From assembly GCA_965207465.1 (NCBI GenBank), contig OZ242283.1, positions 2,022,248 through 2,054,247 on the forward strand: 32,000 nucleotides of DNA. The letters are read 5' to 3'. The stretch is from Dehalococcoidia bacterium (lineage in GTDB: Bacteria > Chloroflexota > Dehalococcoidia > Lucifugimonadales > JADFKI01). Of this stretch, positions 1 through 32,000 are shown piece after piece. Position 1 is the stretch's first letter; each line of letters begins with the position of its first letter. The translations under genes were made by a program, and so were the position numbers. The notes under the pieces were generated by a model, which was not told the DNA's origin, did no database searches, and saw only the letters and a list, made by a program, of their open reading frames with translations.

Positions 1-948
<948 letters not shown>

Positions 949-1024
949 GGGGCTGTAGCTCATCCGGGAGAGCGCCTGCTTTGCAAGCAGGAGGTAAGGG
1001 GTTCAAGTCCCCTCAGCTCCACCA
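949..1024 (+). tRNA. tRNA-Ala (anticodon UGC), CCA encoded
   Basis: GGGGCTGTAGCTCATCCGGGAGAGCGCCTGCTTTGCAAGCAGGAGGTAAGGGGTTCAAGTCCCCTCAGCTCCACCA. The 7-bp acceptor stem includes the G3:U70 alanine identity pair, the anticodon loop is CTTTGCAA (TGC), the T-arm is GGTTCAAGTCC, and the 3' CCA is present. Confidence 0.95.
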
Positions 1025-1053
1025 AACCTCACTCGTCGTCCTATGCTTGGGCA

Positions 1054-1785
1054 ATGGAGTGTCAATCCATGTCTTTGAGAGTAATTACGTGGAACGTGCG
1101 GTGGGCAACTCCCCGCTCCCGGCGAACCCCTGAAACTCTGAGACGAATAGAACGGCACGATCCAGAAGTTGTCTGTCTTACCGAGACGCAGGCCGGGTTG
1201 CTGTCTGAATCTGGGCACACCATCTGCTCTCAACCGGACTACGGATACCCTATCAAAGAGGGTCGCCGGAAGGTTATGCTCTGGTCTAGGGAACCCTGGG
1301 AGCAAGTCGAGGATGTGGGAATCGATTCGATGCCGCCCGGACGCTTCGTGTCAGGAGTCACCGAGACATCCCTGGGCATGGTCACAGTCATTGGAGTTTG
1401 CATCCCCTGGTTCGGGTCACGTACTGAGGCCAGCCGCAAGTCAGAACGGAAGATGAGGTGGGAAGATCATGAGCAGTATCTGGCTGGCCTGACGAAGGTT
1501 CTCGGAGTTGGCTCAGTGAATCGTATGATAGTGATGGGGGACTTCAATCAGATTATTGGCCAAGGCAGCCATGCACCCGTTAAGCTTCGGTCAGCGCTTC
1601 GGACTGCCTTCTCACCGCGAATGATGATCGCTACCGTGGGGCTTACTTTAGAAGGACGGGGAAGCATCGACCACATTGCACTGAGTAAGGACTTGGCAGC
1701 TGAGTCCGTGGATGTAATCTGCAACATCCACGACGGAAGAAAGCTGTCAGACCATTTCGGAGTCGTTGCCCAGTTCGGGTGGTGA
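1054..1785 (+). CDS. Endonuclease/exonuclease/phosphatase (EEP) family protein
   Basis: N-terminal LRVITWNVRW and C-terminal IDHIAL...LSDHFGVVAQF match the EEP (DNase I/AP-endonuclease-like) catalytic motifs. An alternative start exists at ATG 1069. The gene begins 30-45 nt after the tRNA. Confidence 0.8.
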   Translation: MECQSMSLRVITWNVRWATPRSRRTPETLRRIERHDPEVVCLTETQAGLLSESGHTICSQPDYGYPIKEGRRKVMLWSREPWEQVEDVGIDSMPPGRFVSGVTETSLGMVTVIGVCIPWFGSRTEASRKSERKMRWEDHEQYLAGLTKVLGVGSVNRMIVMGDFNQIIGQGSHAPVKLRSALRTAFSPRMMIATVGLTLEGRGSIDHIALSKDLAAESVDVICNIHDGRKLSDHFGVVAQFGW

Positions 1786-2025
1786 GGGATCGGACTCGAC
1801 GGATTGGTGAGCAAGTTTCCCGTTAGGCATGGAAAGAGACCCCTTTGAATCGGTCTTAGACATCTCCAATTCTAAGGGCGGCTCTCCCTTCCCTCAATGC
1901 TCTATCAGTTCCTACACTACCGAAACAGTTCCTCCTGGGGGTATTGACACGAGAGAGGGCTTATGATGCTATATAGTGTCTTGCGTGATTGGAAATCGCA
2001 TGCAACAAGCCGAGAGGAAAGACCG

Positions 2026-3195
2026 ATGAGCAAACGGAACGAGGAACAACGGCGAGAAAAGGTAGCGGAAGGGTCGCGACTCCACGAAGTCGCAATCGTG
2101 GGCGCGGGGGCGGCCGGGCTGGGATGCGCGGTTGCTCTAAAGGAGTTTGGGATCGACGACGACGTCATAGTCCTCGATCGCCACGAGGTTGGCGCCTCGT
2201 TCCGGCGATGGCCGCAAGAGATGCGCTTCATCACGCCGTCGTTCACTTCGAACGCGTTTGGGTTGCTCGACCTCAACGCGATCATCCCCGGCACATCGCC
2301 CGCCTACATGCTCGACCGCGAACACCCCAGCGGAATCGGTTACGCGAACTACCTCGACAGAGTCGTCGAATACTACGAGCTCAATGTGAAGCTTGGCATT
2401 GATGTCTGCTCCGTCGCAGTCGAGGATGACGGAACATTCACGCTCATAACTACGGACCAGCCGGTGCGGGCGCGACACGTCATCTGGGCGGCCGGTGAGT
2501 TCCAGTACCCGAACCGCAATTCTTTCTTGGGCGCGGAATTCTGCTACCACTCGTCCGATGTCCGCACATGGCGGGATCTCGAGGGTGACCGTTTCACAGT
2601 GATTGGCGGCTACGAGAGTGCCGCAGACGCGGCCGTCTCGCTGGTGCAGTTGCAGAAGGATGTGACCGTGCTGGCGCGAATTGCGACATGGCAAAGTGAT
2701 CATCCGGACCCCAGCATCTCCCTCACCCCGTATTCCCGAGAACGTCTGGAATGGGCAGAATCCACGGGCTCCGTGGACCTCGTTGACAATGCCGACATTA
2801 CGTCGGTGCGCGTGGACGGTGACGCGTGGGTCGTCCAGGCCTCGGACGGCCGCGAGTGGGCGAGCGAGACACGCCCGATTCTTGCTACCGGCTTCAAGGG
2901 ATCTCTCAGTCACCTAGACGGCCTGATTGAGTACGATGAGGGCGGCGTCCCCGTCGTCACGGAAGAGGCCGACGAATCCACGCTTGCGCCTGGCCTGTTC
3001 ATATCCGGCCCCATACTCGAGCACCGGGGCGTAAACTTCTGCTTCATTTACAAATTCCGCCAGCGCTTCGCCGTCGTCGCCGATGCAATCGCACAGCGTC
3101 TCGGAAAGGACACCATGGAAGCCGTTGCGGCCCGTCGAGCGGCGGGGATGTACCTGGACGACCTCTCTTGCTGCGAGGAGTCCTGTGAGTGCTGA
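2026..3195 (+). CDS. FAD/NAD(P)-binding oxidoreductase (flavin-monooxygenase/CzcO-like) with a Cys-rich C-terminal tail
   Basis: Contains a GxGxxG dinucleotide fold VAIVGAGAAGLG, a second Rossmann-like FTVIGGYESAADAA, and ATGF near the C-terminus. The protein ends in LSCCEESCEC. The start is set at ATG 2026 (GAGGAAA sits 7 nt upstream); the ORF track extends to 1963. Confidence 0.8.
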   Translation: MSKRNEEQRREKVAEGSRLHEVAIVGAGAAGLGCAVALKEFGIDDDVIVLDRHEVGASFRRWPQEMRFITPSFTSNAFGLLDLNAIIPGTSPAYMLDREHPSGIGYANYLDRVVEYYELNVKLGIDVCSVAVEDDGTFTLITTDQPVRARHVIWAAGEFQYPNRNSFLGAEFCYHSSDVRTWRDLEGDRFTVIGGYESAADAAVSLVQLQKDVTVLARIATWQSDHPDPSISLTPYSRERLEWAESTGSVDLVDNADITSVRVDGDAWVVQASDGREWASETRPILATGFKGSLSHLDGLIEYDEGGVPVVTEEADESTLAPGLFISGPILEHRGVNFCFIYKFRQRFAVVADAIAQRLGKDTMEAVAARRAAGMYLDDLSCCEESCEC

Positions 3196-4330
3196 CGGAC
3201 ATGACATTGAAGTCGCGGCGCCTCCGACCATACTGCTCCTCGGACGCGCAGGCGCAGGTTCCGCAATAGCAGTCGTCCTCCTGATCCTTCCCGCTCTGCT
3301 CGCCGTGCTCGGGGCCAACCAGGCCGCCGCCTGGCTTGATCCGCTGGCCGTGGCGATCACGACACCCCTAGCCGAGAGGATAGTGGGTTGGCCGGGACCA
3401 CTCGGAGCCATGCTCGCCGGGGACTACGGACTGCTCACGATGGGGCCGCTGCTGTTCGTGTGGGCGGTCCCCACGGTGCTTGTCTATTCGGTGCTGATCA
3501 GCGTTTACAAGGCGAGCGGCCTCGCCGACCGCATCGGGACGGCGCTCCATCCCCTGTTGCGGCCGGTCGGCCTGCACGGGCGCGACCTGACACGAGTGCT
3601 AATGGGCTTCGGCTGCAACGTCCCGGCAATAGTCTCGACACGCTCCTGTTCTTCCTGCACCCGACCGACGACCGTCGGCGCGATCTCCTTCGGGTCGGCC
3701 TGCTCGTACCAGCTCGGCGCGACGCTCGCGGTTTTTGCCGCCGCCGACAAGAGCATTCTCGTTGTGCCGTATCTGGCTCTGCTCGTCGCGGCGACGCTCG
3801 TCTATACGCGTCTCATAAGTCAGCCTGCCGCGCGGTCAACACTAAACACGCTGCTCATCGAACCGCGCACCTTCCTCACCTGGCCGTCCTTCGCGGCAGT
3901 CTGGGCGGAGACACAAGGGACTGTTGGGGCATTTTTCCGCACGGCGCTCCCGACCTTCTTAGCGATCGCCATGGTTGCCTCGCTCCTCGACTGGTCTGGT
4001 GCGCTCGATGCAGTTGGGGGCTTGCTGGCACCGGCGATGGCCGTGTTCGCATTGCCGGCAGACGCGGCAATGCCGACCGCGCTTGCCGCAGTCCGCAAGG
4101 ACGGCATACTGCTGTTGGCCGAGGCAGGCACCGTCGCCTCGTTGAGTGCGGCCCAGCTTCTGGTTGCAACATTCCTCGCCGGAACGGTGCTGCCATGTCT
4201 AGTCACCGTGATCACGATTGGGCGCGAACTCGGGCTACTGTTCGCGAGCAGGCTTGTCGTGCAACAGTCCGCCTTCGCCGTCATGGTCGCCGCCACAGTC
4301 GGCTGGGCCTCAGCCGCGTTCGGCGGGTAA
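3185..4330 (+). CDS. FeoB-like permease (Gate / nucleoside-recognition domain) lacking the N-terminal GTPase domain
   Basis: Polytopic membrane protein with the FeoB gate motif GFGCNVPAIVSTRSC. No P-loop G domain is present. The start is uncertain: GTG 3185 overlaps the upstream stop (3193-3195), and the open frame runs back to 3083 inside the upstream gene. Confidence 0.7.
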   Translation: MSADGHDIEVAAPPTILLLGRAGAGSAIAVVLLILPALLAVLGANQAAAWLDPLAVAITTPLAERIVGWPGPLGAMLAGDYGLLTMGPLLFVWAVPTVLVYSVLISVYKASGLADRIGTALHPLLRPVGLHGRDLTRVLMGFGCNVPAIVSTRSCSSCTRPTTVGAISFGSACSYQLGATLAVFAAADKSILVVPYLALLVAATLVYTRLISQPAARSTLNTLLIEPRTFLTWPSFAAVWAETQGTVGAFFRTALPTFLAIAMVASLLDWSGALDAVGGLLAPAMAVFALPADAAMPTALAAVRKDGILLLAEAGTVASLSAAQLLVATFLAGTVLPCLVTVITIGRELGLLFASRLVVQQSAFAVMVAATVGWASAAFGG

Positions 4331-4474
4331 CGATCCACATCACACTCTCTGGCGCAATGCATGGGCATTAGATAGCAAATCGCTCCTCTCCCTCAGGTCC
4401 ACCAGCAACCCACTTGACGCGGGCCTGCGGCTCCTGCCATTCTCTCGTCCCCTGTGCCTCTCCGATTCACATCC

Positions 4475-4503
4475 TTGACATAAACCTCGCCTCTTCATAG
4501 GAT
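4475..4503 (+). promoter_or_regulatory. Candidate sigma70-type promoter for the sterol reductase gene
   Basis: TTGACA (4475-4480), a 17-nt spacer, then TAGGAT (4498-4503), about 100 nt upstream of ATG 4604. Pattern match only. Confidence 0.3.
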
Positions 4504-4603
4504 TGCAGCCATAAACGGCTCTGTTCAATGGACAGCCCATTGGCGGACAGTCCATCGGCATTCGGCTTTGTAGCAGGCCGCTTGGACGTGCCTACCGCGC
4601 CGG

Positions 4604-5761
4604 ATGAAGGGAAATTCGACATTGATTGAATGGCTCGGTATCAGTCACCTTTTCGAGCTTTCCGGAACGGAAGCTGTCGCGGGCTTTCTCACGCCGCTAG
4701 CGGTCTTCGCCGTTTTCTTCGTGGCGCAATTGATAGTTCCAGCAAGGCGGGTTACTGGCTATGTCATCAACCCGGAAACTGGCGAAGCCCGCAACTACCG
4801 GCTGAACGGCATTCTGGTATTCGCAATAGCGGTCGTCGTGTGGGCCACTGAGATTACCGGTATGCCACGCGACTGGTTCTATCGCTCCTCTGTCTATGCG
4901 GTGGCTGGCGGAACGGTCCTATGCCTCATATTCTCGCTGCTGGCAGTGTACAGCCGTCCACCGGGCCACATAAAGAACCCGCTTGTCGCGCTGTGGGAAG
5001 GCCGCGCCCTGGAGTTGCCGTTCTTCAACGAACGCTTCGACGTCAAGATGTACCTGTATCTCGTGGGCGGGACGATGCTGTCGCTCAACGCCATGTCCGG
5101 CGCCGCCTATCACTACGAGCTATTTGGCGAAAACTCCAATCCGGGCGTTTTCCTGTATGCGGCGTTCTTTACTTTCTATGTCTTTGACTACTTCGTCTTC
5201 GAGCGCGTGCAGCTATACACTTATGACTTGATTCATGAGCATCTCGGCTTCAAATTGATATGGGGCGGCCTCGTGGTCTATGGCTGGCTCTACATCCTCC
5301 CGCTGTGGGGCATGGCCGCTTACCCGGACCCCGGCTTCTCATCGGTATGGACGTACGTCTGGCTCATTGGAACGGCTACGCTGTTTCTGGTCGGCTGGGG
5401 CATATCGCGCGGCGCCAACATGCAGAAATATACATTCAAGCGATGGCCCGACCGTAAGTTTCTCGGAATCATCGAGCCTGAGTACATCGAGGCGGGAAAC
5501 CGCAAGATTCTGTGCAGCGGCTTGTGGGGCTATGCCCGACACTTCAACTATCTGGGCGAGGGCTTCTTCTGCTTTTCCATCGGGCTGGTATTCGGCTATT
5601 TCACCAATCCGTGGGCTTGGACATACTTTATCTTCATCGTTTCGCTGTTCATCTGGCGTCAACGACTTGACGATAGTGTATGTGCCGAGAAGTACGGCGC
5701 CGAAAAGTGGGCAGAATATCAGGAACGGGTGAAGTACCGGATTCTTCCCGGTGTCTATTAG
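4604..5761 (+). CDS. ERG4/ERG24-family sterol reductase (C-14 / C-24(28) / 7-DHCR type; specificity unresolved)
   Basis: Polytopic membrane protein. Its C-terminus LCSGLWGYARHFNYLGEGF...WRQRLDDSVCAEKYGAEKWAEYQERVKYRILPGVY aligns with the family signature seen in LBR/ERG24 (GWWGxxRHPNYLGD...RDExxCxxKYGxxWxxYxxxVPYRIxPxIY). Confidence 0.9.
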   Translation: MKGNSTLIEWLGISHLFELSGTEAVAGFLTPLAVFAVFFVAQLIVPARRVTGYVINPETGEARNYRLNGILVFAIAVVVWATEITGMPRDWFYRSSVYAVAGGTVLCLIFSLLAVYSRPPGHIKNPLVALWEGRALELPFFNERFDVKMYLYLVGGTMLSLNAMSGAAYHYELFGENSNPGVFLYAAFFTFYVFDYFVFERVQLYTYDLIHEHLGFKLIWGGLVVYGWLYILPLWGMAAYPDPGFSSVWTYVWLIGTATLFLVGWGISRGANMQKYTFKRWPDRKFLGIIEPEYIEAGNRKILCSGLWGYARHFNYLGEGFFCFSIGLVFGYFTNPWAWTYFIFIVSLFIWRQRLDDSVCAEKYGAEKWAEYQERVKYRILPGVY

Positions 5762-6011
5762 CCGGCGTCTATTGGAATCTCGACAGACTTCGCCCCTGCC
5801 GCATCCCTGCAATGAATTGCCGGTCAGACGTGCGCCACGTCGCGCTGCTCGTCAACCTGTTCCGCTTCATCCAGAGCAAGCGGCGAACTTGGCACTGTGG
5901 CGCTCATACGTTGATAAACAGCCAGGAGTCCTGCTTCATCACCGGGCTTGCTGCCGCGAGGCAGCTTGGCGCGGACTACCCATTTCGACGTTCCGGCGGC
6001 GAAGCGTTCGT

Positions 6012-7106
6012 TCAACTATTACGGAGGCTTCCTGCACGGCTCACGACTCCGGAAGGCATAGCGCCTACGCATTCACCCGGGTCAGGATAAAACTGAGAGC
6101 AGTAGCGCCTGAAGGGCATGATCTTACCGTCAGAACGGCAAAGGCGTGGGCGCGCTCGATACTGCTGGCGGCTCCAGATTACCACGTCCTGAAGCACATC
6201 CTGCCTCTGCTGAGATGCGATGAATCGATTTATGATGGGAGCGCGCAATCCCACAGGGAGAAACCCCAGACCCGCAATCATCCTCTTCGGATTGCGTATC
6301 TCCCGCGCCTGAGATACTAAGGTCATGTCGATAAGTGTGCCGTCCACCGGCGTCGCAAGCACCCACAGGCGCAAGTCCATGCCAATCGAGCGTTCGCGTA
6401 TTTCCACGTAAGAATATCCCAGCCCAAAGACAAATGTGCGCGCGGAGACGTCGAAGGTTAATTTGAAAGGGCCGGCTATGGTTCGGGTCCTCTCGAAGTC
6501 GAAGCGGGCTTCGAGGTAGGGACCCTCAACGGACGCTTCCACGACCGGGTTGACACTGTCGTAGCCGTGTACGTAACGCAGGTGCGCGAGATCAACTGAG
6601 TTCTCCGTTGTGTCCTGAGGGTGGCCGGGAAAGCGAAGTGTGTTGATCTCGAAATTGGTCCAGCCCGCCTGGTCAAGCATCCTATCAGGCAGGCTCCATT
6701 GCGGCCGTCGTCCTCCGATGCCCCACCATGCGAATATAAGCCCCAGAATTTCCTGTGTCTCATAGACTCTCAGCCTTGCGGTCTTAGGTGGCGGAGCAAA
6801 GGGCGTGGCGACGCATTGTCCGGTCGCATCGAATTCGTAGCCGTGGAAAGGGCATACAAGTTTGCCGTCGCATACACGTCCTCCGGCGGCCGGTCCGAGG
6901 TCGGCGCCGAGGTGAGGGCAGTAGGCGTCGGCGACACAGACGCGCCCACTCTCGTCGGCCCAGACAATGACGTTCTCGCCCATCCAGGTCTTCTGGATGA
7001 GCTTCGCCCTCAGTACAGCCTCACGAGTCGAGACGAAATACCATCCCTCCGGGAAGGGAGATGGTGACTCAGCGTAGGTGAATTCTCTCCGTCCGGTCAC
7101 CATCAT
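6012..7106 (-). CDS. Rieske [2Fe-2S] non-haem-iron oxygenase, KshA / Neverland (cholesterol 7-desaturase)-like
   Basis: Rieske motif DAYCPHLGADL...(17 aa)...CPFHGYEF. Mononuclear iron motif ENSVDLAHLRYVH (DxxHxxxxH). Its length of 364 aa is typical of KshA-class single-subunit oxygenases. Confidence 0.88.
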   Translation of the reverse strand: MMVTGRREFTYAESPSPFPEGWYFVSTREAVLRAKLIQKTWMGENVIVWADESGRVCVADAYCPHLGADLGPAAGGRVCDGKLVCPFHGYEFDATGQCVATPFAPPPKTARLRVYETQEILGLIFAWWGIGGRRPQWSLPDRMLDQAGWTNFEINTLRFPGHPQDTTENSVDLAHLRYVHGYDSVNPVVEASVEGPYLEARFDFERTRTIAGPFKLTFDVSARTFVFGLGYSYVEIRERSIGMDLRLWVLATPVDGTLIDMTLVSQAREIRNPKRMIAGLGFLPVGLRAPIINRFIASQQRQDVLQDVVIWSRQQYRARPRLCRSDGKIMPFRRYCSQFYPDPGECVGAMPSGVVSRAGSLRNS

Positions 7107-7320
7107 TCATCGCCTCTCAACCGGAATCCCGATCGAACTGCTGCTTTTGTGGACTCCAATGTCGTCGCGTTCTCCAAGTACAGACAATCCAAGAAGTGTA
7201 GGTTCCACGTTCCCGGGCCAGCGATTTTCGGGTTTCAGTTTCCTGTTTAGCAAAGCGGATGAGCAGCGGTAGATAAGGATTCGAGGTCGATACGCACCCG
7301 AACTTACTATTAGTTTAAGG

Positions 7321-7367
7321 TCATGCAGCGTCATGCAGCTCGCACCTTTATAGTACCCTTATAGTCC
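7321..7367. promoter_or_regulatory. Direct repeats in the Rieske/P450 divergent intergenic region (possible operator or promoter elements)
   Basis: Tandem 10-mers TCATGCAGCG/TCATGCAGCT (7321-7340), followed by TTATAGT at 7348-7354 and 7359-7365 (11-bp phasing). They sit in the relatively AT-rich 317-nt gap between two divergent genes. Confidence 0.2.
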
Positions 7368-7423
7368 TTTCCACGACTAAATCGCTAGGGTATCCTTGTT
7401 ACCAATAAGTCCAATACATCAGG

Positions 7424-9475
7424 ATGACGCATGGAAAGGCGAGACTGATGACTCTCTTAATGGAAGGTGTGACGACTCAGCCTCTGAGCTTGCCCGAAGA
7501 ACTCATTCTGATGCTTCTAAATGAGGAGACGGGCTACTTCCATCAGGTCCCGGGCTGGGATTTGAACTGCGCCGTCATCGGAGCCGTGCTTGCGGAACTC
7601 TCGCTCGTATCCTGCATTGACACGGATAGGGATTCCCTCATTCTTCTGGACGATACGGAAGTGGGAGACCCTGTACTCGATCCTATTCTCAAGCAAATTG
7701 TGGCGGAATCTGAGCAGCACAACGCCCAGTACTGGATCGAGCGGCTCGCTCCCCGCGCGGAGTCGATCATTGACTTGACACTGAATCGCCTCGTTGAACT
7801 TGACATCCTCGAGCACCATGACGGCGAGTTCTGGACGTTATCCCGGACTGTCGGCGGGGGCAACCGCGGTGCCGACGGCGAAGACGGCAGCGCGGTGGAG
7901 TTCATTGCCTCTCGCATCAGAAGAGTGCTTTTCAACAACGTGATCCCCTACCCGAGAGAGGTCGTCATCATCTGCCTCCTCAAAACGTGCGATGTGCTGC
8001 GGTTCATATTCCAGCTCGATGACGAGGTGGAGGCGCGCATCGAGGCAATCTCAAATATCGACCTGATAGGCCGCGCCATCACGAATGCGGTAACTCAGAA
8101 CCTCGCCGGTCCCTTGCTTCGACGCTCCGGCCTTACCAGGAAAATACCGGTCGTCTCCCTGAGTAAGTTGCTGTTCAATCCGCATGTTCGCAGCGGAAAC
8201 GTCCCCGCGCTTTTCGCGGACCTGGCGCGAGAGTACGGCCCTGTCTTCGAGTTACGCCCTCCGTTCGTCGAGCCGATGATTATCCTGGCAGGGGCAGAGA
8301 CGAATCGCTGGGTGCATCGACAAGGACGCTTGCACCTGAGAACCAGGGACTACTTTGCCGATTTCGAGAAGGTCTATGGCGCGTCTGGAGTATTGCCCTC
8401 TCTGGACGGGGCGGACCATTTCCGGCTCCGCAAGTCGATGTCGTCGGCATATTCTCGCGGCAGGCTGATGGGGCAGATGGACCAGCTCATTCATCATGTG
8501 CGGAATCACATGGCAGACTGGACGGTTGGAGACACCTACCCCGCAACGCGCATGTGCCGCCGAATGGTAAACTCGCAGATTTCTCCCCTCTTTGTCGGTG
8601 TTGAATCCCAGGACATATTTGACGATTTGGCGGAGTACAAGGAGCGGGCACTTAGCACGCACATCGTGAAGGCGCTGCCCAAGTTCATGCTGCAAACTCC
8701 GGGCATGAGACGCCGCGCGAAATCGGTGGACACATTGCTGGAACGGATACAGAGCGTGCATACGCCTGCCCAGCGGGCTGACGCTTCCCGAAACCTTGCG
8801 GACGACATTCTGAGTCTGCACGCGAGCGACCCGCAGTTCTTCCCGGAGTCCAACCTACGCTTCGCTCTTTCGGCCGCGCTGATTGCCAGCGTGTACCTCG
8901 GCGACGCGTTCAGCTTCGCGCTGTACGCCATGGTTTCGCAGCCGGACCTCTACGCGAGAATCCAAGAAGAGGCCGATGCCCTTTTCGAGAATGGCGATCC
9001 GAATCCAGAGGACCTCACTCCGTCCTCGATTGATGTGACCCACCGCTTCCTTATGGAGAGCCTGCGACTCTACCCGATAGTGCCGGTGTCCATGCGGCAT
9101 GTGATGAATTCGTGCGTGGTCGAGGGCTACGAACTGCCGGTGGGGGCGAGGCTCGTTATCGCTCAGGCGGCGACGCATTACATGGACGAGTTCTTCCCAG
9201 ACTCAACCACATTCGACATCGACCGATACCTGCCTCCGCGCAACGAGCATCACAATCCCGGCTATGCGCCTTACGGACTGGGCACGCATATATGCCTCGG
9301 CTCCCGGTGGATGGAAACGCAACTTGCCGTCAATGTGCTTATGGTCGCGCACTACTTCACGCTAAGAGTGTCACCCGAAGACTACAAGCTCAAGTTCAGT
9401 CCGCTGCCATCCTCGAAGCCGAGCAAGAAGCTGAAGTTCCGCGTCGCGGAGCAGCGGCACGAGATGAACTTCTAA
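7424..9475 (+). CDS. Fusion protein: N-terminal GPP34/GOLPH3-like domain plus C-terminal cytochrome P450
   Basis: Residues ~20-225 fit the GPP34 pattern: LSLPEELILMLLNEETGYF..., AVIGAVLAELSL, GDPVLDPILKQI, REVVIICLLKTCDVLRFIF. Residues ~240-683 are a P450, with the K-helix ESLRLYP (ExxR) and the haem-thiolate loop YAPYGLGTHICLGSRW (FxxGxxxCxG). Alternative starts exist at 7448 and 7460. Confidence 0.88.
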   Translation: MTHGKARLMTLLMEGVTTQPLSLPEELILMLLNEETGYFHQVPGWDLNCAVIGAVLAELSLVSCIDTDRDSLILLDDTEVGDPVLDPILKQIVAESEQHNAQYWIERLAPRAESIIDLTLNRLVELDILEHHDGEFWTLSRTVGGGNRGADGEDGSAVEFIASRIRRVLFNNVIPYPREVVIICLLKTCDVLRFIFQLDDEVEARIEAISNIDLIGRAITNAVTQNLAGPLLRRSGLTRKIPVVSLSKLLFNPHVRSGNVPALFADLAREYGPVFELRPPFVEPMIILAGAETNRWVHRQGRLHLRTRDYFADFEKVYGASGVLPSLDGADHFRLRKSMSSAYSRGRLMGQMDQLIHHVRNHMADWTVGDTYPATRMCRRMVNSQISPLFVGVESQDIFDDLAEYKERALSTHIVKALPKFMLQTPGMRRRAKSVDTLLERIQSVHTPAQRADASRNLADDILSLHASDPQFFPESNLRFALSAALIASVYLGDAFSFALYAMVSQPDLYARIQEEADALFENGDPNPEDLTPSSIDVTHRFLMESLRLYPIVPVSMRHVMNSCVVEGYELPVGARLVIAQAATHYMDEFFPDSTTFDIDRYLPPRNEHHNPGYAPYGLGTHICLGSRWMETQLAVNVLMVAHYFTLRVSPEDYKLKFSPLPSSKPSKKLKFRVAEQRHEMNF

Positions 9476-9505
9476 CGCGCCATAAGAGCGAAGACTTGCG
9501 TACTA

Positions 9506-9537
9506 GCCCTTCGACAAGCTCAGGGCGAACGGAAAAG
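9506..9537 (+). repeat. Dispersed 31-nt repeat, copy 1 (GCCCTTCGACAAGCTCAGGGCGAACGGAAAA)
   Basis: Matches 25142-25172 with a single mismatch over the first 30 nt. Both copies lie just downstream of a stop codon. Confidence 0.7.
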
Positions 9538-9590
9538 AGGCGTTATGCAACAACCCCCCAAAAGCCTGCCCTGCGAACTGTGCCTGAGGG

Positions 9591-10643
9591 CTAAAGGGGT
9601 TTACGAGCCAGAAAGCAGTAGAGCGGCGTGAATATCCCTGCCCTGCCGCCCGCGACATAGGCTTTAGCGGTACGGTCCATCAAGCCTATGACATCCGCGG
9701 AGCCTTTCGGAAACACTCTTACCACCTCGGCAAGCCTGGCTGCCCCTATCAACGACTTGCGGCCGAGAGGAGTTCTACGCAGGGCGCTGCCTAGCGTTCC
9801 GCGCCGAGTTTCCATGGGCTGATACCAAGGTGTGGTCGGCCCGTCCTCCTCGACGGCGTAGTCTCTCCCCTCAACGACCTGAAATCCCGCCGCTTCGAGC
9901 GCCAAGTTCACCTCGCCGATCGTCTCTATATCCCTGAGGGCGATGCCGCGCATCAGCTCCCGCTTGATGGCGCGATGCCGACTGTCGCCGGTGTCGAAGT
10001 CATCCGTCATGCACATTTCCTGACCCCAGAAGAGCGCTCCGGGTTTCAGCACGCGGTATATCTCCGCGAACGCGCCTGCCTTGTGCGGCGCATGGCAGGT
10101 CGATTCAATCGCGTAGCCCCCGTCAAAGGCGCAGTCCTCGACGGCGCCCATGTCCATGAAACTGCACGCAAGGTAGTCCATCAGGTGGTCAAGCCCCGCC
10201 TCGGCGTTCAACGACTTCGCCTTGTCCAGCTGGATTTCGCTGTTATTCAGCCCCACTACCCTAACGCCGGCCTCCCGCGCTACACGGCGCATCGGGCCGC
10301 CGATGCCGCAGCCAATATCAATGACTGTCATGCCCTCTCGCAACTCCAACTTGTCAATCATCAGCCGTTGATGCCGGACTTTGGAGTCTTCCAGACTTTC
10401 CCGGGGCGACAGCGGCGCGAAGTGCAGGGACTCACCCCAGCCGAACACCATGAACTCGCTGCAAAGGTCGTAGTATTCCCTGACGGTTTCGGCGTGGTCG
10501 TATGCCGTCGCGTTCTTATCTTCCAGGCTCGCCCTGTCAGTCCAGCCGTCGAATTCTCTCACGCGACGGTGAGTGTCGGAGCCGTGGTACGCGGACTTCA
10601 GTCCCCTGGACAGTTCACGGAGTTGCGGGAAACTTTTCAACAT
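9591..10643 (-). CDS. Sterol C-24 methyltransferase (ERG6/SMT family)
   Basis: Near-colinear motif match to yeast ERG6. [21 protein letters not shown] corresponds to [56 protein letters not shown] corresponds to [63 protein letters not shown] corresponds to [26 protein letters not shown]. The C-terminal sterol-MT domain (PWYQPM ... [19 protein letters not shown]) is also present. Confidence 0.93.
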   Translation of the reverse strand: [350 protein letters not shown]

Positions 10644-10670
10644 GTAGGATGACCTTACGGAGCGTGCCGC

Positions 10671-13172
10671 CTATGATGCGCTCTCGCCGCTCTCGTGTCT
10701 CAGATGCACTTCCTCAATCGTCACATCAAGATCGTTCCACATGCGTTCGATGGAAGAGCGCAGCCGCATGTTCTGGTACGCGCCCCATACGACCATGGCA
10801 GGGAGAACGACAAGAATGGCGACGACCAGCGAATAGACGATAGTGATTGTCGCCGTGATGCCGAATTGCTGGGACGCAGCGAGCGGAGAGGCTATCAGCA
10901 CTCCGAATCCCAAAGCGGTCGTCAGCGCGGAGCCAAGCAGCGCCGAGCCGGTAGTCGCAAGGGTTCGGATTGCCGCCCTCTCCGGGTTTCGCAGGCGGAA
11001 GTATTCCTCCCGGTAGCGATGAATTACATGTATGGTGTAGTCCACGCCAATGCCGATAGACAGCGCCGTGATGATGGATGTAACCAGTGTGTAGGGAATA
11101 TCCAGCAGCGCCATCGTTCCCAGCACGCAGATAAGCACGAAGACGATTGGCCCCACCGCGACGAGTCCCAGCGCAGGCTGTCGGAGCGTAACCCAGAAGA
11201 AGATTGTGAGGATGCCGAGCGCCACCGCGATGGTCGTGCTGATTGCCTCCGTCTGTCCATCCGTTATCTGATCGGTCACAGCGACAGCGACAATTTCGCC
11301 GGAAATCGCGGTGATCGTGCTGTCTTCACCAAACCAGAGGTCCTCGGTCTCCTCCTGGATCATCCTCGACTGCTCGGGATCACCCAGATAGGTCGGAAAC
11401 TGGAGCAGCATTGTGTCAATGCCGTTCGGATCGTTAATCAGGAAGTGCGCCAGACCCGGTTCCCTTTCTACCAGCTTGTCAAGGACTTGCTGCATCTTTT
11501 GCCGGTCGAGTTCCACCCCGGAGGATGCTTCGTGGAAGAGCGCTTCAATTTCTGGATCGTAGTTGTCACCCGGCTCTCCTGAGTCGTCGATCCAGTCTTG
11601 CAGGTGCGAGTAGTATGAGGTCTGGATCGGCCCTGCCGCCGCCCGCGGGCGACGACTTTCGTCGTCGAAAGCGGCCGTGAGGTCTTGAATGTTCAGAAGG
11701 GTTCGAGTGTCCGTAGCCTCAGCCTTTACCAGCAGGCTGGCGACCTCGGTAGAGCCGCCGACTGCCGCCTCAAGCGTGTCCATGTCCTCCACCACACTAC
11801 CGCCTCTCGGCAGGATGTCGCGTATGCTGAATTCGGACTTAAGCCCGGTCGCGGCGAAGCCAAGCCCGACCGTAATAAGGACGACGGCCACGATGTATGG
11901 TGCGGGCCAGCGCGTGACCCATCTCCCCAGCTGCTCCGCCAGTGAGCTGATGCCGGGCAAGGCGTTCGCCATGGGACGGGGAGGCTTCAAGGTGCCGCGC
12001 GATTCCCGGCGGCGGTCGATGATTGTGCGGCCCGCCGGTATAAGCGTCAGCATTACTATCAGACTCATTCCCACGCCAAGCCCCGCGACGATGCCGAAGT
12101 CGCCAATCACGCCGATTGGCGAGAACAGGGTTGCCAGCAGGCTCACGATAGTCGTAACGGCGGCCAGCGTCAGCGGGACTGTGACGTTTCGCAGTCCGAC
12201 ACGCACCGCTGCCAGGACCGGCTCGCCCTCAAGCCGCTGCTCACGGTAGTGGGAGACCGCCTGGATGGCGTAGTCCACAGTCAGGCTTATAATGATGACG
12301 GGAACCATAGCGGTGAGCGAACTAGGCGGGCCTATCAGCCCCAACCCGTTCGGCCCAAGCCAGCCTTCCGCCCCGACGATCCATGTCAGCGAAATTATCA
12401 GTCCCGCCAGAGTCAGCAGCATGTCCGACAGCGTGCGCATGAATACCAGCAGCAGCACGGCAATCAGCAGCAGCGCCAGCCCTATCAACGGCGCCATGCC
12501 TGTCTCAGTCGCTTCCCTGTACTCGTCCTCCACAATCGTCGGCGATAGGCTGCTCACACTCAGAGAGCCTTGACTGTCCGCCGCCAGCTCGTTAATACGG
12601 CGTTCCGCGTCCTTCACCCTCTCGTCGCCTGTGTCAGTCAGCCGTATGTTCGCGATGGCGACCGGTGTGCCGTCATCATCAGTTCCGGTCATCGCGTCGA
12701 TTGCGGCCTGAATCTGCGGGATGCTCCGGACGGCATCTATTTCAGCCTGAGTGATCCCCTCCAGACTCTGCCTTTGCAGCGCGGCTTGGACCAGGAACGA
12801 TGGAGAGATGATCGGATCGGATGGCACCAGCAGCCCGCCCGTACCTGTACCACCCACCCCCGGGTCCGTGGCGATGGCGTTGATCAGTGCGCTCATCTGT
12901 GAGATGCCGCCGGGTGTCAGAGCGTTCCCGCGGAAGATAAGCGTTACGATGCTGACATCACCGGATTCGCCGAACAGTTCGTCTATTTCCTCAGTCGCGG
13001 TGGCAACGGCGTGTCCGGGCGGAAGGAAGGCGACATCCGCCCCTTCAGTCGGCGGCGCGCGAAAGGTAGTTCCCGCAGCCAGCAGAACGGTTATCGCTAT
13101 CAGGACGATGATCGTGATATACGGACGAGCCGTGACGAGCCGGCTGAAATTGAAGAGAATCTGATTCATCAT
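10671..13172 (-). CDS. MMPL/RND-superfamily lipid exporter (HpnN-like, sterol-sensing-domain-type fold)
   Basis: 833 aa with a pseudo-twofold architecture: TM1, a ~190-aa loop, TM2-6, then TM7, a ~190-aa loop, TM8-12. Duplicated motifs LTVDYAIQAVSHYRE and IGVDYTIHVIHRYREE are typical of MMPL/HpnN proteins. It ends 28 nt upstream of the SMT gene on the same strand. Confidence 0.9.
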   Translation of the reverse strand: MMNQILFNFSRLVTARPYITIIVLIAITVLLAAGTTFRAPPTEGADVAFLPPGHAVATATEEIDELFGESGDVSIVTLIFRGNALTPGGISQMSALINAIATDPGVGGTGTGGLLVPSDPIISPSFLVQAALQRQSLEGITQAEIDAVRSIPQIQAAIDAMTGTDDDGTPVAIANIRLTDTGDERVKDAERRINELAADSQGSLSVSSLSPTIVEDEYREATETGMAPLIGLALLLIAVLLLVFMRTLSDMLLTLAGLIISLTWIVGAEGWLGPNGLGLIGPPSSLTAMVPVIIISLTVDYAIQAVSHYREQRLEGEPVLAAVRVGLRNVTVPLTLAAVTTIVSLLATLFSPIGVIGDFGIVAGLGVGMSLIVMLTLIPAGRTIIDRRRESRGTLKPPRPMANALPGISSLAEQLGRWVTRWPAPYIVAVVLITVGLGFAATGLKSEFSIRDILPRGGSVVEDMDTLEAAVGGSTEVASLLVKAEATDTRTLLNIQDLTAAFDDESRRPRAAAGPIQTSYYSHLQDWIDDSGEPGDNYDPEIEALFHEASSGVELDRQKMQQVLDKLVEREPGLAHFLINDPNGIDTMLLQFPTYLGDPEQSRMIQEETEDLWFGEDSTITAISGEIVAVAVTDQITDGQTEAISTTIAVALGILTIFFWVTLRQPALGLVAVGPIVFVLICVLGTMALLDIPYTLVTSIITALSIGIGVDYTIHVIHRYREEYFRLRNPERAAIRTLATTGSALLGSALTTALGFGVLIASPLAASQQFGITATITIVYSLVVAILVVLPAMVVWGAYQNMRLRSSIERMWNDLDVTIEEVHLRHESGESAS

Positions 13173-13213
13173 GCGCGACCCCTAATTTAAGGTGGTTTCT
13201 GCATAGATAGGAG

Positions 13214-13240
13214 ATTATAAATCGATTTCCAATCTTACAA
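13214..13240 (-). promoter_or_regulatory. Candidate promoter for the MMPL-SMT operon
   Basis: On the minus strand: TTGTAA (13240-13235), a 15-nt spacer, then a perfect TATAAT (13219-13214), about 42 nt upstream of ATG 13172. The spacing is suboptimal. The candidate overlaps the CCAAT-N6-ATTGG inverted repeat at 13229-13244. Confidence 0.25.
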
Positions 13241-13333
13241 TTGGCAGAAATCCCTGTAAAGCGCGCATCTACAACTTAGGTGGTATAGTTCGTCGCACGT
13301 CCGTTCCCTGCCCTTCGCAAGTGTCAGGGGCCG

Positions 13334-13375
13334 GGGCTGACATCGATGGACAGGATGGGGAGGATGGGACAGGAG
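13334..13375 (+). repeat. Junction motif copy J1 (GGGCTGACATCGATGGACAGGATGGGGAGGATGGGACAGGAGG)
   Basis: Member of a 7-copy family with core CTAACATCGATGnACAGGATGGrnAGGAT. This copy is intergenic. Confidence 0.7.
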
Positions 13376-13550
13376 GAAAATGGTGATTATGCCCAGCTTT
13401 GTAGGGCTGTGAGTTACATTTGACCCACTGGCAAATGCGCGGTGTCTAGTTTAACCTGTCAGTTGTCGGCGGTTTGGAGATTGCCGACCGGTCCGCATAT
13501 ACGCGAGCGGGCAACGCGACGACCCCAGCGTTATTTGCTGTGGAGCTGCA

Positions 13551-13564
13551 ATTGGCATGCCAAT
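13551..13564. promoter_or_regulatory. Perfect 14-bp palindrome ATTGGCATGCCAAT upstream of amidase 1 (possible operator)
   Basis: Read directly from the sequence. It lies 68 nt upstream of ATG 13632 and shares CCAAT/ATTGG half-sites with the inverted repeat at 13229-13244. Confidence 0.25.
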
Positions 13565-13631
13565 AGGTCGGGGCTATCGTCGTAACAGATTCACCGCAGA
13601 CCAGGCCGGAAGAGAGACAGGAGAGCGCACT

Positions 13632-15032
13632 ATGGCAGACATCATTTACGCATCGGCTAAGACTATGGCTCAGGCGATTCAGGACAAAGAAGTGTCGGCG
13701 GTCGAACTGGTGGACGCGCACCTGGCGCGTATCGAAGAGGTGAACCCGACAATCAACGCGGTTGTGACGCTCGCCGCGGAAAGAGCGCGGGCCGAGGCGC
13801 AAGAAGCCGACGACGCTCTTGCGCGGGGCGACAGCAAGGGCGCGCTGCACGGCGTTCCGTTCACGCTGAAGGACTCGATAGACACAGAGGGCGTAGTTAC
13901 GACCGGCGGCACGCTAGGCCGCAAGGACTTCGTGCCCGATGCCGATGCCACAGTCGCCGCAAGGCTCAGAGCGGCTGGTGGCATATTGCTGGGCAAGTCG
14001 AACACGCCGGAGCTGACGCTTGCCGCAGAGACCGACAACCTGGTCTATGGACGAACGAACAACCCGTACAACGTCGAGCGCACGACAGGCGGGAGCAGCG
14101 GGGGCGCGGGGGCTATCGTGTCATGCGGGGGCGCGGCATTCGACATAGGCAGCGACACAGGCGGCAGCGTGCGCTATCCGGCTCATTTCTGCGGCATCGC
14201 GGGGCTGAAGCCGAACTCCGGTAGAGTGCCGCGCACGGGGCACATCGTGTCGCACAGCATGGGCGCGGTGGATTCGCTGACGCAGAACGGGCCGATGGCG
14301 CGGTATGTCGAAGACCTTGCGCTGATTCTGCCTATCATATCGGGGCCGGACTGGAGCGACCCGTTCATCGTGCCAGTGCCTCTAGGCGATCCTGCGGACG
14401 TGGACATTAGCAGTCTGCGAATTTGCTTCTACACGGACAACGGGATAGGCACGCCGACCGATGAGACTATCGCTGCTGTGCGCTCGGCTGTCGCGGCTCT
14501 GGCGGACACGGGCTGCTCGATAGTAGAAGATGTACCTTCGATCATCGCGGAGAACCCGGAAATCTCCAACAAGCTGTCGGGCGGCGACGGCAGGGTATGG
14601 ACGCAGCGGCAGCTGGATAAGTGGGGCACTACGGAGATATTCCCATATCTGGAGCGTCGGATTGCCAGGGCGTCAGAGGAGTTCGAGGTGGAAGTGGGAG
14701 ACTTTACGGCTATGCTGGAACATGTGGATAGCTTCCGCAGCACGATGCTGGGCTTCATGCAGGACTACGATGTCATAGTCTGCCCTGTGGCGGCATTCCC
14801 TGCCCAGCCGCACGGAGAGTCGCTTGAGGACAGGAACCAGCCGGGCATGAGCTACACGGCGACATACAACATCACGGGCTGGCCATCGACCGTCATACGG
14901 GGCGGCACATCGCCGGAAGGGTTGCCTATCGGAGTGCAGGTTGTGGCGCGGCCGTGGCGCGAGGATGTGTCGCTGGCGGTGGCGCAGTATCTTGAGGGCG
15001 TGACCGGTGGGTGGGTGAAGCCGCCGATTTAG
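13632..15032 (+). CDS. Amidase-signature (AS) family amidase, paralogue 1
   Basis: Catalytic Lys context PFTLKDSIDT, GGSSGGAGA, and nucleophile context GSDTGGSVR. The start is set at MADIIYASAK by homology with paralogues 2 and 3 (GGAGAG upstream); the ORF track extends to 13557. Confidence 0.9.
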   Translation: MADIIYASAKTMAQAIQDKEVSAVELVDAHLARIEEVNPTINAVVTLAAERARAEAQEADDALARGDSKGALHGVPFTLKDSIDTEGVVTTGGTLGRKDFVPDADATVAARLRAAGGILLGKSNTPELTLAAETDNLVYGRTNNPYNVERTTGGSSGGAGAIVSCGGAAFDIGSDTGGSVRYPAHFCGIAGLKPNSGRVPRTGHIVSHSMGAVDSLTQNGPMARYVEDLALILPIISGPDWSDPFIVPVPLGDPADVDISSLRICFYTDNGIGTPTDETIAAVRSAVAALADTGCSIVEDVPSIIAENPEISNKLSGGDGRVWTQRQLDKWGTTEIFPYLERRIARASEEFEVEVGDFTAMLEHVDSFRSTMLGFMQDYDVIVCPVAAFPAQPHGESLEDRNQPGMSYTATYNITGWPSTVIRGGTSPEGLPIGVQVVARPWREDVSLAVAQYLEGVTGGWVKPPI

Positions 15033-15039
15033 AGGTGGA

Positions 15040-15068
15040 CTTACATGGATGGACAGGATGGAGGAGAT
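15040..15068 (+). repeat. Junction motif copy J2 (CTTACATGGATGGACAGGATGGAGGAGAT)
   Basis: Begins 8 nt after the amidase 1 stop and is followed directly by the 101-bp tandem array. Confidence 0.65.
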
Positions 15069-15071
15069 ATA

Positions 15072-15328
15072 TCACCCTCATCCCTTGTCCGCACAGGGGC
15101 AGGCTCTAGCCTTCCCCCATCAAGGGCTTAGCGGGGTATGTATTGAGAATAAGAGGGATTGCGGTTGCGATTTCACCCCCATCCCCTGTCTGCACAGGGG
15201 CAGGCTCTAGCCTTCCCCCATCAAGGGCTTAGCGGGGTATGTATTGAGAATAAGAGGGATTGCGGTTGCGATTTCACCCCCATCCCCTGTCTGCACAGGG
15301 ACAGGCTCTAGCCTTCCCCCATCAAGGG
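15072..15328 (+). repeat. Tandem repeat, 101-bp unit x ~2.5, derived from the double-hairpin REP-like element
   Basis: Units start at 15072, 15173 and 15274 (TCACCCCCATCCCCTGTCTGCACAGGGGCAGGCTCTAGCCTTCCCCCATCAAGGGCTTAGCGGGGTATGTATTGAGAATAAGAGGGATTGCGGTTGCGATT). Copies 2 and 3 are near-identical. The last unit resolves into the full hairpin CCTTCCCCC-ATCAA-GGGGGAAGG (15312-15334). Confidence 0.9.
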
Positions 15329-15420
15329 GGAAGGGACTCTGAGCAGCATTTTAAGCATTTACCTACCCCTGTCAGCCTGTCAAGGGGGAAGGGACGAATT
15401 AGAGACACAGGATCGTGATT

Positions 15421-16818
15421 ATGAGCGAGATTATCTATGCGTCGGCGAAGAGTATGGCGCGGGCGATTCGGGACAAGGAAGTGTCGGCGGTGGAGCTGGT
15501 GGAGGCGCATCTGGCGCGCATCGAAGAGGTGAATCCGGCTCTGAATGCGGTGGTGATGCTGGCGGCAGAGCAGGCGCGTGCGGAAGCGGCTGAGGCTGAT
15601 GCCGCTCTCGCGCGGGGAGCCCACAAGGGGACGCTTCACGGGGTGCCGTTTACACTGAAGGACTCGATTGACACTGAGGGCGTGGTTACGACGGGCGGGA
15701 CGATGGGGCGCAAGGACTTCGTGCCGGACGCGGATGCGACGGTGGCGGCGCGGCTGCGGGCTGCGGGCGGCATACTGCTAGGCAAGACGAACACACCTGA
15801 AATCACATACGCGGGCGAGACGGACAACCTGATCTTCGGGCGGACGAATAACCCATTCGACCTTGACCGAATGCCCGGGGGCAGCAGCGGCGGAGCGGGG
15901 GCTATCGTGTGCTGCGGCGGAGCGGCGTTCGATATCGGCAGCGACACGGGCGGCAGCATACGAGGTCCGGCGCACTACTGCGGCATTGCGGGGATAAAGC
16001 CGAACTCCGGGCGTGTACCACGCACAGGGCATATTGTGCCGCATAGCTTCGGCGCCGCCGATTCGCTGACTCAGAATGGGCCGATGGCGCGGTATGTCGA
16101 GGACCTTGCGCTCGTCCTGCCAGTCATATCGGGGCCTGACTGGGACGATCCGCATATCGTGCCCGTGCCGCTTGGCGACCCGGCGGATGTGGATATCAGC
16201 GGGCTGCGGGTGGCTTTTTACGATTACAACGGCGTGAATATGCCGACTGCGGAGATCCAGGCGGCGGTGCGAACCGCTGCTTCGTCGCTCGACGATGTCT
16301 GCGCCTCGGTGGAGGAGGACCTGCCACAAGCAATCCCTGACAATCCTGAGATAAACAGTCAACTGAGCCAGGGAAACGGACAGGCAGGCGCTCAGCGGTT
16401 ACTGGAGAGGTACGGCACTACTGAGACGCACGCATGGATTACCCGTCTCCTGGAGAGGGCGAGCGAGAAAATGGTCTCGGTGCAGGAGTACACGGCAGTT
16501 CTGGAGAATGTCGATGCCTACCGCAGCGAGATGCTGGGCTTCATGCAGAACTACGATGTCATCGTATGCCCGGTGTCATCGTATGCCGCATTGCCGCACG
16601 GAGAATCAATGTTCAACGAAAAGTACACAGGGATAGGCTACATGGCGACATACAATATCACGGGCTGGCCCTCGACCGTGGTGCGCGCGGGCACTTCGCC
16701 GGAAGGCCTGCCCATCGGCGTGCAGGTTGTGGCGCGTCCGTGGCGTGAGGACGTGTCTCTCGCGGTGGCGCAGTATCTTGAAGGCGCGCTTGGCGGGTGG
16801 GTGAAGCCGCCATTGTAG
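15421..16818 (+). CDS. Amidase-signature family amidase, paralogue 2
   Basis: Same motifs as paralogue 1 (PFTLKDSIDT, GGSSGGAGA, GSDTGGSIR). Colinear with paralogues 1 and 3 over its full length. ATG 15421 is preferred over GTG 15415. Confidence 0.9.
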   Translation: MSEIIYASAKSMARAIRDKEVSAVELVEAHLARIEEVNPALNAVVMLAAEQARAEAAEADAALARGAHKGTLHGVPFTLKDSIDTEGVVTTGGTMGRKDFVPDADATVAARLRAAGGILLGKTNTPEITYAGETDNLIFGRTNNPFDLDRMPGGSSGGAGAIVCCGGAAFDIGSDTGGSIRGPAHYCGIAGIKPNSGRVPRTGHIVPHSFGAADSLTQNGPMARYVEDLALVLPVISGPDWDDPHIVPVPLGDPADVDISGLRVAFYDYNGVNMPTAEIQAAVRTAASSLDDVCASVEEDLPQAIPDNPEINSQLSQGNGQAGAQRLLERYGTTETHAWITRLLERASEKMVSVQEYTAVLENVDAYRSEMLGFMQNYDVIVCPVSSYAALPHGESMFNEKYTGIGYMATYNITGWPSTVVRAGTSPEGLPIGVQVVARPWREDVSLAVAQYLEGALGGWVKPPL

Positions 16819-16838
16819 GTGTCAGCGGTCAGGAGACT

Positions 16839-16875
16839 GGGCTAACATCGAAGGACAGGATAGACAGGATGGGAG
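16839..16875 (+). repeat. Junction motif copy J3 (GGGCTAACATCGAAGGACAGGATAGACAGGATGGGAG)
   Basis: Lies between the amidase 2 stop (16818) and the amidase 3 ATG (16883). Confidence 0.7.
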
Positions 16876-16882
16876 AAAGATA

Positions 16883-18280
16883 ATGGACGAGATTATCTAC
16901 GCATCGGCGAAGAGTATGGCGCGGGCGATTCGGGACAAGGAAGTGTCGGCGGTGGAGGTGGTGGAGGCGCATCTGGCGCGGATCGAGGAGGTGAATCCGG
17001 CTCTTAATGCGGTGGTTCAGCTTGCGACGGATCGCGCAAAGGTTGAGGCTGTGGAGGCGGATGCTGCGCTTGCGCGGGGTGAGGGCAAGGGCGCGCTGCA
17101 TGGGGTGCCGTTTACGCTGAAGGACTCGATTGATACTGAGGGCGTGGTTACGACGGGCGGAACGATGGGGCGCAAGGACTTTGTGCCTGATGCGGATGCG
17201 ACGGTTACGGCGCGGCTGCGCGCGGCGGGGGGCATACTGCTGGGCAAGACGAATACGCCGGAACTTACTTATGCGGGCGAGACGGATAATCTGGTGTATG
17301 GGCGGACGAACAACCCGTTCGACGTTAGCCGCGCACCGGGCGGCAGCAGCGGGGGCGCGGGGGCTATCGTATGCTGCGGGGGCGCGGCGTTCGACATCGG
17401 CAGCGACACGGGCGGCAGCATACGCGGACCGGCGCACTACTGCGGCATTGCGGGAATCAAGCCGAACTCAGGGCGCGTTCCGCGCACGGGGCATATCGTG
17501 CCGCACGGTCTGGGCGCACTCGACTCGCTGACGCAGAACGGGCCGATGGCGCGGTATGTGGAAGACCTTGCACTCATCATGCCGATCATATCCGGTCCCG
17601 ACTGGAGCGATCCTTTCATACCGCCGGTGACACTTGGCGACCCGGCAGATGTGGATATAAGCGGGCTGCGCGTCTGTTTCTACACGGACAACGGCGTGCG
17701 TACTCCCACTGCGGAGATAATGTCGGCGGTGCGGAATGCGGCTGCCGCGCTCGACGATGTGTGCGCGTCCGTCGAAGAGGACTTGCCGCGCGTCATTGGA
17801 GAGAATCCTGAAATAGCGGAGATGCTGCGTCAAGGGGACGGTCAGGCAGGGGCGCACCGGCTACTGGCGCAGTACGGCACGACCGAGACGCATGAATGGA
17901 TGACAAGACAGCTGGAAAAGTCTAGCGAAAGAGTCGTTCCGGTTGGCGAGTACACGGAAGTTCTAGAGCAGGTGGACGCCTATCGCAGCGCTATGCTGGG
18001 GTTCATGCAGAACTACGATGTCATTATCTGCCCGGTGTCATCGTTTGCAGCGCTCCCGCACGGACTGTCCATGACGGACGAGTACCGCTCAGGCATGAAC
18101 TATACTGGTACATACAACATCACGGGCTGGCCCTCGACCGTGGTGCGCGCGGGCACTTCGCCGGACGGCCTACCCATAGGCGTGCAGGCGGTGGCGCGTC
18201 CGTGGCGAGAGGATGTGTCGCTGGCGGTGGCGCAGTACCTCGAAGGCGCGCTCGGCGGCTGGCAGAAGCCTCCGATGTGA
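16883..18280 (+). CDS. Amidase-signature family amidase, paralogue 3
   Basis: Same motifs as paralogues 1 and 2. By eye, roughly four-fifths of its positions are identical to paralogue 2. Confidence 0.9.
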   Translation: MDEIIYASAKSMARAIRDKEVSAVEVVEAHLARIEEVNPALNAVVQLATDRAKVEAVEADAALARGEGKGALHGVPFTLKDSIDTEGVVTTGGTMGRKDFVPDADATVTARLRAAGGILLGKTNTPELTYAGETDNLVYGRTNNPFDVSRAPGGSSGGAGAIVCCGGAAFDIGSDTGGSIRGPAHYCGIAGIKPNSGRVPRTGHIVPHGLGALDSLTQNGPMARYVEDLALIMPIISGPDWSDPFIPPVTLGDPADVDISGLRVCFYTDNGVRTPTAEIMSAVRNAAAALDDVCASVEEDLPRVIGENPEIAEMLRQGDGQAGAHRLLAQYGTTETHEWMTRQLEKSSERVVPVGEYTEVLEQVDAYRSAMLGFMQNYDVIICPVSSFAALPHGLSMTDEYRSGMNYTGTYNITGWPSTVVRAGTSPDGLPIGVQAVARPWREDVSLAVAQYLEGALGGWQKPPM

Positions 18281-18313
18281 CTCTAACAGGATGTACAGGA
18301 TGGATAGGATAGG
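18281..18313 (+). repeat. Junction motif copy J4 (CTCTAACAGGATGTACAGGATGGATAGGATAGG)
   Basis: Starts immediately after the amidase 3 stop and ends 8 nt before ATG 18322. Confidence 0.65.
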
Positions 18314-18321
18314 CTTTGCCG

Positions 18322-20277
18322 ATGCGCTCACGGTTTTGGCTTGCTATGTGCTGCGTGATTGTCGTATTGGCGGCGGCGCAGGCGCTTGGCACGCAGGGCG
18401 GCGCAGGGATTGTGAACGCACAGGCGCCGGTCGATTATGATCTGAACGATGACGGCTTAATCGAAGTCACTTACCTGGAGCAGCTTGACGCTATACGCTG
18501 GGACCCGCAAGGCGACGGGCATGTGGATGACGGCTATGCGGGGGATGCCTATGAATCGGCGTTCCCCAACGCTGAAGACGGCATGGGATGCTACGAACCC
18601 TGCGTTGGCTACGAACTGACCCGCAACCTTGACTTCGACAACCCTCGCAGCTACGCATCAGGGTCGGTCAACAGGGAATGGACACACGAAGCCGGCTGGC
18701 TTCCCATTGACGGCTTCTCCGCCGTCTTCGTGGGCAACGGCAATACGATAGCAAATCTCTACATAGACCGAGCGGGCGACGCCGATACGGGGAGTACGGG
18801 GCTATTCGGCTTCGCGGGTAGCGAGTCGCACATAGACGGGGTGGGCTTGCTGGCAGTCGATGTTCTGGGCGGCGACAATGTCGGGGGGCTGGTCGGGCAG
18901 AACGAGGGAGCGGTTACCGACAGCTATGTTCGGGGAGAAATCCGTGGACTGGATAATGTCGGGGGCTTGGTGGGACTCCAGTACGGCGCAGTCAGCGGCA
19001 GCCACTCCTCCGGCGAAGTCGCCGGAAATACAAACGTGGGCGGCTTGATCGGGAAGGTCGGCGGCGCCTTTGCCGTAAGTCTCAGCTACTCAACCGCGTT
19101 CGTAACGGGGCTTGATGTGGTCGGCGGGCTGGTGGGTTTGAACTACGCTGGTCCCATTACCCAGTGCTATGCGACGGGAAGAGTGAAGGGAAGGGGAAGC
19201 ATCGGCGGGCTGGTGGGTCGCAACTGGGGGACCGTCACCGCGACATACGCCACGGGGAGGGTGCATGGCAACCTTCTCACCGGCGGTCTGATTGGCGCGA
19301 ACGAAGGCACGCTCATCTCCAGCTACGCGACGGGCTGGGTCAACGGCAAAGACCATTCCGGCGGCCTGGCAGGGAGCAACGGCGGGACTGTCTTCGGCAG
19401 CTATTCGATAGGCAGGGCAACGGGAATACGAGCCGTTGGCGGGCTGATAGGAAGCAATGACGGCGACATTATTGATAGCTACTGGGATACGGAGAAGTCT
19501 CGCACATCGGTGGGCGTTCGCAACAAGGCGAGCGGCGCGAAGGGGCTTACCTCGAAACGTCTGCGAGCGCCTTCCGGCTATACGGGCATATACGGCGACT
19601 GGAACATAGACACCGACAACGCCGACAGGGACAATGACGAAAGCACGGGCAGAGAAGACTACTGGGACTTCGGCCACAGGGGAAACTATCCGTTGCTGAA
19701 GGCGGACTTCGACGGCGATGGAGCCGCCACCTGGTGGGACTTCGGCAACCAACATGGCCGCAGATTAGCGCCGACGCGCACGCCCAGTCCGACTGTTACG
19801 GCCACGCCGAGACCTACGCGCACGCCTACCGTCACGCATACGCCTACAAGTACGGTTACGCCAACAGCAACGGCGACGCCGGATCCGACATATACCGCGA
19901 CTTCGACGCGCACAGCCATCCCTACGGCGACACGAACTCCAACCCGCACGGCTACGCCGACTCATACGCCCGTGCCAACCGTTACACCAACATCGACGCC
20001 CGCGCCGACAGCCACGCCCTTTGTCGTAGTAGTTACGGCAACTCCGGGACCGCCTCCGCCGACTCAAACGCCGTTCGTCGTCTTTGTGACGGTTATAGCT
20101 CCAACTAGCACGCCCGCGCCTATCGAGACACCTGCTACGCAGCCCCCGTCAGCAGGAGGTTGCGGGCTTTCGGGAAGAGTGCCGTTAGGCGCTGCCTCCG
20201 CCAATATGTTGATACTGGTCGCGCCCTTATTCATTTTGGGATGCGCTAGGTATTTTCGGAAGCAAAAGGCTAATTGA
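18322..20277 (+). CDS. Secreted GLUG-repeat (beta-helix-like) protein with a Pro/Thr-rich stalk and a C-terminal membrane anchor
   Basis: Signal peptide MRSRFWLAMCCVIVVLAAAQA. Eight (V/I/T/S)GGL(V/I/A)G repeats spaced about 22-24 aa apart (GLUG motif). Asp-rich calcium-site-like segments (DLNDDG, DTDNADRDNDES, DFDGDG). A ~130-aa T/P-rich linker. The tail is GGCGLSGRVPLGAASANMLILVAPLFILGCARYFRKQKAN. The ORF track starts at TTG 18316. Confidence 0.8.
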   Translation: MRSRFWLAMCCVIVVLAAAQALGTQGGAGIVNAQAPVDYDLNDDGLIEVTYLEQLDAIRWDPQGDGHVDDGYAGDAYESAFPNAEDGMGCYEPCVGYELTRNLDFDNPRSYASGSVNREWTHEAGWLPIDGFSAVFVGNGNTIANLYIDRAGDADTGSTGLFGFAGSESHIDGVGLLAVDVLGGDNVGGLVGQNEGAVTDSYVRGEIRGLDNVGGLVGLQYGAVSGSHSSGEVAGNTNVGGLIGKVGGAFAVSLSYSTAFVTGLDVVGGLVGLNYAGPITQCYATGRVKGRGSIGGLVGRNWGTVTATYATGRVHGNLLTGGLIGANEGTLISSYATGWVNGKDHSGGLAGSNGGTVFGSYSIGRATGIRAVGGLIGSNDGDIIDSYWDTEKSRTSVGVRNKASGAKGLTSKRLRAPSGYTGIYGDWNIDTDNADRDNDESTGREDYWDFGHRGNYPLLKADFDGDGAATWWDFGNQHGRRLAPTRTPSPTVTATPRPTRTPTVTHTPTSTVTPTATATPDPTYTATSTRTAIPTATRTPTRTATPTHTPVPTVTPTSTPAPTATPFVVVVTATPGPPPPTQTPFVVFVTVIAPTSTPAPIETPATQPPSAGGCGLSGRVPLGAASANMLILVAPLFILGCARYFRKQKAN

Positions 20278-20377
20278 CAAAGGCTAGGCTCGGTGCTAAT
20301 CTCATGCTGATAATCTATATTTGGCATGGCAATGGGGGCATGTTGCCCTCCGGCCGAAATTAACTGGGAGGGCAGAT

Positions 20378-21802
20378 ATGGCACGATCCGAAGTTTTCTA
20401 TATGGATGCCCATTCGGAATCCACGGAGACTAGCCTCGTCGCAAAAATGACCACGGTGTTCGATGCCGCCGGGCTTGACGAGATGATTAAGCCCAACGAC
20501 ATCGTGGCTATCAAGGTCCACTGCGGCGAGTGGAACAACACGGCGTACCTGCGCCCCGTCTATGCGCGGGCGCTGGCAGACCGAATCAAGGAGCTGGGCG
20601 GACGACCTTTCGTCTGCGACACGACGACCTCCACCTACTCGCCCTGGGGTTCCCGCTCCAGCGAGCTGGACATCCTGCTGACGGCAGAGCGCAACGGCTA
20701 CAACTCGGCGACGCTGGGCTGCCCGTTCATCTGCGCGGACGGCTTCATCGGCACGAGCGACTTCCGCGTTGACATCCCCGAAGGCTACCTGCTGAAGGAA
20801 GCCTATGTCGCGCAGGCAATCGCGGCTGCGGACGCGCTCATCACGCTGACCCACTTCAAGGGGCACGGCATGGGCGTCATCGGCGGCGCGCTGAAGAACC
20901 TCGGAATCGGCGCACAGTCGAAGCGCGGCAAGCTGAACGTCCACATGGGCGGTCATCCGAACTACGGCTACGGCGCGGCGGCGATATTCCATCCGGAGCG
21001 CTTCCAGGGCAAGGAGAACACGCCTGACTGGGAGATTCTTGAGGACTGCTGCCCGTTCGACCTGTATCACATCAACGAGAACGACGAGCTTGAGTGGGAC
21101 CGCGACCGCTGCGCGACCTGCCTGGGCTGCTTCGGCGTTATGGGCCCGCGCGGTCTCGCCGAAATCCCACCCGTCAACTTCGACGCAGTTGACGTCGCCA
21201 TCGCGGACGCCTGCCTAGGCGTTGAGAAGGCGGTAGGACGCGACAAGGTCGGCTACATCAACATGGCAATCGACATCTCGCCGAAGTGCGACTGCGGCAA
21301 CCATTCCGATGTGCCGATAGTCCCGCACCTGGGCGTGTTCGCCAGCAAGGACGCGGTAGCCATCGACATGGCGTGCGTTGACAAGGCGAAGGAGTCGCCG
21401 GGCATGCCGGGTTCCGCTTCCGAGATGATGGAAGCGCACCATCCGGGCGACAACAAGTTCGAGGCAGCTGCCGCGACCTTCCACGGTCAGAGCGAGGTTG
21501 CGAGCATCAACACCGGTCACGAGATCGGCTTGGGCAGCCGCGACTACACGCTGATCGAGGTCCCGCCGCAGCATGCCGACATGCACAAGTTCCCGTATGA
21601 CCGCAGGCCCAGCCGCCAGCGGTTCAAGGAGCGCTTCGAGAAGTTCCAGCCGTTCCCGTATGACAGGCACGATGGCAAGGGCTTCAAGCGCAACGACGTC
21701 GTTGACTTCGAGCGCGTGAAGCAGCACTACGACCATGCGACCAACGGTCACCATGAGGAGATCGAGATCAGGGAGCTTCAGCCTGCCGACGACGACGAAT
21801 AG
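20378..21802 (+). CDS. COG2768/DUF362-family putative Fe-S protein
   Basis: VAIKVHCGEWNNTAYLRPVYARALADRIKELGGRPFVCDTTT, THFKGHGMGVIGGALKNLGIGAQSKRGK and CATCLGC match the DUF362 / uncharacterised Fe-S centre protein pattern. The start is ATG 20378, with GGGAGGG 6 nt upstream. Confidence 0.8.
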   Translation: MARSEVFYMDAHSESTETSLVAKMTTVFDAAGLDEMIKPNDIVAIKVHCGEWNNTAYLRPVYARALADRIKELGGRPFVCDTTTSTYSPWGSRSSELDILLTAERNGYNSATLGCPFICADGFIGTSDFRVDIPEGYLLKEAYVAQAIAAADALITLTHFKGHGMGVIGGALKNLGIGAQSKRGKLNVHMGGHPNYGYGAAAIFHPERFQGKENTPDWEILEDCCPFDLYHINENDELEWDRDRCATCLGCFGVMGPRGLAEIPPVNFDAVDVAIADACLGVEKAVGRDKVGYINMAIDISPKCDCGNHSDVPIVPHLGVFASKDAVAIDMACVDKAKESPGMPGSASEMMEAHHPGDNKFEAAAATFHGQSEVASINTGHEIGLGSRDYTLIEVPPQHADMHKFPYDRRPSRQRFKERFEKFQPFPYDRHDGKGFKRNDVVDFERVKQHYDHATNGHHEEIEIRELQPADDDE

Positions 21803-21813
21803 GGTTTCAGAGC

Positions 21814-21894
21814 CATTCCTGAATCGAGTTCAGGACAGGCTCTAACCCCTGCCTTCGCAGGGGCAGGCTCTTCCCCCATCAAGGGGGAAGGGAC
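21814..21894 (+). repeat. REP-like double/triple hairpin element
   Basis: CCTGAA-TCGAG-TTCAGG (21818-21834), linker ACAGGCTCTAA, CCCCTG-CCTTCG-CAGGGG (21846-21863), linker CAGGCTC, TTCCCCC-ATCAA-GGGGGAA (21871-21889). Same family as 15072-15334 and 24193-24257. Confidence 0.8.
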
Positions 21895-21912
21895 TTTGGG
21901 CGATGAATAGAA

Positions 21913-21948
21913 GGGACGCCGTTCTGTTATGGGCGGCGTCCCTTTTAC
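21913..21948 (+). terminator. Rho-independent terminator after the DUF362 gene
   Basis: Stem GGGACGCCG (21913-21921) pairs with CGGCGTCCC (21934-21942), followed by TTTTAC. Confidence 0.7.
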
Positions 21949-22039
21949 TGTGTGCTCATGCGAACGGCTGCTTGCGTCTTAATTGTGCCCGATGCTATGG
22001 TAGAAATAGCAAGCGCAAATCTACCGTCAAGGAAGTTCT

Positions 22040-22297
22040 ATGAGCCTAAACATCAAGAACGAAGAAACCCATCGACTGGCGAGGGAACTGGCGCATCTTA
22101 CCGGCGAGACGATGACCGGCGCGATTACGATAGCGTTGGCGGAGCGTCTGAAACGAGAGAGACGTGCGCGGAGCGCGGAGACGCGCGCGAGCCAACTTCA
22201 CGCTATCGGGAAGCGCTGCGCCCGTCTGATTCACGATGGCCCGTCGGCAATCGAGCATGGAGACTTCCTATATGACGAGAGCGGATTGCCGAAGTGA
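22040..22297 (+). CDS. vapB: Type II antitoxin, VapB/FitA-like
   Basis: 85 aa. MSLNIKNEETHRLARELAHLTGETMTGAITIALAERL is the typical N-terminus of this antitoxin family. The gene overlaps the PIN-domain gene by 4 nt. Confidence 0.8.
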   Translation: MSLNIKNEETHRLARELAHLTGETMTGAITIALAERLKRERRARSAETRASQLHAIGKRCARLIHDGPSAIEHGDFLYDESGLPK

Positions 22298-22698
22298 TAG
22301 TCGATACGTCGGCGCTCCTTGCGGTGTTGTTCGATGAGCCGGACGCCATATTCTACGCAAGAACGATAGCGGAAGCTCCGAACTGCCGCATGTCGGTGGC
22401 GAACTTCGTGGAAGCGGCTTTCGTTGTCGAAGGTCGGGCAGGGATTGCAGGCGGGCATGATCTCGATCTATTCTTAGAAACCGCTTCGATTGAGTTGGAG
22501 CCGGTTACCGTCGAGCAGGCGCGGGCGGCGCACCAAACATGGCGCAGATTTGGAAAGGGCAACCATCCCGCCGGATTGAATTTCGGCGACTGCTTCGCCT
22601 ACGCCCTGGCAGAAATCACTGGAGAACCCCTCCTCTACAAGGGTGATGATTTCGCTATCACCGACGTGGAGACTATCCAATTAAAGTTGGATTCATGA
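22294..22698 (+). CDS. vapC: Type II toxin, VapC (PIN-domain ribonuclease)
   Basis: IVDTSALLAVL (first acidic PIN residue), a central E/D, and C-terminal GDCFAYALAEITGEPLLYKGDDF. The GTG start overlaps the vapB stop (GTGA). Confidence 0.85.
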   Translation: MIVDTSALLAVLFDEPDAIFYARTIAEAPNCRMSVANFVEAAFVVEGRAGIAGGHDLDLFLETASIELEPVTVEQARAAHQTWRRFGKGNHPAGLNFGDCFAYALAEITGEPLLYKGDDFAITDVETIQLKLDS

Positions 22699-22746
22699 CG
22701 ATACCCGATCGCGGTCGGGCACATGCTTCACAAATCCCATAATGCT

Positions 22747-22831
22747 GTCATTCCGAACGCAGTGAGGAATCTGAAATCGCTGCATTCAAACCTGTTTCCA
22801 ACTTCAGATTTCTCGCTTCGCTCGAAATGAC
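22747..22831. repeat. Long imperfect inverted repeat (29-nt arms, 27-nt loop), REP-like
   Basis: Arm 1 is GTCATTCCGAACGCAGTGAGGAATCTGAA (22747-22775). Arm 2 is TTCAGATTTCTCGCTTCGCTCGAAATGAC (22803-22831). Of 29 positions, 24 are Watson-Crick pairs, 2 are G:U and 3 are mismatches. ORFs 22728..22928 and 22748..22954 read through it and are probably spurious. Confidence 0.75.
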
Positions 22832-22944
22832 AGGGATAGATTGCATCTGTGGAATACTCTTGATATGCGGTGGTTTGACAGGGACGGGAATGGACGGCAA
22901 AATATGAGACAGCAAACACAACTCGCAATGGAGGTACTTAAGAA

Positions 22945-23268
22945 ATGCCAGCATCCGGACAGGACCTACTTGAGGAGTCGATAGACAACTGCCAGCAGAT
23001 TGTGGCGGGCCTCGGCACAGTTAACGAATCGTGGGAGACTTCGATAGTTGAAATACTGGAGAAGTTCGACGAGATAAGCGACACCTTCTTCTTCAAGACG
23101 ATGCCCAGCGTACCCGCGGCGCGCGCAGTGGTGCGCGATTCCGAGTCCGTCCTTGCATTGCGTCAGTCGGAGGAGTGGGACGAATTCGGCACGGCGATTA
23201 CGACGCTCATCGCGTCCTCGCAGAACCTCATCGAAAAGGCAGGGATGAAGGGAGTGACGCTGACGTGA
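22945..23268 (+). CDS. Hypothetical acidic protein (107 aa), translationally coupled to the SDR gene
   Basis: GGAGG sits 9 nt upstream of the ATG. The stop overlaps the downstream GTG start (GTGA at 23265-23268). No motif is recognisable. Confidence 0.55.
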   Translation: MPASGQDLLEESIDNCQQIVAGLGTVNESWETSIVEILEKFDEISDTFFFKTMPSVPAARAVVRDSESVLALRQSEEWDEFGTAITTLIASSQNLIEKAGMKGVTLT

Positions 23269-24155
23269 GCGGCATTGTTCTTGTTACGGGAGGCGCGGGC
23301 AGCGTGGGCCGCATGCTGGTGGAGAAGCTGGTGGCGGACGGTCAGGGCGTGCGTATATTCGACCTGCCTTTCATGGACTTTTCCGGTCTGGAGGACAGGG
23401 ACGGCATAGAGATTGTCAAGGGCGACATCACGGACGAGGCGCAGGTGGCGGACGCGATTTATACTGATGATGACGGGGGCGTGAGTTCCGTCGTTCACCT
23501 GGCTGCGCTTCTGCCGCCGAACAGCGAGCGCGACCGCGACCGCACATTCGGCGTGAATGTGGGCGGCACGGAGAACATCATCAAGGCGATGGAAGCCGGC
23601 GCGCCCGACGCTACACTGATATTCACATCGTCTATCAGCACCTACGGGAACACGATGGACGAAGAGCCGCCGGTGCGCGTTGAACACACACAGTCCGCCA
23701 TCGATATATACGCGGACAGCAAGATTGTGGGCGAACGCATGGTGCGCGAATCGTCGCTGAACTGGATTGCGATGCGGATCGCGGGCATTATGGTGCCCGC
23801 GTTCATGGAGCCGCCAAGCCCGTGGCCTTTCGTCGCCGAGCAGCGCGTCGAGATGGTGCATCGGGACGATGTGGTGGACGCTCTGTTCGCGTCCGTGAAC
23901 GCGCCTGATGCGGCGAACAAGGTTCTGAATATCGCGGGCGGTCCCACATGGCAGATGCGCGGCGAGGACTACGCGCGCGACTTCTATGGCTTTATGGGCG
24001 CGCCGTTCGAGGATGTCGATTACCGCCAGTCGCCAGGCTGGGTGGACTGGTACGACACTGAGGAGTCGCAGCGGCTGCTGAGTTATCAGAACAGGTCGTA
24101 TCAGCACTACTCGGACGAGATGCACGCTATCATAGAGGCGATGATGGCGGAGTGA
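23265..24155 (+). CDS. NAD-dependent epimerase/dehydratase (extended SDR)
   Basis: VLVTGGAGSVGRMLVEKL (TGxxGxxG) and the catalytic YADSK (YxxxK). The start is set at GTG 23265; the ORF track extends to 23175 inside the upstream gene. Confidence 0.85.
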   Translation: MSGIVLVTGGAGSVGRMLVEKLVADGQGVRIFDLPFMDFSGLEDRDGIEIVKGDITDEAQVADAIYTDDDGGVSSVVHLAALLPPNSERDRDRTFGVNVGGTENIIKAMEAGAPDATLIFTSSISTYGNTMDEEPPVRVEHTQSAIDIYADSKIVGERMVRESSLNWIAMRIAGIMVPAFMEPPSPWPFVAEQRVEMVHRDDVVDALFASVNAPDAANKVLNIAGGPTWQMRGEDYARDFYGFMGAPFEDVDYRQSPGWVDWYDTEESQRLLSYQNRSYQHYSDEMHAIIEAMMAE

Positions 24156-24160
24156 AACGG

Positions 24161-24191
24161 GGGCTAACAAGATATACAGGATGGACAGGAT
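24161..24191 (+). repeat. Junction motif copy J5 (GGGCTAACAAGATATACAGGATGGACAGGAT)
   Basis: Begins 6 nt after the SDR stop and is fused directly to a REP-like element. Confidence 0.65.
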
Positions 24192-24192
24192 T

Positions 24193-24257
24193 TCACCCCC
24201 ATTCCTGAATCGAGTTCAGGACAGGCTCTAACCTTCCCCCATCAAGGGGGAAGGGAC
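24193..24257 (+). repeat. REP-like double hairpin element
   Basis: TCACCCCCATT, then CCTGAA-TCGAG-TTCAGG (24204-24220), linker ACAGGCTCTAA, then CCTTCCCCC-ATCAA-GGGGGAAGG (24232-24254), then GAC. Confidence 0.8.
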
Positions 24258-24276
24258 TAGCGGCGGAGGGATAGGC

Positions 24277-25131
24277 ATGGCGATGCAGGCTGAAGCTACA
24301 CGAACAATCGAAGAGAAGATGGATGCGCTGAAGTCGATCCTTGCGGATATGGGGTCGGTGATAGTGGCGTACTCCGGGGGGACGGACAGCGCGTTTCTCG
24401 CTGCCACGGCATACGATGTGCTTGGCGATAAGGCGCTTGCCGTTACCGCGAAGTCACCGAGCCTCGCGCCGTCGGAGCTTCGGGAAGCTATCGAGCTTGC
24501 GGAGCGACTGGGCTTTCGCCACCGTATCGTCGAGACACACGAGGTAGAGCGAGAAGACTACGCGGCGAACAATCCCAATCGCTGCTTCTTCTGCAAGGAC
24601 GAGCTGTACACCTACCTGAGCAGCTACGCGGAGGAAGAGGGCTGGAACAGTATCGTCAATGGCACGAACACGGACGACCTGGGCGACTTCAGGCCCGGCC
24701 TGAACGCGGCCAAGCAGTACGGTGTCCGCAGCCCGATGGTCGAGGCGGACCTGTCCAAGCCTGAAATCCGCGAACTGTCGAAGGATATGGACCTGCCGAC
24801 ATGGGACAAGCCGGCGCAGGCGTGCCTGTCATCGCGCATTCCTTACGGCTCTATGGTCACCGTCGAAGCGCTGACGCGCATCGCGCAGGCGGAAGAGTAC
24901 CTGCACGATGTCATCGGCATACGCCAGCTTCGCGTGCGCCACCACGACACGGTAGCGCGCATAGAGGTGGAACCTCAGGACTTCATTACGCTGACCGACG
25001 AAGCCGTGCGCGAACAGATCGTTAGCAAGTTCCGCGAGATCGGCTACTCCTATGTGACGCTCGACCTGCAGGGCTTCCGCTCAGGGAGCATGAACGAGGT
25101 GCTTGCCGCGCTGCGGGCGAAGTCGGGCTAA
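24277..25131 (+). CDS. larE: LarE-type ATP-dependent sulfur transferase (PP-loop, TIGR00268-like)
   Basis: PP-loop VAYSGGTDSAF, plus NRCFFCKDELY and the conserved Cys context QACLSSRIPYG. Confidence 0.8.
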   Translation: MAMQAEATRTIEEKMDALKSILADMGSVIVAYSGGTDSAFLAATAYDVLGDKALAVTAKSPSLAPSELREAIELAERLGFRHRIVETHEVEREDYAANNPNRCFFCKDELYTYLSSYAEEEGWNSIVNGTNTDDLGDFRPGLNAAKQYGVRSPMVEADLSKPEIRELSKDMDLPTWDKPAQACLSSRIPYGSMVTVEALTRIAQAEEYLHDVIGIRQLRVRHHDTVARIEVEPQDFITLTDEAVREQIVSKFREIGYSYVTLDLQGFRSGSMNEVLAALRAKSG

Positions 25132-25134
25132 GCT

Positions 25135-25698
25135 GTGGATGGCCCTTCGACAAGCTCAGGACGAACGGAAAGTTTGTCCGAAGAGATTCCCTGCGCTGAA
25201 GTCGGCAGCAGGCAGAACCCTGAGTTTCGTCCGGCGGCGCGTGTGCTGCTCATAGACGACAGAGACCGCGTTCTGCTGTTCGATGTGGCGTTGCCGCAGC
25301 GTCCTGATGATCGGCTGTGGATTACGCCGGGCGGCGGGCTCGATCCCGGTGAAACGCGCGAGGATGCGGCATTACGCGAACTTTACGAGGAGACAGGGTT
25401 GCGAGGCGTGGAGCTGGGACCGTGCATCTGGAAGCGGCGGCACGTTTGGCAGTGGAGCAATAAGTGGATAGAGTCCGACGAGTGGTTCTACCTGCTGCGC
25501 GCGCCCGCATTCGAGGCCGTAGCGACGGCGCCAGACGAGTGGGAAATGCAGTACGTGCTTGGGCATCGCTGGTGGAGCCTGACGGAGATGGCCGCTGATA
25601 GGGAGACGGAGACTTTCGTGCCGCGCAGCCTGCCGGAGCTTCTGCCGCCCATACTAGCGGGGAATGTACCACACATGCCTATTCAGGTAGGAGAATAG
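25135..25698 (+). CDS. Nudix hydrolase
   Basis: Nudix box [24 protein letters not shown] (Gx5Ex7REUxEExGU). The 5' end is uncertain. GTG 25135 would translate the dispersed repeat, so TTG 25174 is a more plausible start. Confidence 0.8.
25142..25172 (+). repeat. Dispersed 31-nt repeat, copy 2 (GCCCTTCGACAAGCTCAGGACGAACGGAAAG)
   Basis: See copy 1 at 9506-9537. This copy lies 11 nt after the larE stop, inside the 5' extension of the Nudix ORF as given by the track. Confidence 0.7.
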
Positions 25699-25839
25699 TC
25701 TATGATGTGCGAGGCCTTACCCTGCCTATTCGCCTGTTTCCTCACATAACCGCAGAATGAGAACAGGGCTAACGAACGCCAAACCGCTTGTATCTCTAAC
25801 GTTGTCACACCCCAAAAAAAGATAGGAAGGATACTTGGT

Positions 25840-26880
25840 ATGCCTGGGTATAAACTCCTTATAACTTTAGGTCTCATAATTCTTATGTCTCTACCGCTTA
25901 CGATTGCCTACGCGGACGGACATGGATACAGCGGTGCGGGCACTGTCGTTGTCTCGGATGGCGGCGCAATGAGCGACAAGGTTACATTCTCCATGTCCGG
26001 CGTTTCGATGCTGGAGTCCGGCATGGCATACGAAGGCTGGCTGGCGAATAGCGGCAGCGATGAAAAGGTAAGCACCGGCTTGATGACGGTTATGCCGGGC
26101 GGCGGTATCAGCCATTCGTGGATCGAACCCGACGGCTCCAACCTGCTCGCCCTGTACGACACCGTGATAATCACGGTTGAACCTGTGCCGGACGATGACC
26201 CCGCTCCCTCAGAGGTAATAGCGTTCAGCAACACACTTTCGAGCGATTTGATTGACCCCGTTCGTGAGTTGGTCGTAGGCGAGCAGGCGGTAGTCCCCAT
26301 GCTCCAGGCGCAGATAAGCGCGGCGATGGGCAAGATTCGCGACGCGCAAGCCGCTGACACCACGGACGCGCTTCATGCCGCTACCCAAGAGGCAGTGGAC
26401 ATCATTGATGCGGAAGACGGCATCATCGCGCTTGCATCGACGACTGAAGAACTCGGCTCTGATGTATATCAAGCCGCCCTGAACGCCTTGGTCAGAGATG
26501 CTTGCGAATGCGTGATGAAATCCGGCGAAAACATACAAGCCTGGGCAATTGCCGCCAAGGAAGACGCGGCGTCGGTAATGGCAGAGAACGACCTCAACAC
26601 CGCGAAGACGTTGCTGAACATAGTGAACGGCAAGTTGCTGGCAGCCGCCAACGGCATTGACGCTGCCGAAATGGGCGGCGCGAGCGACGCCTATACCCAT
26701 GCACAGAAGATTGCGACATTCACCCTACCGGCACCGATGGAGGCTGCCGCCGACGCGCCGAGCGTAGGCGACGCCTATGTGCCTGCGGCGATGCAGATCA
26801 TGCTAATCGCGGCTCTTGCGCTGCTCATCGGCGGCGGCGCACTTCTGTATAGAGCGCGCAGGACAAGCGCTAGAGCGTAA
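25840..26880 (+). CDS. Secreted, C-terminally anchored protein of unknown function, paralogue A
   Basis: Signal peptide MPGYKLLITLGLIILMSLPLTIAYA. An N-terminal ~110-aa module with AYEGWL, reminiscent of anti-sigma RskA-type extracytoplasmic domains. An Ala/Asp-rich helical region. The tail is PSVGDAYVPAAMQIMLIAALALLIGGGALLYRARRTSARA. Confidence 0.75.
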   Translation: MPGYKLLITLGLIILMSLPLTIAYADGHGYSGAGTVVVSDGGAMSDKVTFSMSGVSMLESGMAYEGWLANSGSDEKVSTGLMTVMPGGGISHSWIEPDGSNLLALYDTVIITVEPVPDDDPAPSEVIAFSNTLSSDLIDPVRELVVGEQAVVPMLQAQISAAMGKIRDAQAADTTDALHAATQEAVDIIDAEDGIIALASTTEELGSDVYQAALNALVRDACECVMKSGENIQAWAIAAKEDAASVMAENDLNTAKTLLNIVNGKLLAAANGIDAAEMGGASDAYTHAQKIATFTLPAPMEAAADAPSVGDAYVPAAMQIMLIAALALLIGGGALLYRARRTSARA

Positions 26881-27219
26881 TGCCTGCATGATACCTGTAT
26901 GCCGTTGTCATAGATTCCCGTTTCCTGTTTCACCAGGGAGCGGGGATGACCGTGAAGCAAGGGTGTAGTCTAACTGAGTTCCAATAGGGTATAATGGCGA
27001 CTGAACGTGCTGGTTCAGAGACGTGCCGAGAGCATATCTTTGTGGTATTATGTTCCGTGGGCGGCCTTATACAAGCGTCGCTCAGATATGTATTGAACAA
27101 TTCCAATAAAAGTACGGAAATCTATGCCTGCAAAGTCTGTCATGTTACCGTAGGTTGTGATATTGTTTGTATCTGACCAAGGTTCTTTCAATCTCAAGCA
27201 AGGAGGAAAGATTCTTAGC

Positions 27220-28260
27220 ATGTCTATGTCTAAGCTTCTGATTACACTAGGTCTCATTCTATTGATGACTACACCGTTCTCCGTAGCGTATGCGGCTGAT
27301 CAGCCATACAGCGGTTCCGGCACTGCCGTCGTCTCCGACGCCGGCGCAATGAGCGACAGGGTAACCATTTCACTCAGCGGCATGATGGCGCTGGAGAAAG
27401 ACATGGCCTACGAGGGCTGGCTGGTTGACAGCACCAGCGGCGACAAGGTCAGCGTCGGTATCCTGACAGCGACCTTTGGAGACATCAACCACACATGGAC
27501 TTCTCCTGACGGCGCCAATCTGCTTGCCCTGTACGATTGCGTTGTCATAAGCGTCGAGTCCATGCCGGACGATGACCCCGCCGAATGGTCGGAAATTGCC
27601 TTCTTAGATACTATTGACGAGGGCGCGATAGGGGAAATCAGAGGGCTGGTAGTTGGCGACAGCAGCACTCTATACATGCTGCAGATGCAGGTCCACATGG
27701 CGATGGCAAAAGTCGCGGAAGCGCAGGCTGCCGACGACATCGACGCCCTCCGAGCTGCGACTGAAGAAGCTGTCGGCATGGTTGACGGCGACGATGGCAT
27801 CGCCGCGCTCGCGGCGTCCGCCAGCGCATCGGCGATGGCAGCCATGGACGCTTCAAGCAGGGATAGCGTCGATATGTATGCCAAGAGGGTCATGGCATCC
27901 AGCGACAACGTTTCCGCCTGGGCGATGGCAGCCAAGGAAGACGCCGCCTCAGTAACCGCTCAGGAAGACCTTGAAGTAGCCAAGACCCTGCTGAACATCG
28001 TCAACGGTAAGCTCTCCGCAGCGATGAATGGTGTTGCGGTCTCCGATATGGGTGGAGCGAACGACGCCTATGTCAGCGCGCAGAAGATGGCGACATTCAT
28101 GCTTCCGGCGCCGGCAGGAGATGCAGCAGTTGATACACCCAAGACTGGGGACGCCTATGTTCCTATGGCTATGCAGGTAATGCTGTTCGTGGCACTGATG
28201 CTGCTCATCGGTGGTGGCGCGATGCTGTATAGGGAGCGCAGGCTCGGCTCAAAGGCGTAA
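27220..28260 (+). CDS. Secreted, C-terminally anchored protein of unknown function, paralogue B
   Basis: Colinear with paralogue A: MSMSKLLITLGLILLMTTPFSVAYA, AYEGWL, AKTLLNIVNGKL. The tail is PKTGDAYVPMAMQVMLFVALMLLIGGGAMLYRERRLGSKA. AAGGAGG lies 13 nt upstream of ATG 27220; the ORF track starts at GTG 27157. Confidence 0.75.
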   Translation: MSMSKLLITLGLILLMTTPFSVAYAADQPYSGSGTAVVSDAGAMSDRVTISLSGMMALEKDMAYEGWLVDSTSGDKVSVGILTATFGDINHTWTSPDGANLLALYDCVVISVESMPDDDPAEWSEIAFLDTIDEGAIGEIRGLVVGDSSTLYMLQMQVHMAMAKVAEAQAADDIDALRAATEEAVGMVDGDDGIAALAASASASAMAAMDASSRDSVDMYAKRVMASSDNVSAWAMAAKEDAASVTAQEDLEVAKTLLNIVNGKLSAAMNGVAVSDMGGANDAYVSAQKMATFMLPAPAGDAAVDTPKTGDAYVPMAMQVMLFVALMLLIGGGAMLYRERRLGSKA

Positions 28261-28288
28261 CGCATCCGGAAACACTAGATATTAATCG

Positions 28289-28332
28289 CAGAGACTCCAT
28301 CCGCTTCAGGTGGGTGGAGTCTCTGTGCTTTG
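28289..28332 (+). terminator. Rho-independent terminator after paralogue B
   Basis: An 11-bp stem, CAGAGACTCCA (28289-28299) pairing with TGGAGTCTCTG (28315-28325), followed by TGCTTTG. Confidence 0.6.
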
Positions 28333-28336
28333 TGGG

Positions 28337-28369
28337 AATCTAACATCGATAAACAGGATGGATAGGATG
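28337..28369 (+). repeat. Junction motif copy J6 (AATCTAACATCGATAAACAGGATGGATAGGATG)
   Basis: Lies immediately upstream of, and overlaps, the bcp start region. Confidence 0.7.
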
Positions 28370-28377
28370 TGCCCAGT

Positions 28378-28830
28378 ATGGTAAGGACAGGCGAAGTTGC
28401 GCCGGACTTCACGCTTCCAAGCACGTCTGGGGACATTACTCTGAGTGCAGTTGTGGCTGATAAGCACGTCGTGCTTGCTTTCTATTTGGAGGACAAGACG
28501 CCCGGCTGCACCCAGATGCTGAGTGCGCTGCAAGGCGAGTACGACACCATCCGCGAACTGGATGCCGAAGTGATAGCGATAGGCGCAGACTCACTCGATT
28601 CGCACGAGGCGTTCAGCGAATCACTCGGCGGCTGTCCGTTCCCGATTGCCAGCGATTCCGGCTTGAACGTTGCCACTACTTACGGCGCGCTCGCGGATGA
28701 CGGCAAGGGCATGGTACGCGCTGTATTCGTGGTGGATAAGGGCGGGCGCATCGCACACAGCATCCCGTGGTTCCAGCCGGGCAGCACGGCTCAGTTCTTC
28801 GAGATATTTCAGGCGCTCGGCCTGGAGTGA
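28378..28830 (+). CDS. bcp: Thiol peroxidase, Bcp/PrxQ-type peroxiredoxin
   Basis: APDFTLPSTSGD...VVLAFYLEDKTPGCTQ contains the peroxidatic Cys in the PGCT motif. The start is ATG 28378, or alternatively GTG 28369. Confidence 0.85.
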   Translation: MVRTGEVAPDFTLPSTSGDITLSAVVADKHVVLAFYLEDKTPGCTQMLSALQGEYDTIRELDAEVIAIGADSLDSHEAFSESLGGCPFPIASDSGLNVATTYGALADDGKGMVRAVFVVDKGGRIAHSIPWFQPGSTAQFFEIFQALGLE

Positions 28831-28832
28831 GC

Positions 28833-29582
28833 ATGGTCGCGCCGACACTCGTCGCTCGACGGTTGCCTGCCCGATGGTTAATTTCGGCGCTTCTACCGGC
28901 GCTTGCGCTGCTCATATACGGTTGCGGAGACACTCCCCCACCTGCCACGCCGGCGCAGACTGCCACGCCTACGCCCATCAACCCGCAGGCGATACTGGAC
29001 GACTGCGGGCGGGCGATGTCCACCCTGACATCCTTCGGCTTCCGCGTTGAACACGACGATGACGGAGGCACACCGCTCGACCAGGGCATGGTCCTGACGG
29101 AGGCGAGCGGCAGTGTTTCCGGCTCCGACAGGCTCGCGGTGGATTTCAGCGGTACGGCTGGCAGCTTCGCAGTGAAGGGCAGCCTCATTGCGATCGGCGA
29201 GAACGTCTATATGACCAATCCGCTGTCCGGCGAGTGGCACGCCGTTTCGTCTGCGCTCAATCCCCTGGCGTTCTTCGAGCCGTCTCAGGGAATCGCGGAC
29301 ATACTATTGCAGGTACGGGACACCACGCTCATATCGCACGATTCCGCCGAGTATCGCATTGGCGGCACGCTGCCCTCAGTCGCGCTCGCGCCTCTGTTCG
29401 GAGAGACCGATGCACGGAGCAGCGTAAATGTTACGCTGACAATCGACAAGGTGAATCTGTACCTGACGAGTACGCGGCTTGAAGGGCGCATTACCCCCAA
29501 CGAAGCGGACGGTCTGGTACGCACAATAACGCTATCTCAGTTCGACGAGCCGGTGAACATCGCCATACCGGACGGGGGCTAA
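28833..29582 (+). CDS. Lipoprotein, LppX/LprAFG (LprG-like) family candidate
   Basis: Signal peptide with lipobox LLIYGC, followed by a Pro/Thr linker. The ~200-aa body is colinear by eye with the LprG pattern (…SFGFRVEH…, LIAIGENVYMTNPLSGEW, YRIGGTLP, TLSQFDEPVNI). The start is ATG 28833, 2 nt after the bcp stop. Confidence 0.6.
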   Translation: MVAPTLVARRLPARWLISALLPALALLIYGCGDTPPPATPAQTATPTPINPQAILDDCGRAMSTLTSFGFRVEHDDDGGTPLDQGMVLTEASGSVSGSDRLAVDFSGTAGSFAVKGSLIAIGENVYMTNPLSGEWHAVSSALNPLAFFEPSQGIADILLQVRDTTLISHDSAEYRIGGTLPSVALAPLFGETDARSSVNVTLTIDKVNLYLTSTRLEGRITPNEADGLVRTITLSQFDEPVNIAIPDGG

Positions 29583-29608
29583 CATCGATGTACAGGATGG
29601 GGAGGATG
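29576..29608 (+). repeat. Junction motif copy J7 (GGGCTAACATCGATGTACAGGATGGGGAGGATG)
   Basis: Contains the TAA stop of the lipoprotein gene (29580-29582) and three in-frame ATGs of the MFS gene (29588, 29597, 29606). Confidence 0.7.
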
Positions 29609-31069
29609 AGGTCGTATGCGGCGCTGACGGCGGTGTTCGCCGGGGTGTTCGTGGCAGCGGACGACCAGACTGTCGTAGTCACGGTGCTGCCGCAGATAAT
29701 GCTCGACCTGAAGCTCACCGTCACCGAACTCGACCACACATCCTGGATTGTCACCGGCTACCTGCTCGGCTATGTCGCCGCGATGCCCTTCATCGGCAGA
29801 CTCTCGGACATCTGTGGGCACCGCAATGCCTTCATTGGCTCGCTTCTGCTTTTCATGCTTGGCTCTGCTGGCGTCGCGCTGGCAACCGACATCAACTGGC
29901 TGATAGGGCTGCGGGTGTTTCAGGCACTGGGAGCGGGCGCGCTCGTGCCAATCGCAATCGCGGTCGTGGGCGACCTGTTTCCGCCTGAAAACCGAGGCAC
30001 ACCGCTTGGTCTTGTGGGCGCTTCAGCGGAAGCGGGCGGCGTCATCGGACCGCTCTGGGGTGGAGTCATCACGAAGTACCTGGCGTGGCAGTGGGTGTTC
30101 TGGCTGAACATTCCACTTTGCGCCGTCATAATCGCGCTGACACTGCTCCTGCTGCCAAAGAGCCAACGCCACCCAGCACGAATGGACTACATCGGCGGCG
30201 CGCTCGTCACGCTGAGTCTAGCCGCACTCACTCTTGGGCTGGCGCGAATAGACGAACTCGATACCCTGATGGCGCTGTGGCTCGCCCTCGCAGTCGTATC
30301 GCTTGCGGTATTCATACTGCGTCAGCGGACGGTCGCTGATCCGCTGCTGCCGCGCGCGATGTTCAGGGCGCGGGCATTTGTCGCCGCAAACGCAGTACAT
30401 CTGCTCATCGGCGGCGCACTCATTATCGGCATGATAACCATTCCGCTCATGGCGAACACGCTGCTTGGAGAGACACCGCTGGGTGGTGGGTTGATGCTGC
30501 TGCGTATGACAGTGGCGATACCGTTCGGGGCGGTGCTGGGCGGCATCGCCTGCCAGCGATTCGACTACCGGATGCCTGCCATTCTTGGGCTGCTGCTGTG
30601 CGCGCTGGGCTTCTGGCTGATGAGCGGCTGGGGGCTGGACATCGCGGACCCGTGGATGACCGCTCATCTGGCGACCGCCGGCTTTGGCTTCGGATTGCTC
30701 ATCGCGCCCATCGCGCTGGCTGCCACGAACTCCGTGAGTGACGATGCGCGCGGCGCGGCGGCGGCGCTGATTACCACTATGCGCGTGGTGGGAATGACGC
30801 TGGGAGTCGCGGCGCTCACGGCATGGGGAACGGGCAGGTTCGATGCACTTGTGGCAGGCATCGGCGCACCTTTCGCACTTCCGGAGGAGACGGCAGAACA
30901 GGCGCAGGAACGCATCGCAGGGGTGCAGCAACAACTCTCGGATGCGGGACTGACGCTGTTCAGCGATTTCTTCGTTGTGGCAGCGGTGTTGTGCTTGGTG
31001 GCGCTTGTGCCGGCGGCGTTCATGGCGTGGCGAGGGATATCCAGGAAGATTCCGGGTTATTCGGCTTAA
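29588..31069 (+). CDS. MFS transporter, DHA2 (14-TMS, EmrB/P55-like)
   Basis: Highly hydrophobic, with about 14 predicted helices. MFS motif A-like GRLSDICGHRN and motif C-like GALVPIAIAVVGDLFPPENRG. The start is ambiguous among three ATGs lying within the junction motif. Confidence 0.85.
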   Translation: MYRMGRMRSYAALTAVFAGVFVAADDQTVVVTVLPQIMLDLKLTVTELDHTSWIVTGYLLGYVAAMPFIGRLSDICGHRNAFIGSLLLFMLGSAGVALATDINWLIGLRVFQALGAGALVPIAIAVVGDLFPPENRGTPLGLVGASAEAGGVIGPLWGGVITKYLAWQWVFWLNIPLCAVIIALTLLLLPKSQRHPARMDYIGGALVTLSLAALTLGLARIDELDTLMALWLALAVVSLAVFILRQRTVADPLLPRAMFRARAFVAANAVHLLIGGALIIGMITIPLMANTLLGETPLGGGLMLLRMTVAIPFGAVLGGIACQRFDYRMPAILGLLLCALGFWLMSGWGLDIADPWMTAHLATAGFGFGLLIAPIALAATNSVSDDARGAAAALITTMRVVGMTLGVAALTAWGTGRFDALVAGIGAPFALPEETAEQAQERIAGVQQQLSDAGLTLFSDFFVVAAVLCLVALVPAAFMAWRGISRKIPGYSA

Positions 31070-31326
31070 GAAACCTTCACCTCAGGCAGCACCAGCGATA
31101 CAGAAACGACGCGGCTACCCTCCGGAACTTCGACGGACTGCATCAGACTCGGACGCACGAGTTCTTCGCCATCCACTTCAGTCTCAATAGCATAATCTTT
31201 AAGAGCATATTCCGCATTGCGAAGGGCTTCTTCAACGGTGTTTCCCATCGCTGCGACTCCGGGAATATCGGGGAACACGACGCCATAAGCGCCTTCTTCG
31301 CCATCTATGAGCGCCGGATAGTCCAT
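31066..31326 (-). CDS. hicB: Type II antitoxin HicB
   Basis: MDYPALIDGEEGAYGVVFPDIPGVAAMGNTVEEALRNAEYAL is the HicB N-terminal fold signature. AGGAGA lies 7 nt upstream of ATG 31326; the track's TTG 31350 is less likely. The stop shares TTAA with the convergent MFS stop. Confidence 0.8.
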   Translation of the reverse strand: MDYPALIDGEEGAYGVVFPDIPGVAAMGNTVEEALRNAEYALKDYAIETEVDGEELVRPSLMQSVEVPEGSRVVSVSLVLPEVKVS

Positions 31327-31337
31327 CAGAGATTCTC

Positions 31338-31526
31338 CTATTCTCTCCAACCCGCTTTGTTCGCGATTGTACGCGCAACTCCTGGGGAGAGTGTTCTGTG
31401 GCGCGGCAAGGTTACGATACCCTTTACACTTGGATGCCTGTATATGTCGTGACCTGAGCTGAGCCGATGAAGATACCAGCTATCTTGTTCCAACTTTCTC
31501 CGCACTCGCCTTCTGTTTGTTTCCAT
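31338..31526 (-). CDS. hicA: Type II toxin HicA (mRNA interferase)
   Basis: 62 aa. KLEQDSWYLHRLSSGHDIYRHP...GIVTLPRHRTLSPGVARTIANKAG fits the HicA/YcfA pattern (G-W, gsH, vtvPxH, g-l--I-k-ag). Confidence 0.8.
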   Translation of the reverse strand: METNRRRVRRKLEQDSWYLHRLSSGHDIYRHPSVKGIVTLPRHRTLSPGVARTIANKAGWRE

Positions 31527-31623
31527 TACCCAACAATACTAACATACGCACGCCGGTCGACCAGCGGTTCGAACTGCTATAATCGGCCGTAACTCCACCT
31601 GAATATACCTGCGGAGGGCGACT

Positions 31624-32000
31624 ATGGGCTGGTCTATTCATCATCCGGTCGGGCTGATTCACTACACACCCACGGCTTGCTATCGAGGCTATACGCTGTT
31701 CTCCACCACGCACGGCGGCAAGGACGCCTACCTAATAGATATGGAGGGCAATGTCGTTCATCGCTGGCATCTGGAAGAGGGCATCCCTTACGCTTACCTA
31801 CTGAACAACGGCAACCTGCTGTGCCGCATCGGAAGACCAGAAGACGCCGGCGGCGTGGAGACGCTGGGCGCGTCGTCTGCCGGCGTAATTGAACTGGACT
31901 GGGACAGCAATATCGTCTGGGCTTACCGCGATCCCATGCTGCACCACGACTTTCAGCGGATGCCCAACGGCAATACGCTCCTCCTGATGTGGGAACCAAT
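31624..32000 (+). CDS. Arylsulfotransferase (ASST)-like beta-propeller protein, 5' partial (continues beyond the window)
   Basis: Not in the ORF track because it has no stop. ATG 31624 has GGAGGG 5 nt upstream. My translation is MGWSIHHPVGLIHYTPTACYRGYTLFSTTHGGKDAYLIDMEGNVVHRWHL...NNGNLL...IVWAYRDPMLHHDFQRMPNGNTLLLMWEP. The HHD...PNGN pattern is typical of ASST family proteins. The antisense ORF 31634..31999 is a shadow. Confidence 0.55.
   Translation, partial: MGWSIHHPVGLIHYTPTACYRGYTLFSTTHGGKDAYLIDMEGNVVHRWHLEEGIPYAYLLNNGNLLCRIGRPEDAGGVETLGASSAGVIELDWDSNIVWAYRDPMLHHDFQRMPNGNTLLLMWEP

Follow-up and report, generated by a model that had tools for sequence, protein, structure and literature searches.

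The window, a stretch of 32,000 nucleotides, comes from the genome of a Dehalococcoidia/SAR202-type Chloroflexota bacterium. Between positions 4604 and 13172 it carries five neighbouring open reading frames, all intact (Table 1). An earlier note on this DNA had described five adjacent sterol-family genes here, and we confirm that this cluster is real. All five family assignments hold, with Pfam scores above the curated thresholds, and the Rieske and reductase motifs quoted in the note can be read directly in the translations. The interpretation built on them is partly supported.

Table 1. Features of the sterol-family gene cluster
Feature	Position	Strand	Basis or remark
ERG4/ERG24-family membrane reductase	4604..5761	+	Pfam ERG4_ERG24; putative accessory module member
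KshA-type Rieske non-haem-iron oxygenase, 364 aa	6012..7106	-	Pfam Rieske + KshA_C
Spacer, 341 bp, between divergent Rieske and GPP34-P450 genes	7107..7447		gene orientation
GPP34 (GOLPH3/Vps74-like) domain, N-terminal part of fusion	7448..8152	+	Pfam GPP34
Cytochrome P450 domain, same fusion protein	8153..9475	+	Pfam p450
Sterol-methyltransferase-family enzyme (SMT), 350 aa	9591..10643	-	Sterol_MT_C + class I methyltransferase core
RND-superfamily transporter, MMPL/HAE3 type, 833 aa	10671..13172	-	Pfam MMPL

Conservation of the gene set

Synteny was assessed in 80 species-representative Chloroflexota-type genomes anchored on the SMT, counting neighbours within 10 kb. The RND transporter is found in 61 loci (median identity 72%), the P450 in 60, the GPP34 domain in 59 and the Rieske gene in 54 (median identity 72%), whereas the window's eight flanking gene families were found in none of the 80 SMT-anchored relatives; the grouping therefore exceeds chance. 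The synteny check proposed in the earlier note came out in favour of four of the five genes (54–61 of 80) and against the reductase, which lies within 10 kb of the SMT in just nine loci. An amine-oxidase-like flavoprotein, which resembles named proteins only at the FAD-binding ends of protoporphyrinogen oxidase and HpnE, is frequent in module copies (38 of the 80 Chloroflexota-type loci) and missing from this locus; the ERG4/ERG24-like reductase is occasional and present here. Solitary SMT copies make up 16 of the 80 loci, four of them adjoining sarcosine-oxidase genes, and this counts against the reading proposed below.

Six contexts were anchored on the GPP34-P450 fusion. All six contain a Rieske-KshA_C gene, five the flavoprotein within the stretch covered (the exception, L081, has a close relative, L085, that carries it) and five an SMT-family gene, and in four an MMPL transporter adjoins the set. 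Both SMT copies in one context (L083) are only ∼ 40% identical to the SMT of the window and are therefore not of the module type. The recurrent set consists of a divergent SMT paralogue, the GPP34-P450 fusion, a KshA-type Rieske oxygenase and an MMPL/HAE3-type RND transporter.

Properties of the encoded proteins

The SMT matches Sterol_MT_C (57 bits) and the class I methyltransferase core in Pfam, and the motifs GWGESLHF, DIGCGIGGP and IESTCHAP are readable in its translation. Over 331 residues it shares 36% identity with yeast ERG6 (E 3e-71), inside the 35–42% range of bacterial SMTs with demonstrated sterol methylation. The comparison used what we take to be the ERG6 reference sequence, whose length matches a 2025 preprint, as do 28 numbered positions (the 25 conserved residues together with 81, 83 and 249). 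Of the 25 residues that working sterol methyltransferases have in common, the protein retains 22, including H90, E195 and W286. It departs at the other three; the authors of the list suggest that a protein with such changes may be inactive on desmosterol or 24-methylenecholesterol, and this counts against a sterol role. Among the 120 closest relatives, all at least 76% identical, Y81M occurs in 119, F89L in all 120 and Ile249 in 119, and T78 is replaced by S, G or N. The claim that the enzyme matches ERG6 'motif for motif' thus fails in region I (GWGESLHF), where Y81M and F89L run through the whole subfamily. The window SMT belongs to a separate, 'module-type' subfamily with fixed changes at predicted sterol side-chain contact positions. 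In a docking model the side chain of the sterol lies between residues 81 and 249, and Met81, Leu89 and Ile249 suggest an acceptor or a regiochemistry unlike that of the canonical C-24 enzyme. Module and canonical SMTs coexist in Nitrospira-type clusters, where positions 81, 89 and 249 set them apart. The SMT search of species-representative genomes returned 501 matching stretches.

What had been read as a plain P450 is a fusion whose N-terminal GPP34 domain was missed. The frame 7424–9475 (+) scores 116 bits with p450 and 107 bits with GPP34 (residues 23–224). Its start is most likely at 7448, giving 675 aa, a choice backed by homologues of 675 aa and by an exact database entry of the 675-aa product; the domain boundary in Table 1 is an in-frame split placed between the GPP34 match and the p450 match (from residue 257). 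In profile comparison the GPP34 domain aligns with human GOLPH3 (E 8e-4) and yeast Vps74 (2e-3) over the first ∼ 100 residues only. The P450 has its haem loop (YGLGTHICLG) and ExxR. However, its I-helix reads ASVYLGDAFS against the AGxE/DTT of monooxygenase P450s, with these residues invariant in 31 homologues. It lacks the acid-alcohol pair usually required for oxygen activation, so ordinary hydroxylation is not assured. No solved relative scores above ∼ 80 bits, the best being a CYP102-like enzyme and Methylococcus CYP51, and identity with CYP51 was rejected (22% over 140 aa to the Nitrospira-cluster CYP51). The same architecture has been named 'GPP34_L', reported from sponge symbionts only and found to be expressed in situ (Ferreira et al., 2025, PMC11706023). 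That study also describes GPP34 joined to a Rieske domain in two genomes, which fits GPP34 as an adaptor for the module oxygenases.

The Rieske protein scores 62 bits with Pfam Rieske and 82 bits with KshA_C and contains CPH...CPFH and DLAHLRYVH (DxxHxxxxH). Its best solved relatives are KshA structures (2ZYL/4QDC, about 92 bits). It is not SdmA: the SdmA model gives 36 bits against a cut-off of 600, and identity to the Nitrospira-cluster SdmA (Rieske + VanA_C) is 24%. The spacer upstream presumably holds both promoters; promoter-like sites across the whole locus did not rise above chance (six against 4.3 expected).

The transporter gene lies 27 nt upstream of the SMT on the same strand. Its product has 12 hydrophobic segments and two ∼ 190-aa loops and matches MMPL (160 bits), Sterol-sensing (48 bits) and Patched (34 bits) in Pfam and HAE3 in NCBIfam (204 bits). 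Similarity to sterol-sensing domains is common across the RND superfamily, which weakens the transporter as evidence for sterols. HpnN (102 bits, cut-off 752) and BstA (28 bits, cut-off 1400) were rejected as identities, and the MmpL3 model gave 31 bits (cut-off 1400).

For the reductase, ERG4_ERG24 scores 116 bits (cut-off 27) against only 28 bits for DUF1295, and the signature CAEKYGAEKWAEYQERVKYRILPGVY is readable in the translation. Its start may be the TTG at 4622 rather than 4604, giving 379 aa instead of 385 aa; 379 aa is the length of its homologues. Among solved structures the closest is that of the Methylomicrobium delta14-sterol reductase, 4QUV (E 3e-32), and identity to ERG24 of the Nitrospira sterol cluster is 31%. 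The closest named relatives carry the label 'DUF1295' or 'ERG4/ERG24 family' or are uncharacterised proteins from choanoflagellates and chytrids. In two contexts (L091, L079) the reductase gene stands immediately upstream of the transporter–Rieske–methyltransferase set. It is an accessory, loosely linked member from an uncharacterised branch of the family, and fits no characterised sterol-reductase type. The ERG6–ERG4 analogy behind the note's pairing of an SMT with an ERG4-type reductase is therefore not established.

Distribution, sterol link and function

The module also occurs in Nitrospira, Dadabacteria-labelled, Acidimicrobiales-labelled and other sponge-symbiont MAGs. Nitrospira and window proteins share 78% identity for the P450, 72% for the SMT, 64% for GPP34 and 61% for the Rieske protein. 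At least 53 of 66 metagenome matches come from the sponges Petrosia, Sarcotragus and Aplysina. In four Nitrospira-type contexts (L081, L085, L098, L099) the module is contiguous with SdmB, SdmA, ERG24, CYP51, a squalene epoxidase–oxidosqualene cyclase (SE-OSC) fusion and a canonical SMT; L085 also has an MMPL/SSD transporter, three genes past the cyclase. This adjacency ties the module to sterols and reinforces the sterol reading of the earlier note, although its restriction to Nitrospira-type contexts counts against that reading. As the note had stated, the window encodes neither squalene epoxidase nor oxidosqualene cyclase, and a search for an SE-OSC homologue found none in the window or in the 80 related loci. 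Four related Chloroflexota MAGs with the module, 89–93% complete, have the entry 'CSG present: No', where CSG stands for the cluster of steroid genes (ERG24-CYP51-OSC); the Nitrospira source of L081, with the entry 'Yes', serves as a positive control. A sterol of outside origin is therefore plausible for these Chloroflexota, and of the two possibilities raised in the note, finishing a de novo pathway or remodelling an acquired sterol, the evidence leans towards the latter. The note calls bacterial sterol biology rare, which does not hold for the sponge niche: of 537 Ircinia MAGs, 115, spread over 10 phyla, carry sterol clusters (Kelly et al., 2022, PMC9531527), and sterol methyltransferases of bacteria have been proven functional (Brown et al., 2023, PMC10070321).

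We propose that the locus holds a copy of a module which sponge symbionts share horizontally and which most likely tailors membrane sterols and moves them across the membrane, a reading to which we give a probability of roughly 0.55. Going by the protein families, the SMT paralogue would transfer the methyl group of SAM to a sterol with an unsaturated side chain, and the reductase with NADPH could remove the resulting double bond. The Rieske oxygenase and the P450 may then hydroxylate or desaturate the ring or side chain, drawing on general cellular ferredoxins. The GPP34 domain would act as a membrane anchor for an otherwise soluble P450, or as a lipid presenter, rather than as a secreted effector. 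The RND pump might carry substrate or product from the cytoplasmic membrane to the outside, or the other way. In the Nitrospira symbionts the neighbouring de novo pathway would supply the sterol; in this Chloroflexota lineage it would probably come from the sponge or from neighbouring symbionts.

The missing cyclase near the module in Chloroflexota and the related MAGs without a sterol cluster would also suit an enzyme set acting on a non-sterol lipid, be it squalene, a different linear or cyclic isoprenoid, the end group of a carotenoid or a terpenoid of the sponge, with the SMT-like enzyme methylating an isopropylidene double bond and the oxygenases and transporter processing and exporting the lipid. 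SMT-like enzymes of Botryococcus methylate squalene and botryococcene, terpene clusters are present in SAR202 sponge genomes, and the fixed changes in SMT region I and the frequent flavoprotein partner point the same way. We nevertheless consider this unlikely: the module adjoins a complete sterol pathway in Nitrospira-type genomes, the SMT keeps its C-terminal sterol-MT domain and most of the functional residues, and the closest solved relatives of the reductase and the Rieske protein act on steroids. Catabolism, with import of host steroid by the transporter and a first attack on ring and side chain by the KshA-like oxygenase and the P450 to gain carbon, would account for the KshA_C domain and the kinship to KshA. 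SAR202 bacteria have been proposed as oxidisers of sterols and other recalcitrant alicyclic compounds, and sponges are described as hot spots of bacterial steroid catabolism (PMC5790920). A SAM-dependent C-methyltransferase and an ERG4/24-type reductase are, however, anabolic tailoring enzymes, KstD, Hsa, Fad and KshB-type genes were not found in the window or among its conserved neighbours, and the Nitrospira module is joined to a biosynthetic cluster. RND transporters, moreover, are typically exporters. Degradation thus strikes us as highly improbable.

Eukaryotic GOLPH3 binds phosphatidylinositol-4-phosphate (PI4P; cited in PMC11706023), and a released GPP34-P450 that binds host PI4P and blocks phagosome maturation, with unrelated neighbour genes, would agree with the solid GPP34 family membership and with a fusion that is expressed and exclusive to sponge symbionts. 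Yet in every fusion context covered the neighbours are enzymes that depend on SAM, NADPH and ferredoxin, together with a transporter of the cytoplasmic membrane, redox partners for a P450 are not available outside the cell, and the N-terminus has no evident signal sequence. R90 and W81 of GOLPH3, which we take to be pocket residues, align with Ile/Val and Val respectively, in a weak alignment that covers the only alignable part. The study that proposed this reading did not look at the neighbouring lipid genes and never mentions sterol, methyltransferase or RND (PMC11706023). We judge a secreted effector highly improbable. The module context gives a new meaning to this 'Golgi-protein–P450' fusion, earlier taken for a host-manipulating effector.

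Comparison with known systems

The GPP34-P450 fusion, sponge-symbiont sterol clusters and bacterial SMTs have each been published separately; the linkage of the three is unpublished. Known steroid-gene clusters of sponge symbionts comprise ERG24-CYP51-LSS (Kelly et al., 2022) and SMO-OSC/ERG11/ERG24/sdmA/sdmB/SMT (Brown et al., 2023). The window set shares with them the niche, the horizontal sharing across phyla and the presence of an SMT, a P450, a Rieske oxygenase and an ERG4/24-family reductase. It differs in lacking cyclase, epoxidase and SdmB, in a P450 that is not CYP51, a distinct SMT subfamily, a reductase distant from the cluster ERG24, a Rieske protein with KshA_C where SdmA has VanA_C, and the added GPP34 domain and RND transporter. 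GPP34_L is identical in architecture and length class, and its taxa include Dehalococcoidia and Nitrospirota. Its describers took it for a PI4P-binding effector and remarked only on P450 genes near short GPP34 genes (PMC11706023); its conserved association with an SMT paralogue, a KshA-type oxygenase, a flavoprotein, an RND transporter and the Nitrospira sterol pathway goes beyond that account.

Three enzyme classes of the late side-chain steps of fungi and plants (ERG6/SMT, the C-22 desaturase ERG5/CYP710 and the C-24(28) reductase ERG4) are adjacent here, although the P450 and the reductase are related by class, with orthology not established. Most module copies lack the reductase, and the Rieske oxygenase and flavoprotein have no counterpart in that pathway. 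The Rieske centre, iron site and KshA_C are shared with KshA (3-ketosteroid 9alpha-hydroxylase) and Neverland/DAF-36; unlike KshA, to which it is distant, the window protein has no KshB-type reductase nearby and an anabolic context. The transporter resembles HpnN (hopanoids), BstA (Methylococcus sterols) and MmpL3 in its 12-helix RND topology, two large loops, MMPL family and position beside lipid-tailoring genes, but falls far under their curated cut-offs, and the partners BstB and BstC are absent.

Eukaryote-type sterol enzymes are also found in host-associated bacteria without a cyclase, namely the sterol reductases of Coxiella and Chlamydiae and the SMT of Chlamydiae that Brown et al. (2023) tested (PMC10070321). 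Such modification of host sterols is the situation proposed for this Chloroflexota lineage. Those cases involve single genes in intracellular bacteria, whereas the present module joins several genes, oxygenases and a transporter among them, in sponge symbionts, which are generally extracellular.

Families encoded at the locus

The earlier note, made from the sequence alone, had proposed five adjacent genes with sterol-family signatures at 4604–13172 and read them as a sterol-tailoring and export locus. ORF calls and translations place five intact neighbouring genes at these positions and Pfam matches confirm the signatures; the interpretation as a whole is partly supported.

Features of the window, with positions (nt), strand and family evidence
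Feature	Position	Strand	Evidence
3' end of 16S rRNA gene	1–475		
tRNA-Ala(TGC)	949–1024		
Flavoprotein	1963–3195		Pyr_redox_3
Membrane protein	3083–4330		Gate domain
ERG4/ERG24-family reductase	4604–5761	+	Pfam ERG4_ERG24 116 bits (cut-off 27); DUF1295 28 bits
Rieske oxygenase	6012–7106	-	Pfam Rieske 62 bits and KshA_C 82 bits
GPP34-P450 fusion	7424/7448–9475	+	Pfam N-terminal GPP34 (GOLPH3-like) 107 bits (cut-off 29.1) and p450 116 bits
Methyltransferase (SMT)	9591–10643	-	Pfam class I methyltransferase core and Sterol_MT_C 57 bits
Transporter	10671–13172	-	Pfam MMPL 160 bits; Sterol-sensing and Patched similarity
Three tandem amidase paralogues	13557–18280		Pfam Amidase 338–358 bits
PIN-domain protein	22294–22698		
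NAD-dependent epimerase/3beta-HSD family	23175–24155		
LppX/LprG-type lipoprotein, then MFS transporter	28767–31069		

The methyltransferase and transporter genes lie on the same strand with a gap of 27 nt, the fusion gene is convergent with the methyltransferase gene, and the Rieske and fusion genes diverge from a 341 bp spacer. The most likely start of the fusion is 7448, because its homologues are 675 aa long and an identical 675 aa product is present in the database. Promoter and terminator scans of the locus gave hits at chance level only, and a search with Rfam found no riboswitch in it.

In the flanks, protein-coding genes and no 23S gene follow the 16S and tRNA-Ala genes, which suggests unlinked rRNA genes. 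The flavoprotein and Gate-domain ORFs, which have the same orientation, share 113 nt, and the latter probably has its true start farther downstream. The amidases (491, 467 and 465 aa) directly follow the transporter, and tandem amidases were found beside the module in 0/80 relatives. The PIN-domain protein, encoded just past a short ORF, is likely the toxin of a toxin–antitoxin pair.

The methyltransferase is 36% identical over 331 residues to yeast ERG6, for which we used a sequence that agrees with the published residue numbering. This level of identity falls within the span seen among bacterial SMTs with demonstrated sterol methylation (Brown et al., 2023; PMC10070321). The C-terminal Sterol_MT_C domain (Pfam PF08498, residues 287–349) scores 57.4 bits (cut-off 21.7) and retains G333, G352, F357 and P359. 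Region II (DxGxGxxGP) reads DIGCGIGGP, with D125, G127, G129, G132 and P133 kept in the window protein and in 120/120 relatives. Working SMTs share 25 conserved residues and a Region I of the form Y81-E-Y-G-W-G-x-x-F-H-F91 (bioRxiv 10.64898/2025.12.19.695621). All 25 are present in the canonical SMTs encoded beside the cyclase; the window protein keeps 22, departing at T78S, F89L and L341M. Y81M, F89L, Ile249 and Ser, Gly or Asn at position 78 are fixed across the window SMT and the 120 sequences nearest to it (each at least 76% identical), and the SMT copy of the Nitrospira module largely has them too. In a published docking model the sterol side-chain sits between residues 81 and 249. A comparison of identifiers found this subfamily on none of the contigs that Brown et al. 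assayed (2023, 2025); judged from these contig identifiers, the module paralogue appears not to have been assayed yet.

We also considered an N-methyltransferase. The best NCBIfam match of this kind, a sarcosine/dimethylglycine methyltransferase, reaches only 69 bits versus 550, and one SMT paralogue adjoins sarcosine oxidase. The assignment was rejected because that match covers the generic core only, whereas the ERG6 match includes the C-terminal domain.

The Rieske protein has all the elements of a KshA-type oxygenase: the CxH...CxxH motif, the mononuclear iron motif DxxHxxxxH and the KshA_C domain. Assignment as SdmA was rejected (model score 35.9 bits versus a cut-off of 600; 24% identity over 181 aa to the SdmA of L085, a Nitrospira-type chromosome); the SdmA of the Nitrospira sterol cluster has a VanA_C catalytic domain, whereas the window protein has KshA_C. 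On its Pfam scores the reductase belongs to the ERG4/ERG24 family, as the earlier note held, and not to DUF1295/ICMT, a placement that the note had named as one that would refute its reading. It matches 4QUV (E 3e-32), is 31% identical to the cluster ERG24 and matches no NCBIfam model; its nearest named relatives are labelled ‘DUF1295’ or ‘ERG4/ERG24 family’ or are uncharacterised opisthokont proteins. Of what we take to be the C-terminal signature of ERG4/ERG24 enzymes, CxxKYGxxWxxY is kept and the preceding HR..RD reads WR..LD.

A hydropathy scan of the transporter gave 12 hydrophobic segments with large loops at residues 38–225 and 445–642, the topology of an RND protein (expected 1+5/1+5), and the MMPL match falls in two stretches. 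Among NCBIfam models the best match is the generic HAE3 family (204 bits versus a cut-off of 352). We rejected HpnN (102 versus 752 bits and 75 versus 1100, NCBIfam) and BstA (28 versus 1400 bits).

The product of the fusion gene had been called simply a P450. The p450 domain is indeed there, but the N-terminal GPP34 domain had been overlooked. In the P450 part the haem loop (FxxGxxxCxG) and ExxR are present and invariant, and the I-helix acid–alcohol pair is missing in 31/31 homologues, an invariant ASVYLGDAFS standing there (8880–8910; residues ∼ 478–490). Judged from this motif the P450 chemistry may be atypical, for example substrate-assisted, peroxide-acting or isomerising. CYP51 was rejected on the same I-helix, a best CYP51 match of 81 bits and 22% identity over 140 aa to the cluster CYP51. 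The GPP34 family profile reaches human GOLPH3 (E 8e-4) and Vps74 (E 2e-3); direct single-sequence comparison with GOLPH3 gives E 0.39, significance coming only through the profile. We take the PI4P pocket of human GOLPH3 to be W81, R90, R171 and R174. In the weak alignment, which covers only residues ∼ 56–159, R90 lies opposite Ile/Val and W81 opposite Val34, with an invariant Trp37 three residues off; R171 and R174 are outside the alignable part. An AlphaFold2 model of the fusion (31 close homologues) had a pLDDT of 48 and a pTM of 0.36, with the P450 domain near 30.

A recurrent core in sponge symbionts

Synteny was assessed by tblastn of the window genes against 80 methyltransferase-anchored loci from species-representative genomes. 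Of these loci, 61 have the RND gene and 54 the Rieske gene; the P450 and GPP34 domains are encoded in 60 and 59, respectively. Median identities are 65–77% (P450, 74%). The linkage of these genes is conserved. The reductase lies within 10 kb of the methyltransferase in only nine loci, and the eight gene families that flank the locus in the window occur in none of the 80. An amine-oxidase-like flavoprotein of ∼ 460 aa, absent from the window, is encoded in 38. In addition, six contexts were read with the fusion protein as anchor. All six have the KshA_C Rieske gene, five have an SMT-family gene, and the MMPL transporter adjoins the set in four. The flavoprotein lies within the stretch read in five; the sixth is L081, a Nitrospira context whose near relative L085 has it. 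Both SMT copies of L083, from a 4.9 Mb diderm genome, are not of the module type, because they are only ∼ 40% identical to the window SMT. In the Dadabacteria-type variant the order is reductase–MMPL–Rieske–methyltransferase. From these contexts we conclude that the module is mosaic in composition around a recurrent core, with the reductase in its accessory shell.

Several neighbouring features deserve mention. A transposase of the IS110 family (L079, 2431–3777) adjoins the Dadabacteria-type variant at its reductase end, consistent with a mobile module. In L083 (363–8261) a tripartite AcrB-type efflux system (OEP, adaptor and ACR_tran) precedes the module, together with a methyltransferase of the FkbM family and a small protein that weakly matches FA_hydroxylase (ERG3/ERG25 family). 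The SMT stands alone in 16/80 loci. At one such locus (L014, 2453–13996) a copy 76% identical to that of the window is divergent from the sarcosine oxidase genes soxB, soxA and soxG and from MTHFR, with no further module gene within 10 kb; three more loci are similar. The lipoprotein and MFS genes of the window recall, in their order, the mycobacterial LprG–P55 lipid export pair. A comparable pair stands beside the module in L084 (4871–7077) and in ∼ 21/80 loci; that of the window is 15 kb off and ∼ 40% identical to the module-adjoining pairs, and we leave its membership undecided.

Among species-representative genomes the methyltransferase matched 501 stretches, the best 80 of which are nearly all from MAGs labelled Dehalococcoidia, SAR202 or Chloroflexota, with one from Acidimicrobiales and one from Dadabacteria. 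Several of these MAG series are published bins of sponge symbionts, from Aplysina, Ircinia, Coscinoderma and Rhopaloeides, the prefixes COS and RHO presumably denoting the last two. A scan of 241 million metagenome records gave 66 loci. At least 53 of them derive from metagenomes of Petrosia ficiformis, Sarcotragus foetidus or Aplysina aerophoba, and the remaining 13 are known by JGI identifiers only. The module appears restricted to sponges. Its Nitrospira and Chloroflexota copies are 61–78% identical, which points to horizontal spread across phyla.

Contiguity with the sterol pathway in Nitrospira

In four Nitrospira-type contexts the module directly adjoins SdmB, SdmA, ERG24, CYP51, a squalene-epoxidase/oxidosqualene-cyclase fusion and a second, canonical SMT. 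They are L081, from a Nitrospira symbiont of Ircinia ramosa, the 2.26 Mb chromosome L085, and two Aplysina contigs (L098 and L099). In L085 an MMPL/SSD transporter is encoded three genes past the cyclase. The adjoining gene set is that of the published sterol clusters of bacterial sponge symbionts (PMC10070321).

No homologue of the epoxidase–cyclase fusion or of CYP51 was found in the 32 kb window or in the 80 related Chloroflexota-type loci, and the window does not hold the grouping of an oxidosqualene cyclase with CYP51 and ERG24. Nor is an SdmB present in the window; the epimerase/3beta-HSD family gene was rejected as a candidate, the cluster SdmB matching only its first 131 residues at 35%. 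Kelly et al. (2022; PMC9531527) scored MAGs for the ERG24–CYP51–cyclase cluster. Four Chloroflexota MAGs from Ircinia that carry the module (L017, L024, L056 and L060; 89–93% complete) are listed there without the cluster, and the source MAG of L081 is listed with it.

Function, rival readings and known systems

The locus is most likely a sterol-tailoring and transport module. The SMT paralogue would use SAM to methylate an unsaturated side-chain, and reduction by the ERG4/24-like enzyme would follow where that enzyme is present. The Rieske oxygenase and the P450 would then oxidize the product, and the RND protein would transfer substrate or product across the cytoplasmic membrane, inward or outward. 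The GPP34 domain may anchor the P450 on the membrane or on the lipid. In Chloroflexota the sterol would presumably be of external origin.

The main rival is that the module acts on a non-sterol isoprenoid. It is supported by the altered Region I of the SMT, the missing cyclase in the window and in the 80 Chloroflexota-type loci, the SMT copies that stand alone (sarcosine-oxidase genes adjoin four of these) and the atypical P450; the sterol pathway that adjoins the module in Nitrospira counts against it. Another explanation comes from Ferreira et al. (2025; PMC11706023), who described 656 GPP34-P450 fusion proteins, found only in sponge symbionts and with expression in situ, and proposed a secreted PI4P-binding effector. 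Their paper also records rare GPP34-Rieske fusions and makes no mention of sterol, methyltransferase or RND. A host-directed effector fits poorly with a gene neighbourhood that is cytoplasmic and cofactor-dependent; weak evidence that GOLPH3 R90 is not conserved also speaks against it. The effector reading keeps a low probability.

The sterol-tailoring reading can be taken further. The module might allow sponge symbionts that are unable to make sterols to turn those of the host or of neighbours into unconventional demosponge sterols, through unusual side-chain alkylation or oxidation such as methylation away from the canonical C-24 step. We consider this combined proposal unlikely. If it is true, the ‘sponge’ sterol and sterane biomarker signal would stem in part from bacterial tailoring, and GPP34 would be a membrane-lipid adaptor for oxygenases and not a host effector. 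The carriers were scored as lacking a linked sterol-synthesis cluster; should tailoring be correct, they would provide a multi-enzyme case of remodelling and trafficking of sterols made by others, and such bacterial remodelling of non-self sterols may be a new kind of case.

In our view the locus merits real interest, since it gives a published symbiosis marker a new interpretation, offering an alternative role for bacterial GPP34 domains, and since it points to an SMT subfamily relevant to sponge sterol biomarkers, altered at side-chain-contact residues. It touches the origin of the unusual side-chain-modified demosponge sterols that serve as the oldest animal biomarkers. The single-module view joins three published observations in one object, namely a GPP34-P450 fusion common to sponge symbionts from many phyla, the enrichment of sterol genes in these symbionts and the working SMTs of uncultured bacteria, and is a testable biochemical hypothesis. 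Sterol clusters and working SMTs of sponge symbionts have been described (Kelly et al., 2022, PMC9531527; Brown et al., 2023, PMC10070321; Brown et al., 2025), and searches of the literature on SAR202/Chloroflexi sterol methyltransferases and on GPP34 with sterol found no description of the module. Bacterial sterol-modifying gene clusters are a kind already known; what appears to be new is the linkage of published parts into one module.

Follow-up and report, generated by a model that had tools for sequence, protein, structure and literature searches.

Introduction

Proteins in which a GPP34/GOLPH3-like domain is joined to a cytochrome P450 were described in 2025 under the name GPP34_L (Ferreira et al., 2025, Microbiome 13:4; PMC11706023), so that the fusion itself is already known. 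The 656 proteins of that set came from sponge symbionts only; this long form was present in 80% of sponge Dehalococcoidia MAGs and also in other sponge-symbiont phyla, and its transcription was detected in situ. The same work described rare fusions of GPP34 to Rieske proteins and to the ABC ATPase PotA, as well as a P450 gene near short GPP34 genes. GPP34_L was proposed to be a secreted effector that binds PI4P, which is the sole published proposal on its function; sterols, the gene cassette, the binding-pocket residues and the I-helix of the P450 were not covered by that analysis. In eukaryotic GOLPH3, the PI4P pocket consists of W81, R90, R171 and R174 (PMC2806290), and client proteins dock with their basic tails on an acidic face of GOLPH3.

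A second group of related systems is formed by the sterol gene clusters of sponge symbionts, namely the ERG24-CYP51-LSS (OSC) clusters, or CSGs, found in the same symbiont phyla (Kelly et al., 2022), and the clusters with a sterol methyltransferase (SMT), which have a separate canonical ERG11 homologue (Brown et al., 2023).

Here we analyze a GPP34-P450 gene and its surroundings in a window of 32,000 nucleotides (contig OZ242283.1, positions 2,022,248 to 2,054,247, assembly GCA_965207465.1) from a Dehalococcoidia bacterium. The encoded protein is a member of GPP34_L, with identical architecture and apparently matching host lineages, and only its interpretation differs. The gene cassette around it resembles the sponge-symbiont sterol clusters in the phyla involved, in its apparent horizontal spread and in the presence of SMT and ERG24-family genes, but it has no cyclase, canonical CYP51 or SdmA/B and, unlike those clusters, it includes the GPP34-P450, a KshA-like Rieske protein, an FAD oxidoreductase and an RND pump. 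A literature search of incomplete coverage found no earlier link between GPP34-P450 proteins and sterols.

Results and Discussion

The GPP34-P450 fusion is encoded by a single intact reading frame

An earlier note on this DNA, made from the sequence alone, had pointed out an ORF of 683 aa (7424..9475, plus strand) with GPP34 and P450 regions in one frame, and had stated that no such fusion was known. The ORF is present as described; the statement of novelty does not stand after the report on GPP34_L. Conservation places the start of the gene at the ATG in 7448, which is preceded by a Shine-Dalgarno-like GGGAG/GGAAAGG, the upstream ATG in 7424 not being conserved among relatives. Features of the locus are listed in Table 1.

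Table 1. Features of the GPP34-P450 locus (positions within the 32,000-nt window)
Feature	Position	Strand	Remarks
ERG4/ERG24-family sterol reductase	4604..5761	+	occasional cassette member, in 6-7 of 80 genomes
FAD amine-oxidase-like gene, frameshifted C-terminal remnant	5827..6058	+	intact in 36 of 80 relatives
Rieske [2Fe-2S] oxygenase, KshA_C domain	6012..7106	-	divergent to fusion gene; CxH...CxxH and HxxxxH present
Rieske/fusion divergent intergenic region	7107..7447	.	conserved block at ~7366-7398; SD-like site before 7448
GPP34-P450 fusion gene	7448..9475	+	675 aa from conserved start; mechanical ORF from 7424
GPP34/GOLPH3-like domain	7490..8095	+	Pfam; profile vs PDB; AF2 and Foldseek; net charge -21
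Interdomain linker/hinge RRSGLTRKIPVVS	8120..8158	+	low pLDDT at residues 222-228; family consensus IPxxxGLPxLGN
Cytochrome P450 domain	8192..9433	+	Pfam; PDB sequence and fold matches
I-helix ASVYLGDA	8885..8908	+	replaces AGx(D/E)T(T/S); one-residue deletion, Tyr at acid position, Leu/gap at Thr position
ExxR (ESLR)	9056..9067	+	E537 and R540 invariant in 46 diverse family members
PERF-like FDIDRY	9212..9229	+	R593 invariant in family
Haem-thiolate loop YGLGTHICLG	9272..9301	+	Cys invariant in 46 family members
Sterol C-24 methyltransferase homologue	9591..10643	-	CMAS and Sterol_MT_C domains; GWGESLHF signature (GWGxSxHF)
MMPL/HAE3-type RND transporter	10671..13172	-	sterol-sensing-domain match

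More than 120 protein clusters show the same architecture, as do 211 species-representative genomes. Both domains were present at a length of about 675 aa in every one of the best 120 clusters, and a single ORF of 674-677 aa was found in most of 80 independent genomes, many of whose loci lie in closed long-read chromosomes; the architecture was kept even in fusions with identities down to 25%. The full-length AF2 model was confident (pLDDT 88.6, pTM 0.86). A frameshift or assembly join near 8100-8150, a concern already raised in the earlier note, is excluded by this comparison of relatives. It is hardly conceivable that two genes were artificially joined at that point: nothing was found in support of such an artefact, the low pLDDT of the linker being what is expected of any linker, and the one-piece ORF recurring in most of the 80 genomes and in the more than 120 clusters refutes it. 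The GPP34-P450 fusion is thus confirmed as a real, in-frame two-domain protein. Its closest relatives belong to Dehalococcoidia and SAR202 MAGs with names (SB06xx, RHO, COS, Plut) that suggest sponge or coral metagenomes.

The GPP34 domain retains the GOLPH3 fold with a replaced PI4P pocket

The assignment of the N-terminal region to GPP34 was upheld by Pfam, PF05719 matching residues 23-224 with 107 bits (E 1.8e-30, cutoff 29.1) over profile positions 1-199 of 201. When the domain was compared with PDB by single-sequence phmmer, the result was borderline (E 0.39) and a family profile was required, which recovered GOLPH3 (E 1.9e-11) and Vps74 (E 3.3e-11). Foldseek comparison of an AF2 model of the domain (pLDDT 80.8) gave TM values of 0.70 for GOLPH3 (9qpq) and 0.67 for Vps74, and nothing but these two proteins matched significantly, whether the profile or the fold was compared. 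A redox-partner fusion of the BM3 or CYP51-ferredoxin type was considered and discarded, as the domain matches GPP34 only, with no flavodoxin, ferredoxin or reductase hit.

The likeness to GOLPH3/Vps74 (PDB 3KN1, 9QPQ, 2ZIH) comprises the fold, the overall acidic character and the beta-hairpin ILEHHDGEFWTL (7805-7840), with strands at residues 121-124 and 128-131; the Phe, Trp and Leu residues of this retained hairpin may allow direct lipid contact by the domain. On the other hand, identity is about 18% and the pocket residues are replaced: in a profile alignment at that low identity, W81, R90, R171 and R174 of GOLPH3 correspond to P35, I44, E105 and I108, so that none of the four is kept. In the family as a whole, Ala predominates where GOLPH3 has R90, and Asp or Glu where it has R171. 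The GPP34 domain carries a net charge of -21, within values from 0 to -23 for the family, and the P450 domain one of -2. The analogy with phosphoinositide binding by GOLPH3, put forward in the earlier note, is therefore not borne out, given the four replacements and the charge of the domain. Further differences are the absence of the disordered, COPI-binding N-terminus of GOLPH3, and the fact that GOLPH3 and Vps74 are free adaptors, whereas GPP34 is here covalently joined to an enzyme. An acidic GPP34 domain devoid of the PI4P pocket suggests that the ancestral role of the GOLPH3 fold was client binding and not lipid recognition.

No signal peptide, Tat motif or transmembrane segment was detected in the fusion protein, the N-terminus of which shows no n-, h- and c-regions. 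The highest Kyte-Doolittle mean over 19 residues (2.0) is located within a core helix of the GPP34 domain, and a transmembrane anchor was discarded, since this stretch of peak hydrophobicity is part of that helix and not a membrane segment.

These data bear on the published proposal, according to which the secreted GPP34 protein binds PI4P on host phagosomes and blocks phagolysosome maturation, with the P450 as an accessory (Ferreira et al., 2025). The N-terminal domain does have the GPP34 fold, the architecture has been reported exclusively in sponge symbionts, where it is transcribed (PMC11706023), and such a restriction, in line with the sponge or coral hosts that the names of homologue MAGs point to, would also suit a host-directed role. 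Nevertheless, we regard this function as quite unlikely: the pocket is lost, with an acidic family-wide R171 position in the alignment at about 18% identity, the domain is strongly negative and export signals are missing; a haem P450 requires cytoplasmic cofactor loading and reductants; and the gene is tightly linked to those for sterol enzymes and inner-membrane transporters, as detailed below. Neither the pocket residues nor the sterol genes were taken into account in the original work (PMC11706023).

The P450 domain is not a CYP51 and has an unusual I-helix

The description of the C-terminal part as a complete P450 held up, with a match of PF00067 to residues 257-670 (116 bits, E 2.1e-33, cutoff 22.8) that covers profile positions 19-458 of 462. 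Among solved structures, the best sequence matches were CYP51 proteins, including the CYP51-ferredoxin of Methylococcus capsulatus (6MCW, 7JJ1; E 6e-22), with which the domain shares the eukaryote-like P450 fold class and a bacterial sterol context. However, identity to the Methylococcus CYP51 is 20-21% and the CYP51 signatures are absent, in agreement with the earlier reading: the I-helix AGHHTSS or GQHTS of CYP51 is ASVYLGD here, and CYP51-ferredoxin carries its redox partner, which the domain fused in our protein is not. Structural matches were equally good for CYP184 (CYP184A1), CYP102, CYP51 and CYP120. Orthology with CYP51 was rejected on the basis of the low identity, the I-helix, the lack of any NCBIfam equivalog being reached and the equal fit of other CYPs. 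The P450 is not of the CYP51 type, and it also differs in this from the sponge-symbiont sterol clusters, which carry a separate canonical CYP51.

The I-helix motif (A/G)Gx(D/E)T(T/S) is typical of the P450 superfamily without being obligatory, and EryF, CYP74 and CYP152 are natural P450s that do not have its acid-alcohol pair. In HMMER alignments to CYP51, CYP97A3 and CYP102, the residues A-S-V-Y-L of our protein face A-G-x-(D/E/H)-T, so that Tyr483 stands in for the acid and Leu or a gap for the Thr (numbering of the 675-aa protein), and a one-residue deletion appears at the motif in the family alignment. The earlier note had correctly recognized that the motif was non-canonical and its Thr replaced, but it had considered the acid to be present; the HMMER alignments put Tyr at that position, and the Asp then noticed is D486, located three residues further on. 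At least 63 of 81 clade members share the altered motif, and AGxD/ET is kept in distant fusion relatives. The loss of the conserved Thr and acid with an intact Cys loop recalls EryF, CYP74 and CYP152; to our knowledge, the Tyr-Leu combination with a one-residue deletion matches no motif of that type. With the acid-alcohol pair replaced in this way, any O2 activation would need another proton route, for which Tyr483, a hydroxyl group of the substrate or water are candidates. Alternatively, the enzyme could carry out atypical chemistry, for example desaturation, C-C cleavage or rearrangement. The contrast between this large clade, with Tyr-Leu and the deletion, and sister clades in which AGxDT is retained makes a clean system for comparative P450 enzymology.

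The fusion gene belongs to a sterol-related cassette

The surroundings of the gene were compared in 80 loci, all of them at least 68% identical to the query, counting neighbours within 10 kb. These loci span at least six phyla (Chloroflexota, Latescibacterota, Binatia, Nitrospirales, Thermodesulfobacteriota, Gemmatimonadota and others). A KshA_C Rieske gene was the partner in 64 loci, followed in conservation by a sterol C-24 methyltransferase gene (56/80); an MMPL-RND gene was linked in 45, its place being taken in another 18 by an AcrB-type RND with MFP and OMF genes, and an FAD oxidoreductase gene in 36. A pair formed by an MFS transporter and an LprG-like lipoprotein was often part of the cassette. 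Since the fusion protein keeps about 70% identity across phyla, the cassette is, judging from this similarity, horizontally shared among sponge symbionts. The idea of a sterol substrate advanced in the earlier note agrees with the identity of the neighbours at our locus, i.e. the ERG4/24 reductase, the KshA-like Rieske protein, the sterol methyltransferase and the RND transporter that matches the sterol-sensing domain. The linkage to sterol genes holds for one clade only, in view of the identity of at least 68% to the query of all the loci compared.

The best relatives of solved structure of the Rieske protein were 3-ketosteroid 9alpha-hydroxylases (KshA), and its identification as SdmA was rejected (36 bits against a cutoff of 600). 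Likewise, the RND transporter is neither BstA nor HpnN, with scores far below both cutoffs. Neither oxidosqualene cyclase, nor CYP51, nor a redox partner was found in the window or within 10 kb at any locus; there was no ferredoxin-like ORF within 10 kb in any of 91 loci, where, as in the window, scanning the small ORFs for motifs gave only spurious out-of-frame matches.

The homology of the Rieske protein with KshA, together with the linked MMPL and LprG-type lipid transport genes, could also be understood as a route for scavenging and catabolism, where host sterols taken up through RND or MFS-LprG systems would be attacked by a side-chain P450 (as is CYP125) and by the KshA-like ring hydroxylase and used as carbon source. 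This seems very unlikely to us, given that the second most conserved neighbour is a biosynthetic sterol methyltransferase, that KstD, Hsa, Fad and beta-oxidation genes are absent among the conserved neighbours in the 80 loci, and that the P450 is not close to CYP125, CYP142 or CYP124.

A membrane-docked sterol-tailoring enzyme as the preferred explanation

The gene context speaks for a sterol enzyme docked at the membrane rather than for the secreted, host-manipulating effector proposed before. We consider it slightly likelier than an even chance that the protein is a sterol-tailoring P450 of the cytoplasm, with a GPP34 adaptor domain that docks it at the membrane or at a transporter. The fusion would be one enzyme of a compact, horizontally spread sponge-symbiont cassette, the commonest genes of which are those for the KshA-like Rieske protein, the GPP34-P450, the sterol C-24 methyltransferase and the RND transporter. 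The predicted haem-thiolate P450 would act in the cytoplasm on a sterol or sterol-like triterpenoid; such substrates are plausibly available, given the ERG24-CYP51-OSC clusters found in these symbiont phyla (Kelly et al., 2022).

The GPP34 domain is most probably an adaptor, with the fold, the hairpin and a strong acidity like that by which GOLPH3 binds the short basic tails of membrane enzymes. As it keeps these traits of GOLPH3 without the PI4P pocket, it would fix the P450 to the inner side of the membrane, close to the transporter or to those sterol enzymes of the membrane from which the hydrophobic substrate comes or to which it goes. Microsomal P450s have their membrane anchor at the N-terminus, where the GPP34 domain sits in this protein. 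Although we only infer the docking role, the suggestion in the earlier note that the extra domain is a targeting or docking module is still the best one available.

Distant fusions and wider implications

More tentatively, and with somewhat less than even confidence, the preferred explanation can be extended to bacterial GPP34 domains in general, which would not be phosphoinositide effectors but adaptors that tether soluble lipid-modifying oxygenases (P450s, occasionally Rieske proteins), as well as transporter ATPases, to partners in the membrane. The clade studied here would then provide the missing tailoring enzyme of a mobile cassette for sterol modification and export. With it, symbionts from many phyla in sponges would produce or remodel unusual sterols with alkylated side chains via a P450 without canonical acid-alcohol O2 activation. 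If so, client-tail binding by GOLPH3/Vps74 would be older than the Golgi, and bacteria could account for some of the "sponge" signal of sterol biomarkers; the latter bears on the debate in geobiology about whether bacterial symbionts add to the sterols with alkylated side chains that serve as biomarkers of sponges (Kelly et al., 2022; Brown et al., 2023). The conservation of the cassette at about 70% across phyla makes sterol turnover, docking partners and PI4P binding experimentally approachable.

The more distant fusions give a different picture in terms of gene context, with no SMT or sterol-specific neighbours beside those examined. In five out of six (25-40% identical), a gene for an RND, FtsX/MacB or MFS protein was adjacent or one gene away, and the sixth had just split RND fragments at a distance of several kb. 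This closeness to transporter genes outside our clade speaks for the docking explanation, as do the location of a stand-alone P450 relative three genes away from MlaEDC and the published GPP34-Rieske and GPP34-PotA fusions and P450 gene near short GPP34 genes. The presence of RND, MacB or MFS pumps and EcKL/APH kinases next to these paralogues, in surroundings devoid of sterol-specific genes, and the possible coexistence of two paralogues, would be consistent with general detoxification, in which the P450 oxidizes lipophilic metabolites of the sponge or its symbionts, sterols or others, whose products leave the cell through the adjacent pump. For the clade of our protein this is unlikely, because its conserved partners belong to sterol-specific families (Sterol_MT_C, KshA-like Rieske, ERG4/24) and a hydroxylase of broad spectrum is hard to reconcile with the lost O2-activation pair.

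Two fusion paralogues were seen to share one contig.

Occurrence and prior description of the fusion

Pfam analysis of the 683-aa translation bore out the earlier note, which had read the ORF as a GPP34 domain followed by a cytochrome P450: GPP34 (PF05719) spans residues 23-224 (107 bits, E 1.8e-30) and p450 (PF00067) residues 257-670 (116 bits, E 2.1e-33), both far over the curated cutoffs. The mechanical ORF start at 7424 is probably not the true one, which we place at 7448, since homologues are 675 aa long, close relatives do not share the ATG at 7424 and do keep the ATG/GTG aligned with 7448, and an SD-like GGGAG/GGAAAGG precedes the latter. Individual residues are hereafter numbered according to the 675-aa form. 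Residue 56 (7613-7615), a Cys in this genome, lies in a motif (S-R-I-D-T-D) where at least 90% of the family have Arg instead, relatives of 89-92% identity among them.

The fusion is not an artefact. Both domains, in about 675 aa, were present in all 120 best clusters of a 5.8-billion-protein collection, several of them on Mb-scale contigs, and a relative was encoded in 211 genomes when a single genome of each species was scanned. Many of the 80 loci kept (fusion protein 68-92% identical to the query) lie on closed long-read chromosomes, and in most of the loci the fusion is one ORF of 674-677 aa. An exhaustive search of representatives showed that the architecture is kept down to 25-40% identity, in dozens of 650-690-aa proteins matching query residues 13-671, and also yielded stand-alone P450 relatives of around 450 aa.

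The architecture, of which the earlier note knew no description, is already known: it has been published as GPP34_L (Ferreira et al., 2025; Microbiome 13:4, PMC11706023), comprising 656 proteins from many phyla, in sponge-symbiont genomes only, and present in 80% of sponge Dehalococcoidia MAGs. Rare GPP34-Rieske and GPP34-PotA fusions, and short GPP34 genes with P450 genes close by, were described in the same work. Its text contains neither 'sterol' nor 'steroid' and does not examine the binding-pocket residues, and our literature search found no other paper tying GPP34-P450 to sterols.

A conserved gene neighbourhood

Window proteins were searched against the 80 loci (fusion gene ± 10 kb), a sample covering Dehalococcoidia and SAR202, other Chloroflexota, Latescibacterota, Binatia, Nitrospirales, Thermodesulfobacteriota, Longimicrobiales and Palauibacter, Rhodothermaceae and others. 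The neighbourhood is strongly conserved, as the following table shows.

Features of the window, other conserved neighbours (given with no position), and number of loci (of 80) with a homologue within 10 kb of the fusion gene; counts reflect simple ORF calling and BLAST thresholds, in loci of a single clade (at least 68% identity)
Feature	Position	Strand	Loci	Remarks
ERG4/ERG24-family sterol reductase	4604-5761	+	6-7	Upstream of fusion gene
FAD amine-oxidase-like enzyme (LkcE-like)	5827-6058	+	36	Frameshifted C-terminal remnant, ~77 codons; two pieces, 96% and 80% identical
Rieske [2Fe-2S] oxygenase, KshA_C domain	6012-7106	-	64	Divergent from fusion gene
10-bp tandem duplication, GTCATGCAGC GTCATGCAGC	7320-7339			Rieske/P450 intergenic region; absent from relatives
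Block CCTTTCCACGAC...GCTAGGGTATCCTTG	~7366-7398			Near the duplication; conserved in closest relatives (L001-L004)
GPP34-P450 fusion	7424-9475	+		Probable start 7448
Sterol methyltransferase homologue	9591-10643	-	56	CMAS and Sterol_MT_C domains, GWGESLHF signature; convergent with fusion gene
MMPL/HAE3-type RND transporter	10671-13172	-	45	Also matches sterol-sensing domain; beyond methyltransferase
AcrB-type RND			18	Mostly in loci where no MMPL-type RND was found
Membrane-fusion protein			14
Outer-membrane factor			9
Three tandem amidase paralogues	13557-15032, 15415-16818, 16883-18280			Followed by Glug-motif and DUF362 proteins (block 13557-21802)
SDR, epimerase/3beta-HSD type	23175-24155	+		Not conserved near cassette in other genomes
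LppX/LprG-like lipoprotein	28767-29582		22	Adjacent to MFS gene
MFS transporter	29588-31069		24

The best solved relatives of the Rieske protein are KshA 3-ketosteroid 9alpha-hydroxylases (E 2e-25); its identification as SdmA was rejected (36 bits, cutoff 600), and the SDR matches the SdmB model weakly (41 bits, cutoff 600). Within the window there is no cyclase, squalene epoxidase, canonical CYP51, ferredoxin or ferredoxin reductase. That the cassette serves sterol breakdown seems improbable to us, since a biosynthetic methyltransferase is conserved in it and no genes for ring cleavage or beta-oxidation lie close by. Sterols are plausibly available in these bacteria or in their host, considering that horizontally transferred ERG24-CYP51-lanosterol synthase clusters exist in the same sponge-symbiont phyla, with SMT genes 'scattered' outside them (Kelly et al., 2022), and that symbiont SMTs alkylate sterol side chains in vitro (Brown et al., 2023).

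A Latescibacterota or Binatia copy is 73-74% identical to the query, as against 68-72% for many Dehalococcoidia copies, and this closer match outside the class indicates horizontal spread of the cassette. Its content varies even among near relatives: L001, the closest relative (fusion protein 92% identical), lacks the sterol methyltransferase gene between the fusion and RND genes. The FAD gene is intact in L001 (7275-8633) and in the loci counted for it, and the ERG4/ERG24 gene stands where its 5' part would be, adjoining the remnant, as though one cassette gene had recently been replaced by another. The lipoprotein/MFS pair, directly beside the cassette in 22-24 other genomes, is about 16 kb away in the window. 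The amidase/Glug/DUF362 block is common only to the window and L001. The conserved intergenic block could be a promoter or operator.

A P450 without the acid-alcohol pair

The ExxR (ESLR) and haem-loop (YGLGTHICLG) motifs had been placed correctly in the earlier note, and a PERF-like FDIDRY was likewise located; across 46 diverse relatives the alignment shows no variation in the ExxR Glu and Arg, the PERF-region Arg or the haem-loop Cys. In Foldseek searches the full-length AF2 model (pLDDT 88.6, pTM 0.86; linker 222-228 of low confidence) was equally near CYP184A1, CYP102 (BM3), Methylococcus CYP51 and CYP120A1 (target TM ~0.8, 15-21% identity). McCYP51 was the top solved sequence match at only E 6e-22, and no NCBIfam equivalog came near a match. 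Assignment to CYP51 was rejected on these grounds, in keeping with the earlier note, which had seen no CYP51 signatures; judged by sequence and predicted fold, the enzyme is a eukaryote-like bacterial P450 in a family of its own.

The I-helix is non-canonical and its Thr is replaced, as previously claimed, but the acid reported as present is missing too. Three independent HMMER alignments (CYP51, CYP97A3, CYP102A5) set A480-S481-V482-Y483-L484 opposite A-G-x-(H/E)-T, and D486, the residue taken for the acid, comes three residues after the acid position and is not conserved beyond the close clade. Most distant GPP34-P450 fusions have the canonical AG(L/I)(D/E)T in the family alignment; the query's clade, here relatives with at least 37% identity, has a one-residue deletion and A-S/A-x-Y-(L/I/T/V)-G, and at least 63 of the 81 clade members carry A(A/S)L(I/V)AS(V/A)YLGDA. 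With both members of the pair gone, we infer that proton delivery would be unconventional, or the chemistry other than standard hydroxylation; the normal Cys loop means that a redox-partner-dependent cycle is still possible.

A GPP34 domain without the PI4P-pocket residues

Searched against the PDB, a profile of 22 N-domains matched GOLPH3 (E 1.9e-11), Vps74 (E 3.3e-11) and nothing else, and these two were also the only significant structural matches of the N-domain AF2 model (pLDDT 80.8; TM 0.70 to 9QPQ), which places the domain in their fold family. It directly precedes the hinge of the P450 (family consensus IPxxxGLPxLGN), the place where the membrane anchor of microsomal P450s is located.

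The residues identified and mutated as the PI4P pocket of GOLPH3, W81, R90, R171 and R174 (Wood et al., 2009; PMC2806290), correspond to P35, I44, E105 and I108 in a low-identity profile alignment. Across the family (46 members), Ala occupies position 90 almost without exception, Asp or Glu predominates at position 171, and Arg stands at position 174 in no more than about half of the members and in none from the query's clade; on this alignment, the pocket is lost in the query. The domain carries a net charge of -21 (family range 0 to -23), while the P450 domain, at -2, is near neutral to basic (family range -3 to +18). A beta-hairpin bearing Phe, Trp and Leu is kept (strands 121-124 and 128-131, ILEHHDGEFWTL), and a sequence scan of the fusion protein found no signal peptide, Tat motif or TM segment.

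Ferreira et al. (2025) proposed that GPP34 is a secreted effector that binds PI4P and blocks phagosome maturation, which we consider improbable here, as the missing pocket residues, the charge of the domain, the absence of a signal for secretion, the cofactors that a P450 requires and the gene linkage all speak against it. GOLPH3 itself has a highly electronegative face just over the membrane, to which membrane enzymes are bound by their short basic tails (bioRxiv 10.1101/2025.06.26.661719). With acidity and hairpin in common and the pocket residues absent, the bacterial domain looks like a GOLPH3 that has lost its lipid-headgroup pocket and may have retained a client-binding character. The most economical reading, towards which we lean, is a cytoplasmic, membrane-peripheral P450 that would tailor sterols, docked through its acidic GPP34 adaptor beside the transporter or membrane-bound cassette enzymes, the cassette being a putative mobile set for sterol modification and export.

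Distant fusions

Six distant fusions (25-40% identity) were examined. An ACR_tran RND gene adjoins the fusion in three of them; the others include one locus with only split RND fragments, several kb away, one with an FtsX/MacB permease after the fusion, and one with an ecdysteroid-kinase-like (EcKL/APH) kinase and an MFS transporter after it. In addition, MlaE-MlaD-OEP-MlaC genes lie three genes away from a stand-alone P450 relative. The theme across the family is thus a P450 plus a membrane transporter of hydrophobic molecules, to which the query's clade adds sterol-specific enzymes. A general detoxification module, unlikely for the query, suits these distant paralogues more than its clade, for which we retain the sterol-tailoring reading.

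EcKL/APH kinase genes occur at 10243-11457 in loci L087 and L088, followed by an MFS transporter, downstream of distant fusions, and such a pair is also found further downstream in L081 (kinase 16258-17460). This last contig (1-383, 7784-7999, 8001-10010) carries two GPP34-P450 paralogues, and directly upstream of the fusion a 71-aa hydrophobic, membrane-like protein, a candidate membrane partner of the GPP34 domain. A single base separates its stop from the fusion start, so that both genes may be translationally coupled.

Follow-up and report, generated by a model that had tools for sequence, protein, structure and literature searches.

The window, a stretch of 32,000 nucleotides from a sponge-associated, SAR202-like member of the Dehalococcoidia (Chloroflexota), carries at 9591..10643 on the minus strand an ATG-start ORF of 350 aa encoding a sterol methyltransferase (SMT) superfamily protein of what is here called the L89-type subfamily. 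Pfam analysis placed class I methyltransferase domains at aa 50-261 and the Sterol_MT_C domain (PF08498) at aa 287-349 (9597..9785, minus strand), the latter at 57.4 bits (gathering cutoff 21.7). The SAM-binding motif DxGxGxxGP of Region II is intact as DIGCGIGGP at aa 109-117 (10293..10319, minus strand; ERG6 125-133), with D125, G127, G129, G132 and P133 in ERG6 numbering all kept. BLASTP against yeast ERG6 gave a near end-to-end alignment with 118/331 identities (36%, 214 bits, E 3e-71); the ERG6 reference sequence matched P0121 (100% identity, 100% coverage; a single strain difference at residue 272). Non-SMT methyltransferases in the PDB scored at most 80.6 bits, and only over aa 51-204. 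The AF2 model (pLDDT 84.4) is a Rossmann-type methyltransferase whose nearest solved folds are class I methyltransferases, including prenyl, FPP and GPP C-methyltransferases, and the PDB fold search with this model found no solved SMT structure. All trees were built by neighbour-joining. In the tree rooted with E. coli Cfa (CFA synthase), the group of the window SMT was nested among SMTs, being monophyletic in 49/60 bootstraps and basal to all SMTs in only 9/60. Because of its Sterol_MT_C domain, its full-length alignment with ERG6 and its nesting among SMTs, the protein is, as judged from sequence, a prokaryotic member of the ERG6/SMT1 superfamily and not a generic methyltransferase. The sequence-only reading, which had called the gene a bona fide ERG6-type sterol C-24 methyltransferase, was right on this level: the motifs that it quoted (of 24, 25 and 15 residues) are all present in the translation, the resemblance to ERG6 is far above chance, and the rooted tree puts the protein among SMTs and not among other methyltransferases.

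The same reading placed the gene in a tailoring and export locus, and lipid tailoring and transport genes do surround it. Upstream on the minus strand, after a 27-bp gap, the gene at 10671..13172 encodes a lipid transporter of the RND superfamily (HAE3/MMPL-type) that contains a sterol-sensing domain. Its Pfam scores are 159.9 bits for MMPL, 47.7 bits for Sterol-sensing and 34.3 bits for Patched, and its closest PDB relatives are MmpL4/5, HpnN, Dispatched and Patched. The RND gene precedes the SMT gene on the same strand in 62/62 loci with a median gap of approximately 0 bp, and the two likely form one operon. Orthology of this transporter with BstA (27.6 against a cutoff of 1400) or HpnN (101.9 against 751.85) was rejected. 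Convergent with the SMT gene is a plus-strand gene at 7424..9475, encoding a 683-aa fusion of an N-terminal GPP34 domain (107 bits) and a C-terminal cytochrome P450 domain (116 bits); it is adjacent and convergent to the SMT gene in 61/61 loci, and the pairing is kept even at 41% SMT identity, on a Gram-negative contig from another phylum. The top PDB relative of its P450 domain was CYP51 with only 81 bits, and the fusion was rejected as a CYP51 orthologue, with 26% identity over 135 aa to a true CYP51. Further along, the minus-strand gene at 6012..7106 encodes a Rieske [2Fe-2S] oxygenase whose C-terminal domain is of the KshA type (Pfam Rieske 62 bits, KshA_C 81.8 bits; top PDB match KshA 2zyl, 92.7 bits), which was found in 53/74 loci. 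It was rejected as SdmA (NCBIfam 35.9 bits, cutoff 600), and the Rieske domain alone aligns with an SdmA-like protein. A paralogue of the ERG4/ERG24 sterol reductase family at 4604..5761 on the plus strand (Pfam ERG4_ERG24 116.4 bits; top PDB match delta14-sterol reductase 4quv, 115 bits) forms an accessory part of the cassette; it shares 33% identity with the ERG24 from a complete sterol cluster and occurs in only 9/74 loci, yet it is present in the 97%-identical locus L082. The best solved relatives of these neighbours are sterol or steroid proteins in every case. A 3beta-HSD-like SDR at 23175-24155 was rejected as a part of the system, being absent from all 81 related loci and scoring 41 against 600 for SdmB, and SdmB orthology in the window was rejected on this score. 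Promoter and terminator counts for 4300-13700 were not above the shuffled expectation.

The presumed pocket residues of the window SMT depart from those of ERG6. Region I (10419..10472, minus strand), an 18-residue segment corresponding to ERG6 residues 74-91, carries S78, M81, V82, F83 and L89, and its 12-residue core differs from the ERG6 core, reading MVF-GWG against YEY-GWG. The sequence-only reading had pointed to this substitution; it is real and clade-wide rather than peculiar to this gene, since among 120 close homologs M81 occurs in 119/120 and L89 in 120/120, and I249 likewise in 119/120. In the translation of a second pocket segment (9939..10022, minus strand), Q208 and M210 correspond to ERG6 Y223 and W225, and I234 and A235 to ERG6 positions 249 and 250, giving Y223Q, W225M, D249I and G250A relative to yeast ERG6. 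Superfamily representatives carry Y81 in 83%, E82 in 78%, F89 in 84%, Y223 in 70% and W225 in 85% of cases; four conserved pocket aromatics are replaced in the window SMT (Y81M, F89L, Y223Q and W225M). Taken together, the subfamily pocket is M81/L89/Q223/M225/I249/A250 (also V82), against Y/F81, F89, Y223, W225 and G/D/N249 in canonical SMTs. This signature, with I, L or V at 249, is near-invariant among the compared SMTs at least 50% identical to the window SMT, the exceptions being one I81 and one truncated ORF without positions 223-250, and it is absent from all canonical SMTs compared, including those in the same loci. A total of 17 positions are clade-specific for the subfamily, and the extended group received a bootstrap of 100/100 (neighbour-joining). 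None of the 120 homologs departs in the SAM motif, at H90 or at E195. The sterol pocket of the subfamily thus appears to have been rebuilt around a SAM site and catalytic core that were kept, where positions 89, 223 and 225 are assigned to the pocket from published models and mutagenesis of other SMTs.

These residues can be read against published requirements for activity. The set used here was taken from Brown & Welander 2025, who list 25 residues kept in all experimentally active SMTs: Y74, T78, G84, W85, G86, F89, H90, F91, D125, G127, G129, G132, P133, G147, Q154, D189, E195, G217, G268, W286, G333, L341, G352, F357 and P359. The window SMT has 22/25 of them, including H90, E195 and the SAM motif, and departs by T78S, F89L and L341M. 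The combination of a Region I aromatic core Y/F81-E82-Y/F/W83 with Y223/W225 was not found, M81-V82-F83 and Q223/M225 standing in its place. In most published SMT models, the docked sterol is no more than 5 A away from residue 249; Gly249, plus Phe at 81 and/or 83, is needed for 24-isopropyl formation, and G249I mutants of a propylating SMT gave C28 products only. With I249, and with an F83 that is insufficient, the window SMT does not resemble a multi-alkylating SMT.

A classical ERG6-type enzyme would methylate a delta-24 sterol such as zymosterol, lanosterol, cycloartenol or desmosterol once at C-24, with the altered pocket tuning nucleus preference or limiting the enzyme to monomethylation. 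The full-length alignment with ERG6 and the Sterol_MT_C domain, the intact H90, E195 and SAM motif, and the sterol-type enzymes of the neighbourhood all speak for this, and I249 fits monomethylation, as G249I mutants still yield C28 sterols. However, F89, T78 and L341 are invariant in active SMTs and all three are altered here, and the four pocket aromatics are replaced across the whole subfamily. Because its sub-branch has a rebuilt substrate pocket, the window SMT probably does not carry out the textbook ERG6 reaction, and we regard the classical function as unlikely, though worth serious consideration. Of the earlier designation as a bona fide C-24 enzyme, superfamily membership therefore stands, whereas the departures at 3/25 active-SMT residues and the replaced aromatics count against the rest.

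Published assays bear on the same question. Among the symbiont SMTs tested by Brown et al. 2023, 2/10 were inactive, and the second SMTs of their clusters, designated '2 of 2' (A. aerophoba JGIcombinedJ30088_10000835, T. swinhoei Chromatiales and Nitrospira), are 34.5-35.6% identical to ERG6. In two Nitrospira-type loci of our set, L095 and L096, the second SMT shares 72% identity with the window SMT by tblastn, and the A. aerophoba '2 of 2' gene order mirrors that of these loci. The L89-type SMT of L095 shares 122/347 residues with ERG6 in its ATG-called ORF, i.e. 35.16%, which equals the published '2 of 2' figure; this match is suggestive only, as the value shifts to 35.44% with the stop-to-stop ORF and as window-type SMTs range from 32 to 37% with densely spaced values. 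The contig on which the equation of L095 with 'A. aerophoba 2 of 2' turns was not among the matches of the metagenome scan. As far as these sequence comparisons go, A. aerophoba JGIcombinedJ30088_10000835 '2 of 2' is a probable member of the L89 subfamily, and it is probably one of the two sponge-symbiont SMTs that showed no activity on desmosterol or 24-methylenecholesterol. Since F89 is present in every active SMT, no L89 subfamily member, by its sequence, can be among those proven active on either substrate. The apparent inactivity of a probable subfamily member on desmosterol is a further point against a classical function; on the other side, only two substrates were tried, and the authors themselves say that inactive SMTs may need other sterols. 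The inactivity in vitro could also come from poor expression rather than from substrate choice. The sequence-only reading had named a lack of methyl transfer to any delta-24 sterol as its refutation, and through the '2 of 2' enzyme this outcome may already have been observed in part.

The sterol synthesis context differs between loci. Searches of the window and of the Dehalococcoidia genome loci (L001-L081) brought up no motif or homolog of an oxidosqualene cyclase (OSC), and in none of them is there an orthologue of OSC, CYP51 or SdmAB less than 10 kb from the SMT gene. An OSC with squalene epoxidase (SE) near the SMT, as in a de novo sterol cluster, was found only in L095 and L096, where the L89-type SMT has a canonical F81/F83/G249 SMT as its neighbour and both lie in a complete sterol cluster with SdmB-like, SdmA-like, ERG24, CYP51 and SE-OSC fusion genes. 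With the L095 OSC as query, the best 120 matches were all fusions at least 77% identical, of Nitrospira, Acidimicrobiia or Alphaproteobacteria type. A canonical G249 SMT is also present in four Dehalococcoidia loci.

A second alternative is that the methylated isoprenoid is not a sterol but, for example, squalene or another triterpenoid, a polyprenyl chain or a hopanoid-type lipid. The triterpene methyltransferases of Botryococcus braunii are SMT-like and act on squalene and botryococcene. A rebuilt sterol pocket, the lack of a nearby OSC in every Dehalococcoidia genome locus, the prenyl, FPP and GPP C-methyltransferases among the nearest solved folds, and an RND partner as similar to HpnN/MmpL lipid exporters as to sterol transporters are all in keeping with such a substrate. 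Nevertheless, the gene lies inside a complete sterol cluster beside a canonical SMT in the Nitrospira-type loci, the best solved relatives of its partners are CYP51, KshA and delta14-sterol reductase, Sterol_MT_C is well conserved, and the group is nested within SMTs. We therefore consider this alternative improbable.

The subfamily is widespread. Relatives were found in 501 species-level genomes, mostly Dehalococcoidia/SAR202 MAGs, with more than 120 clusters of at least 75% identity, and 66/66 metagenome loci came from sponge metagenomes. A catalytically dead or decaying SMT paralogue would be in line with the deviation at 3/25 conserved positions, with an in-frame stop at codon 290 in the L001 orthologue, and with the proposal in the 2025 preprint (Brown & Welander 2025) that departures at the 25 positions may mark non-functional SMTs. 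Against decay, dN/dS of window-type SMTs is 0.14-0.20, the 120 homologs show no change in the SAM motif, H90 or E195, the relatives are spread over 501 species-level genomes, the synteny is rigid, and the variant residues are fixed rather than drifting; a dead paralogue is accordingly very hard to credit. Because of purifying selection, fixed pocket residues, rigid P450 and transporter synteny and coexistence with canonical SMTs, the evolutionary evidence speaks for a working and specialised enzyme. Next to a canonical multi-alkylating SMT, another ordinary C-24 methylase would be superfluous, yet the gene is under purifying selection, which again disfavours the classical function. We infer that the subfamily is non-redundant with canonical C-24 SMTs.

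The explanation that we prefer, and hold to be somewhat better than an even prospect, is that the window SMT is a SAM-dependent, non-redundant sterol side-chain C-methyltransferase with a rebuilt pocket, acting on a different substrate or position and working within the module. By the chemistry of its family, it would pass the methyl of SAM to an olefinic carbon in the side chain of an isoprenoid (a sterol), and loss of a proton would then quench the carbocation so formed. Its substrate would be a sterol other than desmosterol or 24-methylenecholesterol, presumably of either bacterial or host origin, or else methylation would occur at a different side-chain position or register. In what appears to be a module, the membrane-targeted, convergent GPP34-P450 is the most constant partner. 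In Dehalococcoidia the KshA-like Rieske oxygenase belongs to it as well, joined in many cases by an enzyme of the flavin amine-oxidase family and in some by the ERG4/24 reductase. The sterol-sensing RND protein, whose gene is probably co-transcribed, presumably moves either the substrate or the product through the membrane or out of it.

A more speculative extension, to which we give a low probability, is that the subfamily and the GPP34-P450 catalyse an unconventional sterol side-chain alkylation for which no enzyme has been assigned, e.g. C-26/C-27 methylation of (epi)codisterol or another delta-25 sterol. (Epi)codisterol is formed from desmosterol by canonical symbiont SMTs, and its C-26 methylation would then lead to aplysterol-type 26-methyl sterols. 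As these are the precursors of the 26-methylstigmastane 'sponge' biomarker, the biomarker-defining step would, if this were true, come from symbionts and not from the sponge.

Steranes with 24-alkyl or 26-methyl groups are taken as fossil traces of algae and of sponges, the earliest animals. The sequence-only reading had stressed the weight of every additional bacterial SMT for this interpretation, and the novelty of such an enzyme is smaller than was assumed: bacterial SMTs (Brown et al. 2023, PMC10070321) and sponge Dehalococcoidia sterol genes (Kelly et al. 2022, PMC9531527) have been published, and bacterial 24-methyl, 24-ethyl and 24-isopropyl side chains are already known. The holobiont partner that carries the enzymes for unusual sponge sterol alkylations is still not established (PMC12541326, 2025). 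The window SMT represents a second, very abundant SMT-like lineage of sponge symbionts, widespread and uncharacterised, which current practice would call 'probably non-functional' and which may bear on how sponge 'biomarker' sterols arise. If it performs ordinary C-24 methylation, the dominant sponge Chloroflexi join the potential bacterial sources of alkylated steranes.

Among known systems, yeast ERG6 and plant SMT1 (EC 2.1.1.41) share with the window SMT the class I methyltransferase and Sterol_MT_C architecture, Regions II and III, H90 and E195, whereas the window SMT, unlike yeast ERG6, is found in a prokaryote and in an operon with an RND transporter. The canonical bacterial SMTs active in Brown et al. 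2023 ('A. aerophoba 1 of 2', here L095:8109-9140), which methylate desmosterol up to three times, are 42% identical to the window SMT and have its superfamily and sponge-symbiont habitat in common, both types sometimes occurring in one cluster; the canonical type keeps Y/F81, E82, F89, Y223, W/Y225 and G249 where the window type has the M/L/Q/M/I/A signature. The '2 of 2' genes belong to OSC-containing clusters of other phyla, whereas the window SMT belongs to a Dehalococcoidia cassette without a nearby OSC. Compared with steroid catabolic clusters (KshAB, KstD, CYP125 and Mce4), the window has the KshA-like Rieske protein alone, Pfam scans of the window and of recurrent neighbour clusters having found no KshB, KstD or degradation genes beyond it, and this protein is KshA-type and not of the VanA_C/SdmA type. 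With the bacterial sterol systems that comprise SdmA/SdmB, CYP51, ERG24, BstA and HpnN, the module shares, in the form of proteins that are not orthologues, the Rieske, P450, ERG4/24 and sterol-sensing RND superfamilies.

The sterol methyltransferase (SMT) gene called at 9591-10643 on the minus strand by the sequence-only reading is an open reading frame with an ATG start encoding 350 aa, and its translation contains every motif string that had been quoted. In Pfam analysis, aa 50-261 matched class I methyltransferase domains and aa 287-349 the family-specific Sterol_MT_C domain (57.4 bits, cutoff 21.7). The yeast ERG6 reference was confirmed by the Saccharomyces cerevisiae database entry P0121 (100% identity and 100% coverage reported; one strain difference, at residue 272). 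The 36% identity to ERG6 across 331 residues (E 3e-71), together with Sterol_MT_C, confirmed the likeness that had been noted; solved non-SMT methyltransferases reached at most 80.6 bits, the Rossmann core alone being aligned. No solved SMT structure was found in a PDB structure search. The AF2 model of the window SMT was confident (pLDDT 84.4, pTM 0.84), and its closest folds in the PDB were class I methyltransferases, including the olefin C-methylating enzymes TleD, GPP and FPP C-methyltransferases and CFA synthase.

The window SMT was aligned with ERG6 and 119 close homologs, as well as with 100 varied representatives of the superfamily taken from 247 matches at E<=1e-30 in 1.84 billion cluster representatives. 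Of the 25 residues common to all active SMTs (Brown and Welander 2025, bioRxiv 10.64898/2025.12.19.695621), 22 are kept, including the whole SAM motif, H90 and E195, and the departures are T78S, F89L and L341M. The clade carries M81 (119/120), V82 (108/120), F83 (118/120), L89 (120/120) and I249 (119/120), where the superfamily representatives have instead Y81 (83%), E82 (78%), F89 (84%) and either N249 or D249. A screen for sites with at least 95% agreement within the clade and a different consensus (at least 60%) outside it picked out 17 positions, which include G250A and four swapped conserved aromatics (Y81M, F89L, Y223Q and W225M). Across 151 loci, nearly all SMTs at least 50% identical to the window's showed M81/L89/Q223/M225/(I,L,V)249/A250; the exceptions were a single I81 and a truncated ORF without positions 223-250. 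All canonical SMTs, including those of the same loci, had Y/F81, F89, Y223, W/Y225 and G/D/N/T249. The description of a bona fide ERG6-type enzyme therefore holds for superfamily membership but, with these three departures and the pocket aromatics replaced, probably not for function. Most published models place residues 81 and 249 no more than 5 A from the docked sterol, G249 is necessary for propylation, and G249I mutants gave C28 products only (bioRxiv 10.64898/2025.12.19.695621). An ordinary single-methylating C-24 SMT with an unusual nucleus preference is possible though rather improbable; isoleucine at 249 would be compatible with single methylation, but the clade has exchanged four pocket aromatics.

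Deviation at the 25 positions may, as their authors suggest, mark non-functional enzymes (bioRxiv 10.64898/2025.12.19.695621). The dN/dS between the window SMT and six orthologs (79-97% amino-acid identity) was 0.14-0.20, the variant pocket residues show fixation, not drift, and the clade has no variation at its catalytic and SAM residues; because of these features, the confident model and the class I folds, a dead pseudoenzyme is unlikely, and loss of function as a dead paralogue would be very surprising. In the best-matching genome (L001, OZ241923.1), the SMT orthologue at 10001-11050 (82% identity) is interrupted at codon 290 by an in-frame stop, representing either a lineage pseudogene or an assembly error.

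By neighbour joining, the window clade and three deeper representatives (57%, 51% and 41% identical) were grouped with 100/100 bootstrap support. When the tree was rooted with E. coli CFA synthase, the group was monophyletic in 49/60 replicates and nested within SMTs, and basal to all SMTs in only 9/60. A non-sterol isoprenoid methyltransferase, for which the GPP and FPP enzymes among the closest folds might speak, is unlikely beside this placement. The closest named SMTs, at 41-45% identity, belong to 'Ca. Poriferisocius' (Acidimicrobiia) and to Dadabacteria, both of them sponge symbionts.

An identical protein (P0001) is recorded in NCBI/ENA on a 3.81-Mb contig, and the window SMT shares 75% identity or more with over 120 protein clusters. 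A scan of one genome per species gave 501 relatives; among the best 80, several have bin names that stem from sponge studies, and 78 were labelled as Dehalococcoidia, Chloroflexota/Chloroflexi or SAR202 MAGs. A scan of 241 million records gave 66 metagenome loci, all with sponge-metagenome accession series (for example LXNJ, Petrosia ficiformis; LXNI, Sarcotragus foetidus). The MKWU series and the sibling Ga0209xxx series are presumably from Aplysina aerophoba. JGIcombinedJ30088 and Ga0209021 are from this sponge according to the tables of Brown et al. 2023 (PMC10070321), who reported methylation of desmosterol by SMTs of uncultured bacteria, many of these enzymes coming from sponge metagenomes; three of them build the 24-isopropyl side chain, and 8/10 sponge-symbiont SMTs tested were active. 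Kelly et al. 2022 (PMC9531527) reported enrichment of the SMT1/ERG6 orthologue group among MAGs of Ircinia symbionts, Dehalococcoidia included. Prokaryotic SMTs as such are therefore no novelty, and the one in the window has bacterial predecessors and is not rare. Two loci (L015 and L034) about 110 kb apart on one Dehalococcoidia chromosome, CBDEGP010000002.1, both encode window-type SMTs (78% and 77% identical to the window's), and the subfamily therefore has within-genome paralogs.

An RND transporter gene (833 aa; MMPL, sterol-sensing and Patched domain matches) precedes the SMT on the minus strand at a distance of 27 bp. The SMT lies downstream of it and is convergent with a fusion of an N-terminal GPP34 (GOLPH3-like) domain and a cytochrome P450 (7424-9475, plus strand, 683 aa), beyond which come a Rieske oxygenase, whose C-terminal domain is of KshA type, and a reductase of the ERG4/ERG24 family; the gene thus does lie in a lipid tailoring and transport locus. 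The top solved relatives were all distant: CYP51 for the P450 domain (81 bits), KshA for the Rieske protein (93 bits), delta14-sterol reductase for the reductase (115 bits), and MmpL4/5, HpnN, Dispatched and Patched for the transporter. Orthology of these neighbours to SdmA, SdmB, CYP51, ERG24, BstA or HpnN was ruled out by NCBIfam cutoffs and comparison with a real sterol cluster. In Dehalococcoidia, the sterol-sensing-domain transporter in the SMT operon would move substrate or product across or out of the membrane, and export, as in HpnN and MmpL, seems the likelier direction.

In the 74 related genome loci that extend 5 kb or more to either side, RND was found in 57, GPP34-P450 in 57, Rieske in 53, a flavin amine-oxidase-family gene in 35, ERG4/24 in 9 and a canonical second SMT in 4. 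The RND gene was upstream of the SMT on the same strand in 62/62 loci (median gap about 0 bp), and GPP34-P450 was downstream and convergent in 61/61 (median gap 40 bp). The flavin amine-oxidase-family protein (462 aa; PF01593, 55 bits), encoded at 7994-9382 on the minus strand of L013 and in 34 other loci, usually follows the Rieske gene in the Dehalococcoidia cassette; it is absent from the window cassette, where the ERG4/24 reductase takes the neighbouring position. The canonical second SMTs lie downstream of the Rieske gene, at 14456-15556 in L003, 17223-18263 in L006 and 14441-15499 in L009 (all with Y81, E82, F89 and G249) and, by tblastn only, at about 18083 in L054; both SMT types thus stand side by side in these four genomes.

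The SMT/GPP34-P450 pairing is old, because the fusion adjoins even SMTs of 57% and 41% identity, the latter (T81, L89, Q223, I249) on a contig also encoding a TonB-dependent receptor. The ExxR motif and heme cysteine are kept across 95 P450 orthologs (36-97% identity). The I-helix region (ASVYLGDAFSF) is weakly conserved, with no obvious acid-alcohol pair. GPP34 is a GOLPH3-like, phosphoinositide/membrane-binding family, and may tether the P450 to the membrane; we know of no description of this fusion architecture.

The window opens inside a bacterial 16S rRNA gene, whose 3' end occupies 1-475 (model positions 1043-1533 in Rfam, 480.6 bits). It is followed by tRNA-Ala(TGC) (949-1024) and an Exo_endo_phos protein-coding gene (1054-1785); no 23S gene follows the tRNA there, and the rRNA operon is therefore unlinked or split. 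Three tandem amidase paralogs (13557-18280, plus strand; 491, 467 and 465 aa; Pfam Amidase 338-358 bits) precede genes for a GLUG-motif protein and a DUF362 protein (18316-21802, plus strand); two of the amidases and the GLUG protein also adjoin the L081 cassette, which is not general among the loci. At 28369-31069 (plus strand), an AhpC/TSA peroxiredoxin precedes an LppX_LprAFG-family lipoprotein (28767-29582) and, 6 bp after it, an MFS transporter (29588-31069), an arrangement that resembles the LprG/P55 lipid-export pair of mycobacteria. In other Dehalococcoidia loci, an MFS homolog (22 loci) and a weakly LppX-like lipoprotein below the Pfam cutoff (20 loci) recur at about 5-6 kb from the SMT.

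No OSC signature was found in the window or the Dehalococcoidia genome loci L001-L081; OSC clusters are reported in sponge Dehalococcoidia at class level, and ERG24-CYP51-LSS clusters in Ircinia symbiont MAGs including Dehalococcoidia (PMC9531527). Two A. aerophoba metagenome loci, L095 and L096, hold a full sterol cluster (in L095 at 10-13138 and 14773-20168), in the order SdmB-like, SdmA-like (Rieske plus VanA_C), ERG24, CYP51, squalene-epoxidase/OSC fusion and canonical SMT (F81, F83, G249), followed by an L89-type SMT about 71% identical to the window's and then GPP34-P450. Their OSC is Nitrospira-type (89% identical to a Nitrospira-labelled protein), and rTCA genes (ATP-citrate lyase, aconitase) adjoin the cluster. 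SE-OSC fusions at least 77% identical bear labels of several phyla, a sign of possible horizontal transfer between sponge symbionts.

The best-supported reading of these sequences is a working SMT-superfamily methyltransferase with a rebuilt side-chain pocket, whose role would be distinct from that of canonical SMTs since it coexists with them and has a specialised P450 as its constant partner. The most likely substrate is a sterol, given the sterol-type context and the gene's position inside the sterol cluster of the Nitrospira-type loci, and probably one other than the two standard test substrates, desmosterol and 24-methylenecholesterol. It is doubtful that the subfamily catalyses a sponge side-chain alkylation without an assigned enzyme, such as C-26 methylation of delta-25 sterols; these sterols were reportedly identified as biosynthetic precursors of 26-methyl sterols in Djerassi-era feeding studies, but some sponges whose symbionts carry the subfamily are not known to contain 26-methyl sterols. 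Canonical symbiont SMTs convert desmosterol to (epi)codisterol (PMC10070321), and the residence of the relevant SMTs in sponge, symbionts or both is still not established (PMC12541326, 2025). The subfamily is a well-defined, abundant and uncharacterised SMT-family variant with its own conserved partner genes, and merits a targeted biochemical test.

Every active SMT has F89, so no L89-type enzyme is among them, and the subfamily was therefore either never assayed or failed on desmosterol and 24-methylenecholesterol. This argument is stronger than a match in ERG6 identity: the L89-type SMT of L095 shares 122/347 residues with ERG6 (35.16%, a figure that shifts with ORF boundaries), which is only suggestive of correspondence to 'SMT 2 of 2' of Brown et al.; if L89-type, the latter would be one of the two inactive sponge-symbiont SMTs. 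The gene order of L095 and L096 mirrors that of the tested contig, A. aerophoba JGIcombinedJ30088_10000835, in which gene 9 is 'SMT 2 of 2' (35.16% to ERG6), gene 11 is 'SMT 1 of 2' (42.36%) and genes 12-16 are ERG1/7, ERG11, ERG24, sdmA and sdmB (PMC10070321).
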